Source of the DNA: a virus | Lineage: Duplodnaviria; Caudoviricetes | DNA length: 64,000 bases | Strand: one strand, 5' to 3' | IMG/VR virus record: IMGVR_UViG_3300021375_000006 | Shown here: positions 1 through 64,000 of the stretch, in pieces | Layout of the letters: the number at the start of each line of letters is the position of its first letter | Numbering within the stretch: the first letter of the stretch is position 1 | Program-made: the position numbers and the translations under genes | Notes under the pieces: generated by a model | Told to the model about the DNA's origin: nothing | Databases searched by the model: none | Seen by the model: only the letters and a program-made list of their open reading frames with translations

Positions 1-1628
1 TTATACACTAAGCCGTACCAATTACCATTAACTGGTGGTGTAGCAAATCCATATTCTAAAATTAAATCATTAATATATGCTTTAATAAAAGTTTGATTTA
101 CTGTTATTTTTATACCTTTACCTCCTTGCCATCCATCAAATATAGTTTGCTCTTGGGTAGCAGAAGTCATATTAGGTTTGAACCATGTGGTTATTGCTAA
201 ATTATTAGTATTCGGTAGTTGTGAAAATTTCTTGTATAATAAACATTCAATACCTCGATCTTTTACAGATTCTAAATCATAATGATTTTTTGCAACAATC
301 GTCCACTTGTTTCTAAGTTCTTTATCTGATATAACTAAACCATTATGAATTCTATCTCTAACTCCATCTCCTACCTCAGAGAATACAGTTTGATATTGTG
401 TGGATTTAGTAGTTTTTTCAAATTCATCTTTTTGCTCAGCACCAAATACTTCTTCAACACCGGTATAAAGATCATCTAATTGCTGTTCCATTGCTTGACC
501 CTCAACAGTATCTGTATCTATAATACTTGACGTACGTTCTTCATATTTAGATAACATTAATCTCCAGTAAGTCATGGTCTGATTAAACTCATCAGCAAAA
601 CTTACAGAAGATACTTCATACATTCTATTCATAATTGGAATGTACATATAGTCTCTAGGCCTTGGATGAATACCTGGTCCAAATGCTGCTTCCATTTGAC
701 CTTTTGTAATATGGATTTCAAAATCCTCGAAGCCCATTCCAAAAATATCATATTGGAATTCTCTAGTAGGCATCTCATTATCAGGAACCATAATCTTTAG
801 GTTCCCTTGTTCTTTTACATTATATAGAGAATATTCTTTTAAGATTACATCTCTAGATCTCTGATCAGGTTCAACTCTAAAATACTGAGTATCATGTCCC
901 CACATATTAGCAGATAATTCACTAATCTCTGAATATATCGAAGTAGGTTTACTTAAATTATATGGATCGTAAATAGGGTCTGAACAATCAATTACTACAT
1001 TTGTACAACCTGCTAGATATGGGTCATCACAATCTGTACAAAGTTGTGGACAAGATTGTATTGTACCGTCTGCTGTTTCTAATTCGAAAGTAACTGAAAG
1101 TAAACTTAAACTATGTAAAGATGAAAGTCTATGAACTTCTGCTTTTACATCAATCCAAAGTGGTTTTGTTGGATCAAAAGTCATACCTAGTAAATCTCTT
1201 GGGCCAATACTATTATTCAAAGGCCTTAACTCCGACATCTGTCCACCATCACTAGAAACGCTATCCTGTGACCATCTGAAATCATAGTTAAAATAATTAT
1301 CTGCGTCTGTATATTCATAAAATTTTACAGCACTTGCAGAAAAACTAGCAGATTCTACAGTAGTAATAACATTTCCTTCAACGCTATTAACCTGAAATAT
1401 TTGAGATCCTGCAATAAACAAATTGCCGGGACTTAAATTAAAATTAGTACCAGTACCAATAATTGTCGTACTACCTTGAGTTATTGCTAAAGTACCTACT
1501 GAATTAGGTGAGTTTACACCCACTAAAATATTCCAAGAAAGAATACGATTAACATTCGTATATGGTTCCTGTAATTTAGCGAAGAAATAATCCCCGATAG
1601 CATTCGCTGTAAAATTTGTTACTGCCAT
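1..1628 (-). CDS. Virion structural protein with gp14-like neck/head-closure domain and probable C-terminal LamG-like domain (3' end outside window)
   Basis: Not in ORF track because it has no stop in the window. ATG at 1628, open to the edge. Contains YFRVEPDQRSRDVILKEYSLY...PRPRDYMYIP...YEV, recalling T4 gp14-type neck proteins, then TWFKPN...IFDG...NGNWY (LamG-like). Late promoter motif directly upstream. Confidence 0.5.
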   Translation of the reverse strand, partial: MAVTNFTANAIGDYFFAKLQEPYTNVNRILSWNILVGVNSPNSVGTLAITQGSTTIIGTGTNFNLSPGNLFIAGSQIFQVNSVEGNVITTVESASFSASAVKFYEYTDADNYFNYDFRWSQDSVSSDGGQMSELRPLNNSIGPRDLLGMTFDPTKPLWIDVKAEVHRLSSLHSLSLLSVTFELETADGTIQSCPQLCTDCDDPYLAGCTNVVIDCSDPIYDPYNLSKPTSIYSEISELSANMWGHDTQYFRVEPDQRSRDVILKEYSLYNVKEQGNLKIMVPDNEMPTREFQYDIFGMGFEDFEIHITKGQMEAAFGPGIHPRPRDYMYIPIMNRMYEVSSVSFADEFNQTMTYWRLMLSKYEERTSSIIDTDTVEGQAMEQQLDDLYTGVEEVFGAEQKDEFEKTTKSTQYQTVFSEVGDGVRDRIHNGLVISDKELRNKWTIVAKNHYDLESVKDRGIECLLYKKFSQLPNTNNLAITTWFKPNMTSATQEQTIFDGWQGGKGIKITVNQTFIKAYINDLILEYGFATPPVNGNWYGLVY

Positions 1629-1658
1629 ATTAAAAGAGTCTTAACTCTACTATTTTTA

Positions 1659-2306
1659 TTATATATCTGACTCCCAATCGGTGATTAAAAGCATTTCAGG
1701 ATTATCTTGTTCATGGTGTTCTAATGCGTGAATAAATGCATTAGTTACACCTAAAGTTTCAACTGTATTATTCTCAGATTGAAATAAATCTAAAGACTCT
1801 AAAAAGTCTTTTACTCTAAATATACTAAACTTATCTCCTTCTTTTAAAAGACCAGCTCTTACTAATATAGAATTAGATAAATGTAATTCGTGCATATTAA
1901 ATAGATCAAACATACGAATACTTCCTCGTAGTGTTTTAATATCATATTTAATAGTCTTAGCTTGATCTACTGTTACAATTCTATTATAGCTAGAATTTTT
2001 ATTTAGATTAACTTTAATATATTTTAGGTTTGGCATAGTATCAAAAATCTGCCAAATAAAATAAATTGATGTAGCCTCTTTATGTATGTTTATACCACTA
2101 ACAGATTTGAATCTATTAACATCTTTCTTAAAACCATATTCTAAATATTGGAGCATACGGTTTTTACTAACTAATACTACGTCATCATTAGTTTTTTTTA
2201 CCTCACTATCTCTATTTAATATACCCCATAATTTAATATCTATTGAGTTATATTTGTAAAGAGTAATGTCTATGATCTCTGTAAAATAGTCTTCAACTTT
2301 TTGCAT
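1659..2306 (-). CDS. Hypothetical protein
   Basis: ORF track starts at TTG 2327 inside the upstream gene; ATG at 2306 is more likely. No recognisable motif. Confidence 0.7.
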   Translation of the reverse strand: MQKVEDYFTEIIDITLYKYNSIDIKLWGILNRDSEVKKTNDDVVLVSKNRMLQYLEYGFKKDVNRFKSVSGINIHKEATSIYFIWQIFDTMPNLKYIKVNLNKNSSYNRIVTVDQAKTIKYDIKTLRGSIRMFDLFNMHELHLSNSILVRAGLLKEGDKFSIFRVKDFLESLDLFQSENNTVETLGVTNAFIHALEHHEQDNPEMLLITDWESDI

Positions 2307-2724
2307 AAACTTGTATCTGTTCTTCAATTTTTTTCAAATCAGCGAAAAGATGGTCTTTAGCAAAAAGTTTTAATTCATTAAATTCTCTGCTTCCAATCTC
2401 GTTCTTGTCCATGTACATGGCAACGACCCTTTCACTTGGAATATATTTATCTGCTTTATTTTTAGCAGCCTTTTTGGTTTTAGTATAGAACCAACCTGGA
2501 ACAGATTTGAATCGAGAAGCAACGGTTGCCCAACATTCTACTACATTACCACCATTAATACCATTAATATTAAATAGTTGAGCATTACTAGGATATTTAA
2601 TAGACATAAAACGATTAATCATAAAATGATGTCGCTTCTTTGTGCTATTCTTTAATGTATTATATTGGGCTCTTTTCGTGAACATTATCTTCACGAAGTC
2701 AAATAGTTTAGTTTCGTCTAACAT
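2293..2724 (-). CDS. Possible clamp-loader small subunit (gp62-like)
   Basis: HFMINRFMSIKYPSNAQLFN resembles the gp62 F(I/M)(I/V)NRxLS...N motif. Size and proximity to gp44 fit; weak similarity only. Confidence 0.35.
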   Translation of the reverse strand: MLDETKLFDFVKIMFTKRAQYNTLKNSTKKRHHFMINRFMSIKYPSNAQLFNINGINGGNVVECWATVASRFKSVPGWFYTKTKKAAKNKADKYIPSERVVAMYMDKNEIGSREFNELKLFAKDHLFADLKKIEEQIQVYAKS

Positions 2725-2753
2725 GTTTATTATATGTTAATAAGTGGTAAAGT

Positions 2754-2912
2754 TTACTTACACCACTCGAGGAATGCCATATTATATGCTTCCTCATAAG
2801 AATATCCTTCTTTTAAAAGTTTATTAGCCCATTTAGTAACTTCGGCTTTTAAGCCATAAGCATTGGCTTCAGCTAGAATTTCTTCAATTAATAAATGTTC
2901 ATCTAAAGTCAT
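2754..2912 (-). CDS. Small hypothetical protein (52 aa)
   Basis: Translated by hand: MTLDEHLLIEEILAEANAYGLKAEVTKWANKLLKEGYSYEEAYNMAFLEWCK. Start overlaps the rnh stop (TAATG). Confidence 0.7.
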   Translation of the reverse strand: MTLDEHLLIEEILAEANAYGLKAEVTKWANKLLKEGYSYEEAYNMAFLEWCK

Positions 2913-4177
2913 TAGAATAACTTTTTAGTTGGATCTTTTTTTAATGTCTTCTTAGTCTTTTTACCTACTAACTTCATAGGAGACTTTGGATCTTCTTTTG
3001 GAATATCCATACCTGCGAAAGGGTCTGGTGCAAAGTTAGCTTTCTTAGCTCCTTCTAACCAATCAGTACCTTCTAGTATTTTATCCATCTCCATAATAGA
3101 CTCTTTCGATTCAATTGCTCCTTCCCAATCTCTTTCAATAGCTTCATAGATAGCTTTTTGAATTGGATCTGGGATAGTTTTATTATGCAATAACATTAGA
3201 GCAATATTGGTAGTAAGATTAGTCTTAATTAAAGTAGTATTAGTATGTCCTATTACTCTATAGATAATATCTGATAGAATATCTTTTGCTTCTGATGAAA
3301 ACAAGAAGTCAATTGTAAAGTTGTCGTACTCTTTAATGTATTGTTTCCAGATAGTCTCTGCAGTTTTGTCTGTGATAGAATAGTTTCTAAGTTTACCATT
3401 CTTCATTTCTTTTTGCCATGTAACAACTGACTGGATATTATCTGATTTATCACCTACAAGTATTTTCTTAAAGATAAACTCATCACAGTCAATCTCTTCT
3501 GTTTTAATCTTGTTAGCTTTTATCCAGTCCATAATATCGTTTTGATAATTATCACGCAACATAGACTGACCGCCCATATTGAATAACATATCATCATTTG
3601 AAATTTCTGCAGTAGCTGAAGTAGTCATATCCCTTTCGAAACCTTTATATGCATAAAGTGTTTTCTTAGTATTGTAATACCACAGTGTATGTGCATCGTT
3701 AGTTTGTGAATAGTTAACTAATTGAATTAGATCGCGATCACCTGACCATACAATACATGATTTACCTCTAGCATTTAGAGCGGCTGACCATCCGAAGATA
3801 ACATCATCTGCTTCTGCACCTTGGATCTGGTGTACAGTAACACCCTTGCTTGCTACAATCTTTTGAAATTCTTCATAGACTGCATATACCGATGGCCAGT
3901 CTACAGTTTGGTTTTGCTTTCTTGTACCTTTATAGTCTGATGCTGGAAATAGATCTTTACGCCAAGACTTTGAGTCTACAGCTAATACTACATCATCTAC
4001 AAACATTTTAAGCTTACGCATCTCTGATGCAAAGTCAATAGATAATTTGCGCATAAACTGCGCTCGTTGTTTATCATCAGCAAGTAATTTGCCTTGCTTT
4101 GGTTTCGGTAATACGAATAGTCTACTGAAGACAAAGTAGTTACCGTCGATTAATAGTGTATGTTTTCCCACTTTCAT
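2912..4177 (-). CDS. rnh: 5'-3' exonuclease / RNase H (T4 Rnh, FEN/PIN fold)
   Basis: LLIDGN, AVDSKSWRK...YKGTR, EADD, SGDRDLIQL and GDKSDNI motifs. Confidence 0.9.
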   Translation of the reverse strand: MKVGKHTLLIDGNYFVFSRLFVLPKPKQGKLLADDKQRAQFMRKLSIDFASEMRKLKMFVDDVVLAVDSKSWRKDLFPASDYKGTRKQNQTVDWPSVYAVYEEFQKIVASKGVTVHQIQGAEADDVIFGWSAALNARGKSCIVWSGDRDLIQLVNYSQTNDAHTLWYYNTKKTLYAYKGFERDMTTSATAEISNDDMLFNMGGQSMLRDNYQNDIMDWIKANKIKTEEIDCDEFIFKKILVGDKSDNIQSVVTWQKEMKNGKLRNYSITDKTAETIWKQYIKEYDNFTIDFLFSSEAKDILSDIIYRVIGHTNTTLIKTNLTTNIALMLLHNKTIPDPIQKAIYEAIERDWEGAIESKESIMEMDKILEGTDWLEGAKKANFAPDPFAGMDIPKEDPKSPMKLVGKKTKKTLKKDPTKKLF

Positions 4178-4201
4178 ATCTTATGTTTGTTATGCTTTTC
4201 T

Positions 4202-4230
4202 AGTACTAATATACGAAAAATATCTGACAT
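4202..4230 (-). promoter_or_regulatory. Class I (early-like) promoter ATGTCA-N11-TATATTAGTACT
   Basis: Same motif and spacing at 38103-38131 (-) and 52530-52558 (+); all three are intergenic and just upstream of an ORF. Confidence 0.75.
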
Positions 4231-4253
4231 AGAAAAATTATTTAACACTTTTT

Positions 4254-5210
4254 TTAGCCTTTAATTATTCCTTGTATCTCATAAACACAACTTAACATTG
4301 TGATTACGGGATCTATTACATGAACTCTCTGCTGTTGGTGTTTAGCTACAGAAATAATGATCTGTGGGATATGCTTAACCGATTGCAATTGTTCTTGTTG
4401 TATATATTCTACAAACTCTTCGCCTAACGATTGTAGAATATCATCGACTCTATTAGAATAATTACTAACTAGTAGTTGATAGTTTTTAGCTGGATCTGTC
4501 TCGTTAAAGATTAATTCAAATACATCTTTATAGACTGAGTTAAATCGCTTTACGTCACCAACTGTGATATTATTTGTACCTTGAGTTTTAAACCCTTGTA
4601 GTTTGTTAAGCGTAGATCTAAGATCTGGGAAGTTACGCCTAACAAATTCTACTAGAGCATCTTTCTCAATTGTCATTTCTTCCTGTTTACAAATATCATA
4701 TACTCTACGAATATACTTCTTTGTTAACTCGGTCTCCTCTTCTTTATCAAAGTCAAAGTTAATAACTTCAAATCTAGATAGGATTGGGTCTGGTAATTTA
4801 TTAATATAATTACATGTTGCAATAAATCTTGAGTTACTTGCAAATGTTTCCATTGTTGCACGAAGTGCTTTAAAGAACTGATCTGATACACCATCAACCT
4901 CATCTAGGATAACCACCTTAAACATCCCAGGCTCATCCATAATTGAGACTGTAGAACAAAAATCTGTAATTCTAGTTCTAATTACATCTACAGAGGTATC
5001 TGTGGACGCGTTAATGTACAGATAAGGCAATCCAAACTGATTGACAATGGCTTTTGCAGTAGAGGTCTTACCTGTTCCTGGTGAGCCTGCAAATAGCATA
5101 TTCTGGACTAGTCCGTCTTTGAACTTATTCATTACTGCATCAGGCAGTATTAGTTCTTCTAAATTTTTTGGCCGATACTTTTCGGTAAAGAGTTGGTTTA
5201 TTGATTGCAT
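4254..5210 (-). CDS. Sliding-clamp loader large subunit (gp44/RFC AAA+)
   Basis: EKYRP, GSPGTGKTS Walker A, ILDEVD Walker B, SRF motif. The track start at 5228 overlaps a promoter -10 element, so ATG 5210 is preferred. Confidence 0.95.
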   Translation of the reverse strand: MQSINQLFTEKYRPKNLEELILPDAVMNKFKDGLVQNMLFAGSPGTGKTSTAKAIVNQFGLPYLYINASTDTSVDVIRTRITDFCSTVSIMDEPGMFKVVILDEVDGVSDQFFKALRATMETFASNSRFIATCNYINKLPDPILSRFEVINFDFDKEEETELTKKYIRRVYDICKQEEMTIEKDALVEFVRRNFPDLRSTLNKLQGFKTQGTNNITVGDVKRFNSVYKDVFELIFNETDPAKNYQLLVSNYSNRVDDILQSLGEEFVEYIQQEQLQSVKHIPQIIISVAKHQQQRVHVIDPVITMLSCVYEIQGIIKG

Positions 5211-5226
5211 ACAACTTTGTTTAGTC

Positions 5227-5255
5227 ATTATAGTACCAGATGGCTAAAATGTTTC
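5227..5255 (-). promoter_or_regulatory. Class II (middle-like) promoter GAAACA-N16/17-TATAAY
   Basis: One of ten minus-strand copies: 2729-2756, 5227-5255, 15197-15224, 25025-25052, 27441-27468, 32442-32469, 36506-36533, 37241-37268, 52190-52218, 52440-52467. Confidence 0.75.
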
Positions 5256-5272
5256 ATAGATAAATATACTAT

Positions 5273-5767
5273 ATGAGTATACGAATTGAGAAGACAGGAG
5301 GCCCATGGCCAGCAAACCGATACGGTATTGTTCTAAAGTACTTACCAAGATTCTTAAGAAAGTTTCTAATAACTCACAGGAATCTTGCTAAATGGTCTGA
5401 TGATGACCAATTCATGGAATGTGTTTTAAAGATACAGCGACCGAATTCTAGAACTAATACTAAGATTTATTGGGATATGATAAATGATAGAGCAATAGAT
5501 GAAAAAGGTCTAGAGCGTTCCTATAATACTATTGATTGGTATTGTGCCATCTCACTAAAACCTATTAGGGCTAAGTTTATGAATTTCGATTTAAAGAATT
5601 TCATACACCCTGAATATTACGATGTCTTAGAAGCGCCAATGGTGGATAGTCGTATACTTAAATCATCAGTTGACTTTCGCAAGAAATGCAAAAAACTCCT
5701 GCTCGCAGAACGAGAGGAGTTTCTTAAACTTGCTAAAAAGAACTCTAAGTCTAATTTATCTACTTAG
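5273..5767 (+). CDS. Hypothetical protein on the opposite strand
   Basis: 164 aa ORF filling the gap between minus-strand genes; GATAAATATA just upstream. Confidence 0.7.
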   Translation: MSIRIEKTGGPWPANRYGIVLKYLPRFLRKFLITHRNLAKWSDDDQFMECVLKIQRPNSRTNTKIYWDMINDRAIDEKGLERSYNTIDWYCAISLKPIRAKFMNFDLKNFIHPEYYDVLEAPMVDSRILKSSVDFRKKCKKLLLAEREEFLKLAKKNSKSNLST

Positions 5768-7684
5768 AATTATTTTCATTTTATCAGCAATTGACATTGA
5801 CTCATGCAATTCAATTTTCTGATTTATACCTAAGTCTTCTTTTAAAGATTCCCAAGTTAATTCTTTAGATTCGTTCTTGGCTTTTTGTTTTTTCTTAATT
5901 TCATCAAATTCTCCATTCTTAACTGCTTTTAAATCTTTTGCAGCCTGGTCTACCTCCTTTTGATCTTGAGGAATCTCTTTGTCTTTTAATTCCTTCTCTC
6001 TATTTTTAAGATCTTCTTTTTTCTTTTTCAGATCTTCAATTTCATCTTTTGCAACTTGTACTGCAGCTTCTTGGTCAGAAGATTTAGCCTCTTCGACTTC
6101 TTGAGAACCCTTCGCTTCTTGATAATTTAATTTTGCATTTTTAACATCTGATTGTGCATCTTTAATTTCAGCTTCGTCTCCACTAAGTTCAGCTTTAGTT
6201 AATTTAGCTTGTGCAATTTCTAATTTTTTTGACATAACGTCAGGATGTGATCTTGAATTTAATTTATTCATTAAAGGAACTAGTTCATCTTCTAATTTCT
6301 TAATTTGATCGTCTACGTTTTTAATATCTTTTGCACTAGGTGGATCGGAAGCCGCGGCAATGTCTTCTGCTTTTGCAATATCACCATCAACCTTGTTAAT
6401 TGCATCAGGTATTTCTTCTAATTCATCCTTGTCATCTTGTAATTCCTTTTGAGCAGAAGCTAATTTATCTTGAGCCTTTTTAAGTTCTGGATTTTTAGGT
6501 TTTTCTTCTTTTCCATCATCTTTCATTAACGGATTCTCCGTTGTATCAGATTTACCATCTTCAGTACTACCAGCTTTAGAATCTTTCTTTTCGTAATCTT
6601 CACCCTTTAATGCAGCTCTTTGAGCTTTTAACTCTTCTAGGTAATCTTCTAAGTAGTAAATACCTTCTTGTGTTTTATCTTCTTGTTGTTTCGCTGCCGC
6701 TAAGTCTGCCTCTAATTTACTTTTTTCTTCCGGAGTTGCGTCTGCTAAATCTTTCTTAATATCAGTAATTTTAGATTGTACAGGTGCAAGATCCTCATCC
6801 TTTTCTCTATCAATTTCAGTTTGAATTTTCTTAATATCCTCTTCTAACTTAGGATCGACATCTTTTGAAAGCTCTTTAATAGCTTCATCTGCCTCTTTAG
6901 ACTTGGCTCCCATTTTCTTAAGCTCATCAGCAGCCTCTTTTGCAGCATCTGATTTACCCTTTTCTTTTGCAATTCTACCCTTTTCTCTTAGGCCTTCTAG
7001 CTTTACTTCGTTAACAATTTTCTTTTTAGTATTAGCATAAAGATCTCCTTCGCTACCACTTGGCATATTCTCCTCATACTTCTTTAGGTCGTCATTAGCC
7101 TCTTCTAAAGCTTGTTTTGCTTTCTCTTTTACCTCTTCGAATTTTTCACTAAGATCTGACTTCTTCTCTTTAAGTGCTTTAATTGTGGCAATTGCTTTTT
7201 GTTTGATTGCATCCTTTTTAGGACCAGCAGCTTCATCCCTAGCACGCTTCATTTTATCAATAGAAGCTTCTATTTTTTTTAATGCATCATATTCTTTAGC
7301 AGCAATAATATCTGCATTAGAAGTAGAAAGTAAATCTTTATATTTACCTTTTAATAGAGCTATACCCTTTACGAAGTTGGCCTGTTTCTTAACCCATCCT
7401 AAGATTGCCTCTAGACTTTCGTTTAGTGGTCTATTTTCTTGAAAAAAAAAATCTTTATTTACAGTCTCTGTTATTTGCTTTGATAGTGTTTCTAAATTAG
7501 TTAGAATTTTATCCACATCTGCAATAATTTCTGCTCGAACCTTATCTCCTGTAGATTTAACAGTTTTATCAACTGATATAGAAGATGTATTGGTATTACC
7601 TAAGGGTGCAACATTTTGGCCTGGGTTTGAAACCTCACCTGCAGCAAACTCTTCAAATAATTTTACTTTATTGGTTTTAATCAT
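5756..7684 (-). CDS. Long K/E/D/A-rich coiled-coil protein with N-terminal FEEF motif; putative internal head protein
   Basis: MIKTNKVKLFEEFAAGE, PLNE site, highly charged helical body, late promoter at 7712-7721. Confidence 0.55.
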   Translation of the reverse strand: MIKTNKVKLFEEFAAGEVSNPGQNVAPLGNTNTSSISVDKTVKSTGDKVRAEIIADVDKILTNLETLSKQITETVNKDFFFQENRPLNESLEAILGWVKKQANFVKGIALLKGKYKDLLSTSNADIIAAKEYDALKKIEASIDKMKRARDEAAGPKKDAIKQKAIATIKALKEKKSDLSEKFEEVKEKAKQALEEANDDLKKYEENMPSGSEGDLYANTKKKIVNEVKLEGLREKGRIAKEKGKSDAAKEAADELKKMGAKSKEADEAIKELSKDVDPKLEEDIKKIQTEIDREKDEDLAPVQSKITDIKKDLADATPEEKSKLEADLAAAKQQEDKTQEGIYYLEDYLEELKAQRAALKGEDYEKKDSKAGSTEDGKSDTTENPLMKDDGKEEKPKNPELKKAQDKLASAQKELQDDKDELEEIPDAINKVDGDIAKAEDIAAASDPPSAKDIKNVDDQIKKLEDELVPLMNKLNSRSHPDVMSKKLEIAQAKLTKAELSGDEAEIKDAQSDVKNAKLNYQEAKGSQEVEEAKSSDQEAAVQVAKDEIEDLKKKKEDLKNREKELKDKEIPQDQKEVDQAAKDLKAVKNGEFDEIKKKQKAKNESKELTWESLKEDLGINQKIELHESMSIADKMKIILSR

Positions 7685-7738
7685 TTTTCAATATATGTGT
7701 TTGTCTATGTTTTATATATCTGGATGATTTTGCATAAA

Positions 7739-7763
7739 AAAAGCCCCTCGATGAGGGGCTTTT
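7739..7763. terminator. Intrinsic terminator downstream of the major capsid gene
   Basis: AAAAGCCCCTC-GAT-GAGGGGCTTTT perfect stem with A/T tracts. Confidence 0.9.
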
Positions 7764-7790
7764 ATATTAAATTACTAATTGCTATTTAGA

Positions 7791-9176
7791 TTATAGTCTA
7801 AAACCTGCAACAGTAAATTTCTCGTATTGAGTTTGTGGGTGGAATCCAGCTTCAACTAATGCGTATCTAGATTTTACAGCTACTTTTGGAGCCATAGTAC
7901 CTTCAACGATAGCCTGTACTGATTCAGCCATTAAGTAAGGCATGAATACAAGACCTGGACCGTTACCGTCACCTTTTCTACCAACTAATACTTCACCAGA
8001 AGCGAAGTCAACTGAAGGGTCAGTATAGATGTTAATACCTGCTACAGAACCTAAAGGATAGATTGAACCTGCAACTTGGTTAACAGTGTTAGCCATTGGG
8101 TAAGCAACGAAACCTGCTACAGATTGTAAAGCAGATGCCATTTTACCACCTACAACAGCGAAGTTACCTGCACCTCTTCTACCACTTTGCGCGATTAAGT
8201 TCGCAGCAGCAAGGATTGAAGTTAAGATAGCTCTGTGTTGGTCAGCGATAGTTTCACCACCAGTTAAAGCACCAGCAGCAGGAATAGTAAATCCTAAACC
8301 GTTAGTAGTACCAGCGATAGATCTCATCTTAGTTAAGATGTGATTGTTGATAGACTGAGTTAATTCGTTAGTTAAAACTGCTTCTACTTGAGCAACAGCG
8401 TCAACACCGAATTGTTTAAGGTCTTGTACTTGCTCTCTAGTTACAGCAGCAGCTACTTGGAAAGTCTCTGCAGAAACTGATTTAGAGAATAAGCTTAAGC
8501 CCATTACTTTGTCTGGAGTTTGTTCCCCAACACCTCTATCGAAAGGAGCACCAGCATCGTTAGCACCAGAGAAACCAGGAATATGGTCTTCTAAAGCTTT
8601 TACTAATTCAGCACCATCATATCTAACTGAAATACTAGTTTCAGCTGGATCTGCAGTCGCATCTAATGCATCAACAATTCTGATGATTGATTTTCCGTCA
8701 ATTCTAGAAGTTCCAACTTTTACGTCGTTACCTGCAGCTACAGAATCTTTATCACCAAACTTGATGTAAGTTGGAGTTGTTGAACCAGCAGTCTTACCAC
8801 CTTCGTATACGAAGTCTAAGTAAGAAAGTAATCCCATTGGTCCAGCCATAGGTACAACAGGTACTAGGTCTAAACCGATTGTTTGAGCAGCAACTTGCAT
8901 TGCTAAAGGTAATAACGTTGGTGATTTGTCACCTGAACCGTCTGCACCTGCACCACCTTGGGCAGTATTGTTACCTCCTGGGTAGCTTGTTGCTCCCATA
9001 CCAAAGATGTTACCAGCAGTGCCTAAGGCCATGATGTTTGCATCTTCATAAAGCTTGTGATTGTGGCAGTATTCTGACATCCAAGCTAGTTTTGAGCTTT
9101 CGTTAATTCCAGTTGCTTCTTCGATAATCGGAGACCAAGTGTTTCTAACTTCAGCTTCATTAATTAAATTTGCCAT
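7791..9176 (-). CDS. Major capsid protein (T4 gp23-like)
   Basis: VVPMAGPMGLLSYLDFVY, AQVEAVLTNELTQSINNHIL, GRRGAGNFAVV, YMAE...TMAPKVAVKSRYALV. Confidence 0.97.
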   Translation of the reverse strand: MANLINEAEVRNTWSPIIEEATGINESSKLAWMSEYCHNHKLYEDANIMALGTAGNIFGMGATSYPGGNNTAQGGAGADGSGDKSPTLLPLAMQVAAQTIGLDLVPVVPMAGPMGLLSYLDFVYEGGKTAGSTTPTYIKFGDKDSVAAGNDVKVGTSRIDGKSIIRIVDALDATADPAETSISVRYDGAELVKALEDHIPGFSGANDAGAPFDRGVGEQTPDKVMGLSLFSKSVSAETFQVAAAVTREQVQDLKQFGVDAVAQVEAVLTNELTQSINNHILTKMRSIAGTTNGLGFTIPAAGALTGGETIADQHRAILTSILAAANLIAQSGRRGAGNFAVVGGKMASALQSVAGFVAYPMANTVNQVAGSIYPLGSVAGINIYTDPSVDFASGEVLVGRKGDGNGPGLVFMPYLMAESVQAIVEGTMAPKVAVKSRYALVEAGFHPQTQYEKFTVAGFRL

Positions 9177-9212
9177 TTTGTTAAATTATTTTTTTAATGG
9201 TTTTGTTTAAGC

Positions 9213-9269
9213 GTTCATTTCTGAACTCGACTTGCTTGGAGTTTCTGCTTCTTACTCCTTTATCGTCGA
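9213..9269 (-). other. Structured 5' leader of the major capsid mRNA
   Basis: Nested TCGAC/GTCGA and GGAGT/ACTCC stems followed by a GTTCA-GAAA-TGAAC GNRA hairpin, between the late promoter (9274-9283) and the ATG. Confidence 0.55.
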
Positions 9270-9273
9270 TTAA

Positions 9274-9283
9274 TTATATATCT
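9274..9283 (-). promoter_or_regulatory. Class III (late-like) promoter (A/T/G)GATATATAA
   Basis: Copies at 1659, 7712, 9274, 11667, 12066, 13712, 16479 (variant), 17541, 18444, 30521, 48004, 52441, 55463 (variant) on - and 53089 on +; mostly upstream of structural genes. Confidence 0.8.
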
Positions 9284-11644
9284 TTACTTTTTAAATCTTT
9301 TCTTTAAGCCCTCAGCGTAGCTAGACACATCGTAAAGTGGCTTCTTCTCTTCAGCTTTAACTGCTGATTCGTTAATAGAAGCTAACTTTTCTAGGTCAAC
9401 TTTTACCTCTCTTAGATCTCTAGTTTCCCAGAAGTTTCTAACTTGATACTCAGTTTTTAGAGTATGGTATTTTGATTGAGCTTTAATTTGATTTTGTTTA
9501 GACTCAGAAAGAGCTTCGAACTTCTCTTTGTACTCTGCAGGAGCTGCAGTGATAAAGAATGGTTCAGCTGTTTTAGCTTCTACAACTGCTTCAGCAGATT
9601 CAACGATTGCGTTGATTTCGCCTTCAGTCATAAAACCTCTTTTAGCAACTCTTTGTCTAACTTCAGTTTTAGCATCTTCGTTTAGAGCATTATATTTCTC
9701 TTGAGTTGTGCTAGATACAACTTTAAAGAATGATGGATTTTCATTTTCTTTAACTTGTGCAGCTTCAACTAGAGCGTCTAACTTAGATGAAATTTCTTTT
9801 TTGTAAGTATCTAAAGCAGATTCTTCAACTTCTTCAGTTTCTTCAACTTCTTCAGTTTCTTCAACTTCATCTTCTTCAGCTACTTCTTCGTTTTCAGTTT
9901 TGATACCTTCTTCTTCAGCGTATTCTTCAGCATTTTCTTTGTCGTCAGCATCAACACCTTCAACATCATACTCTTCATCGCCTACTTTGAATTTAGATTC
10001 ACCTTTAGCAATAGCTTCTGCTCTTGCAGAACCGAATGCGTTACCTTCTTCGACTTCGTCTTCTTCAGCAACTTCTTCAGCACCTTCGCCAGCTTCGTCT
10101 TCTTCAGCAACTTCGTCTTCAACTACTTCTTCAGCGCCCTCACCTGCTTCATCTTCTTCAGCAACTTCTTCGCTTTCTTCTTCAGTAACTTCGTCTTCAA
10201 CTACTTCTTCAGCACCTTCGCCAGCTTCGTCTTCTTCAGCAACTTCTTCAGTTTCTTCAACTTCTTCAGTTTCTTCAACTTCTTCCTCTTCAGCTACTTC
10301 TTTAGCACCTTCTTCACCGTCTACTAATTCGTCTTCTAATTCATCAGACTCATCTTCAACTTTATCTTCAACTTCAGCGTCAGATTTTACAGTTTCGTCT
10401 TCTAACTCTTCAGCAGGCTCACCAGAATCACCAGATTCTACATCACCTTCTTCTGAATTATCACCAACGTTTTCAATATCGTCTTCAGCTTCTTCTTTTT
10501 CTTGACCAGGCTCTTCAGCTTCGTCTTCTTCTTCGGTTACTAAACTTTCATTGATTTGAGTAGCAATATATTCTGCATACTCAGAAACATTTTGTAAATT
10601 TTCTTTCAAATACTCTACATAAGATAATAAGTTCTCAGAAGTTTCCGTACCTTCATTATGTTGTTCAGCCAAATAGTTAGAAAAATCTTTAACTTTACTA
10701 ACAGCTTCAGCTAAATGCTCAGAGTATTGAATACCTTGATCTAATTTTTCTGCTACATTTTCTGTATATGAAATACCTTGATCGGCTTTTTCAGCTACAT
10801 GCTCTGTATATTGGATTGACTCGTCTAATTTGCCAGCTAAATACTCTACGTATTCTGAGAGAGTATTAACGCGCTCGACGATGTGGTCGTTATGAGACTT
10901 TACGTTCTCTAACGTGTTATCTTCGCTATTCGCTCCGATAGACTCTTTAATGCCTTTAATTTCGTTAGCTAAGTACTCAGAATACTTGTGGAAATCTTCA
11001 GCCTTTACAAATTCTGCCATGTTTTTATTATTATTTGTTTCTATATTGGTTTCTGTAATTTCTTGTGCTACTTCAGGAGCTTCTGCGCCCTCGCCGTTCA
11101 TTTCGTAGATCCATAGACCTGAGTTATCATCAAAGCCATAAGATTCATTTACTCTCTTTAACTCAGCATTAGCGAATCCAGGATCTGCTACTAAGTCATA
11201 AGTAAATAATTGCTTGATTTTAACTTTACCGTTAGATTCAACGGCACCAGCTGCTCTAGAAGAGATTTGTAAAGGTACTCCAGCATCAACAAGAGCTTTA
11301 GCTTGTCTACCAGCATCAGTATCTAAAAGTCTGATTTTACCTTTAACGTGTTTGTTATCTTTGTCGTAATAAAGTTCTTCAATAATGTGTGAAACATTCT
11401 TAAGAGAAACATCAAACTGTTGTGGGTGATCTAATTCACCTAATAGTTTAGAAGATTTAATCTTATCTTGTAATTGCTGAATTTGAGGAATATACTCATC
11501 TTCAGTGTAGATACGATTATTTTTATTCTTGGAGTCAATTTCTCCAAAGATACCTTCTAGAATGTACTCTTTGTTTTCACCTTCAGCTACTTTTAACTGA
11601 GATGAAGACATTTCTACGATCAATAAGTCGTTTTTGTTTGCCAT
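9284..11644 (-). CDS. Prohead core protease (gp21-like) fused to scaffolding/core protein (gp22-like) with acidic repeats
   Basis: N-terminal LEGIF...KNKNNRIY...LLGELDHP...ISSRAAG...YDLVADPGFANA = gp21 protease, followed by helical repeats and an E/D-rich low-complexity tract. Confidence 0.92.
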   Translation of the reverse strand: MANKNDLLIVEMSSSQLKVAEGENKEYILEGIFGEIDSKNKNNRIYTEDEYIPQIQQLQDKIKSSKLLGELDHPQQFDVSLKNVSHIIEELYYDKDNKHVKGKIRLLDTDAGRQAKALVDAGVPLQISSRAAGAVESNGKVKIKQLFTYDLVADPGFANAELKRVNESYGFDDNSGLWIYEMNGEGAEAPEVAQEITETNIETNNNKNMAEFVKAEDFHKYSEYLANEIKGIKESIGANSEDNTLENVKSHNDHIVERVNTLSEYVEYLAGKLDESIQYTEHVAEKADQGISYTENVAEKLDQGIQYSEHLAEAVSKVKDFSNYLAEQHNEGTETSENLLSYVEYLKENLQNVSEYAEYIATQINESLVTEEEDEAEEPGQEKEEAEDDIENVGDNSEEGDVESGDSGEPAEELEDETVKSDAEVEDKVEDESDELEDELVDGEEGAKEVAEEEEVEETEEVEETEEVAEEDEAGEGAEEVVEDEVTEEESEEVAEEDEAGEGAEEVVEDEVAEEDEAGEGAEEVAEEDEVEEGNAFGSARAEAIAKGESKFKVGDEEYDVEGVDADDKENAEEYAEEEGIKTENEEVAEEDEVEETEEVEETEEVEESALDTYKKEISSKLDALVEAAQVKENENPSFFKVVSSTTQEKYNALNEDAKTEVRQRVAKRGFMTEGEINAIVESAEAVVEAKTAEPFFITAAPAEYKEKFEALSESKQNQIKAQSKYHTLKTEYQVRNFWETRDLREVKVDLEKLASINESAVKAEEKKPLYDVSSYAEGLKKRFKK
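9820..10300 (-). repeat. Coding tandem repeats (EEVEET; AEEDEAGEGAEEV)
   Basis: Repeated GAAGAAGTTGAAGAAACT and GCTGGCGAAGGTGCTGAAGAAG units. Confidence 0.9.
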
Positions 11645-11705
11645 ATCTATGGTTTATCTATTTTTATTATATATCTTGTTGTATTATACAAATATCTTAA
11701 TATCT

Positions 11706-12062
11706 TTAGACGCCTGCTAACGGATCTTCTTCTTCTCCGCCACCAGCATCTGCTTCGGCTTCTTTCTCTTCTTCCTTCTCTTGCTCAGCGTCCTCTGCCG
11801 ATTTATCTAAATAATATGCTACTAGAACATCCATCTCACCTTCAGCGAATGCATCTACTCCATACTCTCTATAGAAATACTCTTTAAATTCGCCCTCTGT
11901 TTTAGAAGAAGTAATAACTCCTAATATTTCAGCGGATTTGATTGTAGCACCAGAATCTAATTTTAAGTCTTCGACATAAATTTTAGAGTCTTCACCTGCC
12001 TTCATAGCGTCCTCTGCTATAAAATCTTCAAAGGTTTTAATTATTTTAAAATCGTTTTTCAT
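11706..12062 (-). CDS. Small acidic prohead-associated protein carrying the TFEDFIAE motif
   Basis: Between portal and protease, as T4 gp67/gp68 are. MKNDFKIIKTFEDFIAED; own late promoter. Confidence 0.55.
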   Translation of the reverse strand: MKNDFKIIKTFEDFIAEDAMKAGEDSKIYVEDLKLDSGATIKSAEILGVITSSKTEGEFKEYFYREYGVDAFAEGEMDVLVAYYLDKSAEDAEQEKEEEKEAEADAGGGEEEDPLAGV

Positions 12063-12095
12063 AATTTATATATCTCTTTTTCTGGCGAATCTAGG

Positions 12096-13691
12096 TTAAA
12101 GTGCATTCGGGTCCTCTTTCTCAGGCTCATCTGCATTATCTTTAGCCTCCTTTGCCTTATAGGCTTTGTTAGCTCTAATCTCGTCGTCAGTTAATTTTAA
12201 GTATTTAGTTACTAGATATTCTTGATCGAAATAGTATTCTTCTTCCATAGTTTCTGGATTAGTTGTCATTAGAGAGTCTCTCATGCTTGCGATAAAGTCT
12301 AATCTCAATTGCATGATTTCTTGCTCTTTTAATTCTGCAAATACATTCTCTTCATTATATCTTAATGCTACTTGAGTTTTAAACTGTGGATCGTCTACAA
12401 ACTCTGGGTACTTAAGACACATTTGAATATAAAGTGGTTTTACTAATATCTCTTGGAAGACTGATCTTAGACGCTTGATAAATTTACCAAACTTAATCTC
12501 ATCTCTTACCATACCGTCACCGGCTAGTGCGTAGTCACCACCATCATCTTCATATAAGAATCTATTGTAAGGAATTTTTGAAACCTCTTTTAATTTATCT
12601 GAGAAGTATTTAAGTGCTTCAGTGTCTGATAGATCTGGACCATCACCACCAAGGGTTTCAATTTCTGGCGTTTCACCATCTTTAGAAGGTAGCCAGTATT
12701 CTTTAGAGAATTGTAACATTGGCTTACCATCAGTTTCTAATGTTCCTGATTCAAAGTCAAAGTCTACAACTTCTTTATAGTTATTCATCAGCTGTGCTAA
12801 TGATTGTTTTGCTCTTGTTTTAGATTTACCACCAACAGGGATAATAAACTTCATTCTGAATGAAGCGTTCGTTACTGCCCATACCACTCTGGTATGTTCC
12901 ATAATTCTTAGTAAGTTAAAAGATCTTACTAGTCTCTCAACGTAACTTACTCTTGAAGCAGTTGAAAGGGAAGAATATGAAATGTAAATAATTTGAGAAT
13001 CATAAAGTACTCTCTCCTTTACAGGATCGTCTTTATATTGAATCCATACTTTCTTACCATCGTCTTTATTGTAACCTGGCATTAGAGTGATAGGATCGAT
13101 CTCTTTAAAACCTATAATCTCTTTTTGGTCTGGGGAATAAATTATCTCAAATGATAAGTAACCATCTACTAGGAATTTTCTAAAGAAGTACCATGCTGAT
13201 TGCTCACCATTAAATCCAAAGTAGTGATAGATTTGTCTAAAGTATTTGTTCAGGTCTTTGTTAACCTGGTCTGAGACATCAAGTCCCATAATCTCTGGTT
13301 GACAAAAGAAATTCTTTTCATTATATACCACTGCCTCGTCACAAAGAATATCTAGAATATCTTCAACCTCATCGTTCATTGAGAATCTTCTCAATTCATC
13401 TCTCTTACCTGGATAATCAATGTCAAAGAAAGGTACATTCTTCTTCATATTGATGTCACCCATTGATAGTGCTGCAAACGCACCATAGATGTCATCATTA
13501 TCTAAACCGAATGGATTCATTTCCTTATAGCCAAATTGGTCTTCCATTGGACCAATAGCTTGGGATTGACGTAGAACCATATCATCATAGCGCATACCAA
13601 AAGAACTTAGCGTCTTCAGTGCACTGGAGAGGCTAAATGGTCTTGTGTTAGAACTAAATGGTCCGTTTCTTTTATCTGCAAATCCTGCCAT
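12096..13691 (-). CDS. Portal vertex protein (T4 gp20-like)
   Basis: FRKFLVDG, IDP, SYVERLVRSFNLLRIME, YWLPSKDG...EIETLGG, YFSDKLKEVSKIP, RDEIKFGKFIKRLR. Confidence 0.97.
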   Translation of the reverse strand: MAGFADKRNGPFSSNTRPFSLSSALKTLSSFGMRYDDMVLRQSQAIGPMEDQFGYKEMNPFGLDNDDIYGAFAALSMGDINMKKNVPFFDIDYPGKRDELRRFSMNDEVEDILDILCDEAVVYNEKNFFCQPEIMGLDVSDQVNKDLNKYFRQIYHYFGFNGEQSAWYFFRKFLVDGYLSFEIIYSPDQKEIIGFKEIDPITLMPGYNKDDGKKVWIQYKDDPVKERVLYDSQIIYISYSSLSTASRVSYVERLVRSFNLLRIMEHTRVVWAVTNASFRMKFIIPVGGKSKTRAKQSLAQLMNNYKEVVDFDFESGTLETDGKPMLQFSKEYWLPSKDGETPEIETLGGDGPDLSDTEALKYFSDKLKEVSKIPYNRFLYEDDGGDYALAGDGMVRDEIKFGKFIKRLRSVFQEILVKPLYIQMCLKYPEFVDDPQFKTQVALRYNEENVFAELKEQEIMQLRLDFIASMRDSLMTTNPETMEEEYYFDQEYLVTKYLKLTDDEIRANKAYKAKEAKDNADEPEKEDPNAL

Positions 13692-13720
13692 AATATAGTA
13701 TTATTTCTGTTTTATATATC

Positions 13721-14317
13721 TCATTTATTTAGGTGGTTTCTGAAGGCTGCTCTAATCTTACCAACTGATGAGTTGTTTAACTCTAAAAAGTCGCATAATG
13801 CTATTCTTGCCCAATGTTCATAAGATACCACTTGTTGTTGTGATTTACGACTAGCTTTATATTGTCTAATCGCAAAGTCAAATCCATAGCGTTGTAAAAA
13901 CGCCTTTGCACCTCTATAACTTAATGATAGTGGTGCTTGAGCTCTAGCGTTCTCTGCCTTAGCGCCACTAGTCTGCCCATTAATATATTGTTTGTATTGT
14001 TCGTATACAAAATCTAAAAGTTGTTCTTTGATAGGTACTGGTAACATGTTTAAATTAATACCCATATCATTACCTGAATCTGATGTGTCTAAAGCTAATA
14101 CTACTGGATTACTATCCCACCAAAATGCTGAAACTGGATTTTGGTATCTGAAAACATATATTTTTCCAGGTTCAAATCTTCGCATCGATCTAGCAACCGA
14201 TTGTACTCTTATAGATTTAGATGTACTTTGGAACCATTCTTCTGCAGCGGATGCAGCCCTTCTCTTTCCACCAGCTTCTTTACTTAATGCCCTTATGTCT
14301 TTTAATACTTGTCCCAT
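13721..14317 (-). CDS. DNA end protector protein (gp2-like)
   Basis: PGKIYVFRY...WWDSNPVVL...MGINLNMLP resembles gp2 PGxMYxFxY...YD.FPLV...GLNLHYLP. Confidence 0.75.
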   Translation of the reverse strand: MGQVLKDIRALSKEAGGKRRAASAAEEWFQSTSKSIRVQSVARSMRRFEPGKIYVFRYQNPVSAFWWDSNPVVLALDTSDSGNDMGINLNMLPVPIKEQLLDFVYEQYKQYINGQTSGAKAENARAQAPLSLSYRGAKAFLQRYGFDFAIRQYKASRKSQQQVVSYEHWARIALCDFLELNNSSVGKIRAAFRNHLNK

Positions 14318-14796
14318 TACTTAAGAGTTTTTTCTGTTAGGACAATAAACCTCCAACCCCTATTTTCACACCATGCATTTGCATAGGCGTATTTGTCTCT
14401 ATTCTTAATATATTGTTCAGCTAAAAATTTATATGAATTAAGTGCCTTTTTAGATTTAGTTTTTGGGGGAAGTGGTTTCTTAATCTGGGCTTCTGGTTTT
14501 ATTTCAACCAACCACTCTACAGGGCCTTCATCGCCCTGGCCCTTTGTCTTCATATAGAAGTCTGGGTAGTACTTATGTTCTTTCTTGTCCATTGTAGACC
14601 TGTACTTAATCGTAACCGGCTCGCTGGACCACTTTAATACGTTATCTTTCGTATCGCACATAATCATAAACTTTCTTTCCCAAGAGGAACGATAAATGAT
14701 CGGAGTTGGTCCGATATATCTGTCAGGGTTTTCTGGGTTAAAATAGCCTTGTACAAATCCTGAGTTACTGCTTGGTTTTAAGTTCTTTATTGACAT
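14317..14796 (-). CDS. Head completion nuclease (gp4-like, TnsA-type)
   Basis: QGYF.P.NP..Y.G...IIYRSSWERKF...WSSE...YYPDF...VEIKP...GWRFIVLTE. Confidence 0.92.
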   Translation of the reverse strand: MSIKNLKPSSNSGFVQGYFNPENPDRYIGPTPIIYRSSWERKFMIMCDTKDNVLKWSSEPVTIKYRSTMDKKEHKYYPDFYMKTKGQGDEGPVEWLVEIKPEAQIKKPLPPKTKSKKALNSYKFLAEQYIKNRDKYAYANAWCENRGWRFIVLTEKTLK

Positions 14797-15174
14797 TTAT
14801 ATGTTAAACATTCCGCCTTCCGAGCTACCGTTATTGGTATTAATCTTATCCATAGAAAGTGTATTTTTATATTTCTGTGGATGTAGTTTATTCCAACCCT
14901 TAGCGTAACCACGCTTTGCTATTTCTGTAAAATATGCAAATGCATTAGTATATTTAGGATTGAAGTTTCTCCAATACTTTAATAGGTCTAAAATAGCAAA
15001 TTGTAGACAATCATTTTTATCATCTGAATTTAGATATACTAATCTATTTATTGCTCTTTCAGCCAGAAGTATTAACATTTTCTCTGCGTCGGGCGTTAAC
15101 TTATCCGCCTCTTTTGAGAGAACAATTTGATCGTATAGATCCCTATTGTTTAAGTAATTCTTTTTTCTTGGCAC
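14797..15174 (-). CDS. Late-transcription sigma factor (gp55-like), short (125 aa)
   Basis: NYLNNRDLY...LLKYWRNFNP...NAFAYFTEIAKRG. Confidence 0.85.
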   Translation of the reverse strand: MPRKKNYLNNRDLYDQIVLSKEADKLTPDAEKMLILLAERAINRLVYLNSDDKNDCLQFAILDLLKYWRNFNPKYTNAFAYFTEIAKRGYAKGWNKLHPQKYKNTLSMDKINTNNGSSEGGMFNI

Positions 15175-15207
15175 GTTTCGTTCTAATTATTTACTAATTA
15201 TATGAAA

Positions 15208-15237
15208 AAAAGCCCATTTGTTTCGAAATGGGCTTTT
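15208..15237. terminator. Terminator hairpin overlapping the gp55 promoter
   Basis: AAAAGCCCATTT-GTTTCG-AAATGGGCTTTT. Confidence 0.85.
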
Positions 15238-15265
15238 CTAAATTTAAAATTAAAATTTAAAACAA

Positions 15266-16453
15266 TTATACGTTGTCTTCTTGTGAAATATTAATCTTGT
15301 ACTTTTCTACTCTGAATGGTTTGTTCTCTATGAATACAGTTAAAATATCATTCTTACCTGCTTGATTAAATTCAACAGCATCAACTTTAACTTGCGCGTC
15401 TTCTGGTAAACCGTCAACCTCACCTTTTAAAGATGCAGTTACATAACCATCCTCAATACCTAATTGTTCTTCTTCTAAAACCTTTAAATCTGATTGGATT
15501 TTTTTAATTTCAGTTTCGATTAAATTATCTGCAGCTTTAATATCTGGTAATGTTCTATCAGCTTCTGCTAATCTACCTCTTTGGTCGAATAGGAAGGATA
15601 ACATTTCTTTGTATAGGTTAATATTATCATCTTTTACTTTACTAATACTAGCAGCAGCCTCTAATAAATCAGAAAACTGTTCAGTTATATCTGCACCGGT
15701 TTCGGTTGCAACATACTCAACAGCAGCATCTGCTAATAGTTGTTGGAATTTATCTAATTTAGTATCTTCGTTTACTCTATAAGTATACACTCTATTTTCT
15801 GCTCTCATTGCTAAAACTGTAACTTGACCAGACTTAGATTCTGTTAAGAAATCTAAAACCTTAAAAGTATCAAAGTTTTCTGAAGCTAATTGAAACATCT
15901 CTAAGACTGCTTTATCCTGGTATTTAATATAACCAACATTAAAAAATCTTTCTGATAATCTCTCTTCATTACCCATTGTCACTTCAATATTACCTGCAAA
16001 GAATTTACCTGATTCTTTGTTATATCTAAAGTTAATTGCAATTGAAGAAGATTTAGTCTCTTCTATTTTAGCTTGAGTAGCATCTAGTTCTTTGGTAACT
16101 TCTGTTAGAGCTTCACCCTTTTTACCAGCTAGTTTTAATTCTTTTGCTTTACCTTCTAAAAAGGAAGCAGTTTCATTTAATTCAGATAAAGTATCAAATG
16201 CTTCTACAGCACCCTCTTCTACTTTATTTAAAATTTGTTTTCTATTATAGTCATATAAAAAAGAGATGCCTTCGTTAGTAATTTCGAAAGACTTATTAGC
16301 AGCAACTAGGCTATTAAATAAATCATTAGTCTCATCAATCTTCTCAATATGATTGCCTGTAATTTTAAAGTTAGCACCTGCCGCATGAAATAGGAAACCT
16401 TGTCCTTGTTCTAAAATAGGCGATGTTAATTCTTTGTTTATTGAATTTGTCAT
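15266..16453 (-). CDS. Hypothetical protein, probably structural
   Basis: 395 aa ORF after a late-promoter variant; partly coiled-coil. Confidence 0.6.
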   Translation of the reverse strand: MTNSINKELTSPILEQGQGFLFHAAGANFKITGNHIEKIDETNDLFNSLVAANKSFEITNEGISFLYDYNRKQILNKVEEGAVEAFDTLSELNETASFLEGKAKELKLAGKKGEALTEVTKELDATQAKIEETKSSSIAINFRYNKESGKFFAGNIEVTMGNEERLSERFFNVGYIKYQDKAVLEMFQLASENFDTFKVLDFLTESKSGQVTVLAMRAENRVYTYRVNEDTKLDKFQQLLADAAVEYVATETGADITEQFSDLLEAAASISKVKDDNINLYKEMLSFLFDQRGRLAEADRTLPDIKAADNLIETEIKKIQSDLKVLEEEQLGIEDGYVTASLKGEVDGLPEDAQVKVDAVEFNQAGKNDILTVFIENKPFRVEKYKINISQEDNV

Positions 16454-16478
16454 TTCAAATTATTTATGTTTTCTTATA

Positions 16479-17537
16479 CTATATATCATCCAAATTTCCT
16501 TTCACAGTGAAGTTATCACCGAAGAGCGCTGAGTTAGGCTCATCCTTAGGTGGGACGACTGTATTACTATTTCCAATTGTAAACATTCTATTCGATTGTT
16601 TCTTACGTCTAGATACTCTCTTAATCTGAGTTTCTGTATTTTGTAGATTACCTAAAGTGGCTGCTACTGCTGGATCTGAGCAACTTAAACCATCTTCAAC
16701 TTTTATCCATTCAATACCGTTTGATTCCCATTTAGCAGGATAATAACTATCATAATAAACGTTAGGTGTAAAACCTGGATCGATAAATCCATTTGGATTT
16801 TCATAATCACCACATACAGCATTTGCATAATTAGTTCTTGTATACTTTCTATAAGTATCTTCTTCAAAATCAAATGAAGGTATAAACGAATTAATTTCTA
16901 AGCTAAATGTTATTTTATGGTTTGCTTTATCATCAAATGAATATTCAATTGGACGTTCTTGTGTATAATCTTCTGGCATCATATACTCAGATGAGATTCT
17001 ATAAGTACCCTCTTCTAAATGTCCAGCATCTACATGATAAAAATTAGCCTTATACATTTTTTTAACAATAGCCTCTGTAACTTTAAATAGATCTAACTGA
17101 CTTGATACTAAAATCTCAATATCGACTCCTAATACTACTGGAATCATTTCAAACTCAGCGACGAAGCCTTCCATTAAACCCTGCTCATTCATCATTGAGT
17201 ATTGACCCATATTTCTTTTATTAACTAGCTTAGAAGGGTCTACATTAAATGATGTTAGATTTACAATACCTCTTGGGATTTTATCATAATTACCATCTGC
17301 GAATTCACCATCTGGATCACAGCCTAATCCATTGACATTAGAGAATAAGAAATTATCTTTCATAAAATTCTCATCACCAGAAACTGCGTAAAAGAATGGT
17401 ACATCTACCTCGACTCTCTCATCATTACTAATCTGTCTCCAAAAGCTTAATTTGCTATTGAGGTCTGCTAATAGTCCGACAACAACATGTCTAATAACTG
17501 AGTCGTCTTTATTAAATTTTAAATTATATGTAGCCAT
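16479..17537 (-). CDS. Tail completion / sheath stabiliser (gp15-like)
   Basis: VVVGLLADLN...VDVPFFYA...PRGIV...PVVLGVDIEI pattern typical of gp15 homologues. Confidence 0.6.
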   Translation of the reverse strand: MATYNLKFNKDDSVIRHVVVGLLADLNSKLSFWRQISNDERVEVDVPFFYAVSGDENFMKDNFLFSNVNGLGCDPDGEFADGNYDKIPRGIVNLTSFNVDPSKLVNKRNMGQYSMMNEQGLMEGFVAEFEMIPVVLGVDIEILVSSQLDLFKVTEAIVKKMYKANFYHVDAGHLEEGTYRISSEYMMPEDYTQERPIEYSFDDKANHKITFSLEINSFIPSFDFEEDTYRKYTRTNYANAVCGDYENPNGFIDPGFTPNVYYDSYYPAKWESNGIEWIKVEDGLSCSDPAVAATLGNLQNTETQIKRVSRRKKQSNRMFTIGNSNTVVPPKDEPNSALFGDNFTVKGNLDDI

Positions 17538-17618
17538 AGATTATATATCAACCTTTACTGGTAACAAAAATGGCCAATATTTCTATTGGCCATTTTTACT
17601 TATTTTGGTTAAGTTCTA

Positions 17619-18416
17619 TTAATATTCAGTGTCGCCACCATTACATACCGCACCGGTTTCTTCTGCATTCCAGGCAGGAACTACATCACCGATTGGAGAA
17701 GGTGTTACGTCAACCATTCCAGCTTCAGATTGAGCTAAAGAACATATCTGCCTTGATTGTCCAGCACCAAGTGGTGAAGAAGCTGACGCTGTTGTTGGAT
17801 TTGCAATATCAGCTTGTTGTAGTGGATAATAGTTATACAGTACAGGATCTCCACTTTCGTTAACTAGTTGCCAAATTCTACCAGCGTAACTTGCAATTGT
17901 AGTTGTTGGTTCTGCTACTGTAAAGTTAGTGTAATAGTCTAGGTTACTATCTGCCCAAGTTTTCCACGTAGCAGCATCCTTGCCGGAAGGCATTGACCCG
18001 TTATTAAGTACATTTCCTGCGCTTTCATTTTTGTCCTTAATATGTTGAATTGCTGCAACAAAAGCATCATCACCAGTTCCAGCTTTAAATCTAATATACG
18101 CGTCGTTTACTTCTAACTGAGGTTGATCCGCATTATCAGGCGGAGGTGTAGGTTGTGTACCTGTTGTTGTAGATAATTGAGGTTGTCCTTCATTATTACA
18201 AATTAAATATGCTATGTGCCATGCAAATCCTTCTCTAGCTTCATTTATCCCGTTAATCCAATAAGAATCAGTTAATCCTGAATAAACATTAGATTCTGCT
18301 TGTTGGTTAGCACGAATTAATCTATTATTAGGCCCGTAGGCTGTATAATTTGAAGGTGCTGAATGAACGGTACCTGTGAAAACAGACCATATTCTTGAAT
18401 TGGTGTTGGTAGCCAT
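17619..18416 (-). CDS. Hypothetical T/P/A-rich protein, probably virion-associated
   Basis: 265 aa ORF with its own late promoter (18444). Confidence 0.6.
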   Translation of the reverse strand: MATNTNSRIWSVFTGTVHSAPSNYTAYGPNNRLIRANQQAESNVYSGLTDSYWINGINEAREGFAWHIAYLICNNEGQPQLSTTTGTQPTPPPDNADQPQLEVNDAYIRFKAGTGDDAFVAAIQHIKDKNESAGNVLNNGSMPSGKDAATWKTWADSNLDYYTNFTVAEPTTTIASYAGRIWQLVNESGDPVLYNYYPLQQADIANPTTASASSPLGAGQSRQICSLAQSEAGMVDVTPSPIGDVVPAWNAEETGAVCNGGDTEY

Positions 18417-18456
18417 AATTAGTTTTTAATCTTTTTTGTTTTATTATATATCCCTG

Positions 18457-20127
18457 TTAATCTATACTTTCGATAACAAACTTAGAGAAGCCATTCTCTC
18501 TATATATTTGAATCTTCTTATCAAATATCTCATGGGGTAATACAGAGTGGTTAATTACAAAAGTATTTATCTTATGTTCTTTAATAACTTGATTAAGTAT
18601 CTTTAGGATATTATAGACTCCATCGTGGTCTACAGAAGATAATAACTCATCTAAGAAAAGAAGATTTAATTGTGGAAACCTTAGTTTTAATATTTTAATA
18701 ATAGCAACAATAACAATAAAGTCTGCTTTCTTACGTTCTCCAGTTGAAAGTGTCATTGGATTAATATCTTCACCAAGGTGATTAATAATACAATTAAACT
18801 TTTCATCAAATCTAATATGGAATTGCAGGTGCATGGTTTGAGCCATGGCTGCAATATTAGTATTAAGTCCTGGTAGAATAGTTTTAACTGCTAAATTCTT
18901 AACACCATCTTCACCTAATACTTGTTCTACGATTTCCATAAAGTTGTAGTCACCATTTAACTGGTCTTTACTTGCAGATTTCTCAGCCTCCTTCTCTTCA
19001 AACTCTGTAATAAGTCCTCTTAAGTGATCGAAGTCAGATCCTTCTGGAGTATCTTTTAACTTCATTAATTCAGCCTTAAGACTGCGCATCGTTACTTTAT
19101 TATCTGAGATCTGACCTTCTAAATCTAGTTTAGCAGTTCTAGCCTTTAAAACTTTATCTTGTAGAACATCCATCTCTATTTTAATAGACTTAATATCATT
19201 TGTGCTGGCATCGATCTTTTCAGTAAAAGAATCTTTTTGTTTTACGTGCCAATCAGAAGTTAACTTAGTTTCACAAGTTGGACAATGTCCACTTTCATAT
19301 AACTTTAACTTCTTATTTAGATAATCAATTTCTCTTTTAATATCTCCAGCCTCAGTTCTCTTTTCATTGTATTCTTTATTGAACTTATTCATCGCATCTT
19401 CTTCCTTCGTACGATTAGCTTCAATATCTAATACAGTTTCATGTAGAGTAACTAATTGGTCTTTTAATTCTTGGATCTTAGATTTATTTGCAGTTTTAGA
19501 TTCTGCAAGTAGAGTATTTAATTTACCTTTAACTGATCCAATTGAATTCATTATCTCATTTAACTCAGCATCATAAGCATCAATATCAAATTTAATATCT
19601 CTACGTTCTTCTTTGATTTGCCTTTGCATATCATTAAGAATAGAGAAACCAAACATTCTATCGATAATCTGCTTCTTGTCTTGATTTGACATAGTTAAAA
19701 ATGATTTAAAATCATTTACTGATAGAATAATTATATTTTTAAATACATGATATGGAATACCGAATACTTCGTCTTCTAAATACTCTTGTACAGATTTTTT
19801 ACCTGCTTTATCAAACTCAACTCCATTAATTAAGACGTTAAATCTATTTGGTGCAATACCTCGCTCTATTTCTATAGCCATAGTACCGCATTGTAAACCA
19901 ATCTTTACATGAAGTTCTTTATTAATACGATTAGGTAGGTCTGCTAATTTAACACCTTCTACTTTTCCATATAGAGCATAGATAATAGCATTAGCGATAG
20001 TAGTTTTACCATCACCATTTTTACCTAGAGTTAAAAATAACTCAGATCCGTCTTGCTTAAAATCTATTCGTTGTCTTTGGTTTCCGTATGAAGCAAAGTT
20101 CTTAAACTCAATATAGTCTATTCTCAT
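18457..20127 (-). CDS. Recombination ATPase gp46 (SbcC/Rad50-like)
   Basis: FKNFASYGN, GKNGDGKTT, CPTC zinc hook, LSTGE signature, LFLDE. Confidence 0.95.
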   Translation of the reverse strand: MRIDYIEFKNFASYGNQRQRIDFKQDGSELFLTLGKNGDGKTTIANAIIYALYGKVEGVKLADLPNRINKELHVKIGLQCGTMAIEIERGIAPNRFNVLINGVEFDKAGKKSVQEYLEDEVFGIPYHVFKNIIILSVNDFKSFLTMSNQDKKQIIDRMFGFSILNDMQRQIKEERRDIKFDIDAYDAELNEIMNSIGSVKGKLNTLLAESKTANKSKIQELKDQLVTLHETVLDIEANRTKEEDAMNKFNKEYNEKRTEAGDIKREIDYLNKKLKLYESGHCPTCETKLTSDWHVKQKDSFTEKIDASTNDIKSIKIEMDVLQDKVLKARTAKLDLEGQISDNKVTMRSLKAELMKLKDTPEGSDFDHLRGLITEFEEKEAEKSASKDQLNGDYNFMEIVEQVLGEDGVKNLAVKTILPGLNTNIAAMAQTMHLQFHIRFDEKFNCIINHLGEDINPMTLSTGERKKADFIVIVAIIKILKLRFPQLNLLFLDELLSSVDHDGVYNILKILNQVIKEHKINTFVINHSVLPHEIFDKKIQIYRENGFSKFVIESID

Positions 20128-21242
20128 TATTTGTCGGTGTCATAATTGTAAGCACATTGTGTATACAATTGTTTTAACTTGCTCTTTAGTTTTAGAGCTA
20201 AATCCTCATCTTGTTTCATACCATCAATATACATATTACAAAGATTAAGAATATTGTAATTCTTGTACATCTCTTCAATTTCATTAATGTCATAAAAGTC
20301 TTTATCGATATATGAATCTTCTTCATAAATATTCGGTTCTAACTTTCTAGAAATATGTTGAATCTCATTAACCAGTTTGCTCAATGCATTGGTTGTAGCG
20401 ATTTGCGATGGTACGAATAGATCTACAAAGTTATTTTCTATTTGCTCCTTAAACTTGCCAAGAGGCATATCATATAGCGCTTTAATATTGTATCTTAAAA
20501 ACTTGGGGGAAATATGATTCTCAAAGAAAGTCTCTTCCATTGTTTCTAGATTAACTAGATCAAATCCTTTCGGATTATCTCTATCGGATCTTGTTAATTG
20601 ATATGGTACACCGACCATTAGTAGTTTACCTCTTTCCTGTCTGAAGTGGATATGACCTGAGTAAACTCTTGTATATTTGTCATAGATGTTAGAATCTGTA
20701 CCATGCTCGTTTTTAACTTTAGCATTAAGGTAAATACCTCTAACTTCTGAGTGACAATATACAATATCTGCTTGTGGATAATCTGCTAGAGTTTCTGTTT
20801 CATGTTCTGCATCTCTTCTCCAAGGCATTAATAATACATTCTTACCAGACCAATTTAAAAGTTCTGGCTCTTTGTAAACTTGTACGTTAGGAATCCATTT
20901 TAAACTATCAATTGATGAAATATCATTTGACTTCTTAGCCCAAATATCATGGTTACCGCAGATTACATAACATGGTAGAATCTGACCTAGTCTTTCAAAT
21001 AGATCCACGGCATAGCTTAATACCTTAATATTAATAGATTGTCTATTATCAAAGGTGTCTCCTACTTGTACTAGGACATCACCTGGTTGTACATGCTTCT
21101 TCAAGGTTGGGATAAACATGTTCTCGAAGAAGTCTTTTTGGATATTTAGCCACTCAACCGAGTTTGCTCTTACACCAAAGTGTAAGTCTCCAAGGACCCA
21201 TACTCTTTTGGCTCCTTGTTTAATTACCTTGGGTTCAATCAT
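20127..21242 (-). CDS. Recombination nuclease gp47 (SbcD/Mre11-like)
   Basis: GDLHFG, GDTFDNR, GNHD, SGHIH. Confidence 0.95.
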   Translation of the reverse strand: MIEPKVIKQGAKRVWVLGDLHFGVRANSVEWLNIQKDFFENMFIPTLKKHVQPGDVLVQVGDTFDNRQSINIKVLSYAVDLFERLGQILPCYVICGNHDIWAKKSNDISSIDSLKWIPNVQVYKEPELLNWSGKNVLLMPWRRDAEHETETLADYPQADIVYCHSEVRGIYLNAKVKNEHGTDSNIYDKYTRVYSGHIHFRQERGKLLMVGVPYQLTRSDRDNPKGFDLVNLETMEETFFENHISPKFLRYNIKALYDMPLGKFKEQIENNFVDLFVPSQIATTNALSKLVNEIQHISRKLEPNIYEEDSYIDKDFYDINEIEEMYKNYNILNLCNMYIDGMKQDEDLALKLKSKLKQLYTQCAYNYDTDK

Positions 21243-21677
21243 TTAAAATAACTTTTTAATGTTCTTCTTTTCTAAAATACCTGTTTTTCTATCTAGCTCT
21301 TGAATAAGATCTTCCTTATATACATTTGAAAGTGAACTATAGAATTTTACAGGTCTAATATCAAAGTAAATACACATTTCACTAAAAATATCGATGCGAC
21401 TCCATTTAGCCTGCATCTCACCTATAATATAGCCGTAAACTTCATTAATATCAGTCTTTCTTAGTTTATTACATTTACCTAGTTCGTCTACCTCATTAAA
21501 AATTTTAAATCTAGAAACTGTAATTAGCTCATGGATCGTACGAGCTATCATCTCGTAATGAATCTTTTCCTCTTCGTCTAGATCTTCTCTTAATGACGGA
21601 TCCAAATCAAAACTAATATTACTTAGTTCAAATTCTGGTGTGTCAAAACTGTTATTAAAAATTTTATCATTTGCCAT
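21243..21677 (-). CDS. Hypothetical protein
   Basis: 144 aa ORF tightly packed in the operon. Confidence 0.75.
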   Translation of the reverse strand: MANDKIFNNSFDTPEFELSNISFDLDPSLREDLDEEEKIHYEMIARTIHELITVSRFKIFNEVDELGKCNKLRKTDINEVYGYIIGEMQAKWSRIDIFSEMCIYFDIRPVKFYSSLSNVYKEDLIQELDRKTGILEKKNIKKLF

Positions 21678-21694
21678 ATTTAATTTTGTTTATT

Positions 21695-23011
21695 TTAAAT
21701 GCTATGAATGCTAGAAGTACTAATATCTTCTGTTTCTATTAATCGCATAAAGTTATAGTCAACATTCAACTTACATTTATTTCCTTTACCCTCACCATCT
21801 CTAATCTTAAGTACCTTTAACCAATACTCTTGGTTAGCACGCATTAAGTCGTCTTGAATAATACCAAGCATTACGTCAGCTGTATGTGAAAGACCTGCAG
21901 ATTCTGCAACGTCTGACATGGAAATATCTGAAGAATTATAGCCGTTTCTGTTTATTTGAGTTGCTGTGACGATCAACCAATTGTTACGAATACCCATAGC
22001 ACGAAGGTCTTCTGCAATTTGCTTGATCTTCATATATGTATTCTCCGTATTTTGGTTACGATAATTGGCTAAGATGTTGATATAGTCAATTACAACTGCG
22101 CCGACTTTAATCTGTAACTCCTCTTCTATTTGTGCAACGTAAGCTTCAATATCTAAGACTGTCGCCTGAGATGTTGGGAATTGTTTTACATAAAGATTTC
22201 CAGGTGGAGTAAATCCATCTCCAACCGTTTCTAATCTTCTTTTAATGTGGTCTCTATTTTTTGCCTTCTCAGCATAATCATTAATATTAATATTAAGAAG
22301 GTTCGAGCCAATTCTTTTTACAAATTTATGGGCTGCCATTTCCGCAGTAATTACTACGGTATTAGTTCCCATCTTGACAAAGTTAGCTGCGTCATTTGCT
22401 AAGTAAATAGATTTACCAATATTCTGTTCACCAGCATAAACTACAAGGTTACCGCCTTTGTCATAACCACCGCCTAACATTCTGTCTAAGAAATTGTAAC
22501 CTGTACTAACTTTCTCAGACTCTTTCTGGTCGTGTGCATCAAAATCAAAGAAGTTAAGACCAAGATCAGAATTAAATGTTAAGTTATTTCTATCGTTAAT
22601 TAAACCTTTTACTTTGGTTACGATAGCTTCTACGTTTTCTGGATTAACATCAGTGGTTTTAATATACTCAATTGTATCTGTCAATGAGTTATTAAATGTT
22701 CTCCACTTAATCCAAGCTTCTGCAGTATTAGTTAGCCACTCCTCATCGTATTTGTCTAGATCAACATCAAAGATCATATCTAAGATACCATCTGAAACTC
22801 TCTCCTTAGACTTAGGATGATTTTGAACTAATAACTTTAAATTCTCTCTAGTTGGCGTCTCATTAAATTTAGCATAGAACTTATTAGCTAAAAAACTTAA
22901 GGCATCAATCTCTTCTGAAGTGTAGAAGTTAAATTTAATTGCCTGTAAGTATTTTGGCTTCTCTAATGAGATTCTAAAGAATATTTTTTCAAAGTCTTGT
23001 CCGAACTGCAT
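21695..23011 (-). CDS. Replicative DnaB-like helicase (gp41-like)
   Basis: AGEQNIGKS, ITAEM, VIDYINI, TATQINR, AESAGLSHTAD. Confidence 0.95.
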   Translation of the reverse strand: MQFGQDFEKIFFRISLEKPKYLQAIKFNFYTSEEIDALSFLANKFYAKFNETPTRENLKLLVQNHPKSKERVSDGILDMIFDVDLDKYDEEWLTNTAEAWIKWRTFNNSLTDTIEYIKTTDVNPENVEAIVTKVKGLINDRNNLTFNSDLGLNFFDFDAHDQKESEKVSTGYNFLDRMLGGGYDKGGNLVVYAGEQNIGKSIYLANDAANFVKMGTNTVVITAEMAAHKFVKRIGSNLLNININDYAEKAKNRDHIKRRLETVGDGFTPPGNLYVKQFPTSQATVLDIEAYVAQIEEELQIKVGAVVIDYINILANYRNQNTENTYMKIKQIAEDLRAMGIRNNWLIVTATQINRNGYNSSDISMSDVAESAGLSHTADVMLGIIQDDLMRANQEYWLKVLKIRDGEGKGNKCKLNVDYNFMRLIETEDISTSSIHSI

Positions 23012-23025
23012 ATTATTGTTTTTAC

Positions 23026-23604
23026 TTATTCTATGATTAATTCACCTATTTGTTTAGAATATGGTTCCTTTTCCCATAGATTAATTGCTATTGCCTTTCT
23101 AGTACCGCGTGTAACTTGCTGGACTGTGTGTGGATCTTGTCCAGCTTGAAATATGATAAATCTATTAGGTCTTGCTTTGATGATCTCTGGGGTTGATTCT
23201 TGGCCATCTGCATATATAGCTAATTCACCGCCATCAAAATCTTGTCCTGCTGGATAATATACACTACCTATTAATGGACTAACCACCTCTCCTTTTTTTT
23301 GCCACCACGCTTCATCTTTATCAAAATGGATTGGTAGATTATTAATATAACCGTCGTTTAGATTATCTGCAGACTGGTGTCCAGTCCAATATTCAAAACC
23401 GTCTATATTAAATTGCTGGTTAATAGGACAATGGTCTCCCCATACATATTGAATTATACGTTGAGTTGTATTTTTAGCCGGAGTATTCCACCAGCCGCCA
23501 TACCATTTGTATGCGCCAGGATCTTTAAAGATCTGACTATAATTCTGTTCTATTTCTTTTAAAAGAGCTGCGTCTTTAATAAAATTGTCAAATACTGCTA
23601 TCAT
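23026..23604 (-). CDS. 2OG-Fe(II) oxygenase (prolyl-hydroxylase-like)
   Basis: HFD...GGEL...NRFIIF...H...R: HxD...H facial triad plus Arg. Confidence 0.85.
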   Translation of the reverse strand: MIAVFDNFIKDAALLKEIEQNYSQIFKDPGAYKWYGGWWNTPAKNTTQRIIQYVWGDHCPINQQFNIDGFEYWTGHQSADNLNDGYINNLPIHFDKDEAWWQKKGEVVSPLIGSVYYPAGQDFDGGELAIYADGQESTPEIIKARPNRFIIFQAGQDPHTVQQVTRGTRKAIAINLWEKEPYSKQIGELIIE

Positions 23605-23903
23605 AATTCAAATGGGTTTATTATTATTTTAAAGGCCTCTTTACCGGGGTCTTCGTTCGTTTGTTCGCATAAACCCAAAGTTACTAATTCTTTTGCAGAT
23701 TCTAAAATTTTATCTGGATCTGATTCTGGGAATCTATAAGTTTTTAATGCGTGGTAGGTAAAGCTACCTTTATATCTGTCAGGATTTCTATTGCAGAGTT
23801 TTACTTCAGCTTGTAAAATATCTAGCGCCGTAGGATAATCTGGTAAATCTTTTTCTATCCCTAGGATATACTTGATCGGCAGTTTATCTTTATTCAACTT
23901 CAT
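23601..23903 (-). CDS. Hypothetical protein
   Basis: 100 aa ORF overlapping both neighbours. Confidence 0.7.
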   Translation of the reverse strand: MKLNKDKLPIKYILGIEKDLPDYPTALDILQAEVKLCNRNPDRYKGSFTYHALKTYRFPESDPDKILESAKELVTLGLCEQTNEDPGKEAFKIIINPFEL

Positions 23904-25005
23904 TCTCTGCTTCTAGTAACTCGTCTACGTTTAGCTCTCTGTGTTCAGTGCTATAATTGAATATTGGCTGAATCTTCTTTTCAATCTTTTGTAGAATCTC
24001 TTCTGTAAATACTTTGCTAGTAAAGAATTCTGTATTAGGAACTGCTTCGTCTAGGTGTTTACAAATCCAACCCCTTGCCGTAGCCTTAGGTGTTTTAACT
24101 CCCTTTTCAATACTACCTTTTGCAATACCTATTTCTTCCCAATCAATATATTGTTCTAAGCCAACATATCTGTTCATACCTTCGGTAAAATGTAAGTGGA
24201 ACTTAATTGGATGTGGTTTTGCAAATCTATTTTTATTTGGTTTTGCAGTTACAATAATACCAGTCTTTTCACCACCCTCTTTAAGTTGTGCTTTACCTAA
24301 GAATAAAACTATTGAAGCTGCATATTCTGGTCCAGTACCACCACCTGCTACCGTTTGTGAAATAAACGATTGCGTTTGGTATGTGTGATTAGTAAAGATG
24401 AATGGTATTTTAAGATCTGCTAAAGGTGTCATGATAATTCTAAAGATAGACTTTAAGATTTTAGATCTAGTCATATCTGATTTTTCAGAGCCTGATTTAG
24501 CATCTTCAATTTCTTTTGCAGTTGCTAAGTTACCAGCTGAATCTAAGATAATCATTACTTTAGGAGTTTCACCACCAGCTCTTTTTACCTCTTGCATTTT
24601 AGAAGTAATCGTAGTTACTGATTGGCGAAAATCTTGTACTGTATTACATGGTTGGTAATTAACTTTATTAGTATCAATACCAAACTTCTTCATTAGCTCT
24701 CTATCAACTGCTGCTTCTGAATCATAGAAAATAACACTATAACCCATATCAATTGCTCTTGCAATAGAGTTTAAGATTAAATATGTTTTACCAGTTCCTG
24801 AAGGACCTGCAATCGAACATGATCTATTGTTAGGCCATCCACCAAATAATGAACCACTAACACATGCGTTTAAATGATAATTACCAGTATCGATCCATTC
24901 TGTAACTTCACTAAAGCTAGAATGTTCCATAACTGAACCTAGCGGATTAATATCTGCTAATTCTTTATTAATGTCATCAAAACTAAATGATTTCTTTTTT
25001 GCCAT
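23890..25005 (-). CDS. uvsX: RecA-like recombinase UvsX
   Basis: DTGNYHLN, AGPSGTGKT, FYDSEAA, ILDSAGNL, FTNHTY, GGGTGPEYAAS. Confidence 0.93.
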   Translation of the reverse strand: MAKKKSFSFDDINKELADINPLGSVMEHSSFSEVTEWIDTGNYHLNACVSGSLFGGWPNNRSCSIAGPSGTGKTYLILNSIARAIDMGYSVIFYDSEAAVDRELMKKFGIDTNKVNYQPCNTVQDFRQSVTTITSKMQEVKRAGGETPKVMIILDSAGNLATAKEIEDAKSGSEKSDMTRSKILKSIFRIIMTPLADLKIPFIFTNHTYQTQSFISQTVAGGGTGPEYAASIVLFLGKAQLKEGGEKTGIIVTAKPNKNRFAKPHPIKFHLHFTEGMNRYVGLEQYIDWEEIGIAKGSIEKGVKTPKATARGWICKHLDEAVPNTEFFTSKVFTEEILQKIEKKIQPIFNYSTEHRELNVDELLEAENEVE

Positions 25006-25049
25006 TATATTCTTTTTGTTTATTGTTATATGTGGAAAGACTAAATTGT

Positions 25050-25250
25050 TTAGAGTACGTTATCTTCTCCAAACTCAGCTTTTTCTTTTGCTCTAAGTTT
25101 TTCCAATTCTTCTAAGTAGTATTTAGCCTTTCCGCTTAATACTCTAATTTGATCTTGGACATCAGCAAGTCCATGTAAGATTCTTTGATATTCTCTTACA
25201 TATTCTTGTTGATCTTCTGGTAAGTCTTCTATGTTAATCTTGCTGTCCAT
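25050..25250 (-). CDS. Small coiled-coil hypothetical protein
   Basis: 66 aa ORF, translationally coupled to its neighbour. Confidence 0.65.
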   Translation of the reverse strand: MDSKINIEDLPEDQQEYVREYQRILHGLADVQDQIRVLSGKAKYYLEELEKLRAKEKAEFGEDNVL

Positions 25251-25459
25251 TAGTCCTCTGCTCTCCTCGCCACCTTATCAATATCTGTATCTTCTATTAT
25301 TTCCTCATCTGGAAATTCTATCTTTAATTGATTAGGATTGGCTTGAGTTTTTTTCTGTGCCCAGTAGAACTCTCTTACTTTTTCACCTAATTCCATATCA
25401 TTAGGGTGTTGTTCTGCTAAAGCCATGATTTGTCTAAATTTGTGATATGTTCCGTCCAT
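25250..25459 (-). CDS. Small hypothetical protein
   Basis: 69 aa ORF. Confidence 0.65.
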   Translation of the reverse strand: MDGTYHKFRQIMALAEQHPNDMELGEKVREFYWAQKKTQANPNQLKIEFPDEEIIEDTDIDKVARRAED

Positions 25460-25463
25460 AATT

Positions 25464-26672
25464 TTAAAATAATGCTGATGCGTAGATCAGGTTAGTGTCT
25501 AATGTTTGTAGTCCAATTGCTTTTAATACTCTATTAAGTGGATCTATCATACATTTTTCAAATTGTGTATCAAAATCAACTTGTGGTGCAATCTCATAAG
25601 GATGTTCACCGGGTAGATATGCATAAACTTCTGAGATTGGTGTTTTACAGTTGTAAATTTTTAACTTCTCACCATTACCAATTACTTTATACTTATTCTT
25701 ATATTTTTGATTTTGATTTAAAATATAATTATAGTAGCCAGCTGCTTTTACGTTAGCTGGACATTTTAGTCCTACTTGAAATTCAATTTGATCGTCGACA
25801 ATATACTTTTCAATATTATTAGTTCTACGATTAAATGAAATGTCATCGACATCTGCTAGTTGAAATTCTTTTTTAGATGCTTTCATAAATGCAACTAATT
25901 CTTGTAATTCTTCAGCACCGGGGGTTTTTTGTGATTTAAACAAAATCCTAAGTGCTTCTACTAATTTCTCTCTAGCAAATTTTGGAGTTGAGGATTGAAT
26001 AGTATCAAATCCAATAGTCTTTACTTTCTTTAGGGACTTATGTCTATCAGTAACTTCTAGCTTATCATCCCATGCAATGTTTTGAATATACTTTTTCTTA
26101 GACATCCAAATACCATTATATGCTAAAGATTCTAGTTCAAAGAATAAGAAGTTATCTGTGTTTCTAGTATCAGCATACTTCTTCATACATGCTGTAATAT
26201 AATCCTTAAGTCTAAATGCGTAGAATGCTAAGATAAACTCATCAATTGGTAGAGCTTTAGCGTCATCATTCCAAACAATAGTTTCATATAGATCTTGAAA
26301 CTGTACGTAACAAGAATCTGTATCAATATAGATTACTGCAGGCTTTTCAACTTTACCTTTTACTGTTAAGCCGAATTGCTCATGTACTTTAGTATCTTTA
26401 TGCCAAAACTCTTGACAATACTTATTTAAGATAGACTCAGAGTAGAGGATAGCATTTTTACCCTGTTTTGTAATAGACTCTGCAATATCTATATTAAAAA
26501 AGTGAAACCATTTGTTACCGAATGCACCGTAGATAGAGTTAAGAGTTAATTTTACTGCTTGTTCATAGGCAGTATATTTAGCAGACATCTGCTTGTAGTG
26601 GTCTACAAGCAGCCCTGCATCTTCTCTACTAAGTTGATCGATAGGTTTCTCAGTGAGTTTTGTTATATCCAT
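25464..26672 (-). CDS. Family B DNA polymerase, C-terminal part (gp43B: motif B, motif C, thumb)
   Basis: QAVKLTLNSIYGAFGN (motif B), YIDTDS (motif C), KKKY. Confidence 0.93.
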   Translation of the reverse strand: MDITKLTEKPIDQLSREDAGLLVDHYKQMSAKYTAYEQAVKLTLNSIYGAFGNKWFHFFNIDIAESITKQGKNAILYSESILNKYCQEFWHKDTKVHEQFGLTVKGKVEKPAVIYIDTDSCYVQFQDLYETIVWNDDAKALPIDEFILAFYAFRLKDYITACMKKYADTRNTDNFLFFELESLAYNGIWMSKKKYIQNIAWDDKLEVTDRHKSLKKVKTIGFDTIQSSTPKFAREKLVEALRILFKSQKTPGAEELQELVAFMKASKKEFQLADVDDISFNRRTNNIEKYIVDDQIEFQVGLKCPANVKAAGYYNYILNQNQKYKNKYKVIGNGEKLKIYNCKTPISEVYAYLPGEHPYEIAPQVDFDTQFEKCMIDPLNRVLKAIGLQTLDTNLIYASALF

Positions 26673-26673
26673 A

Positions 26674-27417
26674 TTAAGCCGTTTGGCAAGTAGATACTGT
26701 TAATAGTGTGTTTGATTCTGTAGATTGGAATACTAGCTTAGAGTCAGTAACGTGTACTTTTTGTTCTTCTCTATCTAATAGGTTTAAGTACTTTTTGTAA
26801 ACTGTTACTGTACCTTCTCCATTAGATTCTGGATTAATTACTGCATTAAATGATTTACCATTTACAGCAACACCTTTACCATTTGCCTTTACGCTAAATG
26901 TTTCTTCACTATCAAGTCCAAATAAGTTCTTTACTTTATTAATAGTATGTGTATCGATATTAAAGCTAAATTTAGTATTATCTACTGCGAAGATAGCGTC
27001 TTGTTGTGCTGGAGTTAAGTCTTTAAAACCTAATGAAGGTTCTGAACAAGCAAGAGTAATTTCTAATTCATCATTGTACATTCTTAAAGATGATGCGATT
27101 AACTCGCCCTCTTGTTCAATAAATTCTAACTCACCTTTAATAGCATCGCTTTCAAAGTGTTTAATAGCATCAATTACTTTTGAACCTTCAAAGAAGGCAA
27201 CTTTCATTTCTGCATCTGTGTCTGGCCATTCGCTTACTTGGAAAATCTTATCACAGGCTACAGAATGTGATTTTACTGCATCTCGTTGTGGAAGATAAAC
27301 CGCTGAGTGGATTTGGCCGTTTTGGATTTTCATATAGACAAAAGAGTCTATAAGCTTTACTCGGTTGATAAACCCAGTTAAAGCGTGTTGGTCAATTCGA
27401 TCAATTTGTAGTTTCAT
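26674..27417 (-). CDS. Probable DNA sliding clamp (gp45/PCNA-like)
   Basis: 247 aa with a two-domain alternating strand/helix pattern, adjacent to the polymerase; inferred from size and context. Confidence 0.55.
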   Translation of the reverse strand: MKLQIDRIDQHALTGFINRVKLIDSFVYMKIQNGQIHSAVYLPQRDAVKSHSVACDKIFQVSEWPDTDAEMKVAFFEGSKVIDAIKHFESDAIKGELEFIEQEGELIASSLRMYNDELEITLACSEPSLGFKDLTPAQQDAIFAVDNTKFSFNIDTHTINKVKNLFGLDSEETFSVKANGKGVAVNGKSFNAVINPESNGEGTVTVYKKYLNLLDREEQKVHVTDSKLVFQSTESNTLLTVSTCQTA

Positions 27418-27477
27418 CTAAATATATTTTTTGTTTGATTATTATACTGGTAAGTAACTAGTTGTTTCATAAAAGTT

Positions 27478-27553
27478 GAGGCCGGAGAGTAGCGAACTTC
27501 CGGCCTCTTAATCCGAGAACTATCCCGGTCCTAAGACGTGGTCTTCAAACCAC
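27478..27553 (-). ncRNA. Putative structured RNA / terminator array after nrdA
   Basis: Four consecutive hairpins in a GC-rich 76 nt island. The last is a 9-bp GAGGCCGGA/TCCGGCCTC stem followed by AACTTTT. Confidence 0.45.
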
Positions 27554-27557
27554 ACCT

Positions 27558-29378
27558 TTATCCGTCACATGCCAGACAATCTGGATCTGTAGCGGCTGCG
27601 GCAATATCGCCTCTTAAAACCGATTCAGTTCGCATGTAATAAAGAGTCTTCACTCCCTCTTTGTAAGCCTCTAAGTGTACTTTATTAATAAACTTAGTAT
27701 CGGCCTCTTTTGGGAATGCTAGATTTAAACTTACAGCCTGGTCAACATATTGTTGTCTAACACCGGCTTGTTTTACTAGATCTAGTTGATTAATTTCTTT
27801 AAATGTCTTAAAGATATTCTTTACTGGAATAAAAAGATCTTTATCTTTCTCTTCTAAATTATCAAATTTAGTCTGAGTAATAATATTATCTTTATCTAAA
27901 ATAGAAGTGGCTAGTTTTACATAGTAGTCTTCAATAAAGTCTAGTCCTTGTACAGAACCTCCGTCTTCTAAAATTTTATCCCAAGTTTTCTTAGAGTTTC
28001 TATTGATTAATTTTAAGAATTGCTCTAATACTGGATTCTTTCTAATAAAAGTACCCTTTGCTGTTTGTTCTGTAAACACGTTAGCAGCCCAAGGCTCAAT
28101 ACCTGCAGATACATTACCTGCTAGTTTTGAGTTGCTTACAGTTGGTGCCACGGCTCTCAGGTGAGTGTTTCTCATTCCTGTATTAACACACCATAGAGGT
28201 TCGCCATATTCATGTGCCATATCTCTAGATGCCTTTTCACTTTCCGTCTTTAACTGAGAAAAAATCTTGCGAGTCTCAAATTGAGCTGATAAGCCTTCAA
28301 ATGGAATACCTCTTTCTTGTAAATAAGTATGCCATCCTAAAACTCCAAGTCCTAGAGCTCTACCCTTTTCTGCAGATCTTACCGAGTTCTCAAACCCTCT
28401 CATGAATTTTGCTTTCTGAATAAATTCATCTAACACTCCATCCAGGAACCAAGTTGCTGTATAAACTAAATCAGTATCTTTCCACTCATCATATTTTGCT
28501 AAGTTAACTGAGGATAAACAACAAACAAAAGAGTGAGACTCATCTGTATGTAGAGTAATTTCAGAACAGATATTAGTCATATAAACTTTTAATCCGTTTT
28601 GCTTATACGCTTCTGGGTTTGCTCTATTAATATTACCTTTGAACATTACATAAGGCTCACCAGTTGCTTTTCTCTTTCTAAGTACTGCAACCCATCTTCT
28701 TCTAGCCTCTTTATCTCCAGCGTCAATCTTTTCCATAAAACCGTCAGGTACTACAACACATTGATGTAGGTTTAAAGATTGTCTATTGACATCTCCTTTT
28801 GGTTCTCTAATTTCTAACCATTCCCAGAAATCACCATGTTCAATATCGATATTGACAGATGCAGCTCCTCTTCTTACTGAACCCTGGTTCGTAGCCAAGA
28901 TTGTTGAGTCATAGATTTTAGTAAATGGAACTACACCATCCGATGTACCATTACCGGTAATCTTACTACCTGCTGGTCTGATTTGATTGATACCAATACC
29001 TACTCCACCACCATGTTTTGCTAATAACATCATCTCTAAGTTTTTAGATCCAATGTCGTGAATAGAGTCTGCTACGTCGATACCAAAACAAGAAATTGGA
29101 AGTCCTCTTTCTAGTCCTGTATTAGATAAAACTGGAGAGGCTAGGTTCAACCAGCCTTTCCAGATATAATCAAAAAATTTGCTTGCTAATTCAGGTTTAC
29201 CTAAACGTCTTGCTACTGTAGTTGAAACTCTCCAGTATGCGTCCTTTGGTTTCTCGTCACCAAATAGGTAACCTGCTGATATTGTTTTAACATAAACTTC
29301 GGTGTTTGCCCAAAGTGGAAAGTCCACTCCCAGTTCCCAACCGAGATGTTCTCCTTGGTTTTTTATTTTGTCTGCCAT
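27558..29378 (-). CDS. nrdA: Class Ia ribonucleotide reductase alpha subunit (no ATP cone evident)
   Basis: PISCF, VRRGAA, NICSEI, CCLSSVNL, APTVSNS, GIEP, KTLYY, C-terminal CLAC. Confidence 0.97.
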   Translation of the reverse strand: MADKIKNQGEHLGWELGVDFPLWANTEVYVKTISAGYLFGDEKPKDAYWRVSTTVARRLGKPELASKFFDYIWKGWLNLASPVLSNTGLERGLPISCFGIDVADSIHDIGSKNLEMMLLAKHGGGVGIGINQIRPAGSKITGNGTSDGVVPFTKIYDSTILATNQGSVRRGAASVNIDIEHGDFWEWLEIREPKGDVNRQSLNLHQCVVVPDGFMEKIDAGDKEARRRWVAVLRKRKATGEPYVMFKGNINRANPEAYKQNGLKVYMTNICSEITLHTDESHSFVCCLSSVNLAKYDEWKDTDLVYTATWFLDGVLDEFIQKAKFMRGFENSVRSAEKGRALGLGVLGWHTYLQERGIPFEGLSAQFETRKIFSQLKTESEKASRDMAHEYGEPLWCVNTGMRNTHLRAVAPTVSNSKLAGNVSAGIEPWAANVFTEQTAKGTFIRKNPVLEQFLKLINRNSKKTWDKILEDGGSVQGLDFIEDYYVKLATSILDKDNIITQTKFDNLEEKDKDLFIPVKNIFKTFKEINQLDLVKQAGVRQQYVDQAVSLNLAFPKEADTKFINKVHLEAYKEGVKTLYYMRTESVLRGDIAAAATDPDCLACDG

Positions 29379-29387
29379 AATTTAATT

Positions 29388-30389
29388 TTAGTCGAATAAG
29401 TCGTCTTCGTCCCAGTTTTCACCTTCGCCAGCTTTAGAATAATCTGTAGATCTGATAGCGAAGAAATCTGTGTGGGTATGACCACCAGTTAAGTGGTAGA
29501 ACCAATCCAGTTCTCCAGCAGAATCTTCATCGTAATCGAATGCTGGTTCGTAACCAAGCTCTTGTAACTTTTCGTTAACTCTCTTAGTGATAAAGTTCTT
29601 AAGGTCTTTAGCTTTTAAGTTATCTAGATCTCCTTGTTCGAACATCTTATCGATAAACTTATGCTCTAATTCCTTAATAAGCTCTCCTGCTTTTAATACG
29701 TCGGATTGTACTGATTGTTTCAAGTCTGGGTACTCTTCACACATGTGTCTAAATAATCTACAACCCATTCTAGAGTGTAGAGATTCATCACGTACTGACC
29801 ACTTCATTTGTTGGCCAACACCTTTTAATAAGTTTCTCATTTGGAATGAGTATAAAACTGCAAAAGAACTATAGAGTGAGCAACCCTCTGCAAACGCCGA
29901 AAAAATAGCAAGAGATCTAGCAACCTCTTTTCTAGCGGTCGCATTAAACTTCAAATCTTCGTGAGTATAAGGAGCTGTTGTTTGAGTTAATAGTTCAAAT
30001 TTATCTGCAGTTGCAGGTTCATGTAAAAATGCTTCAAAGTCTTCAAGACCTAATGTCTCGTTTAAGTACGAGTATGCTGTTGCGTGGATAGTTTCCTGCG
30101 AGCCAAACATCATTGCCATCTGTTTGATTTCATGTTTTGGAAACCAAGTTGTAACATATTGAGTCCAGTAATCTGATACAGCACATTCGGTTTGAGCAAA
30201 ACCTAATAGGATATTACCTACTAAGTGTTTTTCGTGAGGTAAAAGATTTTCATTCCAATCTTTAACATCACCCTGCATTGAGATTTCTGTGTGTAACCAA
30301 AAGGCTTGGGCTTGTTTTAGCCAACCTTCTGTATAATATTCTGGATATTCAAATGGTTTAAAGGCAATTCTTTCTGTGAATAATGACAT
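29388..30389 (-). CDS. nrdB: Class Ia ribonucleotide reductase beta subunit
   Basis: FKPFEYP, W..TEI, ETIHATAY (radical Tyr), EGCSLYSSF, RDESLH, DFFA. Confidence 0.97.
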   Translation of the reverse strand: MSLFTERIAFKPFEYPEYYTEGWLKQAQAFWLHTEISMQGDVKDWNENLLPHEKHLVGNILLGFAQTECAVSDYWTQYVTTWFPKHEIKQMAMMFGSQETIHATAYSYLNETLGLEDFEAFLHEPATADKFELLTQTTAPYTHEDLKFNATARKEVARSLAIFSAFAEGCSLYSSFAVLYSFQMRNLLKGVGQQMKWSVRDESLHSRMGCRLFRHMCEEYPDLKQSVQSDVLKAGELIKELEHKFIDKMFEQGDLDNLKAKDLKNFITKRVNEKLQELGYEPAFDYDEDSAGELDWFYHLTGGHTHTDFFAIRSTDYSKAGEGENWDEDDLFD

Positions 30390-30554
30390 TTGCTAATTCT
30401 TTATTTTTTATGGTTTTCTAATTAATTTAATAAAAGGGTCATTTAGACTAAAAAAGGTCTATCCGACCTCATTTAACCTCTACTTAAACCTAATAAATTA
30501 TTAGCAGCGCTGCTATTAGATTATATATCTTTGCGCTGCAGGAATTTATTGACT

Positions 30555-31961
30555 TTAGAGGTTAAATTTTTTTTCGATTTCATGCGCTTTTTCATAATAT
30601 GTGTAAGAAGTTTTCTTATAGTCTTTTCTTTGGTCATATAGATCTGCTAAAATCTTTTTAAGAATACTATCTTTCTTCTGATATACTACGCCATTCTCAC
30701 AAACAATTACTGATTCATCTTTACGACGCTCAGCTATTTGCGATTCCTCTACCATTTCAACGAATGAATCAGGTGAGATATTAAACTGCCTCATGATGGA
30801 TGGATATAGCGATGCGAAGTCAAATGCACTCACACCACCATAATATCCAACAATTGGTTGTTTAACAAAAGCACCCTCGTACTTACTATCCTTCTTACCA
30901 TCCTCTTTGTCGTATTCTACACCGATACGTTTACCCTGTTCGGTTAGTTTACGAGCCATTAGAGATTCGGTAACAGCCACTGGTGAAGCGGCTTTATATA
31001 GAGGCATTCTAGTTATTGTTGCTAAAGTAAGCAGTACTTCCATCGATCTAAGCTTTTGATCGATATAGTAAACTAGACAGGAGTCAACCACATTATAGAA
31101 AACATACTTTTGAAAGTCGTTTTCATAGAGGTCTTGTAAGCTACCACTATATTGTATTTTACTTATACCCTCAAGGACTGCACCAGAAACAAATGCTAAT
31201 GCATTAGATTCTTTTACTGCAACCGATCTATCATATTTATCGTACAATTGCATGTAGTCCAAAATACCCATGTGAAGTGGGCGAGAGTCTTTTTTATCAA
31301 GAGCACCAGTACAAGCAACTTCTGTTAAATCAATTTGTAAGATTTTACATCTGTTGACAATATACTGCCAGTCATAATTGATAAAATTCCAACCTGTCAT
31401 CATAGGAAATTTAGGTAAAAACTTATGCAAGAAAGCGTAGACCATGTCATATTCATTCTTGAATTTGTAATAACTAAATTCCCAATCAGTATCATACCCA
31501 TTAAAATGAGCATTTGTATCGGATTCAATCTTATTAATTTGATCGGCCGAAAGATCTTTAAGACCCAATACAATTGCTTTTCTTTCTGGAGTAATAATAG
31601 AAAAGGTTAAGATTCTAGACTTAGCCTCTTCAGGTTTCGGGAAGCCATCAACAATCTCTGTCTCAATATCGACAAAGTATGTTCGTGGCATATTGAACTC
31701 AAAGATTTCATCTTGGTCTTTTTGTGGTAGACCATCCATGAAATAAAGAAGTGAAAACTTATTAAAAGATCTAGAGATAGACTTCTTAACATGGCGACCA
31801 TCCCAGTTTCTAGCTGTTGCGTCTTTCCATCTATCGTTATCTTTAGCTACAACCCAGTTTTGAAACTTGTCAATGTTGTATCTTTTAAAGGCAACTTCAC
31901 CCTGTTTATCGTAATATGATACGATTACTTCTTTCTCTTTTTGTTCAATATCTAATAGCAT
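30555..31961 (-). CDS. Family B DNA polymerase, N-terminal part (gp43A: 3'-5' exonuclease, motif A)
   Basis: FVDIET (ExoI), TGWNFINYDWQY (ExoII), YNVVD (ExoIII), YEGAFV, FDFASLYPSIMRQFNISPD (motif A). Confidence 0.93.
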   Translation of the reverse strand: MLLDIEQKEKEVIVSYYDKQGEVAFKRYNIDKFQNWVVAKDNDRWKDATARNWDGRHVKKSISRSFNKFSLLYFMDGLPQKDQDEIFEFNMPRTYFVDIETEIVDGFPKPEEAKSRILTFSIITPERKAIVLGLKDLSADQINKIESDTNAHFNGYDTDWEFSYYKFKNEYDMVYAFLHKFLPKFPMMTGWNFINYDWQYIVNRCKILQIDLTEVACTGALDKKDSRPLHMGILDYMQLYDKYDRSVAVKESNALAFVSGAVLEGISKIQYSGSLQDLYENDFQKYVFYNVVDSCLVYYIDQKLRSMEVLLTLATITRMPLYKAASPVAVTESLMARKLTEQGKRIGVEYDKEDGKKDSKYEGAFVKQPIVGYYGGVSAFDFASLYPSIMRQFNISPDSFVEMVEESQIAERRKDESVIVCENGVVYQKKDSILKKILADLYDQRKDYKKTSYTYYEKAHEIEKKFNL

Positions 31962-32425
31962 TAATATCCTCGGTTTTGACGGTCATGGTTTTCTGCATTC
32001 TTTGCCATGTACAGGTTAACAATATCTTTACTTGTCATACCGATAGAAATTGCAAAGTTCATATAGAAATGCAAACCATCAATCCATTCATAGAATAATT
32101 CTAATTTATCAGCTTCAGAAAGATCTTCGATCTTCATTTCGGCTGCTTGAGCATTAGTACTCTTCCAGTATTTCCATGCACCTGAGGCAATACCGTCGTT
32201 GATACCTCCAAGGGCATCAAACATTTCATTTAATTCGTCTGACATTGCGTGTTTATTTACACACCAAAAGTCTGCGATTTGTTTTAAGTTCCAACCTGTA
32301 AAGTCGAAACCTAAACGCTTTTGTAGTTCCACTTGCTTATTATAGATTAAGCCAAGTGTGTCTTCCGCTTCTGAATGAAAGTCTTGGACTTCCAAATCTG
32401 CACATTTGTTATCTGCGTTCGCCAT
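31961..32425 (-). CDS. Dimeric (all-alpha) dUTPase / dCTPase (gp56-like)
   Basis: ELNEM...WKYWK...EWIDGLHF...Y..KNAENHDRQ. Confidence 0.85.
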   Translation of the reverse strand: MANADNKCADLEVQDFHSEAEDTLGLIYNKQVELQKRLGFDFTGWNLKQIADFWCVNKHAMSDELNEMFDALGGINDGIASGAWKYWKSTNAQAAEMKIEDLSEADKLELFYEWIDGLHFYMNFAISIGMTSKDIVNLYMAKNAENHDRQNRGY

Positions 32426-32454
32426 ATATTTTTATTTAATTGTTATAGTTAGAT

Positions 32455-33351
32455 TTACTTATCTGTTTCAAGTATTTCGCCCCAAGCTCTTTCGGACTTT
32501 GTTAACGATTTTGTGTTAATATCTTTTGGTTTTGGATCTCCACCTACATTCCAGAACCAGGCACCAGGAGATCCATGTTTAGTCATGAACTCCCAAGCTT
32601 TAGCATCGTAGTTCATAGCCGATGGGAATGGTGGATTATACTGTGGGTCTACATCTTGTGTAAATGCTTTTGGATGAGACCATATAGTTGCATTACCTCT
32701 TTCACCCTTCTTGATATTTCTTGCTACTGCAACTGCGTTAAACTTAGCGTCAGGCCAAGCTATTTGTAAAGAGCGTTGTAGAACTCCCGTAGAGATCGCT
32801 GACCATACTTCTTCTGGATAACCATATTTCTCTGCAAGATCGTGCGCGACCTTCACAGCGGCTGCTGTAACCAATTCATGGCGAAGTCCTAAAGGAATAA
32901 AAAATGCTCCGTTATCTTCTGCCCATTTCTTAGCATGAGCATTTAAGACTGGCATTGCTGCGATTCTCTTGAATTTCATTTCAGCTCCCATCTCAACACA
33001 AATTGCCTGATGGTCTGAAATCTCTTTTTGACTTGGACTAAATAGTACAAGTTTCTTATTATACTTATTTGCTAGGTATGCAAGTGAGATACCTGCAAAT
33101 CCATATCTAGGTTGAACATAGACTAGAGTATCTTGTTTACAAGTACTAACTAGAATATCTCCAAATCTACACTTAGAACCAAAACCCATTAGGTCTTCTC
33201 TGACTACTTTAAATCCATCATGGTCTACTAATTGTGGAGCCTCAAATGGATCTTGCCAATCACCTGCTAAATCCAACCATGCCTGTTTATTCGGCATCAT
33301 CAGATTTAGATCCTGGTTCATAAGTATATCTGTGTGTTTATTATGCGCCAT
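32455..33351 (-). CDS. PLP-dependent enzyme, fold type II (Trp synthase beta / cysteine synthase-like)
   Basis: VVREDLMGFGSKCR (PLP lysine), GFAGISLAY, FFIPLG, SAISTGVL, WFWNVG. Confidence 0.75.
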   Translation of the reverse strand: MAHNKHTDILMNQDLNLMMPNKQAWLDLAGDWQDPFEAPQLVDHDGFKVVREDLMGFGSKCRFGDILVSTCKQDTLVYVQPRYGFAGISLAYLANKYNKKLVLFSPSQKEISDHQAICVEMGAEMKFKRIAAMPVLNAHAKKWAEDNGAFFIPLGLRHELVTAAAVKVAHDLAEKYGYPEEVWSAISTGVLQRSLQIAWPDAKFNAVAVARNIKKGERGNATIWSHPKAFTQDVDPQYNPPFPSAMNYDAKAWEFMTKHGSPGAWFWNVGGDPKPKDINTKSLTKSERAWGEILETDK

Positions 33352-34570
33352 AAAATTCTGCTACTTTTTTCTTATATGCTTCTACTGTTAAACCAGCTTC
33401 TGCAATTATTTTATCATCACTAGGATGGTGTTTCATTCCGTTAAATGTTTCTACTAGACCTAAGTCTAACATTGCCTTTTGTCTACCGAATGGATGGTCT
33501 TTAATTACTGAAGAATTCCATACGCCGTCCATATCAATATGTGCATAGTCAGCTCCTGGTCTCATGTAATTCTCAATCCATCTAATAAAGTCACATGCTA
33601 CGTCCTCTGCATTATACGGCAGAGAACCTGTCTGTTCATATATTTTTGTCATCACTGCATCTAGGAAAGGTTCTGATTTTTTACCTTTACCTTCTACGGG
33701 ATCTGCAAGGTAACCAATACATTCTATTGCATTCGTACCATAGTAGAACATTGATTCCCTGTTAACATACTGTGGAAACCAATCTGCTATATCTGCTAAA
33801 ACTGCTGCATATTGGAATTTATATTGTCTTAATCCGTTTGCAACATTCCAATCAAACATCCATTGACCCAATTCTCTTAGGTCTTTCTTACCACCCTCTT
33901 CTAAGAACTTAGCCATGTCTCTAGCTAAGCGTGGTGCGAATTCACATAGGAAATAGTCGCCGCCTCTCTTGTAAGTAAACTGAGGGCCTTCGAACCCCGT
34001 CATCCCAACAAAGACTTCCTCGTTTTGCTGTGGAATCGGGGGTTTTGGGAAAGCTGGGAATTGATACCCAACAGAAGTGTAGAATGACTTGGTTGCTGCT
34101 TTCACTTGCTCACACATTTGTTCTATAGAATCAGATTGCCACAAGTCGAATAGTAGCGTGTTGTGATAGCCACTTGGTTTAGTAGCATAGTTAATTGCAG
34201 ATCCACATACTCTGTGCAGGATGAATATGTAGAGCCATTCTGGTAGGCCGAAGACTTCTTGTTTACCGGTCCAATTGGTAGCGACATCTTTGCGCTGTTC
34301 CGTAACTAAACCAGCCTGCATTCTTGACCAATACGGATGTGCTTCAGTCCAACCGTAAAAAACATCATTCACGATTTGACTAAACCCAGCATACTTCCTT
34401 TCAACCACATCATACAGCTCGATATGTTCCATCAGCGGATCGTCCATCCCGGACTCGGCATGTGGAATGTGGCCTAGGTTACTCTTTTTCTGCTGGTCTA
34501 AGGCTAACTCATAATACCTGATAAACTCATCATAGTATTTAGTAGTCTTAATTTTACACGTCGTACTCAT
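33341..34570 (-). CDS. Putative amino acid/amine:DNA transferase (aGPT-Pplase-like)
   Basis: DPLMEHIELYDVVERKYAG aligns by eye with aGPT-Pplase1 DPIL..Y.F.NV.RE.D; ILHRVCGS; C-terminal NAEDVACDFIRW resembles .IE..LCE..KY; coupled to the PLP enzyme gene. Confidence 0.6.
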   Translation of the reverse strand: MSTTCKIKTTKYYDEFIRYYELALDQQKKSNLGHIPHAESGMDDPLMEHIELYDVVERKYAGFSQIVNDVFYGWTEAHPYWSRMQAGLVTEQRKDVATNWTGKQEVFGLPEWLYIFILHRVCGSAINYATKPSGYHNTLLFDLWQSDSIEQMCEQVKAATKSFYTSVGYQFPAFPKPPIPQQNEEVFVGMTGFEGPQFTYKRGGDYFLCEFAPRLARDMAKFLEEGGKKDLRELGQWMFDWNVANGLRQYKFQYAAVLADIADWFPQYVNRESMFYYGTNAIECIGYLADPVEGKGKKSEPFLDAVMTKIYEQTGSLPYNAEDVACDFIRWIENYMRPGADYAHIDMDGVWNSSVIKDHPFGRQKAMLDLGLVETFNGMKHHPSDDKIIAEAGLTVEAYKKKVAEFYGA

Positions 34571-34736
34571 TCACTTCTAGTATTTCCCAATTTAAGGCTC
34601 TCCGGTTTCTTTGATATTGTTCCATCGACCATTCAATATTGTCTGTTGTCAACTCAATAGTATATGGAGCATCTCCGCGACCGTAAGTTTTTTCTATTGC
34701 AAGATTAGGTGTTATTTTAATTTTATATGTTTTCAT
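34554..34736 (-). CDS. Small hypothetical protein
   Basis: 60 aa ORF, coupled. Confidence 0.65.
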   Translation of the reverse strand: MKTYKIKITPNLAIEKTYGRGDAPYTIELTTDNIEWSMEQYQRNRRALNWEILEVNEYDV

Positions 34737-34909
34737 ATTTGGTTGCCAAGTATCTGTCTCGTATTTAATTCAGAAGCTATTGCAGCTGCTGCCGATAACA
34801 GATGATTAAGGTTATGCTTTAATAAACTATCAGAGATATTCTCATCTCCATAAGTCTGTAAACTATTATGTGCAATTTCTACACTTTGTTTAATACCGTT
34901 TATATCCAT
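34733..34909 (-). CDS. Small hypothetical protein (58 aa)
   Basis: Translated by hand: MDINGIKQSVEIAHN...RQILGNQI; ATGA overlap with the next gene. Confidence 0.65.
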   Translation of the reverse strand: MDINGIKQSVEIAHNSLQTYGDENISDSLLKHNLNHLLSAAAAIASELNTRQILGNQI

Positions 34910-34919
34910 ATTATTATTT

Positions 34920-35084
34920 TTAATTATTCCATCTTCTTAAGATATTCCAAACAATTAATATATTACAAATTACAGCCTGTAATACAATAAGAGTCCTAAA
35001 TATCGCAACAGCATCTGCTTGTTTATCGTCCTCTCCGGCTTTTTCACCAAGCGCTCTTGCCCAGTACTTCCAAAGCTTTTTCAT
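34920..35084 (-). CDS. Small single-pass membrane protein (54 aa)
   Basis: MKKLWKYWARALGEKAGEDDKQADAVAIFRTLIVLQAVICNILIVWNILRRWNN. Confidence 0.7.
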   Translation of the reverse strand: MKKLWKYWARALGEKAGEDDKQADAVAIFRTLIVLQAVICNILIVWNILRRWNN

Positions 35085-35085
35085 T

Positions 35086-36162
35086 TTAGAAAAGTGCTTG
35101 AGTTACTGGCTTTAATTTCTGATTGGGTTCATCTTTTACTAAATCCCAACGATAATACTCACGAGCGATATGAACTGACTTAGGCTTTTCCATTACGTCA
35201 AATGTTAACTCTCCAAAAGAGTTTAAAAAGACTGCTGGGTGTTGCCATGTTAACCATCCATTTCTCTCGCACATTGCTTCTACTAACTTGTTAAATTCTT
35301 TTACAAGTTCAGTTCTCTCTGCCCAAGTACCAGCAAAAGGAGTACCTTTATAGTAGCCGGTTTTTGGTAGAGGTCTAGACTCATTCTCAATTGGAAGAGC
35401 CTGAATAACTTCAATATTTTCGATTTCTAAATCGATTAATTGTTTTTCATAATTAGATACCATATCCTTTAAAGATTTCGATGGATTATCTTGTCTCATT
35501 AGGTGGTGTCTTATATCTATATTCCCTAGATATATGCGTAGTGTTGTAATATTTTCTGGTACATAAGATCTAATACCTCTTCTTAAAGTTCCAAAAAGAG
35601 TTAGGCCATCATGTCTATCAGTCATGTAGCCGGGTGTATATTGGCTAAAACTATGTGAGTCTCCAAAACAGAGTTTATCTGTATTTTGTATTCTATCTAC
35701 TTTAGGAATACTAGCACATATTGCCTTAGCTTCTTCTATTTGTGTCTCAAGTGTTTTAAAAAGATCTGAACCTGTCTTTAAACGTTTCTCAATTAGAGTA
35801 CCTACACAAGGCATATCATGGTGGAGCGAATACATTCGTATACCGGGAGCGAACATTCTAATGATTTGATGGTATAAGTCATCGTTCGCCCCACCGAAGA
35901 TATTAAAATTGCCTTTAAATTCCATTCCGTGTTCAATAAGAATCACGTCGAAATCGTCTGCCTTCCAAGCTGAGTTATCTGTAATTATAGAAACATTGGA
36001 GTAACCAGCATGTTTTAATTGATTTGCTAGATGGAATGCCCATCCAGATTTATGTGAAGTTAGTTTGCTACTAAGTTTTCCAACTAGTGCAGAAATACCG
36101 ACACGTATATTAGTGTCTTTCTCTAGATCTGTAAAATAGACTAGGTTATTATTTGTCTCCAT
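35086..36162 (-). CDS. Protein with C-terminal SGNH/GDSL-like hydrolase domain
   Basis: CFGDSHS (block I Ser), GLTL (block II), YLGNID (block III), C-terminal EKPKSVH (catalytic His candidate). Confidence 0.6.
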   Translation of the reverse strand: METNNNLVYFTDLEKDTNIRVGISALVGKLSSKLTSHKSGWAFHLANQLKHAGYSNVSIITDNSAWKADDFDVILIEHGMEFKGNFNIFGGANDDLYHQIIRMFAPGIRMYSLHHDMPCVGTLIEKRLKTGSDLFKTLETQIEEAKAICASIPKVDRIQNTDKLCFGDSHSFSQYTPGYMTDRHDGLTLFGTLRRGIRSYVPENITTLRIYLGNIDIRHHLMRQDNPSKSLKDMVSNYEKQLIDLEIENIEVIQALPIENESRPLPKTGYYKGTPFAGTWAERTELVKEFNKLVEAMCERNGWLTWQHPAVFLNSFGELTFDVMEKPKSVHIAREYYRWDLVKDEPNQKLKPVTQALF

Positions 36163-36481
36163 ATCCAGCGTCTGCGTCAGTTAAATTAATTGGCTTTTCA
36201 GTTTCACCATAGCCATACTTCTTAATATAATTGTCAAGACCGCCGATGTATGCGACGGCATCTAGAAGATTATCTTCTTTATAGTTGTAAGAATGTCTGC
36301 TTAATTTAAGTGCGACAAGTGCTGCATACATATCGGAACCTGACCATTCTTTACCGGTCATTCCTGAACAGATCATCGCGGCACGTCTCATGCCTTCTTC
36401 GAAAGGACCGTACATACGTTCTTTCTCTTCGGATCTGTTGTTAATAATTTCGTCTGCTGTTTTTAGAATGTTCTTGCTCAT
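36149..36481 (-). CDS. DUF6378-like small phage protein (possible nucleotide-metabolism role)
   Basis: ILKTADEIIN.R...YGPF...ALKLSR...DNLLDAVAY pattern. Confidence 0.6.
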   Translation of the reverse strand: MSKNILKTADEIINNRSEEKERMYGPFEEGMRRAAMICSGMTGKEWSGSDMYAALVALKLSRHSYNYKEDNLLDAVAYIGGLDNYIKKYGYGETEKPINLTDADAGYGDK

Positions 36482-36534
36482 AAAATAACTAATTAAATCT
36501 TAATTATTATAGAGAAGAATGCTAGTTTGTTTCA

Positions 36535-37218
36535 CTAATTAATATTAATATGGATAATAACTTCGTTGTAGTATTCTAGGAAACGTTCGTTCCATAGGTT
36601 CCATTTAATATCAGTACCATCTATTGCATAAATTTCATGGTTAGGGAAAAGTTTAAGATATAAATCTCTAAAATGTCTGAATTTTTCTTTAGACTCTGGT
36701 GTGTTTAGATGCCACTCTCCGACTACAAAATCTACATTATCTTTTATCCAAAATAAATTATCGACGTTAAAAATATCATATTCTCCTCCTTCGCAATCTG
36801 TTTTTAAGAAGTTAATTCTATCAATATTATTTTCTTTTATTAGGGTATCGAACCTAATAGATGGTATTTCTATATTTTGTCCATTAGCACCAAATACTTC
36901 ACTAATAGTAATAGTACCATCTACTGGTCCGATACCCTTTTCAATAATGGTTACATTATCTTGGTATACATTTTCCTTTAGAGTCTCATGTTCTAAATGA
37001 GATGGCTCTACGCAAATAACTTGTTTTGGATCTTTATTAAGAATACTATATGTAAATGGACCGATGCTTGCTCCTATATCTAAAACAACATCATCGGCTT
37101 TTACCTCTCTAACCTGTTCATAACATTTATCAATAAAGATCTCTTGAACTAAAGAGTTTTTATGCATTTTAGCTAGATTGGTAAATTCGTCCATCCAGCC
37201 CCACTTAAAAATAGCCAT
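36535..37218 (-). CDS. FkbM-family SAM-dependent methyltransferase
   Basis: VVLDIGASIGPF, CVEP, FLKTDCEGGEY. Confidence 0.9.
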   Translation of the reverse strand: MAIFKWGWMDEFTNLAKMHKNSLVQEIFIDKCYEQVREVKADDVVLDIGASIGPFTYSILNKDPKQVICVEPSHLEHETLKENVYQDNVTIIEKGIGPVDGTITISEVFGANGQNIEIPSIRFDTLIKENNIDRINFLKTDCEGGEYDIFNVDNLFWIKDNVDFVVGEWHLNTPESKEKFRHFRDLYLKLFPNHEIYAIDGTDIKWNLWNERFLEYYNEVIIHININ

Positions 37219-37267
37219 ATAATTTTATTGGTATTATCTAGTTATACTCAAGAATGCTAGTTTGTTT

Positions 37268-37945
37268 CTAGAGTTCGTAGATAACCGGGACTCCATTTTC
37301 AATACAAAGATACTCATAAGGAAGTGTATCAATAAAATAGTGGTTATCATCATAGTCAATTTGATGCATGTGTGTATGTCCAGCGATTTGAATAATAGTA
37401 TCATCAAGAGGATTACGTCTTAGTGCTTCAGGTCTAATCCACATTGGACCTTCACCATCATAATTACCATACATTTCCATACCGCTATGATTAAATGATC
37501 TTTTATCATAAGACCAAAGATCATTAATCTGTTCTGAAATATTACCATCTTCTGGGAAATTGGCTTTATACCATTCTTTCGAAACACCAGCATGTGTAAA
37601 TAAAAACTTATCTACTTGATATGCAACTTGTAAGTGGTGCTTATTTTCTCTTAATAGTTCACTAATTTCAGCTGCGTGCCAAGCACTCCAACCACCATAC
37701 CTTCCTCCACAATCTGCCATGTAATGGAAATCATGGTTACCAATCAACATAGTTACTTTAATCTTTGACGCTTCTTTCCACTCAATGATTTCTTTAAAAT
37801 TAAAAATACACTCCGCATGGTTTCTAGTAAAAGAATCAAAGTAATCTCCGATGAATACAAATTCAGTCGCATCGCCATGTGCCTGCATAACTTGCTTCCA
37901 CTTGTTACAGCCATGAATATCTCCGATAACTACAATCTTACTCAT
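37268..37945 (-). CDS. Calcineurin-like metallophosphoesterase
   Basis: GDIHG, GDYFD, GNHD, THAG, GHTH. Confidence 0.92.
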   Translation of the reverse strand: MSKIVVIGDIHGCNKWKQVMQAHGDATEFVFIGDYFDSFTRNHAECIFNFKEIIEWKEASKIKVTMLIGNHDFHYMADCGGRYGGWSAWHAAEISELLRENKHHLQVAYQVDKFLFTHAGVSKEWYKANFPEDGNISEQINDLWSYDKRSFNHSGMEMYGNYDGEGPMWIRPEALRRNPLDDTIIQIAGHTHMHQIDYDDNHYFIDTLPYEYLCIENGVPVIYEL

Positions 37946-38099
37946 TGTCTTTGTTTTTGTGTTTCTTCTTTCTTGAGTACTTGGTTTTATCAGGCACTGT
38001 TTGTTGTGTCATCTTCTTAGAAATATGATGTGCAGCCTCACCTGGAGACCATCCTCCGTTAAAGTCTAATTTGTCATCATGTTTCTTTTTCTTGTTCAT
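37938..38099 (-). CDS. Small basic protein (53 aa), first gene after an early-type promoter
   Basis: Translated by hand: MNKKKKHDDKLDFNGGWSPGEAAHHISKKMTQQTVPDKTKYSRKKKHKNKDNE. Confidence 0.7.
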   Translation of the reverse strand: MNKKKKHDDKLDFNGGWSPGEAAHHISKKMTQQTVPDKTKYSRKKKHKNKDNE

Positions 38100-38121
38100 C
38101 ACAGTACTAATATAATAAAAA

Positions 38122-38147
38122 AGCCTGACATAAAAAAATATCAGGCT
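38122..38147 (-). terminator. Terminator of the 38-48 kb late operon, overlapping an early promoter
   Basis: AGCCTGA-N12-TCAGGCT followed by a T run on the minus strand. Confidence 0.75.
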
Positions 38148-38172
38148 AATTATTTTGTAAAAAGTTTGTCCT

Positions 38173-39930
38173 TTATAGTGGCCAAATCATGGATGTGCCT
38201 GCATCATGCCATTCACTATACCACCCTTTTTTATTAAGTTCCTTTTCCCATTTGTTATCTACACCAAACGTTCTGTTCTTGTAGTCTTCAGAATAGTAGT
38301 CATAAATTTCTCTACCTTTATACTCATCGCCATTCTCACCTGAAACCCAGATACCACCTTGAGAACCGTTGAACTCTTCAGTAGTTCTTACAAAGTCCAT
38401 ATACTTTTCGATCCACTTAATCATAGCGTCTCTATCAAGTTTCTTTTCAGTAATAGGTTCTACAGATTCAAATGCAACTTCTTTATCAACTATTTCAAAA
38501 CTAACTGAATTATGAATACTTGTTTTTCTCTTCTTTTCTTTACCTTTACTTATTTCAACAAATGCTTCTTGTCCTCCAACTTCACCAGCAACTCTTTTAT
38601 AGAAATAACCATGCTCTGTTTTGATATATTCACCTACATTTACACTCATTGCCTCAGTAACTACAGATTCTGCAAATGCCTCAATATCCCACTGGATTCT
38701 TTGCATTGGGTCATCGTATGGGAATTCTTTCTCTACCCAGTCAATTAGACCTGGTTCAAACTCAGCGTTTTGAGCCATATCAAAAGCATTCTTCCAGCCA
38801 TCATTAGACGCTACATCCTCTAACCACTGGTCATACTTCTTTTGATTCCATCTCTTCATGGCTTTCTTTCTGTTCTTCTCAGCCTCTTTCTTCATGGCAT
38901 CTAATTTAGCCATGTCTGCTCTTCTAAGCTTATCTTGTCTTAGTCTGATTAGAACAGGATCGTTATAGTCCGTCGCCTCTGTCATCATTTCCTCTTGAGC
39001 GAACTTGTTATACTCTTTTGACCACTTCTTCCATTCAGCTGGAGTAGCATAATCTTCTAATACATCAACTACATCTCTGTTACCTTTTTGTTCAATAACT
39101 TGGTCTGCAATCCATCTACCTGCTTTTGCATTTAAGTAATAAAGTGCGCCTGCATCAGAGAATTTGTAAGATTCAGTTAACCATGCCATTGCAGAATGCC
39201 AGTTATCTTCAATCTCTCTACGTTTAAAACCTGCAAGTTCTAATGTACCCCAGAAACCATAGGCTTCATTTACATCGTCGATTGAGTATTGATTTTTCTT
39301 ACCGAACTTAAATGCTTCATTAACTAAAGATTCGCTAACAAAATTATTAAATTGTGTAAATAGTTTAAATCCTTCCATCTCTAGTTTCTTTTTTGTTTTG
39401 TCTTTTTTAGCCTCCTCTTCGTCATCATCAATATCTGCTACTGAAGGTACATCGCCAGAACCTATACCGCCATCAGAAGGTAGAACCACAGGGCCCATAC
39501 CGCCTATATTAGCACTAGGTGTAATATTTTGTGCTGCATGTGCAAAATCTTCATCCACAGCAACACCTCTCTTTTTTAAGATCTTTTCAATTTCTTGGTA
39601 AGCTCTCTTGTAATCAGATTTAGAGTAGTGCATTCCTTTAGCATAGTTAGCATAACCATCTAATGCTCCGTTATACATTCCTAGTAATTCTTCATCTGAC
39701 ATTTTATCATTGAATACAAATGGTCCAATAAATGCTTCATCTACCGTCTCTGGTAGTTTATCATGTTTTGTAGAAGCGTATTTCTTTAAGTCTTTCTTTG
39801 TCATTCCGTCTGATAATGATTTTACTTTGTCTCTATAAGCTGGGTCGATGTCTGAGATTTCCATATCACCGGATTTAACAGCGTATGCCATTCCCATTAA
39901 TCTTTGTTGTGACTTACTTACAGATGGCAT
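38173..39930 (-). CDS. Multi-module putative internal head polyprotein
   Basis: N-terminal SKSQQRLMGMA...KYASTKH module; modules bounded by TVDE, AVDE, ESLVNE, MMTE, ESVVTE and PITE; internal FTQFNNF motif. Confidence 0.6.
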   Translation of the reverse strand: MPSVSKSQQRLMGMAYAVKSGDMEISDIDPAYRDKVKSLSDGMTKKDLKKYASTKHDKLPETVDEAFIGPFVFNDKMSDEELLGMYNGALDGYANYAKGMHYSKSDYKRAYQEIEKILKKRGVAVDEDFAHAAQNITPSANIGGMGPVVLPSDGGIGSGDVPSVADIDDDEEEAKKDKTKKKLEMEGFKLFTQFNNFVSESLVNEAFKFGKKNQYSIDDVNEAYGFWGTLELAGFKRREIEDNWHSAMAWLTESYKFSDAGALYYLNAKAGRWIADQVIEQKGNRDVVDVLEDYATPAEWKKWSKEYNKFAQEEMMTEATDYNDPVLIRLRQDKLRRADMAKLDAMKKEAEKNRKKAMKRWNQKKYDQWLEDVASNDGWKNAFDMAQNAEFEPGLIDWVEKEFPYDDPMQRIQWDIEAFAESVVTEAMSVNVGEYIKTEHGYFYKRVAGEVGGQEAFVEISKGKEKKRKTSIHNSVSFEIVDKEVAFESVEPITEKKLDRDAMIKWIEKYMDFVRTTEEFNGSQGGIWVSGENGDEYKGREIYDYYSEDYKNRTFGVDNKWEKELNKKGWYSEWHDAGTSMIWPL

Positions 39931-39931
39931 A

Positions 39932-40474
39932 TTATTTTCCGTCTATTTGAATAACTTCGTTATCTCTAATTTCAAGATTGTTGTTACCAACTGATTCATC
40001 ATATTCACCGTAAATAACTTCACTTTTAGATGCTAATGGAGAATTCATCATTCCAGTCTTATCTATTTTTCTAGCGAATTTTTTACCGTTAACATCATCC
40101 ATAAAGCCTACGTTAATTACTACTTCGTATGAAAGATATAATGTGTTGTCCGGGTCTATATCATTTAAACCATTAACCTCATCTATAGCGAATCCATTAA
40201 AAAGATTGGCAGTAACAAATAAGATACCATCCATGCCACCTGCTCCTTTTTCTACTTGATCTAAAATGATCTTCTTAGCTTTATCTTCAAACTTAGCCCA
40301 CTCTTTATTAACTTCTTCTTGAGTTACTACATTAATACCTTCGTATTTTACTGTTTTAATTTCTTGTTTAAACGCTTGCATTACTTTACCTACAAGACCT
40401 TTAGCCGCGTAGATACCAGTCATTCTATATGACTTCTCGTTTAGGAATTGTTCGAATGTTGGAATTGTTTTCAT
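39932..40474 (-). CDS. Putative internal head protein with TFEQFLNE leader
   Basis: MKTIPTFEQFLNEK. Confidence 0.6.
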   Translation of the reverse strand: MKTIPTFEQFLNEKSYRMTGIYAAKGLVGKVMQAFKQEIKTVKYEGINVVTQEEVNKEWAKFEDKAKKIILDQVEKGAGGMDGILFVTANLFNGFAIDEVNGLNDIDPDNTLYLSYEVVINVGFMDDVNGKKFARKIDKTGMMNSPLASKSEVIYGEYDESVGNNNLEIRDNEVIQIDGK

Positions 40475-40491
40475 ATCTTATATTAGTTTTA

Positions 40492-42864
40492 TTACCAAGC
40501 GTAATCGAACTTCTCGATCTTGTTTATTCTTTCTTTAATTTGTTTCGCGTAGTTCTTAGATTCTCTTTCGTAGTAAGATTCTTTTTCGCCATATCTAGCT
40601 TCAGATTCTTCTGCTTGTCTAATGTAATCTACATATCTAGAATAGTCATCTAAAATATTTGACATGTGTTGAGATGCATCTTTTGCTTTTACTTCTTTAC
40701 CTTTTGCGTTTTCACCAATTTTGATTTCTTGGTATCTAGTCTTCTCACCTTTTGCTAAACCATCTGAGATTTGCTTAGCCAGTTTATCGATTGCATCTGC
40801 TACCATTTTATCTAGTGGTAAGCTTGCAGCTTTATTAGCTAAGATCTTGTGGTATCTATTTTGGTTAGCCTCTTTAAAGTCTTTATCAGATTTGAATGCT
40901 GTTGCACCGGCTTTAGCTTCTGCTCTTGCACTTCTTAATTGGTCAGTAGAATACTTTTGTCTAATTAATTCTAGGTTAATAACAATAACTCTATCGGACA
41001 TCTCTGCAATTCTCTTACCGTTGTTAAGACCTGATGCACCCCAACCCCTGTATTTGTGGTTGATACCGATTTGACCCTCAGAACCTTTTTTCTCTTTAGA
41101 CCAAGATCTACCACCTGACCATCTTGACCATTCATTAGCATAGAATTGTCTGTCACCAGACATAGCTGCTAATACAATACCTCCACCAGGAACCATTTTA
41201 TAGTCATTCCATGATCCGTTGTTATGGTCATAGTATGGATTTTCTTTCTCGTTATCTGAGATAAAGAAAAGTACGTGGCTTGAACCGCCGTAGTTTTTAA
41301 ATATCTTTGATACATCGTTGCTAATAATAAAATCTTCATCTTCGATTTTATCAAGAGCTACTTTAGATAGGTTGTAAAAACCTTTAGCTAAATTAGAAAG
41401 ATTTTTCTTACTTTCTTTACCCTCTCTACCGTTCGATAGAACTGTTCTTAATATAGAGGATTTGATTGCTTCGTTAAGAAAGTTAGCTCCAACGAAGTCG
41501 CTAAATGACTCAAACAAGTTTATTTCGTTTTTCATATTTGTATTTTCTTCTAGTTTTTTAGCAGCTAAATCTTTATCTCTTTTGGATACGTTATCTAGGT
41601 AAGAGCCGTCTCCCCAGAATTTAACAACTAATTCAGTTTGAGTAGTTGAATGCATACCTGGTTTGTAAACTGCAATATCTCTTAATTTCTTGTTAGAAGC
41701 AATGGTTTGCTTCATGAAGTCAAGAGCTTGTTTCTCGTTTCTAAACTTTTTCATAGCACTTACACCGTCACTATAGATAACTTCATAGTTTTCAGTAACT
41801 GCAGATTCTTCTAAATATAAGTTTACATATTTACTACCTTTTTCTGAGTAAATTGAAGTAATTTTAAAATCACCTTTAATTGATTTACCAGTATCTTTTT
41901 TATACCAATCTGCATAATAAGCTTTAAAGAATAAGTTTGGTTCTAGTTCTCCAAAGAAGTGTGAAAGTTTACCTAAATAAAATTCAGCTTTAGGATATAC
42001 TTTTAAAATATCTTTTTCTGTTTCAGCATCTAGAACTGCTTTATCAAATTCTTTTACAAATTTAGCTTCAGTAACTTTTGACTCATCCACTCTCTTGATA
42101 GTATCGTGGAACCAATCTTCTGGCTCATCTCTATAATCAGTGTAAACATCAATTTCCCATTCATCACCGAATTGGTCAACGCCAACATAATACCAATCTT
42201 TGCCCTCGTTACCGTGGTCGTCAATAATATCACCTTGGTCAAACTCTACTTCATACTTCTTACCACCATCTTTAAATTCAATATATGGGAATTTATCTTT
42301 AGTAACTTTGATCTTCTCGTTTACTACTGACTCTTCGATATACTCGGCTAAATCTGGATCGTCCCATCCAAGTTCTGGATCTGCTAGTACTTTTTCAAGA
42401 TCCTTTCTCTTACCCTGCATTGTGATAACTGGAGTACCACCGCCTGGACCGTCCATTACTTTATTGATAATCTTAACTTTATTCTTCTTTAAGAATTTTA
42501 AGAAGTCTTTATCATCAGGGTTAATTGCATCCATCTCTACTGTAGCCTCAAATACCTCAGCAGCTTTAGGAGTTTCATCTAGCTCAGCTAGAATTCTACG
42601 TCCCCATTTTGAAAGCTTTACACCATCTTCAGAAACATTAAAGTACTTTCTATTTCTAGAAGCCCATTGATTTGAACTAGTAGATAATTCAGAAAGAATC
42701 TTATTGAATTCTTCTCTTGTTACCACGCCATCTGCAATTGCCTGTAAGACTGCGTTTCTTACGCTAGCAGTTTTACCTACAGTTTGAGCAGGGTGGTTCT
42801 CTGTATATTTTCTTTTGATTTGCAATTTCTTGCCTTCCGATAAAAAGTCTTCGAAGTTTATCAT
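40492..42864 (-). CDS. Multi-module putative internal head polyprotein
   Basis: MINFEDFLSE leader; linkers EVFE, ESVVNE, ESKVTE, ESAVTE; internal MKNEINLFESFSDF...FLNE. Confidence 0.6.
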   Translation of the reverse strand: MINFEDFLSEGKKLQIKRKYTENHPAQTVGKTASVRNAVLQAIADGVVTREEFNKILSELSTSSNQWASRNRKYFNVSEDGVKLSKWGRRILAELDETPKAAEVFEATVEMDAINPDDKDFLKFLKKNKVKIINKVMDGPGGGTPVITMQGKRKDLEKVLADPELGWDDPDLAEYIEESVVNEKIKVTKDKFPYIEFKDGGKKYEVEFDQGDIIDDHGNEGKDWYYVGVDQFGDEWEIDVYTDYRDEPEDWFHDTIKRVDESKVTEAKFVKEFDKAVLDAETEKDILKVYPKAEFYLGKLSHFFGELEPNLFFKAYYADWYKKDTGKSIKGDFKITSIYSEKGSKYVNLYLEESAVTENYEVIYSDGVSAMKKFRNEKQALDFMKQTIASNKKLRDIAVYKPGMHSTTQTELVVKFWGDGSYLDNVSKRDKDLAAKKLEENTNMKNEINLFESFSDFVGANFLNEAIKSSILRTVLSNGREGKESKKNLSNLAKGFYNLSKVALDKIEDEDFIISNDVSKIFKNYGGSSHVLFFISDNEKENPYYDHNNGSWNDYKMVPGGGIVLAAMSGDRQFYANEWSRWSGGRSWSKEKKGSEGQIGINHKYRGWGASGLNNGKRIAEMSDRVIVINLELIRQKYSTDQLRSARAEAKAGATAFKSDKDFKEANQNRYHKILANKAASLPLDKMVADAIDKLAKQISDGLAKGEKTRYQEIKIGENAKGKEVKAKDASQHMSNILDDYSRYVDYIRQAEESEARYGEKESYYERESKNYAKQIKERINKIEKFDYAW

Positions 42865-42866
42865 AA

Positions 42867-43250
42867 TTATGCTTTAATTTTTGCTAGTTTACCCTGTTTC
42901 TCTTCATACTGGAATGAGAACTTAGACTTTGCGAAAAGTGTTCCCATTGAGAATGAGACATAAACTCCGTCTGGTTTTTTCATAGCAGTCTTATATGCTT
43001 CTGCTGCAGCAGCCTCATCGTCAAAAATACCAATGTATTGTTTCTTGCTACCACCATTCTCTAGTCTAATTCTTTGACCATAGAAGTCTACTTCATTGTG
43101 AGCAAATACTAAATACTTTGTATTACCTTTTTCTGGTAGGTTGTCGCTATGCTCTCCAAATGAAGTTCTATCATTGTAGTAGTAAGAACCAAATTGAATA
43201 GACTCATTTACTGAATCTCTGAAGCCTTCGAATGTTTTTATGTTTTTCAT
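42867..43250 (-). CDS. Putative internal head protein with TFEGF leader
   Basis: MKNIKTFEGFRDSVNES. Confidence 0.6.
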   Translation of the reverse strand: MKNIKTFEGFRDSVNESIQFGSYYYNDRTSFGEHSDNLPEKGNTKYLVFAHNEVDFYGQRIRLENGGSKKQYIGIFDDEAAAAEAYKTAMKKPDGVYVSFSMGTLFAKSKFSFQYEEKQGKLAKIKA

Positions 43251-43269
43251 ATTAATATGCTATATTTGT

Positions 43270-45129
43270 TTATATATTCTTTAAAAAATCATCGAAGGTT
43301 AGGAATTCTGGTTGTGCAGATTCTGCAGCAACACCCATCGAGTCTTCTAATTTCATTTTAAGTTCTCCATACATACCATGTATATCCTTAGGAGTTAATT
43401 TCTTAAATAGTCTTTCGTCACCATCAAGCATTGCGTTTCTAACCTGAGTTGCTGAAATATTCTTGCCTGATCTTGGAATTTCAAATAAACCAAAATCGTC
43501 TCTTACACCTAGATCGTCTCTGTATTCTTGTTTATCTGCTTGATAACTATAGACTTTCATTCTATCAGTTCCAGTTCCCCATAATACTGGCTCGTATTGT
43601 GGTCTTAATTCATTAAACATTTTATCAATTGCTGCAGTAGGTAAAATCTTTACATCTTCAATTGGATAAGAAGATTTTAATTTTTGTAACATTGATAGTT
43701 GAGTCTCTTCGTCGTAAGGTCTCTTGAATGCATCTTCTGCTTTCTTAGTTTTAGACTTAATTAAAAAGATAACTACTGGATAACCGTTTTGTTTATAGAT
43801 AGTTTCAATAACTTTAGCGTGTCCTAATGTAAATGGTTGAAATCTACCAACAAACATATTTACAGGCTTCTTACCTTGATCTTTATACTTAACAGTTAAG
43901 CCTTCCATGATTGGACTAACTTGAGCTGAAATTTTTTGGTTTAATAAATATTGTTTAAAATCCATTACGTCTGATTCATTTGCTTTTGCCATTATTAAAC
44001 CCTCAATGGTTTCAACGATCTCGTTGATCTGCTCCATTAAATCTTTATTAATAAGGTCGGTTTCTTTAGTTCTCTTTTTTCTAAAAGAGCCTAATACAAT
44101 CTTAAATAACTCAGATAATATCTTATCTTGTACTAAAGTAAGTGTCTTTTCGTTTTGAATAAACTTATTATTTAATTCAAACATAGGAGATTCAGAAAAG
44201 TCTGCAGAGTCAAATTTAGCACCAATATATTTTGTAGCATTTTTTTCTACATAATTATTAAAAATAGATGACATTAATTCTAAATATCTTCTATCTACCT
44301 TTCCTTCTTTTAATTCTATTGATGAGAAATCAAATTGTACTAAATGTTCTACAACATCTAAAATTGTAATTTGATACATGTCTGATGGTTTTCTTGGATC
44401 CATCGGTTTTTTATTAAACTTCTCTAATTTAAAAGATTGTAATTCTGTTCCGTCATGAAAATTAATAATAAACCCTGCAACATCTTTTGAAAGATCGTTC
44501 ATTAAAGCAGATTGCTTCATATTCTCATTAAAAATACCGAATACTGTTCTTGTAAAGCTAGGCTTCTCAAAGTCTTCAAATGTCTGTTCAAATTCATTAA
44601 CCGACATTGCAAGAATTTGTTTTAATCTATCCTTTTGACCTGAGTCAAGTTGACCTTCAAATAATATAGGTGGTTTTGAAACATTTAGTTTATCCGCCCA
44701 CTTATTAAGTATTTTGGTATCTCTAATTACCTTTCTAACTTTATTAGGATTAGATGGTTGTAAAACTTGTATATGCGTTAAAATTAAATTTGATTCTGGT
44801 AAAACATCATACTCCACATCAATTGTTTTATTATCGCCAAGATATTCAAATCCAAACTTCCAGTCAAATGGCATATCTTCTATAACTTCTTTAGAAACAG
44901 ACTTAAAGTGGCGAATTGCGTTCTCATAGTATCTGACAATTGTACGATCTACTATATCCATTGGTTGCTTAGAACCAGATTTATAGTATGCAAAATCAGT
45001 ACCTTGTCTTCTTGCATGAAAAGATGAACCGTTGATTTTCTCAGTCACAATACATTTGTGGTTAAGTAGTTTATCAACGTCTGCTGTGTTAGCTCCTTCG
45101 AAATATGTTTTTAAATTGTCTAATGCCAT
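43270..45129 (-). CDS. Ligase-fold nucleotidyltransferase-like domain fused to an HxGH-type (cytidylyltransferase-like) domain
   Basis: N-terminal VTEKINGSSF; C-terminal FVGRFQPFTLGH...GTDR...ISATQVRNA. Confidence 0.75.
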   Translation of the reverse strand: MALDNLKTYFEGANTADVDKLLNHKCIVTEKINGSSFHARRQGTDFAYYKSGSKQPMDIVDRTIVRYYENAIRHFKSVSKEVIEDMPFDWKFGFEYLGDNKTIDVEYDVLPESNLILTHIQVLQPSNPNKVRKVIRDTKILNKWADKLNVSKPPILFEGQLDSGQKDRLKQILAMSVNEFEQTFEDFEKPSFTRTVFGIFNENMKQSALMNDLSKDVAGFIINFHDGTELQSFKLEKFNKKPMDPRKPSDMYQITILDVVEHLVQFDFSSIELKEGKVDRRYLELMSSIFNNYVEKNATKYIGAKFDSADFSESPMFELNNKFIQNEKTLTLVQDKILSELFKIVLGSFRKKRTKETDLINKDLMEQINEIVETIEGLIMAKANESDVMDFKQYLLNQKISAQVSPIMEGLTVKYKDQGKKPVNMFVGRFQPFTLGHAKVIETIYKQNGYPVVIFLIKSKTKKAEDAFKRPYDEETQLSMLQKLKSSYPIEDVKILPTAAIDKMFNELRPQYEPVLWGTGTDRMKVYSYQADKQEYRDDLGVRDDFGLFEIPRSGKNISATQVRNAMLDGDERLFKKLTPKDIHGMYGELKMKLEDSMGVAAESAQPEFLTFDDFLKNI

Positions 45130-45137
45130 AATAGTTT

Positions 45138-46409
45138 TTATCTACCGTATTTAATAATACCCATTAACTGGTTAATAGCGGCAAAAGTTCCAGTTAACTT
45201 GAATGTTTTACCATTGTATTTAAAGACTAGGCCTTCTGTTGGAATGATTGACTCAATACCGCCGATACCTTCTAGTCTCTTTAATTCTTTTTCTACTTTC
45301 TCAATTTGTTTTAGATCTCCGTTCTTTTTAACTTTGTCAGCTTCAGTTCTGATTTGCTTATGTAATCTTGCTTTCTCAGCCTCTGGGTTAGCAGCAACAA
45401 AATTAGAAACGTTCTTTAAAACATCTGCACCTAATTCTAAAAATAGGTTCTCGAAAGGTAGAATGTTTTCTTTATACTTCTTATTTCTTTGACCATCAAA
45501 ATCTTTGACAGCTTTTGCTTGTTCTGGAGTAACTGCTTTCTTTAAGTCTCTCATATTTAGAGTCTTCTTGTCTAAGTATGCCCATCTTAATAGAAGTCCT
45601 TCTTTTAATACTGGGTCTAAATCCCCAAAGTTCTCTTCGATTTGGTTTCTCCACCAAGCCTCGTGATACATTTTAACCTCATCTTGATCTGATAGACTAT
45701 AAGTATCTCTTAGTTTATTTATCGCCTTTTCGTAATAGCCGACTCTCTCATCAAAGTTAATATCTTTTCCTAACTTTAAAATTTGAGGGGGAATTATTGT
45801 AAAGGTCTTTTGCACATCAGCTTTTAACTCTCTAAGTGCTTTTACAATCTCACCTGCAATATTCTCTTCACCTATGATATTACCAGCACCATCAGTAACT
45901 TTCATACCGTGGAATTGAATAACATCTCTGTCATAATAGATTACATTAGGATTCTTAGAGTAAATTAGCTCCATGTTGATAAATGAGTTACCATCTTGGA
46001 ATACAGATTGGTCCTTAAGCTTTGGGAGCGCATCTGCTAGATCTTTAGCAGCAAAGATAAATGTTTCTTCAACCAGCTTTGAAGCATGGCCAGTAAACAT
46101 CTTAATGATACCATTTAGGTCGAGTGGATTAGCTAGTTGCCCTTTATTTCTAGCGAACATAGCTTTACCATCTTTTACAGTTGCAAATACATTCTGACCA
46201 TCTGTCTTTTCAGTTGGTGCCTCTTCAAAATCAAGACCTCCTTGTAGTGCAGACTTTACAATTCTCTTGAAATCTGCAAACGTTAATGAGTGGTCATCGA
46301 ATGGGTGCATCATGTGACCAGCGGCACCACCTTCAAATACGAAATTGTCCAAGTTATTGACCTGGACTTTCTCGTTTAAGAATTCTTTAAATGTATATAG
46401 TTTCTTCAT
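45138..46409 (-). CDS. ATP-dependent ligase-fold (RNA ligase-like) nucleotidyltransferase with TFKEFLNE leader
   Basis: EGGAAGHMMHPFD; motif I EKTDG, III NMEL, IIIa IQFH, IV EGLVF, V KTFKL. Confidence 0.7.
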   Translation of the reverse strand: MKKLYTFKEFLNEKVQVNNLDNFVFEGGAAGHMMHPFDDHSLTFADFKRIVKSALQGGLDFEEAPTEKTDGQNVFATVKDGKAMFARNKGQLANPLDLNGIIKMFTGHASKLVEETFIFAAKDLADALPKLKDQSVFQDGNSFINMELIYSKNPNVIYYDRDVIQFHGMKVTDGAGNIIGEENIAGEIVKALRELKADVQKTFTIIPPQILKLGKDINFDERVGYYEKAINKLRDTYSLSDQDEVKMYHEAWWRNQIEENFGDLDPVLKEGLLLRWAYLDKKTLNMRDLKKAVTPEQAKAVKDFDGQRNKKYKENILPFENLFLELGADVLKNVSNFVAANPEAEKARLHKQIRTEADKVKKNGDLKQIEKVEKELKRLEGIGGIESIIPTEGLVFKYNGKTFKLTGTFAAINQLMGIIKYGR

Positions 46410-46428
46410 AAGAAGTTTTAGATTGTTT

Positions 46429-47967
46429 TTATCCTAATGATGATTGTAATGCACCAACTGCTGCACCATAGTCACCGTCGTGTTTAGTTAATAAACCGTC
46501 TACTACTTCTTGAGCTTTTTCTTCATCGAATTCGTCACCGAACGCTTGTTGTAAAACTGAGAATGCATACTCTTTAAAATCTTCGTCTGATTTTACTTCA
46601 GCTTCGTTAGTAGCTTCTTCAGCAACTTCTTCAGTTTCTTCTACTTCTTCAGTTTCTTCTACTTCTTCAGTCTCTTCAACCTCTTCAGTTTCTTCTACTT
46701 CTTCAGTCTCTTCAACCTCTTTAGTTTCTTCTACTTCTTCACCTTCTTCAGTAGCTTCACCTTCTTCGTGGTGTGCTTCTTCAGTAGATTCTGTTTCTTC
46801 TTCAACTTCTTCTCCCTCTTTAATTACAGGATAAGTCTTACCGTTAAACTCAAACTTTTCAGCATCTTCTTCGATTGCTTTAGCTCTTGCGGCTAAAAAA
46901 GCGTTACCTTCATTCATCACAGACTCGTTAGCCCAGATTAATTCAAATGCATCTACAATTTTTTGAGCAGTATCACCATGTCCGAATCCATCTAAGAATA
47001 ATGCCATACCTTCAACGATACCAATACCTGACCATCCAGCTGCATTAGCTAGACCAGAGTAATGTTCGTCTAATAGGTTAATGATTGATTTTTTACCAAC
47101 TGGAACTGACATTCCACCTAAATTATCGATGTCTACCATAATAGTAACAATCTTACCACCTAGTGCTTTACTTACTGGATCTCTATATCTGTGGAAGTTA
47201 GCGTCTGTTAGGGCTTCAGCTAATAAGTATCTACAAACACCTAATAAAAGTGGTCCGTCCATTAATGCAGTATGGTTCGTAAAGAATGATTCTAACCATT
47301 TAGCAACTTTCTTAGCGTCTCTTGCATTACCTTTACTTGGTTTAAATGCTTCATTAATAATTAGTGACTCAAATGCTGGAATTAATTCTTTATCTCCATA
47401 TACATCTGCCATATACCATTTGCCATCTCTTTCATCAAATAGGTAAACGAATTCTGCTCCTGCTCTATCGCTAGCATCAGAAATATAATCGTCGACTTTC
47501 TTAACATCACCTTTTAGTGTTGTTTTATCTCCGTAGAAATTAATCTTACTTGGATCTGCTTCCAAACCTGAGCCACCCCCTTTCTTAAGTAAAAACTTAA
47601 CTGTTCCGGAGTTCATGTAACCCTTCTTAATTGTAGGTAACATGTGGTCTGGATAACCATCGTAGTGCATATACACTGACTCTATTTTTCCTCTTTTAGA
47701 AATAATACCAACTTGTGATCTGGTACCTTCTTCAATGATAGCTAAAGACTCAGATACTTCAGAAGCACCTAGCTTAGCAAAAAATTTGTTTCTATCTTCT
47801 TCGTTTAAATCTTTTACAGATGTAACGCCGAACTCAGATAATAATGTTTCGAATTGGTAAGCTGACTCTGTACGAGCTACTTTTTGTTCTTCTTCTAATT
47901 TCATTTTTGCTGCTTTAGCGGAAGCATTAGCGAAATCTTCAAAAGACTGTAGTTTTAATGAACCCAT
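46429..47967 (-). CDS. Multi-module putative internal head polyprotein with acidic repeats
   Basis: SFEDF leader; modules after AIIEE, ESLIINE, ESVMNE and ATNE; contains a GTRS...VYMHYDGYP module and a GNAF module; late promoter at 48004. Confidence 0.6.
   Translation of the reverse strand: MGSLKLQSFEDFANASAKAAKMKLEEEQKVARTESAYQFETLLSEFGVTSVKDLNEEDRNKFFAKLGASEVSESLAIIEEGTRSQVGIISKRGKIESVYMHYDGYPDHMLPTIKKGYMNSGTVKFLLKKGGGSGLEADPSKINFYGDKTTLKGDVKKVDDYISDASDRAGAEFVYLFDERDGKWYMADVYGDKELIPAFESLIINEAFKPSKGNARDAKKVAKWLESFFTNHTALMDGPLLLGVCRYLLAEALTDANFHRYRDPVSKALGGKIVTIMVDIDNLGGMSVPVGKKSIINLLDEHYSGLANAAGWSGIGIVEGMALFLDGFGHGDTAQKIVDAFELIWANESVMNEGNAFLAARAKAIEEDAEKFEFNGKTYPVIKEGEEVEEETESTEEAHHEEGEATEEGEEVEETKEVEETEEVEETEEVEETEEVEETEEVEETEEVAEEATNEAEVKSDEDFKEYAFSVLQQAFGDEFDEEKAQEVVDGLLTKHDGDYGAAVGALQSSLG
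46610..46810 (-). repeat. Coding tandem repeat (EEVEET)n
   Basis: About six 18-bp units, the same unit type as in the scaffold gene. Confidence 0.9.
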
Positions 47968-48003
47968 TTTTATTAAATTTATTTTTAATACTTTACTATT
48001 GTA

Positions 48004-49512
48004 TTATATATCACCGTCAAAAGTCACATTTTTTACCTCAAACGGGAACTTCTGTTCCTTATAGATCTTTTGACGCGCTTTGGCATGTCGAATGAGATAG
48101 TTATCCCAGTCTGGTGATGATAAGTCATCTACGAAATCAATGATATTTACCTCTGATTTTGTGTGGTGTTTTCTTAACCCTCTACCGATTGATTGTCTAA
48201 TTATGACTTCCGATTTAAACGATTCGGTAAAGAAGATATTATGTATTTTCTTAATCGAGATCCCTGTTGAGAACGTACCATAAGAGGCAACAATGACAAC
48301 CTGCGCGCCTGCTTCCATCTTCTTCTTGTATTCTTCACGGATGTCCTTGTCGGTATTACCATCCACATAATAGATGGGTTTGTCACTATCTTGGCGCAGT
48401 TTCTCATAAATTCTTTTGCCGTGTTCGATTCGGTGGAAAAGAACAAGGCTATTCCCACGTACTCTGGAAATAATGTTGCAAATGAAAGCCAAGCGCCCTG
48501 TTGAATTGATGACATAATTACTTTCAAATCTGAAAACGTCTTTACTTTCATATCTGTTTTGGGACATCTCATAAAAAGCATTCTTTGTGCTTTGAGGTGC
48601 ATAATCCATTTTTATTACTTTCACATTACAACCTGCAATGTGACCTTCATCTTGAAGGAATGCCGCATTGACCTCTGTAATTACAGGGCCTGTATGTGCC
48701 ATTAGGGTTAATCTATCTAACGTCTTTGCTTTTGGAATTGTCCCCGAGAGTCCAAATCGATAGTTTGCAGCAGTACATTTTTGTAGAATTGTTTTAATAG
48801 AGGTAGACTTAGCCTTGTGAGTCTCATCGATAATTACAGCGTCAAACTGTTCAAAATATTCTTTGTCTTTCTTAACAAGAGATTGATACGTACCAATTAC
48901 CATGTTTCTACCCGGTCTAATCTTTTGACCAGAATAGATCTGTTGTACCTTAATATTCGTTGCATTACGCCAGTTATAGTCCATAAAGTCCTCAGAGGCC
49001 TGTACAACTAACGAAACGTTTGGGACGATAAGTAATATCCTTCCAGCCTTGCCCTTCTCTAACATATACGCAATAGCCATATACGTTATCAAGGTTTTAC
49101 CAGCTGATGTGGCTAACTCACTTAGACATCTTCTAAATTTTAGAATATTATATGCCGCTTCAATTTGATAATCTCTTGGGTTTAATTCATGGCCATCAAA
49201 GTAGTCTTCTGCCCATTTTGTAAACTCTTCTTGTTTTACCGAAGGGTCGAATAGTGTGGTTACACCATTCATCTTTAACTCGAACTTATATTGTTTACAC
49301 AGATCCATCACCTCTTTCCAAAGTCCAGATGGAATCCACTTATCATCCTTAATATAGGAGATATAGCCATCCCATAGACCTTTCTTCACAAGAGGATGAA
49401 AGCGCCAGTTTTCAATTCTACGATTAAATGTGATATTGAGTTGTTCTATTTCTAGTTCACTCGCCTCATCAATACGCAGAAACTGCTTATTATCTGTTAA
49501 ACTCAGTTCCAT
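48004..49512 (-). CDS. uvsW: SF2 DNA helicase UvsW
   Basis: PRDYQ, ATSAGKT, IIDETH, GLSGT, TFSTGISI, QSIGRGLR. Confidence 0.95.
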   Translation of the reverse strand: MELSLTDNKQFLRIDEASELEIEQLNITFNRRIENWRFHPLVKKGLWDGYISYIKDDKWIPSGLWKEVMDLCKQYKFELKMNGVTTLFDPSVKQEEFTKWAEDYFDGHELNPRDYQIEAAYNILKFRRCLSELATSAGKTLITYMAIAYMLEKGKAGRILLIVPNVSLVVQASEDFMDYNWRNATNIKVQQIYSGQKIRPGRNMVIGTYQSLVKKDKEYFEQFDAVIIDETHKAKSTSIKTILQKCTAANYRFGLSGTIPKAKTLDRLTLMAHTGPVITEVNAAFLQDEGHIAGCNVKVIKMDYAPQSTKNAFYEMSQNRYESKDVFRFESNYVINSTGRLAFICNIISRVRGNSLVLFHRIEHGKRIYEKLRQDSDKPIYYVDGNTDKDIREEYKKKMEAGAQVVIVASYGTFSTGISIKKIHNIFFTESFKSEVIIRQSIGRGLRKHHTKSEVNIIDFVDDLSSPDWDNYLIRHAKARQKIYKEQKFPFEVKNVTFDGDI

Positions 49513-49513
49513 T

Positions 49514-49936
49514 TTATAGTCCGTTTAGAGACAATCTATTTCTTATTGCAAAGCCCATATTATCTAGGGTCTTCACTGAATCTCTAAAAAATTCTAATTG
49601 GTTTTCAAGATGAGATAATACCATGTTCTCATCTGCCATATCATTTTCTAGAAATTTCTCTTTAACTTTTTCACCTAATTTATAGTCGTAATTATAGTAA
49701 CGAATATACGCTTCTCTATATCTAGTAGAGACCGAAATCTTTTGTTCTTTTATCTTTACGTTTAGGTATGCAATCTGATCTACACAGGTCTGTCTTGATG
49801 ATAGTACATTGGCTATCACCTCTTCCATTCCATCTACTTTCTTAAGTCCTTTCGCTAAGGCTCTAATAGTATCAGACCATTGTTGTCTTTGAGCACTCAA
49901 CTTTTGGTCTAGTGCCTGAATCTTTTCTTTACTCAT
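49514..49936 (-). CDS. Recombination mediator UvsY-like
   Basis: Helical 140 aa protein next to uvsW; C-terminal LEFFRDSVKTLDNMGFAIRNRL resembles UvsY. Confidence 0.65.
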   Translation of the reverse strand: MSKEKIQALDQKLSAQRQQWSDTIRALAKGLKKVDGMEEVIANVLSSRQTCVDQIAYLNVKIKEQKISVSTRYREAYIRYYNYDYKLGEKVKEKFLENDMADENMVLSHLENQLEFFRDSVKTLDNMGFAIRNRLSLNGL

Positions 49937-49946
49937 ATTAGTTATA

Positions 49947-50156
49947 TTAGAACAACGACTTTTTGTTTGGATTTGACCTTACAAACTTAGCGGCCTTTTG
50001 GCCCTTCTTAAGTTTAGGTTCTTCCACAACAAAGTCTTTGCTCTCTACGTTAAACTCTTCAACATCAAAACCCACGATGAGTTTGTTGCCCTTAAATCTA
50101 TCAGAGTCCTTAAAAAAGTCTTCTAAATTATCTTCCATTTCTTCTATACGTACCAT
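49947..50156 (-). CDS. Small hypothetical protein
   Basis: 69 aa ORF. Confidence 0.6.
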   Translation of the reverse strand: MVRIEEMEDNLEDFFKDSDRFKGNKLIVGFDVEEFNVESKDFVVEEPKLKKGQKAAKFVRSNPNKKSLF

Positions 50157-51220
50157 AGATCTAATTCGCTTGATGTGAAATACTTTTCAATTTGTTTCCA
50201 TGCATCTGATTTTTGCTGGTAACATACTTTCACCAAGTCGTTTAAGTCCTTGATATTATATGTATCTAGCTTAAAATCAGTAAGAAATTTAGACCACATA
50301 AACACTGGCCTACCCTTCTTTAGCTTCTCTGCCATTTTCTTTTTACCTGTAGTATCGTTATCAAACATATAACGTACCGTTGCCATCTCATCAAATTCTT
50401 CTGTCGATCGACCGGCAGTGGCCAATGCTAATGAGTTGTGCATAAACTTTGCGTCAAGTGGTCCTTCAAATAGAGTTACTGGCTGTTGGAAATTAACCTG
50501 CATAATTCCAAATAATGTTGAAGCCTTTGCAAGTTTATTTAATTCCTCTTGTGGTAACTCAAGTGGTTTCTTCCACTCTTCATAGAGTTTAGGTAGGTCA
50601 TAAGTCAAATATCTTGACCCATAGCCTTTCATTCGTCTGGATTGTGCGCCGATAATTTTACCTTCTATTCCCTTGTTTAAAATCCAAAGGCGATTACCTT
50701 TAGGGGAAAATAAGAACTCATCAGCTTTATTGTGTAATAGCCTATCTTTAAGCTGGAACCATATCCAGTCTCCTGGTTCAATTTCTTTAGCGCCAAATAT
50801 CTGTTTAAACTCTGCTACAGTTAATGCCTTTTCTTGGACGCTTGCAAGTGAGGCGTTTTGTAATACTTGTTCTTGGCTAACCTGAGTCTTATTGGCTTTA
50901 ATATAGTCAATAATAGTAAATGAGTCACCTGAGTTAGGCATTCTCACTTGATGGTCTTTCAAGAACGAATGTAAATTTGTGTGGTGTGAACAGTTGTAGC
51001 AGTGATACTGTAAAGTGTCCCAATACATGTTACCTCTTTTCTTGGTATCATCTTCATGGGAGTCACCACAATAAGGACATGCCAGGGTTATACGCCCCGG
51101 CATGTCTTTAAGTAGTTGCTTGTTAGGAGTAGAATGTTGTTCTACGCAAACTTGTTTAAGTGCTTTCTTTATTCTACTCTTAAGCTCCTCTGTTATTTGT
51201 ATATTAGAGGTTGAGGTCAT
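50144..51220 (-). CDS. DNA primase (gp61-like)
   Basis: CPYCGDS...HCYNC zinc finger; TOPRIM FEGPLDA and FDND. Confidence 0.9.
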   Translation of the reverse strand: MTSTSNIQITEELKSRIKKALKQVCVEQHSTPNKQLLKDMPGRITLACPYCGDSHEDDTKKRGNMYWDTLQYHCYNCSHHTNLHSFLKDHQVRMPNSGDSFTIIDYIKANKTQVSQEQVLQNASLASVQEKALTVAEFKQIFGAKEIEPGDWIWFQLKDRLLHNKADEFLFSPKGNRLWILNKGIEGKIIGAQSRRMKGYGSRYLTYDLPKLYEEWKKPLELPQEELNKLAKASTLFGIMQVNFQQPVTLFEGPLDAKFMHNSLALATAGRSTEEFDEMATVRYMFDNDTTGKKKMAEKLKKGRPVFMWSKFLTDFKLDTYNIKDLNDLVKVCYQQKSDAWKQIEKYFTSSELDLWYV

Positions 51221-52130
51221 TCAAGAAAGAATCTAAATCATCATCCGTATTGGCCTTCGCTGGTTCTTCAGTCTTAGTTGCTGTTGCTGTTGCAGCGGCT
51301 ACTGGAGTTGCTTCTCTCTGTGGCTCTGCCTTTGGAGCAGCTTTTGTAGCCGGAGTTGAAGTTACCTCTGCGATAGAATCACCTGGATTTAGATACATTC
51401 TTAGAACGTTATTTACGAATGCTCTTGTGTCTTCGTCCCACGCCTTATAGTCATAAGTTGCAAGTGAAGGAGCGTCTTCTAGTTCTGCTTTAATCGCCGT
51501 CATAGTTTCTTGAGATCTTTCCGCTGGAGCGTCTCCCATTACGATAGCTGATGTGTTAGCTGAGAATTTCGACTTATCATAGTTATTATATTCACCTTGT
51601 CTTGTGATAACTAACTCAAAGTTCTTACCTTCGAAAAGGTCGAATACTTGTGTTGGCTCACCGAAATCAGGCTTCAATTCTGAGTCAATTTTCTCTTTGA
51701 TCTTGTAACCAAACTTGAATACTTTGTAAGTACCCTCTAGTTCTGGGTTTTGTGGATCTTTAATAATTTTGATAAGAGAATAATACTGTTGGCGTCTCTT
51801 TAGTTTCTCAGAAGACTTTCTGTCTACTGCTGAATCTGACTTTCTCAATTTCCAGAATACATCTGCAATTGGACAGTGCTCGCCGACTGTTTGTGGAGAG
51901 TCCACTAGTTTTCCATCTCCATTAGAGTTAGTTAACCAGTGTACGTACTTTTGAATCAGAGATTTTCTTGGGTTCTCTGGGTTTGGAACAAAACGCACTA
52001 GTGCTTTGTAAGTTCCGTCTTTGCCGTCATCGGCGGTTGGTTTGTAAACTTCGTTTACGCTTGTTCTTTCAGGCTGGTGTGTTTCCACATCTTCCACGCC
52101 TAAATTAAAAATGTCAAATGAATCACTCAT
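51204..52130 (-). CDS. Single-stranded DNA-binding protein (gp32-like)
   Basis: ALVRFVP, CPIAD, GTYKVFKFGYKIKEKI, FDLFEGKNF, NYDKSKF, acidic tail DDDLDSFLNDL. Confidence 0.92.
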   Translation of the reverse strand: MSDSFDIFNLGVEDVETHQPERTSVNEVYKPTADDGKDGTYKALVRFVPNPENPRKSLIQKYVHWLTNSNGDGKLVDSPQTVGEHCPIADVFWKLRKSDSAVDRKSSEKLKRRQQYYSLIKIIKDPQNPELEGTYKVFKFGYKIKEKIDSELKPDFGEPTQVFDLFEGKNFELVITRQGEYNNYDKSKFSANTSAIVMGDAPAERSQETMTAIKAELEDAPSLATYDYKAWDEDTRAFVNNVLRMYLNPGDSIAEVTSTPATKAAPKAEPQREATPVAAATATATKTEEPAKANTDDDLDSFLNDLNL

Positions 52131-52216
52131 AACTTTTAAAATTGTTTAATTGTTTAATACTTGAAATTACTTTAATGTCCTTTCGTTACCTTATAGTTGT
52201 ACAATATACAATAGTT

Positions 52217-52411
52217 TCAATCTAGTGTCAAAATAGCTGGACGGCGCCCAGACCTTGGGTCTGCAGGCAATTCCTTCCAGGTCCCGTCCTCTTGCTTAAT
52301 CAGCCCTGATTTGTGTAGCAACTCCTCACGTTCTTGCGAAGTGATTGCGTTGGCTTCCACCATTTGTTTGAGAATCTCATTGAGACGGAAGTAGTCCGCT
52401 GTTATCAACAT
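52217..52411 (-). CDS. Small hypothetical protein
   Basis: 64 aa ORF with class II and III promoters upstream. Confidence 0.6.
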   Translation of the reverse strand: MLITADYFRLNEILKQMVEANAITSQEREELLHKSGLIKQEDGTWKELPADPRSGRRPAILTLD

Positions 52412-52579
52412 GTCAATTGTACTTTTGTTTATTATACATATTATATATCTGAATTTAGATTTGTTTCTTCATAATATGTTAATAACTTTTTTGCAAAAAA
52501 ATGCAAAATAATTGCAAAAAAGGTTTCACATGTCATATTTTTTTCGTATATTAGTACTGTAATTAAAAACATATAAAAC

Positions 52580-52912
52580 ATGAGTAATCCACACTACGAA
52601 CACCAATTAAAATTAGACGCTATGAAGAAACATACTAAATTATCGTCGAGAAACAAAACCCTTCTTTTAATGGGGGCTAAGACCACTGGAAGCTTTCTAG
52701 AGGGTTATTATTATATAGAGGAAAGTTTATACATCGATGAGGCTAACTCGCTTCATTCGTTCTGTACGTGGATTGATGACCACATCGGTGGCGCAGGTCC
52801 AGTTAATATTGATATGTTATGGCTAGGGTTTAAATACCCTGAAGTAGACAGATACTCTAGAGCCTGTGTAGATATTAAGAAACAAATGGACGAAATTAAA
52901 GCATACTGTTAA
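52580..52912 (+). CDS. Hypothetical early protein
   Basis: 110 aa ORF just after the class I promoter at 52530-52558. Confidence 0.7.
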   Translation: MSNPHYEHQLKLDAMKKHTKLSSRNKTLLLMGAKTTGSFLEGYYYIEESLYIDEANSLHSFCTWIDDHIGGAGPVNIDMLWLGFKYPEVDRYSRACVDIKKQMDEIKAYC

Positions 52913-52914
52913 TT

Positions 52915-53061
52915 ATGAAAGATTTTAAATGTGTCATCTGTAAAGAGACTATCAAAGACCAATACGGTAACAATCCAGACCCGGTAAAAACTAGGGGTAA
53001 ATGTTGTGACTCGTGTAACTGGAAGGTTGTAATTCCTGCTAGAATGGTTTACAGCTCTTAA
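52915..53061 (+). CDS. Small zinc-finger protein (48 aa)
   Basis: Translated by hand: CVIC...YGNNPDP...GKCCDSCN...VIPAR. Confidence 0.75.
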   Translation: MKDFKCVICKETIKDQYGNNPDPVKTRGKCCDSCNWKVVIPARMVYSS

Positions 53062-53124
53062 GTGCCTTAACATGCTAAAAAAATAGCTAGATATATAATA
53101 CATAGATAAACAAATTATATAGAA

Positions 53125-54105
53125 ATGACAGCTAATCAAATATTAGGAAACTCAGATTACCCAATGATCGCGTATAGCGGATTTAGAGGCAAGTCTAGAG
53201 ACGTGGAACCAACCATGGAACAGATCAAAGAAGATCTACAATTACTTGCTGGGAACGGATATAAAGTCATAAAGACTTACGATCTTCAACATGAGTTTGC
53301 TTCAAATGTGCTTAAAGCTATTAAAGAGTTAAAGACTGAGAATGAAAACTTTGAGATGTATGTAATGCTAGGTACATGGATAGAATGTCGTAATGCATGG
53401 ACTCCTGAAAAAGATCACTCTAGAGGAAATTCTCAACAAAATAATGATGAAATAAACAAAGCGATTACCTTAGCTCATGAGTACTCGGATATAGTTAAAA
53501 TCATATCAGTAGGAAACGAGGCTAGAGTACATTGGGCTCATTGGAATTTTGTTCAACCAAAAGAAATTTTAAGGTGGATTAAAGTTTTAAGGGTCTATAT
53601 AGATAATGGTTATTTAGATTCTAATCTATGGATTACAAGCTCTGATAATTATGCTGCATGGGGTGGGGAAGAACTCTATCAATCAGAAGATCTTATAGAG
53701 TTAATTAATGCCGTGGATTATGTTTCAGTACATGTATATCCTTATATTACTATTGGAGATCTACCAGAAGGTATAGATTTAATAGAGAATACATTTAATA
53801 CTGCTATAAATGACTTTATGAAAGTAAAAGAATATCTAAATGAAATTGGTGTTGATAAAGCTGTACATATAGGTGAAACCGGCTGGGCAACCAAAGCATC
53901 AAACTTCTTATCTGATATTTCTAACGAAGAAAACCAGGCTGCATATCACGATACTCTTAAAAACTTTGCAAAACATTCTGAAACTTCTATTTGTTTATTT
54001 TCAGCATTCGACGAACAATGGAAATGTGAATGGGATGCAGACGATCATGAAAACAACTTCGGAATCTTTAACCTAGATAGAACTCTTAAAGGAGCAGGAA
54101 GATAA
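53125..54105 (+). CDS. Glycoside hydrolase family 17 (beta-1,3-glucanase/transglucosylase)
   Basis: AYSGFR, EDLQLL, IKTYD, SVGNEA (acid/base), VHVYPY, IGETGWAT (nucleophile), FSAFDEQWK, ENNFGIF. Confidence 0.88.
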   Translation: MTANQILGNSDYPMIAYSGFRGKSRDVEPTMEQIKEDLQLLAGNGYKVIKTYDLQHEFASNVLKAIKELKTENENFEMYVMLGTWIECRNAWTPEKDHSRGNSQQNNDEINKAITLAHEYSDIVKIISVGNEARVHWAHWNFVQPKEILRWIKVLRVYIDNGYLDSNLWITSSDNYAAWGGEELYQSEDLIELINAVDYVSVHVYPYITIGDLPEGIDLIENTFNTAINDFMKVKEYLNEIGVDKAVHIGETGWATKASNFLSDISNEENQAAYHDTLKNFAKHSETSICLFSAFDEQWKCEWDADDHENNFGIFNLDRTLKGAGR

Positions 54106-54143
54106 TCTTACCAAACATCAACTAAAATTACAGGAGGTGTCCT

Positions 54144-54329
54144 ATGTCATGGGACCACAGACCTTGGGAAATGCAATCACGCCAACGCTATGAAATGGAG
54201 TGGGAAAGACGTGAGTTTAAACGGCTTGAAATAGCTGAAGAACTAAGACTTGAAAAAAAGTTGAATAAAATTGAAACCTTTTCTGGGAAGTCGCATATAA
54301 GGCATGTCTTTAAGGCCAAAGAAAGATAA
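54144..54329 (+). CDS. Small charged hypothetical protein
   Basis: 61 aa ORF with a canonical AGGAGGT Shine-Dalgarno at 54132-54138. Confidence 0.55.
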   Translation: MSWDHRPWEMQSRQRYEMEWERREFKRLEIAEELRLEKKLNKIETFSGKSHIRHVFKAKER

Positions 54330-54415
54330 GTACCATTCCAGGGCTGAGGGCAGAGACTAGGCTGAAGGCAGAGATTAGGACAGTTTTGGAGTCCCGCGGT
54401 TTGAAGCAGATTTGG

Positions 54416-55087
54416 TTAGTCTGGCAAATTTTCCCCAAGTTGCTGAAGCAAATAATGATTAAGGAACCAGGCATCGACAATGTCATCAAAAGGCTTCGGC
54501 ACTTTTTTCACCTCACCAATTTCTTTCTGACAGTAAGCAAACAACGGCGAGCTAGCTAACTCATCACTCTCACATACATTATCTAAAAAGGATTGCCAAA
54601 GAGCTAACTTATTCATATTCCCTTTACCAGCATGTTTCTTAATTGTAGTAGGTGCAACGGTCAGTAGATTTTTGACGTCGAGCTGAGCAATCATTTGCTC
54701 TTTTAGAATAGCAGCTCCTGCAGCCATATCAATCATATTATTAGTTCCCATTTTAGAACCGTATGACGTACCTTCAAATGCAATATGATAATCTTGTTTA
54801 GTCTGCGTTATATTAACGATCAGGTTAATAATATCATCAGCAGTCTTAATGTATCTCTTGATTTTTGCGAACTCGTTCTTAGAGTAATCTCCAACAACTA
54901 ATTTCCAGTCAGGTTGATGAACTAGAGTCACGTCTGAGAATGTGCTTATTTCTTCTTGTCGCTTTTGTTCAGCTTTCGTACCTGAACCAGCTTTAATATA
55001 GGAGATAAAGTGATACCTATTCGTGTCAGATGACCAGATACAGATACCAGGGGAATTAAGCGAGAAGTCAACAGTAACTAAATTCAA
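54416..55087 (-). CDS. RuvC-like Holliday junction resolvase
   Basis: VDFSLNSPG, IAFEG, PTTIKK, DDIVDA. TTG 55087 is a plausible start; the track start at 55114 overlaps the upstream gene. Confidence 0.8.
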   Translation of the reverse strand: MNLVTVDFSLNSPGICIWSSDTNRYHFISYIKAGSGTKAEQKRQEEISTFSDVTLVHQPDWKLVVGDYSKNEFAKIKRYIKTADDIINLIVNITQTKQDYHIAFEGTSYGSKMGTNNMIDMAAGAAILKEQMIAQLDVKNLLTVAPTTIKKHAGKGNMNKLALWQSFLDNVCESDELASSPLFAYCQKEIGEVKKVPKPFDDIVDAWFLNHYLLQQLGENLPD

Positions 55088-55088
55088 A

Positions 55089-55460
55089 TTAGAATCTTTT
55101 ACCCATCGCAGCACCTAGAGCGGCACCGACTAATCTGGAAGTTAATAGATCGTAGAATATACCTTTTTGAATACCTAGTACTTTGGCTAACATCTTACCG
55201 ATAGATTTTCCTAGTGCAAAACCAGTTAAACCACCGATGATAGAACCTAAAAGACCCTCTTCAACTAGATCTTCTTCTAATCTATCTAAATCAAATTCAC
55301 CAGTCTCTTCATTTAAGTATTGTTTCACAAACTCTTCTAGAGCTTGGTCAACTTTTTCCTCTAATTCAGGAGTCCACTCAGACTGTAGGCCTTCTGTTAA
55401 TAGAGCCATATCAGTTTCTGTGAGTTGTTGTTCAACTAAGTAATCATTAAATGTTTTCAT
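55089..55460 (-). CDS. Putative internal virion protein: acidic TFNDY leader region plus C-terminal glycine-zipper helix
   Basis: MKTFNDYLVE...LVEE-GLLGSIIGGLTGFALGKSIGKMLAKVLG...LVGAALGAAMG. Confidence 0.6.
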   Translation of the reverse strand: MKTFNDYLVEQQLTETDMALLTEGLQSEWTPELEEKVDQALEEFVKQYLNEETGEFDLDRLEEDLVEEGLLGSIIGGLTGFALGKSIGKMLAKVLGIQKGIFYDLLTSRLVGAALGAAMGKRF

Positions 55461-55474
55461 AATGTATATATCGT

Positions 55475-56026
55475 TTAATCTATTTCTAAATCTAGGCTCA
55501 TCTTATTGTAAACAAAAGTACATTCAAATGTAGAAAAGTCAGCTACATTTTCTGACATATTTAGATTTAACTCGTTAATAGAGTTTAGTATTATTTTTTC
55601 AAATTTCATAAAAGCAACAGAACTGCCTTCTGCATCTAGAATCCTTAAAGTAAATGGTTCAATATAAGGCTCTTTAGTAGTTCTTGCATAATAGTATAAT
55701 AGAGTGTCCATCATAATCCAATAGTTAATAAAACCATCTAGTAACTGGAAAGTAACTGTAAATTCTCTTGTTATTGTATTTTGGATTGGGACTGCGCCTC
55801 TATGGTATCTAGTTGTACCGTCATTATCTGCTTGAGTAATTGGGTCAAATGTAATACCAGGAATATTAATCCCTTGGATAGAATAGTTAACAAAATCCAC
55901 TGGCTCTGCTAACAGTCCACCTGGAATTCTGTTTAAATACTTTTTGTACTTATCTACAACTTCCTCTGGAATAAACTTTCTAGGAAATCTAAAATCGTAT
56001 GCGTTATTTCTACTATTTAAAATCAT
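55475..56026 (-). CDS. Tail tube-like / tail completion protein (gp3/gp19 fold)
   Basis: SIQGINIPGITF...EFTVTFQL...NYWI...FECTFVY. Confidence 0.6.
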   Translation of the reverse strand: MILNSRNNAYDFRFPRKFIPEEVVDKYKKYLNRIPGGLLAEPVDFVNYSIQGINIPGITFDPITQADNDGTTRYHRGAVPIQNTITREFTVTFQLLDGFINYWIMMDTLLYYYARTTKEPYIEPFTLRILDAEGSSVAFMKFEKIILNSINELNLNMSENVADFSTFECTFVYNKMSLDLEID

Positions 56027-58095
56027 TATCCAAGAGTAAATTTACCTTTAGTAACCATAGATTCATCAACACCGTTATCTAAACTAATATAGAAATCTCG
56101 GTTTTGCATACCTCTAATCGAATTTGCATTTTGTTCGTTAATCTTAAATAAGACTTCACCTTTACCCATATCAATATCTTTATTATAGACATGGTTAAAC
56201 TTTAATTTAGATTTACCGTCATTAAAAGTTAAAATAACTAACTCAGCGTTTTCAAAAGATACTAATTCGAAATCATCACCTCTTTTCTTTGCAATCACAA
56301 ATTTAATATATGTAGAAAAAGGAGGGATTGTGATTGATAGATCTCCCTCGTTAACGAAATCAGAAGTATCAAACTCTTCAACCTCTTTTAACATCTCATT
56401 ATTACCTGTACCTGTAAGTTCTACTTTAGCAGAAGAAGCAATTACATTATGTCTTTCAATAAATGTAGGCACGTACTTTGTTGATCTTGGTAAATTATCT
56501 GTAATAAAACCAGAGATCGTTTTGTTAGAAGTTAAACTAGGTAAAACGTTGTAAACTTCCGTCAATATATTTGGGTTGTCAATTTTAAGAGTAGATAATT
56601 TCTTGCCATATTTAGCTGGGTAGTTTACTGTTAAAGCTGCTTTCTTTACAATTTGAGTATTATCTGTTTGATTGTAAATTCTCATCGTCACATCGATCGA
56701 GAAGTTAACCGCAACATTAGCATTTTTAATCACAGGTCTAAAGACAATAGGTGTACTAAAGTCTTCATATTGTGTAAATGTAGTATCTGATGTTTTAATA
56801 AAAGACGTACCCACTTGTTCAAATACTTCAATGTCATATATTACAACAATGTCATCTGAGCTGGTTTGAATTCTATTTAATATATTACTTTCAAAGCCGG
56901 AAATTGAATTATCTTTTTCTCCGTAAATATTAAAGTAATCTCCATCTTCAGCATCTTCAACTACTACGGTAAAATCAGAATACTCATCTTCTCTAGAAAC
57001 TGTAAATTTATTCTCTTCTCCGGTATAGACATAATCAAAACCTGCTATAGTTTCTAATCTATCTAGTAGTTTAAAATTAATACCATAATTAGCAAGTGGA
57101 TTTATATCACTAGTATTAAGAGTACCATCACCATAAAATCTATCTAAGAACTCTTGGTTCTGTCCGATTAATGATGGGATTTTAATATTAATATATTTAG
57201 ACCAAAGTACTTCACCTAAAATAAATGGTTTAGGATTTGAAAATTCATAGTTACTTTGATTTAAGTAGACTAGTTGAGTTAAAAAGTTTTTAATACCAGT
57301 GTTTCTTTCAGTAGTTACCTCGAATAGAAAACCTTCATAACCTCTTGCTGCAAAACTAAATCCAGATCTTAAGTGTAGTCTAACTGTATCATATTGGATA
57401 TAGTTAATATTTTGAGTTGCTTCAGTCTGATAATTTAATAAATCGTTTTCTCTAGAACCTGTCCATTCAACTGCATTATTAATAAAATTATGCATTTCAT
57501 AATCTCCGGTAGAGTCGTAACCCAATAATGCATATTTAGTTTTATCGCCACCAGGTGCGTTAATAGCATGGTATCTACCAATAGTCTGATTAAGATCATT
57601 ACCTGTTGCTTCGTCCGGTGAAGCAAATAGAGGGTTAGCTCTAGTATCAACAATAGCTTTACCACCAATTAAACCAGGGTATGAATATTCTACTGTACCA
57701 TTTTGGTTCGGGGTATATTCTGCGATATTAGTTATTGCTGAGAATGAATAAATACCCAATTCACCGCTAATTGCAAAATCAGCTGGATTAGGTAAAGCGC
57801 TTAAATCAAACTTATATGTCTTTCCATTTTGTAGAAGTAAAGTTCTAGCTGCAAAATTCTCAACAGCTAAATAACCAGATATAGATGTCACATCAAAATT
57901 CACTACCGCAGAACCTAACTCATTAATTAAGTGCCTAGTACTGAAAGGATCTCCCTGGACTGTGTCTAAGAACATCACTTCACTACCATTATCGTCTACT
58001 TCTATACGATATGGCTCAGGATTACCCTGGTCGTGGTAGATAAACTCAAGTAAGATGTCTTGGTCTATCTTAAAATATCTGGATGATTGCGCCAT
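56026..58095 (-). CDS. Probable virion structural protein (baseplate/tail region)
   Basis: 689 aa, beta-rich, located in the tail operon; no specific motif recognised. Confidence 0.5.
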   Translation of the reverse strand: MAQSSRYFKIDQDILLEFIYHDQGNPEPYRIEVDDNGSEVMFLDTVQGDPFSTRHLINELGSAVVNFDVTSISGYLAVENFAARTLLLQNGKTYKFDLSALPNPADFAISGELGIYSFSAITNIAEYTPNQNGTVEYSYPGLIGGKAIVDTRANPLFASPDEATGNDLNQTIGRYHAINAPGGDKTKYALLGYDSTGDYEMHNFINNAVEWTGSRENDLLNYQTEATQNINYIQYDTVRLHLRSGFSFAARGYEGFLFEVTTERNTGIKNFLTQLVYLNQSNYEFSNPKPFILGEVLWSKYINIKIPSLIGQNQEFLDRFYGDGTLNTSDINPLANYGINFKLLDRLETIAGFDYVYTGEENKFTVSREDEYSDFTVVVEDAEDGDYFNIYGEKDNSISGFESNILNRIQTSSDDIVVIYDIEVFEQVGTSFIKTSDTTFTQYEDFSTPIVFRPVIKNANVAVNFSIDVTMRIYNQTDNTQIVKKAALTVNYPAKYGKKLSTLKIDNPNILTEVYNVLPSLTSNKTISGFITDNLPRSTKYVPTFIERHNVIASSAKVELTGTGNNEMLKEVEEFDTSDFVNEGDLSITIPPFSTYIKFVIAKKRGDDFELVSFENAELVILTFNDGKSKLKFNHVYNKDIDMGKGEVLFKINEQNANSIRGMQNRDFYISLDNGVDESMVTKGKFTLG

Positions 58096-58098
58096 GTT

Positions 58099-58905
58099 TT
58101 AAAATTGTAAAAATTTAGGTGACCAGTAAAGTCCCACGCCTATTGAAGGCCCTGTGCTAATTACTTGATCGTTATTTAAGTTAATACCATATCCAACTCC
58201 AAAACCAACTAACCATCTAGATTTCTTTTGGTCTTGTCTATTTAATCTGCTATTTACTAAATTAATATTTTCAATATCTTTAATTTCTAATCCAGGGTAG
58301 CTTGTAGATAATTTTAATCTATCAGCACCATCTACGTTCTCAATTGCTGCCATTAAGCTTAGAGTTTGTATTAACTCAAATTTAGTTTCTAATACTTTAA
58401 ATTGTTCAAATTCATATTTAAAGGTAGAAAACCCTGTTAATTCTCTAGAGTTACCATTGCCAAAATCTTCAGCAGATGAAAATGTAACCCTAGTAGTTGT
58501 CGTGTCTATAGTCTCAGTTGTAGTAGTTACATCTAGACTATCTTTAATTTTTAAGTTAGCTGAGATTAACGAGTTAACCTCTTTTAAATCTTTATTTAAC
58601 GCTAACGCTTTCTGATACTTCTTCGTTAACTTAGTTTGACTAGATTGCATATTTGATAAATCAAATTCATACGATCTAATCTGAGCAAGCTGGTCGCCAT
58701 TATCATTTCTTAATATAGTAACAGAGTCTTGAGCTGCTTTAAAATTATTAAGTTGTCTATCAGCATCTTCTTGTGCTAACTTGACGTCTTGTTTTAAATT
58801 CTCAATACTGTTACACTGTCTAAGAAATAACATAACGACAAGAGCTCCAGCGATAAATGTCACTAGAGTCTTGTTCGAGAGTATATTTTTTATTTTGTCT
58901 TTCAT
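58099..58905 (-). CDS. Membrane-anchored coiled-coil protein, possible spanin-like lysis protein
   Basis: N-terminal TM helix (TLVTFIAGALVVMLFL), coiled coil, C-terminal WLVGFGVGYG...GVGLYW beta hairpin. Confidence 0.45.
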   Translation of the reverse strand: MKDKIKNILSNKTLVTFIAGALVVMLFLRQCNSIENLKQDVKLAQEDADRQLNNFKAAQDSVTILRNDNGDQLAQIRSYEFDLSNMQSSQTKLTKKYQKALALNKDLKEVNSLISANLKIKDSLDVTTTTETIDTTTTRVTFSSAEDFGNGNSRELTGFSTFKYEFEQFKVLETKFELIQTLSLMAAIENVDGADRLKLSTSYPGLEIKDIENINLVNSRLNRQDQKKSRWLVGFGVGYGINLNNDQVISTGPSIGVGLYWSPKFLQF

Positions 58906-58923
58906 AATTTAATTTTTATAGGC

Positions 58924-61008
58924 TTACGAACAAGTCCCTTCAAAGGTTATAGTACCGTTACCTGATGACCATGTTGGACCGCCCGGGAATAAATCGTAAT
59001 CAACCTCATGACATATTGTCATTGAAGGAGTTCCGTAGCCAGGACAACCGGGGTGGACTTGACCAATTGGAGATGACATTTGTACAGTTCCGTCACAATC
59101 ACGCCATTGGAGTATATTACACTCGTTCGTGTATGAACTAGTTACAGTATACTCGTTACAAAGCGGTGGTGCTTGTGTTGTCGCCGGAGTTTGTGTTGTT
59201 GTCGCAACAATATTCCATCTTGCCCAAAGATTTAATTTATCATAAATTCCATCAACCCCTGTATATGCTGATATTGGTGGTTGGTCTCCAGTACTATAAA
59301 CTGTACCAGTACCCATATAACTAGTATTCCAAGAATCAAATGTGTAACCGTCGCGTACGTATGCTGTATTAGCGTATACTGATAATGGGTGTGTACCAGT
59401 TTGATCTGGGATTCCCGTTGACCCACTACCAAGAGTACCACCATTAGGATCGTAACTAATCTTGTATACAGGTGTACCAACTGCAGTATCTTGTGCAACC
59501 ACTTGGGCTCCTGCGTTACTATATCCACTAGGTACTGTAAGAACTAAAGAATAAGTCTCTGAACCTTCTACCATAATTGATGGGTTAAACGTTACTACGC
59601 TAGGACCATTCTGTGCCCAAGTCCATTGGGTTGTGCTACCTTCTACGCCGTCACTAACAGATAGGCCAGCCATCGATGCTGTATATTCTGGTAAAGGAGC
59701 TTGTGTTGTCGCCGGAGCTTGTGTTGTTGTCGCCGGAGCTTGTGTTGTTGTCGCCGGAACAGCGTTCTGTGAAACAGAGATAGTTCCTATCGTATTCGGA
59801 TCTTGTGGGTGTTTAATAGATAAGCTACCACTTCTAGCAGAATATGATGTGTTCGCTTCTACTGTAATATCAATAGAACCTGCAACAGATGCATCAAAAG
59901 TAATCCAGCTAGGTTTACTAGTAATATCACTTGCACTAAATATTAAGTTATCAACAGGACCTGTTTGAATAAACAGTTCTATACCTCCTCCTGCATTACT
60001 CAATCCTGTAAGTACATTTGGATTTTCAAAGCTAATTGTATAATTAGTTGGTGCTTGTGTAGTTGTCACCGGAGCTTGCGTTGTCGTAGTCACTTGAACA
60101 CCAGCCCAATCATTACCAGTATTATCATACTCGTAACTTTCAGTAGGTGGCGTTAATCCAATACTTGGATCGATTGATGTATAAGGAGTACCATATTGAT
60201 TAACTAAAAGATCTCCGTCTGGTTCGATGTTAATAGTATAACCTCCACCGCCTTGACCACAAGGAGCCATACAGAAGTCTACCCAAGTAATATTAGTACC
60301 GTCAGAAATACCACCTTGGAATACATTAGTACTAGAGTTATATCTAATAAGACCTGTATCTGGAGATAATGTATTATTTGCAGGTACTTTAAATGATGAG
60401 TTATCTGCAATAGAAAATCTATTAAAAGCAGCATTAAACTCTACATTAACTGCAGCATCTAAATCAAATGATTTTCCAAAAGTATATTTAACAGAGTTAT
60501 CTGCCTCATCGCTAGAAGATATATCAATAGATACATTTTTACCATTATTATCAGCACCGTGCCATAGTCTTAAATATTCATCAGAGTCTAAACCGCCTTG
60601 TACGCCCTGTGCATGTTTACCAATAGTTAATGTAGCTCTTAAAGTAGTCCAACCATCTGCTGGTGTATTTTCATTAAAAGTCTGATCCCCTAAAAATATA
60701 GTAGGGTGTAAATTATCAGTTGTAATTTTAGGCTTTAATATAGAATAAGTCTCATTAGCTGAGTCAGGATTGACATTAATAACATGCCATGGTGAAGTTG
60801 TAGCGCCTGTTAAACCTTGTGGCCCAACATCACCTTTTTGCCCCTTGCTACCAGTGTTACCCTTGGTACCTTGTATACCTTGGGAACCCTTCTGACCAGA
60901 AGGACCTCCTCCATTCGCTACAATTTGATCAAAGTTATAGTTTATCTTCTCAAACTTAATAGCGTCCGAATCACTAGGGTGTAGTATTTCTTGTATATTA
61001 ATGGCCAT
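58924..61008 (-). CDS. Fibre/adhesin with collagen repeat, BACON-like domain, InlB B-repeat-like domain and Thr/Pro-rich linkers
   Basis: (GxY)n at the N-terminus; SWIT...TVEANT...RSGSLSI...SVSQ; ISYDPNGG...RDGYTFDSWNT...LWARW; TTTQAP repeats. Confidence 0.7.
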   Translation of the reverse strand: MAINIQEILHPSDSDAIKFEKINYNFDQIVANGGGPSGQKGSQGIQGTKGNTGSKGQKGDVGPQGLTGATTSPWHVINVNPDSANETYSILKPKITTDNLHPTIFLGDQTFNENTPADGWTTLRATLTIGKHAQGVQGGLDSDEYLRLWHGADNNGKNVSIDISSSDEADNSVKYTFGKSFDLDAAVNVEFNAAFNRFSIADNSSFKVPANNTLSPDTGLIRYNSSTNVFQGGISDGTNITWVDFCMAPCGQGGGGYTINIEPDGDLLVNQYGTPYTSIDPSIGLTPPTESYEYDNTGNDWAGVQVTTTTQAPVTTTQAPTNYTISFENPNVLTGLSNAGGGIELFIQTGPVDNLIFSASDITSKPSWITFDASVAGSIDITVEANTSYSARSGSLSIKHPQDPNTIGTISVSQNAVPATTTQAPATTTQAPATTQAPLPEYTASMAGLSVSDGVEGSTTQWTWAQNGPSVVTFNPSIMVEGSETYSLVLTVPSGYSNAGAQVVAQDTAVGTPVYKISYDPNGGTLGSGSTGIPDQTGTHPLSVYANTAYVRDGYTFDSWNTSYMGTGTVYSTGDQPPISAYTGVDGIYDKLNLWARWNIVATTTQTPATTQAPPLCNEYTVTSSYTNECNILQWRDCDGTVQMSSPIGQVHPGCPGYGTPSMTICHEVDYDLFPGGPTWSSGNGTITFEGTCS
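59696..59758 (-). repeat. Coding tandem repeat (ATTTQAP)n
   Basis: 18/21-bp units GGAGCTTGTGTTGT(TGT)CGCC; further copies near 59170 and 60050. Confidence 0.9.
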
Positions 61009-61012
61009 CTTC

Positions 61013-64000
61013 TTATGACGTTATTTTTATCATAGGTCTTATTCTATAAGAGTAACCTAATCTTTTATTATATATCAATCTAAAATTAAGGGGCTTTTGT
61101 TCGTGCGCCTTAAAAGTAAAGTTTTGGTCTTGTGTATATCCACCATCGTCTAATGCGTCGATAGTAGCTGCATTTTCAAAAGCTGAAAACTGTCCTTTGA
61201 TTCTACGCGTAAATAGCTTAATTTGATTTAAGCTAAATAGGTTGACCAAATTTTCTTCAATATAAAGTTGGGCATCATCAACCAAAGTGGTTTTATCTTC
61301 AGCAGAATCAGCCACGGCAACATATTGTTGAATTGCATTGAATACTCCATCCGACGATAATTTATTTTTAATAGTATCTGTAATATAAAAATCTACAATA
61401 ATGTTATCTTTATTTTCAAATATAACTAAATCAGTAGTATTAGTATTATCTAATAAAATTACGTCTTGTTCTTCTTCTGACCCAACATACTCTGAAGTAA
61501 AATTAAGTAAATTATAGCTATCTTTTACTTTCATAATAGTTGAAGCCAAATATGATTTCTCTTCTTTAGTTTCAAATGTACCAGGTACCTGTTCAATATT
61601 TCCACCGGATAAAGATCTAGTATAATAGTTTTTATCCCATGAAGATTTAAACACATGTACGTCTTTTTTATCAATAGCAACTTCACCAATTAATGGGTAA
61701 AGAGGTAGTTTATCTGTAGACGTAGATAGTTTAGTTACCGATGCGGCGTTAAATTCATTTACCTTTCTATAGAAATGGTTTTTAATATAACCCCATTGAT
61801 TATCATGAGTACCACCGTCGTATATAAATCCTAAGTTAAATGCAACACCACATCTATTATATCTCTTATAGTAATCTTTTGCAAGATTAATTTCATTTAT
61901 ATCTGTTAGAGAGTGTTTATACATTTGTTCTTCTAAAATTATCTCTGTAGAATCCGATGTACTCTGTAAAGTATTAGTTTTCATGTGGCCATATACATCT
62001 GTAAAAGTAACCACAGGTTTAGTATCAACTGTATATCCACCATTTTGTCTAACTAGGAATGGATAGTATGTAAAACCATCTGTTAAATCATAACCAATAT
62101 TACCTGAAAACAGTTTAAAAGATTCTGGCTTATCCGTATCAGGAATAGTTTGTACTTTAGAGTCTTTTACAATTTCAGTACCATCTTCTAAATTAATAAC
62201 AAACTGGTTATTTAAAACTTGACCATCATTATTTACGGTTGTAAATACTATATTGTTAGGTTCTCTTAATAACATTGTCGCTACATCTCTAGCGGATAAT
62301 GCGTCTAAAATAGATTTATATGCATTTATACCTCCTTTTTCATAAGTATATTCTGCAGTTGATTGTAAATACGCAGGTATATTTTGTAAATTTGCATTTG
62401 GTGTTAGTGGAACACCATTTGAATCTAACTCGTCACCATTATCACCATCTGAAATATCTTTAGGTGGTTGTGTTAATACTAAAGTATCTTGTCCATCTAA
62501 CCTTGCGATATTTAATCTTAAGAACATCTCACCGAATGGAGATTCTATCTTAACTATTAAGTTACCAAACTTAGAATCATCATCCTTATTAATTTGCTCT
62601 AAAAATTGAGGAATTGAACCATCAGTATGCTGGAATCCATTTACCTCTAAATAATTAGAAGCACTTGGGTCTGTAAAATTAGCATCTCGTAAGTTAAGAG
62701 CTCCATCAATTTTAATATCTGAATATTCAAATGTTAGGTTTTCTGCTTTCCAAACTAATGAATGGTTTAATTCATATAATAATTTTCTGTTTAAAGTACC
62801 ATCTGACCATAAATCATCTAGACTTAATGAAATCATAAAGACAACAAATTTAAACTTTTTATTTTGTATCACTTCATAGTCGATACCATTTGATTCTTGT
62901 GCTGTTTTTACATTTAGTAAAATACTAAATCTATATCCATTAAATTCAGAAGACTTAATAAAATCTACTGGATTAGAGGCAGTAAACTCTTTTCTACCTT
63001 TAAATATAAATTTCAAACCTTTAAATATAGTACTTGCAAATGCAGTATTATTACCACCTTCGACTCTAGCATACTTTTTCTGTCTAGCTGTTTTTACAAA
63101 AGTCTTATAGTTATTATTACCCTTTGTCTCAAATCCTTCTGTTACAAAGAATCTATCAAAATAATCATAATTAGTATCTTTAAATATAGCAGGAGTAATC
63201 TCAAAGTTATCCATAAAGTTAATATAACTAAAAGAATCATTTAGCCTATATACAGGATTAGCATCACTACCCACGTTATTCTTAAAATAAGCTGGTAAAT
63301 TATTAATGTAAAACCACTCATGAGTCATACCTAATCTATTTCTACCATCGGCAGATAAATCAGGTGCAAAATTAGATCTACCGAAAGCCTCATTAGCGTT
63401 TAGGTAGTATGGTTGTTCTCTAACAGTTAAGCTATCTTTTAAAACCCATTTATTAATAGAAGGTACTACTCTTGAATTGATAGCATATTCTTTTAAATAG
63501 TTTTCTTGTAATCTATCAAACTCACTAGTAATTTGATTTTCATTAAACTCATCTGCTTGTTCTTCTAATAAAATATCACTTAATCCGCTAAAATAATCAA
63601 CTGGATTTAACGTATATTCTGTGTTCTCTTTACTACCAAATGGGTATATGTCATTTGAATCATCTTGTTCAGGCTCGTATGCTATATTAGCAGGAGTCTC
63701 GTAAACTAACTCTTTTAAGTCTGAGTTTGAAGTATCATAAAAATCAAAATTCATATCATGAATATCAAACGCAGAAAATAAACCTACTTTAACTAGATTA
63801 TCTGCATAGGTTTTAATTTCACCAGCCTCAATCGTATTAGGTTTTTCCAATACAATTTTCTTATATTGTAAAGGTAATCTTTCAATATCATCTACAATAT
63901 CAATAACTTTATTATAGATCCCTCTAGATTTTGTATTAATATAATCATTTACATTAATATCACTAGCAGAATCTAATGTTACTAATATTGATTTGCCAGT
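61013..64000 (-). CDS. Large virion structural protein, probably baseplate/tail (5' end outside window)
   Basis: The frame stays open from the track start at 63850 to the window edge; more than 990 aa, N/D/F-rich. Confidence 0.6.
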   Translation of the reverse strand, partial: TGKSILVTLDSASDINVNDYINTKSRGIYNKVIDIVDDIERLPLQYKKIVLEKPNTIEAGEIKTYADNLVKVGLFSAFDIHDMNFDFYDTSNSDLKELVYETPANIAYEPEQDDSNDIYPFGSKENTEYTLNPVDYFSGLSDILLEEQADEFNENQITSEFDRLQENYLKEYAINSRVVPSINKWVLKDSLTVREQPYYLNANEAFGRSNFAPDLSADGRNRLGMTHEWFYINNLPAYFKNNVGSDANPVYRLNDSFSYINFMDNFEITPAIFKDTNYDYFDRFFVTEGFETKGNNNYKTFVKTARQKKYARVEGGNNTAFASTIFKGLKFIFKGRKEFTASNPVDFIKSSEFNGYRFSILLNVKTAQESNGIDYEVIQNKKFKFVVFMISLSLDDLWSDGTLNRKLLYELNHSLVWKAENLTFEYSDIKIDGALNLRDANFTDPSASNYLEVNGFQHTDGSIPQFLEQINKDDDSKFGNLIVKIESPFGEMFLRLNIARLDGQDTLVLTQPPKDISDGDNGDELDSNGVPLTPNANLQNIPAYLQSTAEYTYEKGGINAYKSILDALSARDVATMLLREPNNIVFTTVNNDGQVLNNQFVINLEDGTEIVKDSKVQTIPDTDKPESFKLFSGNIGYDLTDGFTYYPFLVRQNGGYTVDTKPVVTFTDVYGHMKTNTLQSTSDSTEIILEEQMYKHSLTDINEINLAKDYYKRYNRCGVAFNLGFIYDGGTHDNQWGYIKNHFYRKVNEFNAASVTKLSTSTDKLPLYPLIGEVAIDKKDVHVFKSSWDKNYYTRSLSGGNIEQVPGTFETKEEKSYLASTIMKVKDSYNLLNFTSEYVGSEEEQDVILLDNTNTTDLVIFENKDNIIVDFYITDTIKNKLSSDGVFNAIQQYVAVADSAEDKTTLVDDAQLYIEENLVNLFSLNQIKLFTRRIKGQFSAFENAATIDALDDGGYTQDQNFTFKAHEQKPLNFRLIYNKRLGYSYRIRPMIKITS

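Follow-up and report, generated by a model that had tools for sequence, protein, structure and literature searches.

An uncultured, marine, T4-related phage encodes, in two adjacent genes on the minus strand, an intact RNA-ligase-like protein (P0002) and a two-domain protein (P0001) that joins a degenerate ligase fold to an active-looking HIGH nucleotidyltransferase. As judged from motifs, conservation and a structural model, P0002 is a predicted covalent nucleotidyltransferase of a phage-restricted family for which there is no curated model. The most likely reading of the pair, to which we give about an even chance, is that both proteins are made late and delivered by the capsid and that P0002 seals or tags RNA; within this reading we infer timing, packaging, cleavage, injection, substrate and cofactor.

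P0002 is a predicted RNA-ligase-like nucleotidyltransferase

The window, a stretch of 64,000 nucleotides from the virus record IMGVR_UViG_3300021375_000006, carries T4-type head genes with their nearest relatives in the 'huge phage' LR756500. An earlier reading made from the letters of this DNA and its translations (the sequence-only reading) had pointed to two open reading frames at 43270-45129 and 45138-46409, and both are confirmed on the minus strand, with 619 aa (P0001) and 423 aa (P0002), respectively. The features of P0002 are as follows.

45138..46409, minus strand: P0002, predicted intact 423-aa RNA-ligase-like covalent nucleotidyltransferase (open reading frame, motifs, conservation, model)
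46293..46331, minus strand: family-specific motif GGxxGHxxHPFDD, residues 27-39, 5' of motif I (alignment of 42 relatives)
46197..46211, minus strand: motif I EKTDG, residues 67-71, with K68 the predicted nucleotidyl-lysine
45909..45977, minus strand: motif III NMEL (145-148, E147) and motif IIIa IQFH (164-167, F166/H167), from conservation
45243..45764, minus strand: helical insert separating motif IIIa from motif IV, residues ~216-389 (model secondary structure)
45195..45236, minus strand: motif IV EGLVF (392-396, E392) and motif V KTFKL (401-405, K404), from conservation

The five ligase-superfamily motifs that had been read in P0002 are all in place and invariant or nearly so. Among 42 relatives, down to 35% identity, K68, D70, G71, R87, E147 and K404 are invariant and E67, F166, H167 and E392 are conserved in at least 90%, and the family-specific motif contributes a further set of invariant residues (G27, G28, G31, H32 and H35). 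In the AF2 model (pLDDT 86.9, pTM 0.83), the nucleotidyltransferase fold is formed by residues ~30-215 together with 390-416, and residues 1-30 are disordered. The lack of an OB domain, also claimed previously, is borne out by this model, where a helical insert of ~170 residues takes the place of the OB/C-terminal domain.

Structure comparison likewise agrees with the ligase nucleotidyltransferase fold that had been proposed for both proteins. All 50 of the VIA matches listed for P0002 are ligases or capping enzymes, and the top ones are RNA ligases (NgrRnl, Z 9.1; T4 Rnl1, 8.5; TbREL1, 8.4; Trl1, 8.1). The alignments run over residues 30-416, yet only ~180 residues are aligned, and fold matches of Z 8-10 are moderate and do not by themselves tell an RNA from a DNA substrate. 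No Pfam, PHROG or NCBIfam model matched P0002, and a PDB sequence search with its single sequence gave no significant match. Pfam RNA_ligase was weakly matched by 4 of the 42 relatives (best E 4.5e-4). The sole match of the PDB search with the P0002 profile, eS6, is spurious, and Pfam DUF6267, which the Atlas assigns to roughly one in four members of neighbouring clusters, was discarded, as hmmscan of the 42 relatives did not return it.

P0001 joins a degenerate ligase fold to a HIGH nucleotidyltransferase

The features of P0001 are given below.

43270..45129, minus strand: P0001, 619-aa two-domain protein, starting 8 nt past the P0002 stop codon
44398..45129, minus strand: degenerate Rnl2-like ligase-fold domain, residues 1-244 (Foldseek, VIA, alignment)
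43915..44397, minus strand: helical region, residues 245-405 (low-confidence model)
43900..43917, minus strand: inter-domain linker SPIME-G, residues 405-410, a predicted prohead-protease site
43435..43857, minus strand: HIGH (HxGH-type) nucleotidyltransferase domain (Pfam CTP_transf_like, PHROG families)
43819-43848, minus strand: HIGH-domain motif GRFQPFTLGH, residues 428-437
43438-43458, minus strand: HIGH-domain motif ISATQVR, residues 558-564
43273..43299, minus strand: C-terminal TFDDFLKNI, tag-like, without a processing Glu (homologue alignment)

The full-length model of P0001 is poor (pLDDT 52), and residues 1-244 alone are usable. This N-terminal domain matches T4 Rnl2 by Foldseek (E 3.9e-7) and by VIA (Z 10.5, 174 residues aligned, rmsd 4.4). 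Its motifs are EKING (30-34), DVAGFII (216-222, without Glu) and SFKLEKF (232-238), and these, like the PIME-G linker and the GRFQPFTLGH...SATQVR signature, are present as the sequence-only reading described them. The view that P0001 holds a degenerate second copy is strengthened by its homologues: the motif I lysine, K31, gives way to N or D in four homologues from huge phages and to R in a marine one, the position of the motif IV acid (218) is A or S within the clade, and K234 of motif V may be K, I, L or V. The domain has the ligase fold but does not conserve the lysines of motifs I and V or the Glu of motif IV that an active enzyme would keep, and we regard it as a predicted Rnl2-like ligase-fold pseudoenzyme. 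Pfam RNA_ligase (PF09414) stays below threshold on P0001 (12.5 bits, cut-off 27; E 0.17), the T4 Rnl1 family threshold is not reached either, and a profile search of the PDB with the N-terminal domain found nothing. Because neither BLASTP nor hhalign detects significant similarity between P0001 and P0002, it is only the fold that speaks for their paralogy.

In the linker, P406 and E409 are invariant among 22 homologues and (I/V)xE is followed by G or A. Beyond it, Pfam CTP_transf_like covers residues 425-565 (35.9 bits, cut-off 21; E 1e-8), upholding the HIGH (Rossmann) nucleotidyltransferase proposed earlier, and the PHROG matches are to cytidyltransferase and NMNAT families. The TLGH sequence, a Thr variant of HxGH, and ISATQVR are invariant in the clade. 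The nearest NCBIfam models are those of NMNATs (TIGR01527, PRK01153 and PRK05379), yet they score 28-31 bits against cut-offs of 127-409. Overall, this domain looks like an active NadM/NMNAT-like HIGH nucleotidyltransferase. At the very C-terminus, T611, F612 and F615 are invariant in the 22 homologues.

Relatives couple the ligase-like domain to RNA-processing modules

The P0002-type ligase-like domain defines a family of 1832 clusters at 50% identity that is essentially virus-only, with only 25 loci in 185,579 species genomes, all of them in metagenome bins or uncultured assemblies that are scattered across the taxonomy. Among 48 viral contigs whose P0002 homologue is not fused, 45 have a P0001-type gene at most three open reading frames downstream; two of the other three stop at the contig edge, and one holds a truncated copy at the contig end. 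The pair also occurs in LR756500, a phage of 462 kb. Elsewhere both activities are fused in one chain, with CTP_transf_like found in 48 of 86 N-terminal parts; Mel-JY01, for which our literature search returned no paper, carries such a fusion as well, and in a second lineage the fused gene lies immediately 5' of a conserved block with portal and protease genes among its members. Other fusions join the ligase-like domain to a CCA-adding enzyme (PolyA_pol plus an RNA-binding domain, with or without HD), to an AAA_33/Zeta-type P-loop kinase and, in a single case, to a 2H phosphoesterase. AAA_33 kinase and Tpt1 were not found in the 212-kb and 170-kb relatives (estimated to be 76% and 61% complete); both are present in LR756500, and AAA_33 is also present in Mel-JY01.

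We also noticed that one fused relative sits on a 7.5-kb contig without informative neighbours. In profile comparisons, a 728-aa protein of cyanophage metaG-MbCM1 was not significantly similar to either P0002 or the N-terminal domain of P0001, and it was set aside; a weak BFVD fold match and motifs read by eye link it to these proteins.

The pair lies in a block with late-type signals

P0002 and P0001 belong to a block of ~10 kb that runs from ~48.0 to 38.1 kb on the minus strand, begins with the open reading frame 46429-47967 and is bounded by two features.

48004..48012, minus strand: late-promoter-like motif GATATATAA, 37-45 nt upstream of the block's first gene
38122..38147, minus strand: intrinsic-terminator-like hairpin and T-run, with a 10-pair stem containing 4 G-C pairs, ending the block

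The GATATATAA copy at 48004..48012 overlaps the stop codon of the UvsW helicase gene and is the sole match between 30.5 and 48 kb. Across the window there are 13 matches, compared to 3.7 +/- 2.0 expected, 12 of the 13 are on the coding strand, and most sit just 5' of structural genes (portal, protease, capsid). The T4 late promoter TATAAATA was rejected as the late promoter here because it has 0 matches. The evidence supports the conclusion that the block behaves as one late unit, with the late timing an extrapolation from these signals, and the late-operon placement of the sequence-only reading gains from both the promoter-like motif common to head genes and the strong terminator after the last gene. 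The window also encodes a gp21-type prohead protease (open reading frame 9284-11644; phrog_207, E 7.6e-37).

A T4-like leader suggests packaging in the head

The N-terminus of P0002 contains a candidate head-loading signal.

46371..46409, minus strand: N-terminal leader of P0002, residues 1-13 (MKKLYTFKEFLNE), similar to the capsid targeting sequence of T4; the protease is predicted to cut after E13

In T4, the capsid targeting sequence is MKTYQEFIAE, with aromatics at the targeting positions (4 and 7) and (L/I)xE at the processing positions (8 and 10) (PMC8442874, PMC9026906), and gp21 cleaves at the motif L/I-x-E (PMC9026906). We defined a strict T4-like pattern, [FYW]xx[FYW][LIVM]xE starting within the first 20 residues, which in P0002 is FKEFLNE (residues 7-13), within the stretch that is disordered in the model. 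Five predicted proteins have the strict pattern versus about one expected, an approximately five-fold N-terminal enrichment, and they cluster in the P0002/P0001 block and the head module. The earlier claim of an FxxF tag on both proteins stood for P0002; the N-terminus of P0001 does not fit the strict pattern, and its C-terminal TFDDFL fits partly, without the Glu. We know of no precedent for a C-terminal aromatic-xx-aromatic motif as a targeting signal.

Cyanophage homologues of the phage nucleotidyltransferase have been found in virions; S-CREM2 gp154, a HIGH nucleotidyltransferase, was detected in purified virions by mass spectrometry (PMC10665884). This protein starts with MKNFSSFLTE, the same kind of leader as that of P0002, and its P-RSM4 homologue begins MKKFNAFLIE. 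Taken together, the T4-CTS-like leader, the gp21-type protease gene, the shared late-promoter-like motif and the virion-detected cyanophage nucleotidyltransferase suggest, by analogy with T4, that P0002 and P0001 are probably packaged in the head and injected with the DNA. Our literature search turned up no report of an RNA ligase packaged in virions.

Proposed function and alternative explanations

We propose that P0002 and P0001 would both be made late and drawn into the prohead core by their aromatic-xx-aromatic motifs, N-terminal in P0002 and C-terminal in P0001, and that the gp21-type prohead protease would trim them at (I/L/V)xE, after E13 in P0002 and after E409 in P0001. Both would then be ejected with the DNA and so could act before any phage gene expression. 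P0002 would form a Lys68-NMP intermediate and seal or tag 5'-phosphate polynucleotide ends, most likely of RNA or tRNA broken by host nucleases, while the HIGH nucleotidyltransferase may supply or transfer a nucleotide in the same process and the dead ligase domain of P0001 may serve as a nucleic-acid-binding or partner module. Among the functions that the sequence-only reading had offered, the repair of RNA or tRNA now has the most support, through the partners to which the ligase-like domain is fused in relatives: HIGH nucleotidyltransferase, kinase, CCA-adding, HD and 2H modules. A ligase for 5'-P/3'-OH ends alone cannot mend cyclic-phosphate/5'-OH breaks, and no end-healing enzyme was found in the P0002/P0001 lineage when its relatives were checked. 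To our knowledge, a HIGH nucleotidyltransferase has no precedent in RNA repair, and a fusion does not prove that its parts act in one pathway, since cargo polyproteins may be built of modules that work separately.

The HIGH domain is central to an alternative that we consider unlikely, in which it genuinely works as an NMN adenylyltransferase and restores NAD+ depleted by host TIR/SIR2-type systems, with the ligase-like proteins either taking part in NAD+/ADP-ribose chemistry or having a separate role. Its nearest subfamilies are archaeal/NadM-type NMNATs (PDB 2qjo, 1f9a; NCBIfam; phrog_3462), the GRFQPF...GH and ISxTxxR signatures are present in P0001, jumbo phages carry NAD+ synthesis sets of NAMPT and a HIGH nucleotidyltransferase (PMC7824862), and the authors of the cyanophage virion study also propose an NMNAT role (PMC10665884). 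Nevertheless, the NMNAT models score only ~30 bits, far under their cut-offs of 127-449, NAMPT/NAPRTase is missing from two large marine relatives and from the complete Mel-JY01 genome and, in LR756500, lies ~220 kb away from the pair, and the regular coupling of the HIGH domain to the ligase-like domain would be left unexplained. That coupling could instead reflect one shared chemistry, not two separate tools, although we hold this to be very improbable. Either the ligase would be charged from NAD+ and its partner would remake NAD+ from the released NMN, with the invariant GGxxGHxxHP motif binding the leaving group by analogy to domain Ia of LigA, or the HIGH enzyme would directly adenylylate 5'-P RNA ends for the ligase. 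In both versions, the phage would inject a cofactor-autonomous RNA-sealing machine able to work in an NAD+- or ATP-depleted, defence-activated cell.

It is also doubtful, though conceivable, that the pair is not cargo at all and that these are ordinary cytoplasmic enzymes whose aromatic-xx-aromatic motif serves otherwise, e.g., in binding a shared partner. The replication genes for gp32, primase and UvsW immediately precede the block, the short motif is loosely defined (15 seen versus 9 expected in its loose form), and the cyanophage authors caution that abundant enzymes may co-purify with virions (PMC10665884). These points are countered by the enrichment and clustering of the strict motif, by the promoter-like motif common to head genes, by the position of the second lineage's gene just upstream of the portal/protease block and by the domain junctions in fused forms, which follow the protease motif. 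A DNA-level function, with P0002 sealing nicks or joining ends of incoming, probably hypermodified phage DNA, is scarcely to be expected. While DNA ligases have the same fold (Z 5-7 by VIA), the NAD-dependent DNA ligase adenylation domain finds a weak match in one P0002 relative (E 0.008) and a gene for a gp2-like DNA end protector lies in the window, RNA ligases consistently rank higher than DNA ligases, P0002 is without an OB or other DNA-clamping domain, and the fusion partners are RNA enzymes (CCA-adding enzyme, 2H phosphoesterase).

Should capsid delivery of an RNA-sealing pair be correct, ocean T4-related phages would deliver nucleic-acid repair or modification enzymes alongside their DNA, and abortive-infection nucleases would be countered before any phage gene expression. 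Counter-defence by virion delivery has so far been documented mainly for inhibitors (IPI) and an ADP-ribosyltransferase (Alt). Given that the ligase-like family is very large, essentially virus-only and without a curated model, it could yield new RNA ligases of unusual architecture, and its recurrent coupling to a HIGH nucleotidyltransferase is testable directly in vitro.

Comparison with known systems

The ATP-dependent RNA ligases (T4 Rnl1/Rnl2, NgrRnl (Rnl5) of Naegleria, TbREL1 and fungal Trl1) have in common with these proteins the fold and motifs I, III, IIIa, IV and V (Z 8-9 for P0002; Z 10.5 to Rnl2 for the P0001 N-terminal domain), as well as the phage setting and the company of RNA-repair domains. 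Unlike them, P0002 has its ~170-residue insert between motifs IIIa and IV in place of an N-/C-terminal accessory domain and an extra invariant GGxxGHxxHP motif, and matches no curated model, and the P0001 domain is without the catalytic Glu and Lys residues. The NadM/archaeal NMNATs and phage 'cytidyltransferases' (PHROG 3041, 395, 3462) share the HIGH and ISxTxxR motifs and CTP_transf_like with P0001, which differs in that the first His of HxGH is Thr, that it falls far under the NMNAT equivalog cut-offs and that its domain is fused to a dead ligase fold, with no NAMPT partner found in the lineage.

What these proteins have in common with T4 IPI-IPIII and Alt is a leader of the form aromatic-xx-aromatic-(L/I)-x-E at the N-terminus, a gene for a gp21-type protease and the idea of enzyme delivery alongside DNA. 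In contrast to these T4 proteins, the P0002 leader begins 3 residues later, the putative cargo consists of nucleic-acid enzymes of 400-600 aa, and the P0001 motif is at the C-terminus; T4 Alt is itself an enzyme and is processed at both ends (PMC9026906).

T4 Pnkp and Rnl1 repair tRNA to counter the PrrC anticodon nuclease, and Trl1 is a tripartite ligase-kinase-CPDase. Unlike these systems, the P0002/P0001 pair has no recognisable healing enzyme, and its delivery in the virion would be new; in relatives, the ligase-like domain is likewise joined to kinase, 2H, HD and CCA-adding modules.

Organization and phage affinity of the P0002/P0001 gene pair

The pair formed by P0002 and P0001 combines an RNA-ligase superfamily enzyme, a HIGH nucleotidyltransferase and putative T4-style head cargo, all of known kinds; what is new here is the architecture of the ligase superfamily enzyme. 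Both ORFs claimed by the sequence-only reading are real and have the coordinates it gave, and every motif quoted for them was found in place, confirming its observation, while its interpretation is partly supported.

45138-46409, minus strand: P0002, 423 aa, upstream member of the pair
43270-45129, minus strand: P0001, 619 aa, starting 8 nt past the P0002 stop codon

The window is AT-rich (G+C about 34%), with nearly all genes on the minus strand. T4-type replication genes (gp32-like SSB, primase and UvsW helicase) lie just upstream of the pair, and the T4-type head genes include portal, a maturation protease of the type of gp21 (the T4 prohead protease) carrying a long fused extension, major head protein and a gp2-like end protector. 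The nearest relative of the capsid protein is that of the 462-kb 'huge phage' LR756500 (48% identity), followed by other 630-735-kb phages, Sphingomonas phage PAU and, distantly, T4-like cyanophages. No tRNA genes were found within the window. The nearest genome-bin copy (84% identity; L090, L097) was binned as Flavobacteriaceae (metagenome bin SAT1509), and gene starts throughout the window have an A-rich context without Shine-Dalgarno sequences, together giving a weak hint of a Bacteroidota host.

P0002 is an RNA-ligase-like enzyme of a distinct family

P0002 matched no Pfam, PHROG or NCBIfam model. Its family is very large, comprising 1832 clusters at 50% identity, with 1384 matches among the candidates scored, and is essentially viral; a survey of 185,579 species, each represented by one genome, yielded only 25 loci, every one from a metagenome bin or an uncultured assembly, with the taxonomy scattered. 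Neighbours in AFDB/BFVD are unnamed or 'cytidyltransferase-like', the latter because of the fused domain. In an alignment of 42 members (lowest identity 35%), six positions (K68, D70, G71, R87, E147, K404) are invariant and four more (E67, F166, H167, E392) are conserved in at least 90%; together they make up the covalent nucleotidyltransferase motifs I, Ia-like, III, IIIa, IV and V. An extra invariant motif, GGxxGHxxHP, lies ~30 residues before motif I in the same alignment.

The AF2 model of P0002 is confident (pLDDT 86.9, pTM 0.83), with residues 1-30 disordered. RNA ligases top the Foldseek list against the PDB, weakly (best E 1.5e-3), and lead the VIA-align matches as well.

VIA-align matches of the P0002 model to RNA ligases
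Naegleria RNA ligase (NgrRnl, Rnl5): Z 9.1, 181 residues, rmsd 3.9 A
T4 Rnl1: Z 8.5, 169 residues, rmsd 3.7 A
TbREL1: Z 8.4, 185 residues, rmsd 3.8 A
Trl1: Z 8.1, 204 residues, rmsd 5.0 A

DNA ligases (Z 5-7) and capping enzymes (about 5) rank below these, and all 50 of the 50 matches listed are superfamily members. Failure to match the ligase nucleotidyltransferase fold had been set beforehand as counting against the reading; the model matches ligases with Z up to 9.1. The structurally aligned residues are 30-215 and 390-416, with a helical insert between 215 and 390, and the model shows no OB domain, in agreement with the sequence-only reading. Pfam RNA_ligase was matched weakly by 4 of 42 relatives. 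From the conservation of the catalytic motifs and the RNA-ligase fold matches, we take P0002 for an intact, RNA-ligase-like member of a distinct enzyme family.

P0001 joins a putative pseudo-ligase to a HIGH nucleotidyltransferase

The full-length model of P0001 is poor (pLDDT 52). Residues 1-244 matched T4 Rnl2 (Foldseek E 3.9e-7; VIA Z 10.5 over 174 aligned residues, rmsd 4.4), and all VIA matches listed for this region are ligases or capping enzymes. Within the P0001 clade, Ala or Ser replaces the motif IV acid, and K, I, L or V occupies the motif V lysine position; four homologues, from phages of 462-735 kb, have Asn or Asp in place of the motif I lysine, and three of these keep a motif IV Glu, the LR756500 homologue being the exception. 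Because none of the homologues compared has the full catalytic set, the N-domain is read as a pseudo-ligase. The description of this copy as 'degenerate' was right and, if anything, too mild.

Residues 425-565 form the C-terminal domain, a HIGH nucleotidyltransferase that matches Pfam CTP_transf_like above cut-off as well as PHROG families of cytidyltransferases and NMNATs. It retains both signature motifs intact, with the first His replaced by Thr. The nearest PDB/NCBIfam families are NadM or archaeal NMNATs, but the NMNAT scores, about 30 bits, fall short of cut-offs that start at 127.

Ligase-like and nucleotidyltransferase genes are coupled

A P0001-type gene lies at most three ORFs downstream of a stand-alone P0002 homologue in 45 of 48 viral contigs; two of the others stop at the contig edge and one has a truncated copy at the contig end. 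Throughout this comparison gene order is constant (gp32, primase, UvsW, one variable ORF, P0002, P0001), and LR756500 also carries the pair (33-47% identity). In the wider family, the ligase-like domain is mostly the C-terminal module of 600-1900-aa chains, which typically begin with a short leader followed directly by a GRFQPFHxGH nucleotidyltransferase (CTP_transf_like in 48/86 N-terminal parts). Microcystis phage Mel-JY01 encodes a simple fusion of the two, annotated solely as 'cytidylyltransferase like protein'. The conserved pairing and the fusions elsewhere thus show a robust coupling of the two activities that does not depend on gene order.

Some relatives (L046, L047, L050, L043) have the degenerate ligase domain within a 936-1114-aa chain; in the first three the nucleotidyltransferase is shifted to the next ORF and fused to a different cargo module, which places the recombination joints at domain boundaries. 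Fused relatives (P0255, P0257, P0282, P0289, P0296 and others) repeatedly carry two small modules immediately ahead of the ligase-like domain: an HNH-like stretch, ...YKNLEILPHSINESKG..., and a GKFKNKKVVVK-IGKD--G-PTINGK... stretch. A 728-aa protein of Synechococcus phage metaG-MbCM1 (L088:2858-5044) is annotated 'NrdB ribonucleotide reductase A subunit', which looks wrong: its N-domain has HLEHPED and VKWDG motifs, resembles a ligase when read by eye and has a weak fold match in BFVD, and is followed by an internal leader-like MKKFSAFLSE motif and a GRFNPPTIGH nucleotidyltransferase.

Fused modules hint at RNA repair

Modules fused to the ligase-like domain, with counts among 86 N-terminal parts
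CCA-adding enzyme (PolyA_pol and RNA-binding domain, with or without HD): 4/86
AAA_33/Zeta-type P-loop kinase: 4/86
HD: 2/86
2H phosphoesterase: 1/86
Pol-beta palm domain
DNA-binding or unknown modules (ROS_MUCR, DUF5661)

Kinase, 2H, HD and CCA-adding enzymes are the usual companions of RNA ligases in RNA repair, as in T4 Pnkp with Rnl1 and in Trl1 (jumbo-phage review, PMC7824862), and because such modules are fused here, RNA or tRNA end repair is the favoured role for the family. This part of the sequence-only interpretation thus gains from the fused companions, but neither AAA_33 kinase nor Tpt1 was found in the 212-kb and 170-kb relatives (estimated 76% and 61% complete), two points against a complete repair pathway in this lineage; LR756500 has both and Mel-JY01 has the kinase. 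The alternative is an NAD+-centred role; the NAMPT partner was not found in Mel-JY01 (a complete genome) or in the marine relatives.

Predicted late-gene context and leaders point to probable packaging in the virion

GATATATAW (GATATATAA) is over-represented in the window (13 found against 3.7 expected, 12 of 13 on the coding strand), with copies at, e.g., 1659-1667, 7712-7720, 9274-9282, 11667-11675, 12066-12074, 13712-13720, 17541-17549, 18444-18452, 48004-48012 and 52441-52449. Most lie just upstream of structural genes, among them portal, protease, capsid and tail-region genes. Its strand bias and position before structural genes make it a candidate late promoter. The single copy at 48004-48012 precedes the first gene of the block containing the pair, no copy lies inside, and a strong terminator closes the block at 38147-38122. 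The T4 late promoter TATAAATA was rejected as a candidate (0 found against 11 expected).

In T4, capsid targeting relies on a 10-residue leader, MKTYQEFIAE, the capsid targeting sequence (CTS; PMC8442874), in which targeting depends on residues 4 and 7 and processing on 8 and 10; gp21 cleavage follows L/I-x-E, and both ends of Alt are trimmed (PMC9026906). The P0002 N-terminus, MKKLYTFKEFLNE, shares with the CTS an aromatic-xx-aromatic-L-x-E layout. Strict CTS-like patterns start five window proteins against about one expected, three of them in 39932-46409 and one in a small gene between portal and protease; looser versions start ORFs 42867-43250, 46429-47967 and 5756-7684. The P0001 linker, SPIME followed by G, fits (I/V)xE, and its P406 and E409 do not vary; in fused relatives, ...(I/V)(N/T/K)E(S/G)... 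is the typical sequence leading into the ligase-like domain. In a second lineage the fused gene is directly upstream of a conserved block that includes portal and protease genes; in Mel-JY01 the large terminase gene follows about 2.6 kb downstream of it. Purified S-CREM2 virions contained the 'cytidylyltransferase' gp154, and the authors of that study remark that such proteins are often detected in cyanophage virions, adding a co-purification caveat (PMC10665884). This protein starts MKNFSSFLTE, followed by a GRYNPPHKGH domain, and its P-RSM4 homologue starts MKKFNAFLIE; gp154 has weak sequence similarity to the P0001 domain (E 0.03). The leaders, predicted protease sites, shared late-promoter-like motif, gene context and gp154 analogy thus give us good grounds to infer that P0002 and P0001 are probably packaged in the virion.

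The block neighbours in 38173-47967 are ORFs of 512, 127, 790, 180 and 585 aa, most of which begin with a CTS-like leader; none belongs to a known family except for a DUF3008 N-terminus in 38173-39930, and related contigs show their homologues reshuffled among the ORFs. Perfect CTS-like leaders also start the small proteins 11706-12062 (FEDFIAE), encoded between portal and protease, and 55089-55460 (FNDYLVE). In T4, prohead core genes 67 and 68 occupy the spot between portal and protease. ORF 9284-11644 (786 aa) has the prohead protease (phrog_207) as its N-terminal part and, in its long C-terminal extension, two internal CTS-like motifs, FSNYLAE near residue 321 and YVEYLKE near residue 342; it may be a protease-scaffold fusion.

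Follow-up and report, generated by a model that had tools for sequence, protein, structure and literature searches.

The closest described systems are the internal head proteins of bacteriophage T4 and the processed head proteins of giant phages. The T4 prohead protease gp21 cuts after the Glu of L/I-X-E (PMC9026906), and the T4 capsid-targeting sequence (CTS) reads MKTYQEFIAE (10.1101/2021.01.19.427310). The T4 internal proteins IPI, IPII, IPIII and Alt carry motifs with Glu at P1 and Ile or Leu at P3 and are laid out as a CTS followed by a single cut. The gp21 homologues of giant phages cut after the Glu of S/A-X-E (PMC5694885), and head and ejection proteins of phiKZ, 201phi2-1 and SPN3US are cleaved at S/A-X-E by gp175/gp245 (PMC5694885, PMC10052503, PMC9026906). 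These substrates contain multiple sites in propeptides which are subsequently lost, and their cut sites can be predicted from sequence logos; among those found, none is a chain of independent domains that are each released whole.

The locus described here lies on a stretch of viral DNA of 64,000 nucleotides (the window) and encodes a 512-residue protein, P0001, which has no sequence similarity to any T4 internal protein. As in T4, the genome encodes a gp21-family protease and the sites have Glu at P1 and a residue of the I/L/V type at P3, in contrast to the Ser or Ala found at P3 in phiKZ, 201phi2-1 and SPN3US. Like these giant phages, the window phage would combine head-internal proteins carrying Glu sites with a diverged gp21 homologue, its own cuts being predicted only. 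The putative cargo is reminiscent of the T4 internal proteins in that it is diverse, fast-shuffling and mostly of unknown function. Unlike them, the window phage strings up to five unrelated modules together with a site at every joint, and the leader in P0001 is a module of 80 residues compared with 10 residues in the T4 internal proteins. The features of the gene are as follows, with an arrow marking the bond predicted to be cut.

46429..47967, minus strand: P0001, putative capsid-targeted cargo polyprotein, a 512-aa ORF of five modules, from the ORF list and its translation
47728..47967, minus strand: module A, residues 1-80, the leader at the N-terminus; its core KLQSFEDF is CTS-like and its last residues are ES-LAIIEE
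47725..47736, minus strand: predicted cleavage site I-I-E-E↓G (P4-P1↓P1'), bond E80↓G81, from the P1/P3/P1' pattern of homologues and the T4 gp21 motif
47350..47727, minus strand: module B, residues 81-206, phrog_1987-family domain with the predicted mature start G-T-R-S and a Y-x-H-x-D-G-Y-P motif
47347..47358, minus strand: I-I-N-E↓A, bond E206↓A207, the site predicted to be cut at the module B C-terminus
46909..47349, minus strand: module C, residues 207-353, a separate homology block
46603..46908, minus strand: module D, residues 354-455, with the motif GNAF...F-x-F-x-G-K-x-Y-P-V ahead of acidic EEVEET repeats, and with V-M-N-E↓G before the module
46432..46602, minus strand: module F, residues 456-512, C-terminal, with T-N-E↓A before it

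The module boundaries correspond to breaks in homology against 150 homologues. Residues 5-66 of module A align only to the N-termini of homologous polyproteins, which have the pattern K-x-x-SF-x-x-F in common. P0001 itself begins MGSLKLQSFEDF, in which the likeness to MKTYQEFIAE, as judged by eye, is confined to the core, and no cut site directly follows this core. Across the first junction the translation reads ...SESLAIIEE and then GTRSQVGIISKRGKIESVYMHYDGYPDH, the module continuing as GTRSQVG...SVYMHYDGYP. Since G81 is encoded by 47727-47725 and E206 by 47352-47350, the interval 47350-47727 equals residues 81-206 exactly, and the EE↓GTRS junction that an earlier note on this DNA had placed directly after ESLAIIEE is confirmed by translation. 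At the other end of module B, homologues have a conserved PAFES tail and then hydrophobic-x-E.

The same type of junction (ES, two hydrophobic residues, any residue and Glu, then Ala or Gly) stands before the unrelated modules C, D and F of P0001 and its relatives. Module C varies in position among the other polyproteins, where it is preceded by x-N/T-E↓A, and has three [LIV]-x-E sites in its interior. Module F aligns mostly with the C-terminal end of homologues, in which ES-V-V-N/T-E↓AE precedes it. The exceptions within P0001 concern P3, which is Thr in T-N-E↓A and Met in M-N-E↓G. The neighbours of P0001 are the replication genes for a helicase, a primase and SSB, the neighbourhood as a whole holding replication and nucleotide-related genes, and the head module lies about 35 kb away. 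The genes of the T4 internal proteins are likewise scattered.

The interpretation favoured here, which is given a probability of roughly 70% on the in silico evidence, is that P0001 is a capsid-targeted cargo polyprotein which is processed by gp21 at E80↓G81 and E206↓A207, releasing module B with the N-terminus of its family. It is proposed that P0001, as the product of a large marine T4-like phage, is probably made late and together with the head genes, and that its N-terminal leader would take it into the prohead core. There the [I/L/V]-x-E motifs at the module junctions would be cleaved behind their Glu by the gp21-type prohead protease, and the cuts at E80↓G81 and E206↓A207 would free the 126 residues of module B. 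The G-T-R-S... end released in this manner would be in the same register as the [S/A/G]-T-R-S... end of free relatives after removal of their Met. Module B, once freed inside the capsid, would remain there and would probably accompany the DNA into the host, like the T4 internal proteins. Literature searches found neither proteomic or biochemical data on carriers of the P0001-type embedded form nor a published description of phage-head polyproteins made of many small cargoes.

Searches of Pfam, NCBIfam and PDB sequences with P0001 or module B gave no significant match. The earlier note had pointed to a widespread uncharacterised phage family with the N-terminus of module B. This family exists as phrog_1987 of PHROGs, which module B matches at E 2.5e-16 with query residues 1-114 on positions 2-122 of the 128-position profile, so that the match begins right after the family Met. 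A phmmer search of 1.84 billion representatives returned 814 module B homologues at E <=0.001, and a profile search limited to proteins of 56-237 aa returned 1,029 relatives, all of them lacking both Pfam domains and informative names. Nine longer free-standing relatives that are extended at the C-terminus were also scanned against Pfam and had no match. Among cultured phages, tblastn detects stand-alone genes in about 20 Streptococcus phages as well as in the Synechococcus phages S-SKS1, S-CRM01 and ACG-2014f. Three of these records were inspected; in each, the match starts at codon 2 of the annotated CDS, and the products begin with MGTRS, MATRS and MATKA, the first two starts being found in S-SKS1 and S-CRM01.

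Members of phrog_1987 such as S-SKS1 SWZG_00213, S-CRM01 g249 and Streptococcus suis phage proteins consist of the same domain as the window copy, with which they have Thr2, Arg3, Gly7, Tyr19, His21, Asp23, Tyr25, Tyr95 and Trp104 (module numbering) in common. Across 66 embedded and free sequences T2, D23 and Y95 are invariant, while R3, G7, Y19, H21, Y25, G50 and W104 are kept at >=90%, and the window module has all the family-conserved residues. The members of the family are stand-alone proteins of 100-150 aa with the domain running from the start, whereas the window copy is located inside a 512-aa protein where it starts at residue 81 and not, as is typical of the family, at the protein N-terminus. 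The clade of the window copy further differs from other members in that a protease-type site is always present upstream. The collection of 50,697 phage records contains no tblastn match to the whole of P0001 and no embedded form among its cultured phages; the record nearest to the window, a fragment of 23 kb, does not have the gene. In a syntenic 262-kb contig (L004) the module appears as a separate 186-aa gene; this is taken as a frameshift error and not as evidence, because the helicase is also split there and the assembly has a coverage of only 6x.

The starts of 257 retrieved homologues with a complete module start were re-aligned, and they fall into three classes.

Free-standing, n=145: only Met before the module; residue 2 is Ser in 110, Ala in 26, Gly in 8 and Thr in 1, followed by T-R in 137
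Short leader of 6-53 residues, n=25: P1 Glu in 25/25 and P3 Ile or Leu in 25/25
Embedded in proteins of 200-1,036 aa with the module at positions 76 to 636, n=87: P1 Glu and P3 Ile, Leu or Val in all

As predicted beforehand, distant homologues are stand-alone proteins, all 145 of those sampled beginning M-[S/A/G/T], and the alignment boundary of the homology search falls exactly at the EE↓GTRS bond. N-terminal extensions, whose routine occurrence had been named as grounds for abandoning the idea, are found in one clade only and every one of them ends in [ILV]-x-E. The residues at position 2 (Ser, Ala, Gly, Thr) are of a size that permits removal of Met by methionine aminopeptidase, and a cut after Glu would thus place the embedded copies in the register of the free forms, at position 2 of phrog_1987, in line with the earlier proposal. 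This coincidence of boundary and junction is trivial and not evidence by itself: a domain whose family starts at residue 2 will show it whatever is fused upstream. The earlier proposal of polyprotein processing is supported in silico by the invariant P1 Glu and P3 I/L/V, by the avoidance of the motif within the module and by the protease that the window encodes.

In a maximum-likelihood tree a single branch (SH-aLRT 96) unites all extension-bearing copies, which implies that the module was captured once. Whenever anything stands upstream of the module (25 short-leader and 87 embedded forms), P1 is Glu, P3 is Ile, Leu or Val and P1' is Gly, Ala or Ser in 112/112 copies, which owing to the single capture are not independent, while P2 and P5-P8 are variable; none of the 257 sampled homologues has an extension lacking [ILV]-x-E before the module. 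With [LIV]-x-E occupying about 4% of P0001 positions, this constancy is far beyond chance. Independence is partly restored by the well-supported branches of the tree, which record at least 10 switches between short leader and embedded form, with widely differing upstream partners and the motif surviving each time. The interior of extension-bearing modules has 15 occurrences of [LIV]-x-E compared with 84.5 expected from shuffles, a deficit whose z-score is likewise inflated by common descent, whereas free-standing modules show no avoidance (294 against 257 expected). The window copy contains no [LIV]-x-E in residues 81-205. Among the short-leader homologues, MIKLTELLKEDVINE and MKNIKLFEEFINEKPINE, each followed by the Gly of the module, consist of a CTS-like leader of about 10 residues and then one site of the cut type, which matches the layout of the T4 internal proteins.

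These data bear most directly on the possibility that P0001 is an ordinary multidomain protein which is never cleaved, in which ES-hydrophobic-hydrophobic-x-E is either a commonly used flexible linker or the scar left by shuffled domains. Such a protein would show the boundary coincidence as any upstream fusion does, the linker could simply have been inherited given the single origin of the extended copies, and the gene is located among replication genes. A passive linker would not be expected to hold P1 Glu and P3 I/L/V in 112/112 copies (related by descent, as noted) through at least 10 changes of partner while P2 and P5-P8 drift, and it does not explain why [LIV]-x-E has been lost from embedded modules and not from free ones. 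Nor does it account for a junction identical to the gp21 motif in a genome that has a gp21 gene, for the short-leader forms that resemble the T4 CTS, or for the occurrence of the same site types in the N-terminus of the capsid protein described below. A shuffling scar is opposed by the DNA of the junctions, whose codons differ at synonymous sites, so that what is conserved is the peptide, not a recombination word. An uncleaved protein is for these reasons considered unlikely.

The candidate processing enzyme, the head genes and two further polyproteins are encoded in the same window, and a short word that resembles a promoter precedes several of these genes.

9284..11644, minus strand: 786-aa fusion of a gp21-family prohead protease with a scaffold-like acidic region, candidate processing enzyme
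7791..9176, minus strand: Gp23-type major capsid protein (PF07068, E 3.4e-45)
12096..13691, minus strand: portal protein (phrog_213, E 8.4e-73)
38173..39930, minus strand: second modular polyprotein, 585 aa, with the junctions ESLVNE↓A, ESVVTE↓A and ESVEPITE↓K
40492..42864, minus strand: third modular polyprotein, 790 aa, with the CTS-like start MINFEDFLSE↓G
48004..48012, minus strand: promoter-like word GATATATAA, 36 nt upstream of the P0001 ATG

The N-terminus of the 786-aa ORF matches PF03420 (Peptidase_S77) with 47.9 bits against a cut-off of 27, and the ORF matches the head maturation protease family phrog_207 at E 7.6e-37. Each of five large related IMG/VR contigs that carry an embedded copy also encodes PF03420, the ORFs measuring 673-782 aa. 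The cleavage specificity of this diverged fusion protease is assumed by analogy to be that of T4. The capsid protein begins MANLINE↓AE and has the site types L-I-N-E↓A, I-E-E↓A and I-N-E↓S before the Gp23 domain, its N-terminus being conserved in five related contigs. Junctions of the third polyprotein read ESVVNE↓K, SKVTE↓A and ESAVTE↓N, and some of its modules stand after module B in other contigs. Neighbouring ORFs start with MKKLYTFKEFLNE, MKTIPTFEQFLNE and ...KTFEDFIAE, which are far closer to MKTYQEFIAE than is the start of P0001. A profile of the 35-aa module D motif, built from other contigs, recognises both P0001 (E 5.8e-18) and the protease/scaffold ORF (E 1.6e-13), where the motif is found beside similar acidic repeats; the motif profile was needed because BLASTP of module D against the protease/scaffold protein is not significant after composition correction.

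The word GATATATAA occurs in 13 copies in the window compared with 1.7 expected, and at least seven of these are located within about 40 nt upstream of ORF starts, including those of the portal, the protease, a 118-aa and a 642-aa ORF. A late promoter of the T4 type was considered for P0001 and dropped, because TATAAATA, the late-promoter word of T4, would be expected 11 times in the window and does not occur.

It could be argued that P0001 is cut at its Glu sites in the cytoplasm by another protease of host or phage origin, and that the products act in the infected cell and are never packaged. The replication and nucleotide-related genes that surround P0001 would suit such a role, as would a leader of 80 residues that is unlike the 10-residue CTS of T4. 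The motif, on the other hand, is that of gp21-family enzymes, which are active inside proheads (PMC9026906, PMC5694885). In addition, GATATATAA is common to P0001 and head genes, module D is common to P0001 and the scaffold/protease protein, and sister architectures have leaders resembling the T4 CTS. Cytoplasmic cleavage is accordingly regarded as quite improbable, and processing of a packaged P0001 inside the prohead as the better account of the same sites.

The AlphaFold2 model of module B alone (pLDDT 93, pTM 0.88) is a small alpha+beta domain whose 126 residues form five strands and three helices. It opens with a hairpin of strands 4-9 and 14-20, continues through two helices, one strand and the third helix, and closes with another hairpin. 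When the module is modelled by AlphaFold with flanks of 20 residues, residues 61-78 and 202-211 have a pLDDT below 50 and the domain remains above 90, which indicates that both junctions lie in predicted flexible linkers and that the upstream chain is not docked onto the domain. A Foldseek search of the PDB gives a best E of 0.12 and no solved relative, VIA-align against 48,161 chains goes no higher than Z 4.5, a noise-level score for Brix-domain and anticodon-binding-like chains, and an ESM Atlas feature search with module B yields only scores <=0.80. The model can be superimposed on representatives of uncharacterised AFDB clusters with TM 0.7-0.8 and E down to 2.6e-8, mostly from residue 2, and also matches phage proteins in BFVD; all of these structural matches are uncharacterised predicted structures, and the phrog_1987 members among the AFDB and BFVD entries have the predicted fold of the window module at TM 0.7-0.8.

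From the register of the first hairpin, residues 1-3 should face residues 20-23, which would make the N-terminus part of the conserved cluster. Thr2 is present in 66/66 aligned sequences, always behind Gly, Ala or Ser, and is followed by a near-invariant Arg3; together with the lack of extensions that could not be processed, this hints that a free N-terminus matters for the function of module B. A comparison can be made with activation of the trypsinogen type, with Ntn hydrolases and with Pro1 of the tautomerases, all of which need a newly exposed N-terminus. Module B has no relation in fold or sequence to these proteins, and resembles them in having its N-terminus strictly fixed beside invariant residues; it would reach a single mature end either by Met removal or by endoproteolysis. 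That the module processes itself like an N-terminal-nucleophile hydrolase, by autocleavage of the G↓T bond with free forms losing Met-Ser, would suit the invariant Thr2 after G/A/S, the strictly kept N-terminal position in free forms and the Gly-1/Thr1 of proteasome beta subunits, to which the G/A/S-T of the module can be likened, yet this is highly improbable, as it gives no reason for the fixed Glu and I/L/V that precede Thr by two and four residues in embedded forms, the PDB matches include no Ntn hydrolase with its four-layer alpha-beta-beta-alpha fold at the scores given above, the Arg after Thr is near-invariant, nothing else in the family hints at such chemistry, and after the Glu cut or Met removal residue 1 is Gly in 84% of the extended and Ala or Gly in 23% of the free forms, with Thr as residue 2, whereas an Ntn hydrolase has its Ser, Thr or Cys nucleophile as the first mature residue.

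Our best guess for module B is a small effector, with a conserved site formed by Thr2, Arg3, His21 and Asp23 at an N-terminal hairpin that does not tolerate extension, and by analogy with the T4 internal proteins it might act upon arrival in the host. A more specific and rather doubtful version is that of a latent effector armed by liberation of its N-terminus. The upstream chain would block the Gly/Ser-Thr-Arg and His-x-Asp site until the prohead protease frees the end, which would happen only in the capsid, so the producing cell would be spared an activity that may be harmful and the next host would receive it in active form; free relatives would arrive at the same state through removal of Met.

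If the cut is real, it would be a residue-exact sign, read from sequence only, that T4-like phages of marine Flavobacteria pack chains of unrelated small proteins and then cut them apart, which would widen the T4 model, in which a leader has a single cargo, to many cargoes behind one leader. The rule [I/L/V]-x-E↓[G/A/S] would become a predictor of packaged cargo in uncultured phages. It would also single out a widespread family of more than 1,000 members of up to 237 aa, found in phages, prophages and archaea and without a Pfam or NCBIfam match, whose exact N-terminus is apparently selected via two unrelated routes of maturation and may serve as a handle on its function.

Cellular homologues were found with a back-translated DNA pattern in bacterial and archaeal genomes. 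A Met codon stands exactly before S/A-T-R in 61 of the 64 true ones, which extends the pattern of the free-standing phage forms. The cellular copies adjoin genes for the gpA terminase, N6/N4 DNA methylase, DUF3489 and DUF6900, neighbours that point to prophages or other mobile elements. Among Atlas models, the module B fold is also found fused to NUDIX or pentapeptide-repeat proteins.

The putative cargo polyproteins and the gp21-type protease/scaffold protein have in common a motif of about 35 residues, GNAF-x-AARA-x-AI...F-x-F/V-x-G-x-x-Y-x-V, which is followed by acidic repeats and is recovered with an HMM (E 1.6e-13). It occurs in one or two copies per polyprotein in many contigs and may act as a core-association element. 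The features concerned, together with the two ORFs downstream of the 512-aa polyprotein gene, are:

46603-46908, minus strand: module D of the 512-aa polyprotein, GNAF motif (HMM) and acidic repeats
9284-11644, minus strand: 786-aa protein, gp21-type protease as N-terminal part, then scaffold-like region; GNAF motif (HMM) and acidic repeats
45138-46409, minus strand: first ORF, directly downstream; T4-CTS-like start, ligase-like motif
43270-45129, minus strand: second ORF downstream; EKINGS motif, PF01467

Beyond its protease part the 786-aa protein carries heptad-like repeats, long acidic repeats of the EEVEET type and a copy of the GNAF motif, and this remainder looks like a scaffold. In T4, separate genes encode gp21 (protease) and gp22 (scaffold); here the protease and the scaffold-like region reside in one protein, and this long form, at 673-782 aa, is present in all five of the related contigs (5/5).

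The first downstream ORF begins with the T4-CTS-like MKKLYTFKEFLNE and contains a K-x-D-G ligase-like motif, EKTDGQN, while the second has EKINGS close to its N-terminus (both ligase motifs judged by eye) and a cytidylyltransferase-like domain at residues 425-565. Both ORFs may encode packaged nucleotidyl-transferases. L004, an ENA contig of 262,636 bp, is a close relative and syntenic at 1824-11463, in the order gp32, primase, helicase, polyprotein ORF, 423-aa ORF and 619-aa ORF. Its helicase and polyprotein are both broken into pieces, most likely by an assembly frameshift error given the 6x coverage. Among the ten ES...E junctions of the three polyproteins (38173-39930, 40492-42864 and 46429-47967, minus strand) synonymous codons differ.

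The word GATATATAA occurs 13 times in the window versus 1.7 expected, for example at these sites (word count):

7712, 11667, 12066, 13712, 17541, 18444, 48004 and 61068, minus strand
53090, plus strand

At least seven copies lie shortly 5' of ORF starts, chiefly of structural genes, and because of this placement the word is probably the late promoter of this phage group. The window has no copy of T4's late-promoter word TATAAATA (0 versus 11 expected).

Free-standing relatives of module B (phrog_1987 type; loci L095-L214) are found in highly varied bacteria and archaea, including Akkermansia, Streptomyces, Rhodobacterales, Bacteroidales, Methanosarcinales and Methanocorpusculum. The recurrence of gpA terminase, N6/N4 DNA methylase, DUF3489 and DUF6900 as neighbours of the cellular members points to a setting in prophages or other mobile elements. 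The predicted module B structure (mc07c76873543) matches, in the ESM Atlas, folds inside Bacillota protein clusters of 313-aa NUDIX and 361-aa pentapeptide-repeat proteins (TM 0.76-0.80), which may offer a lead to its function.
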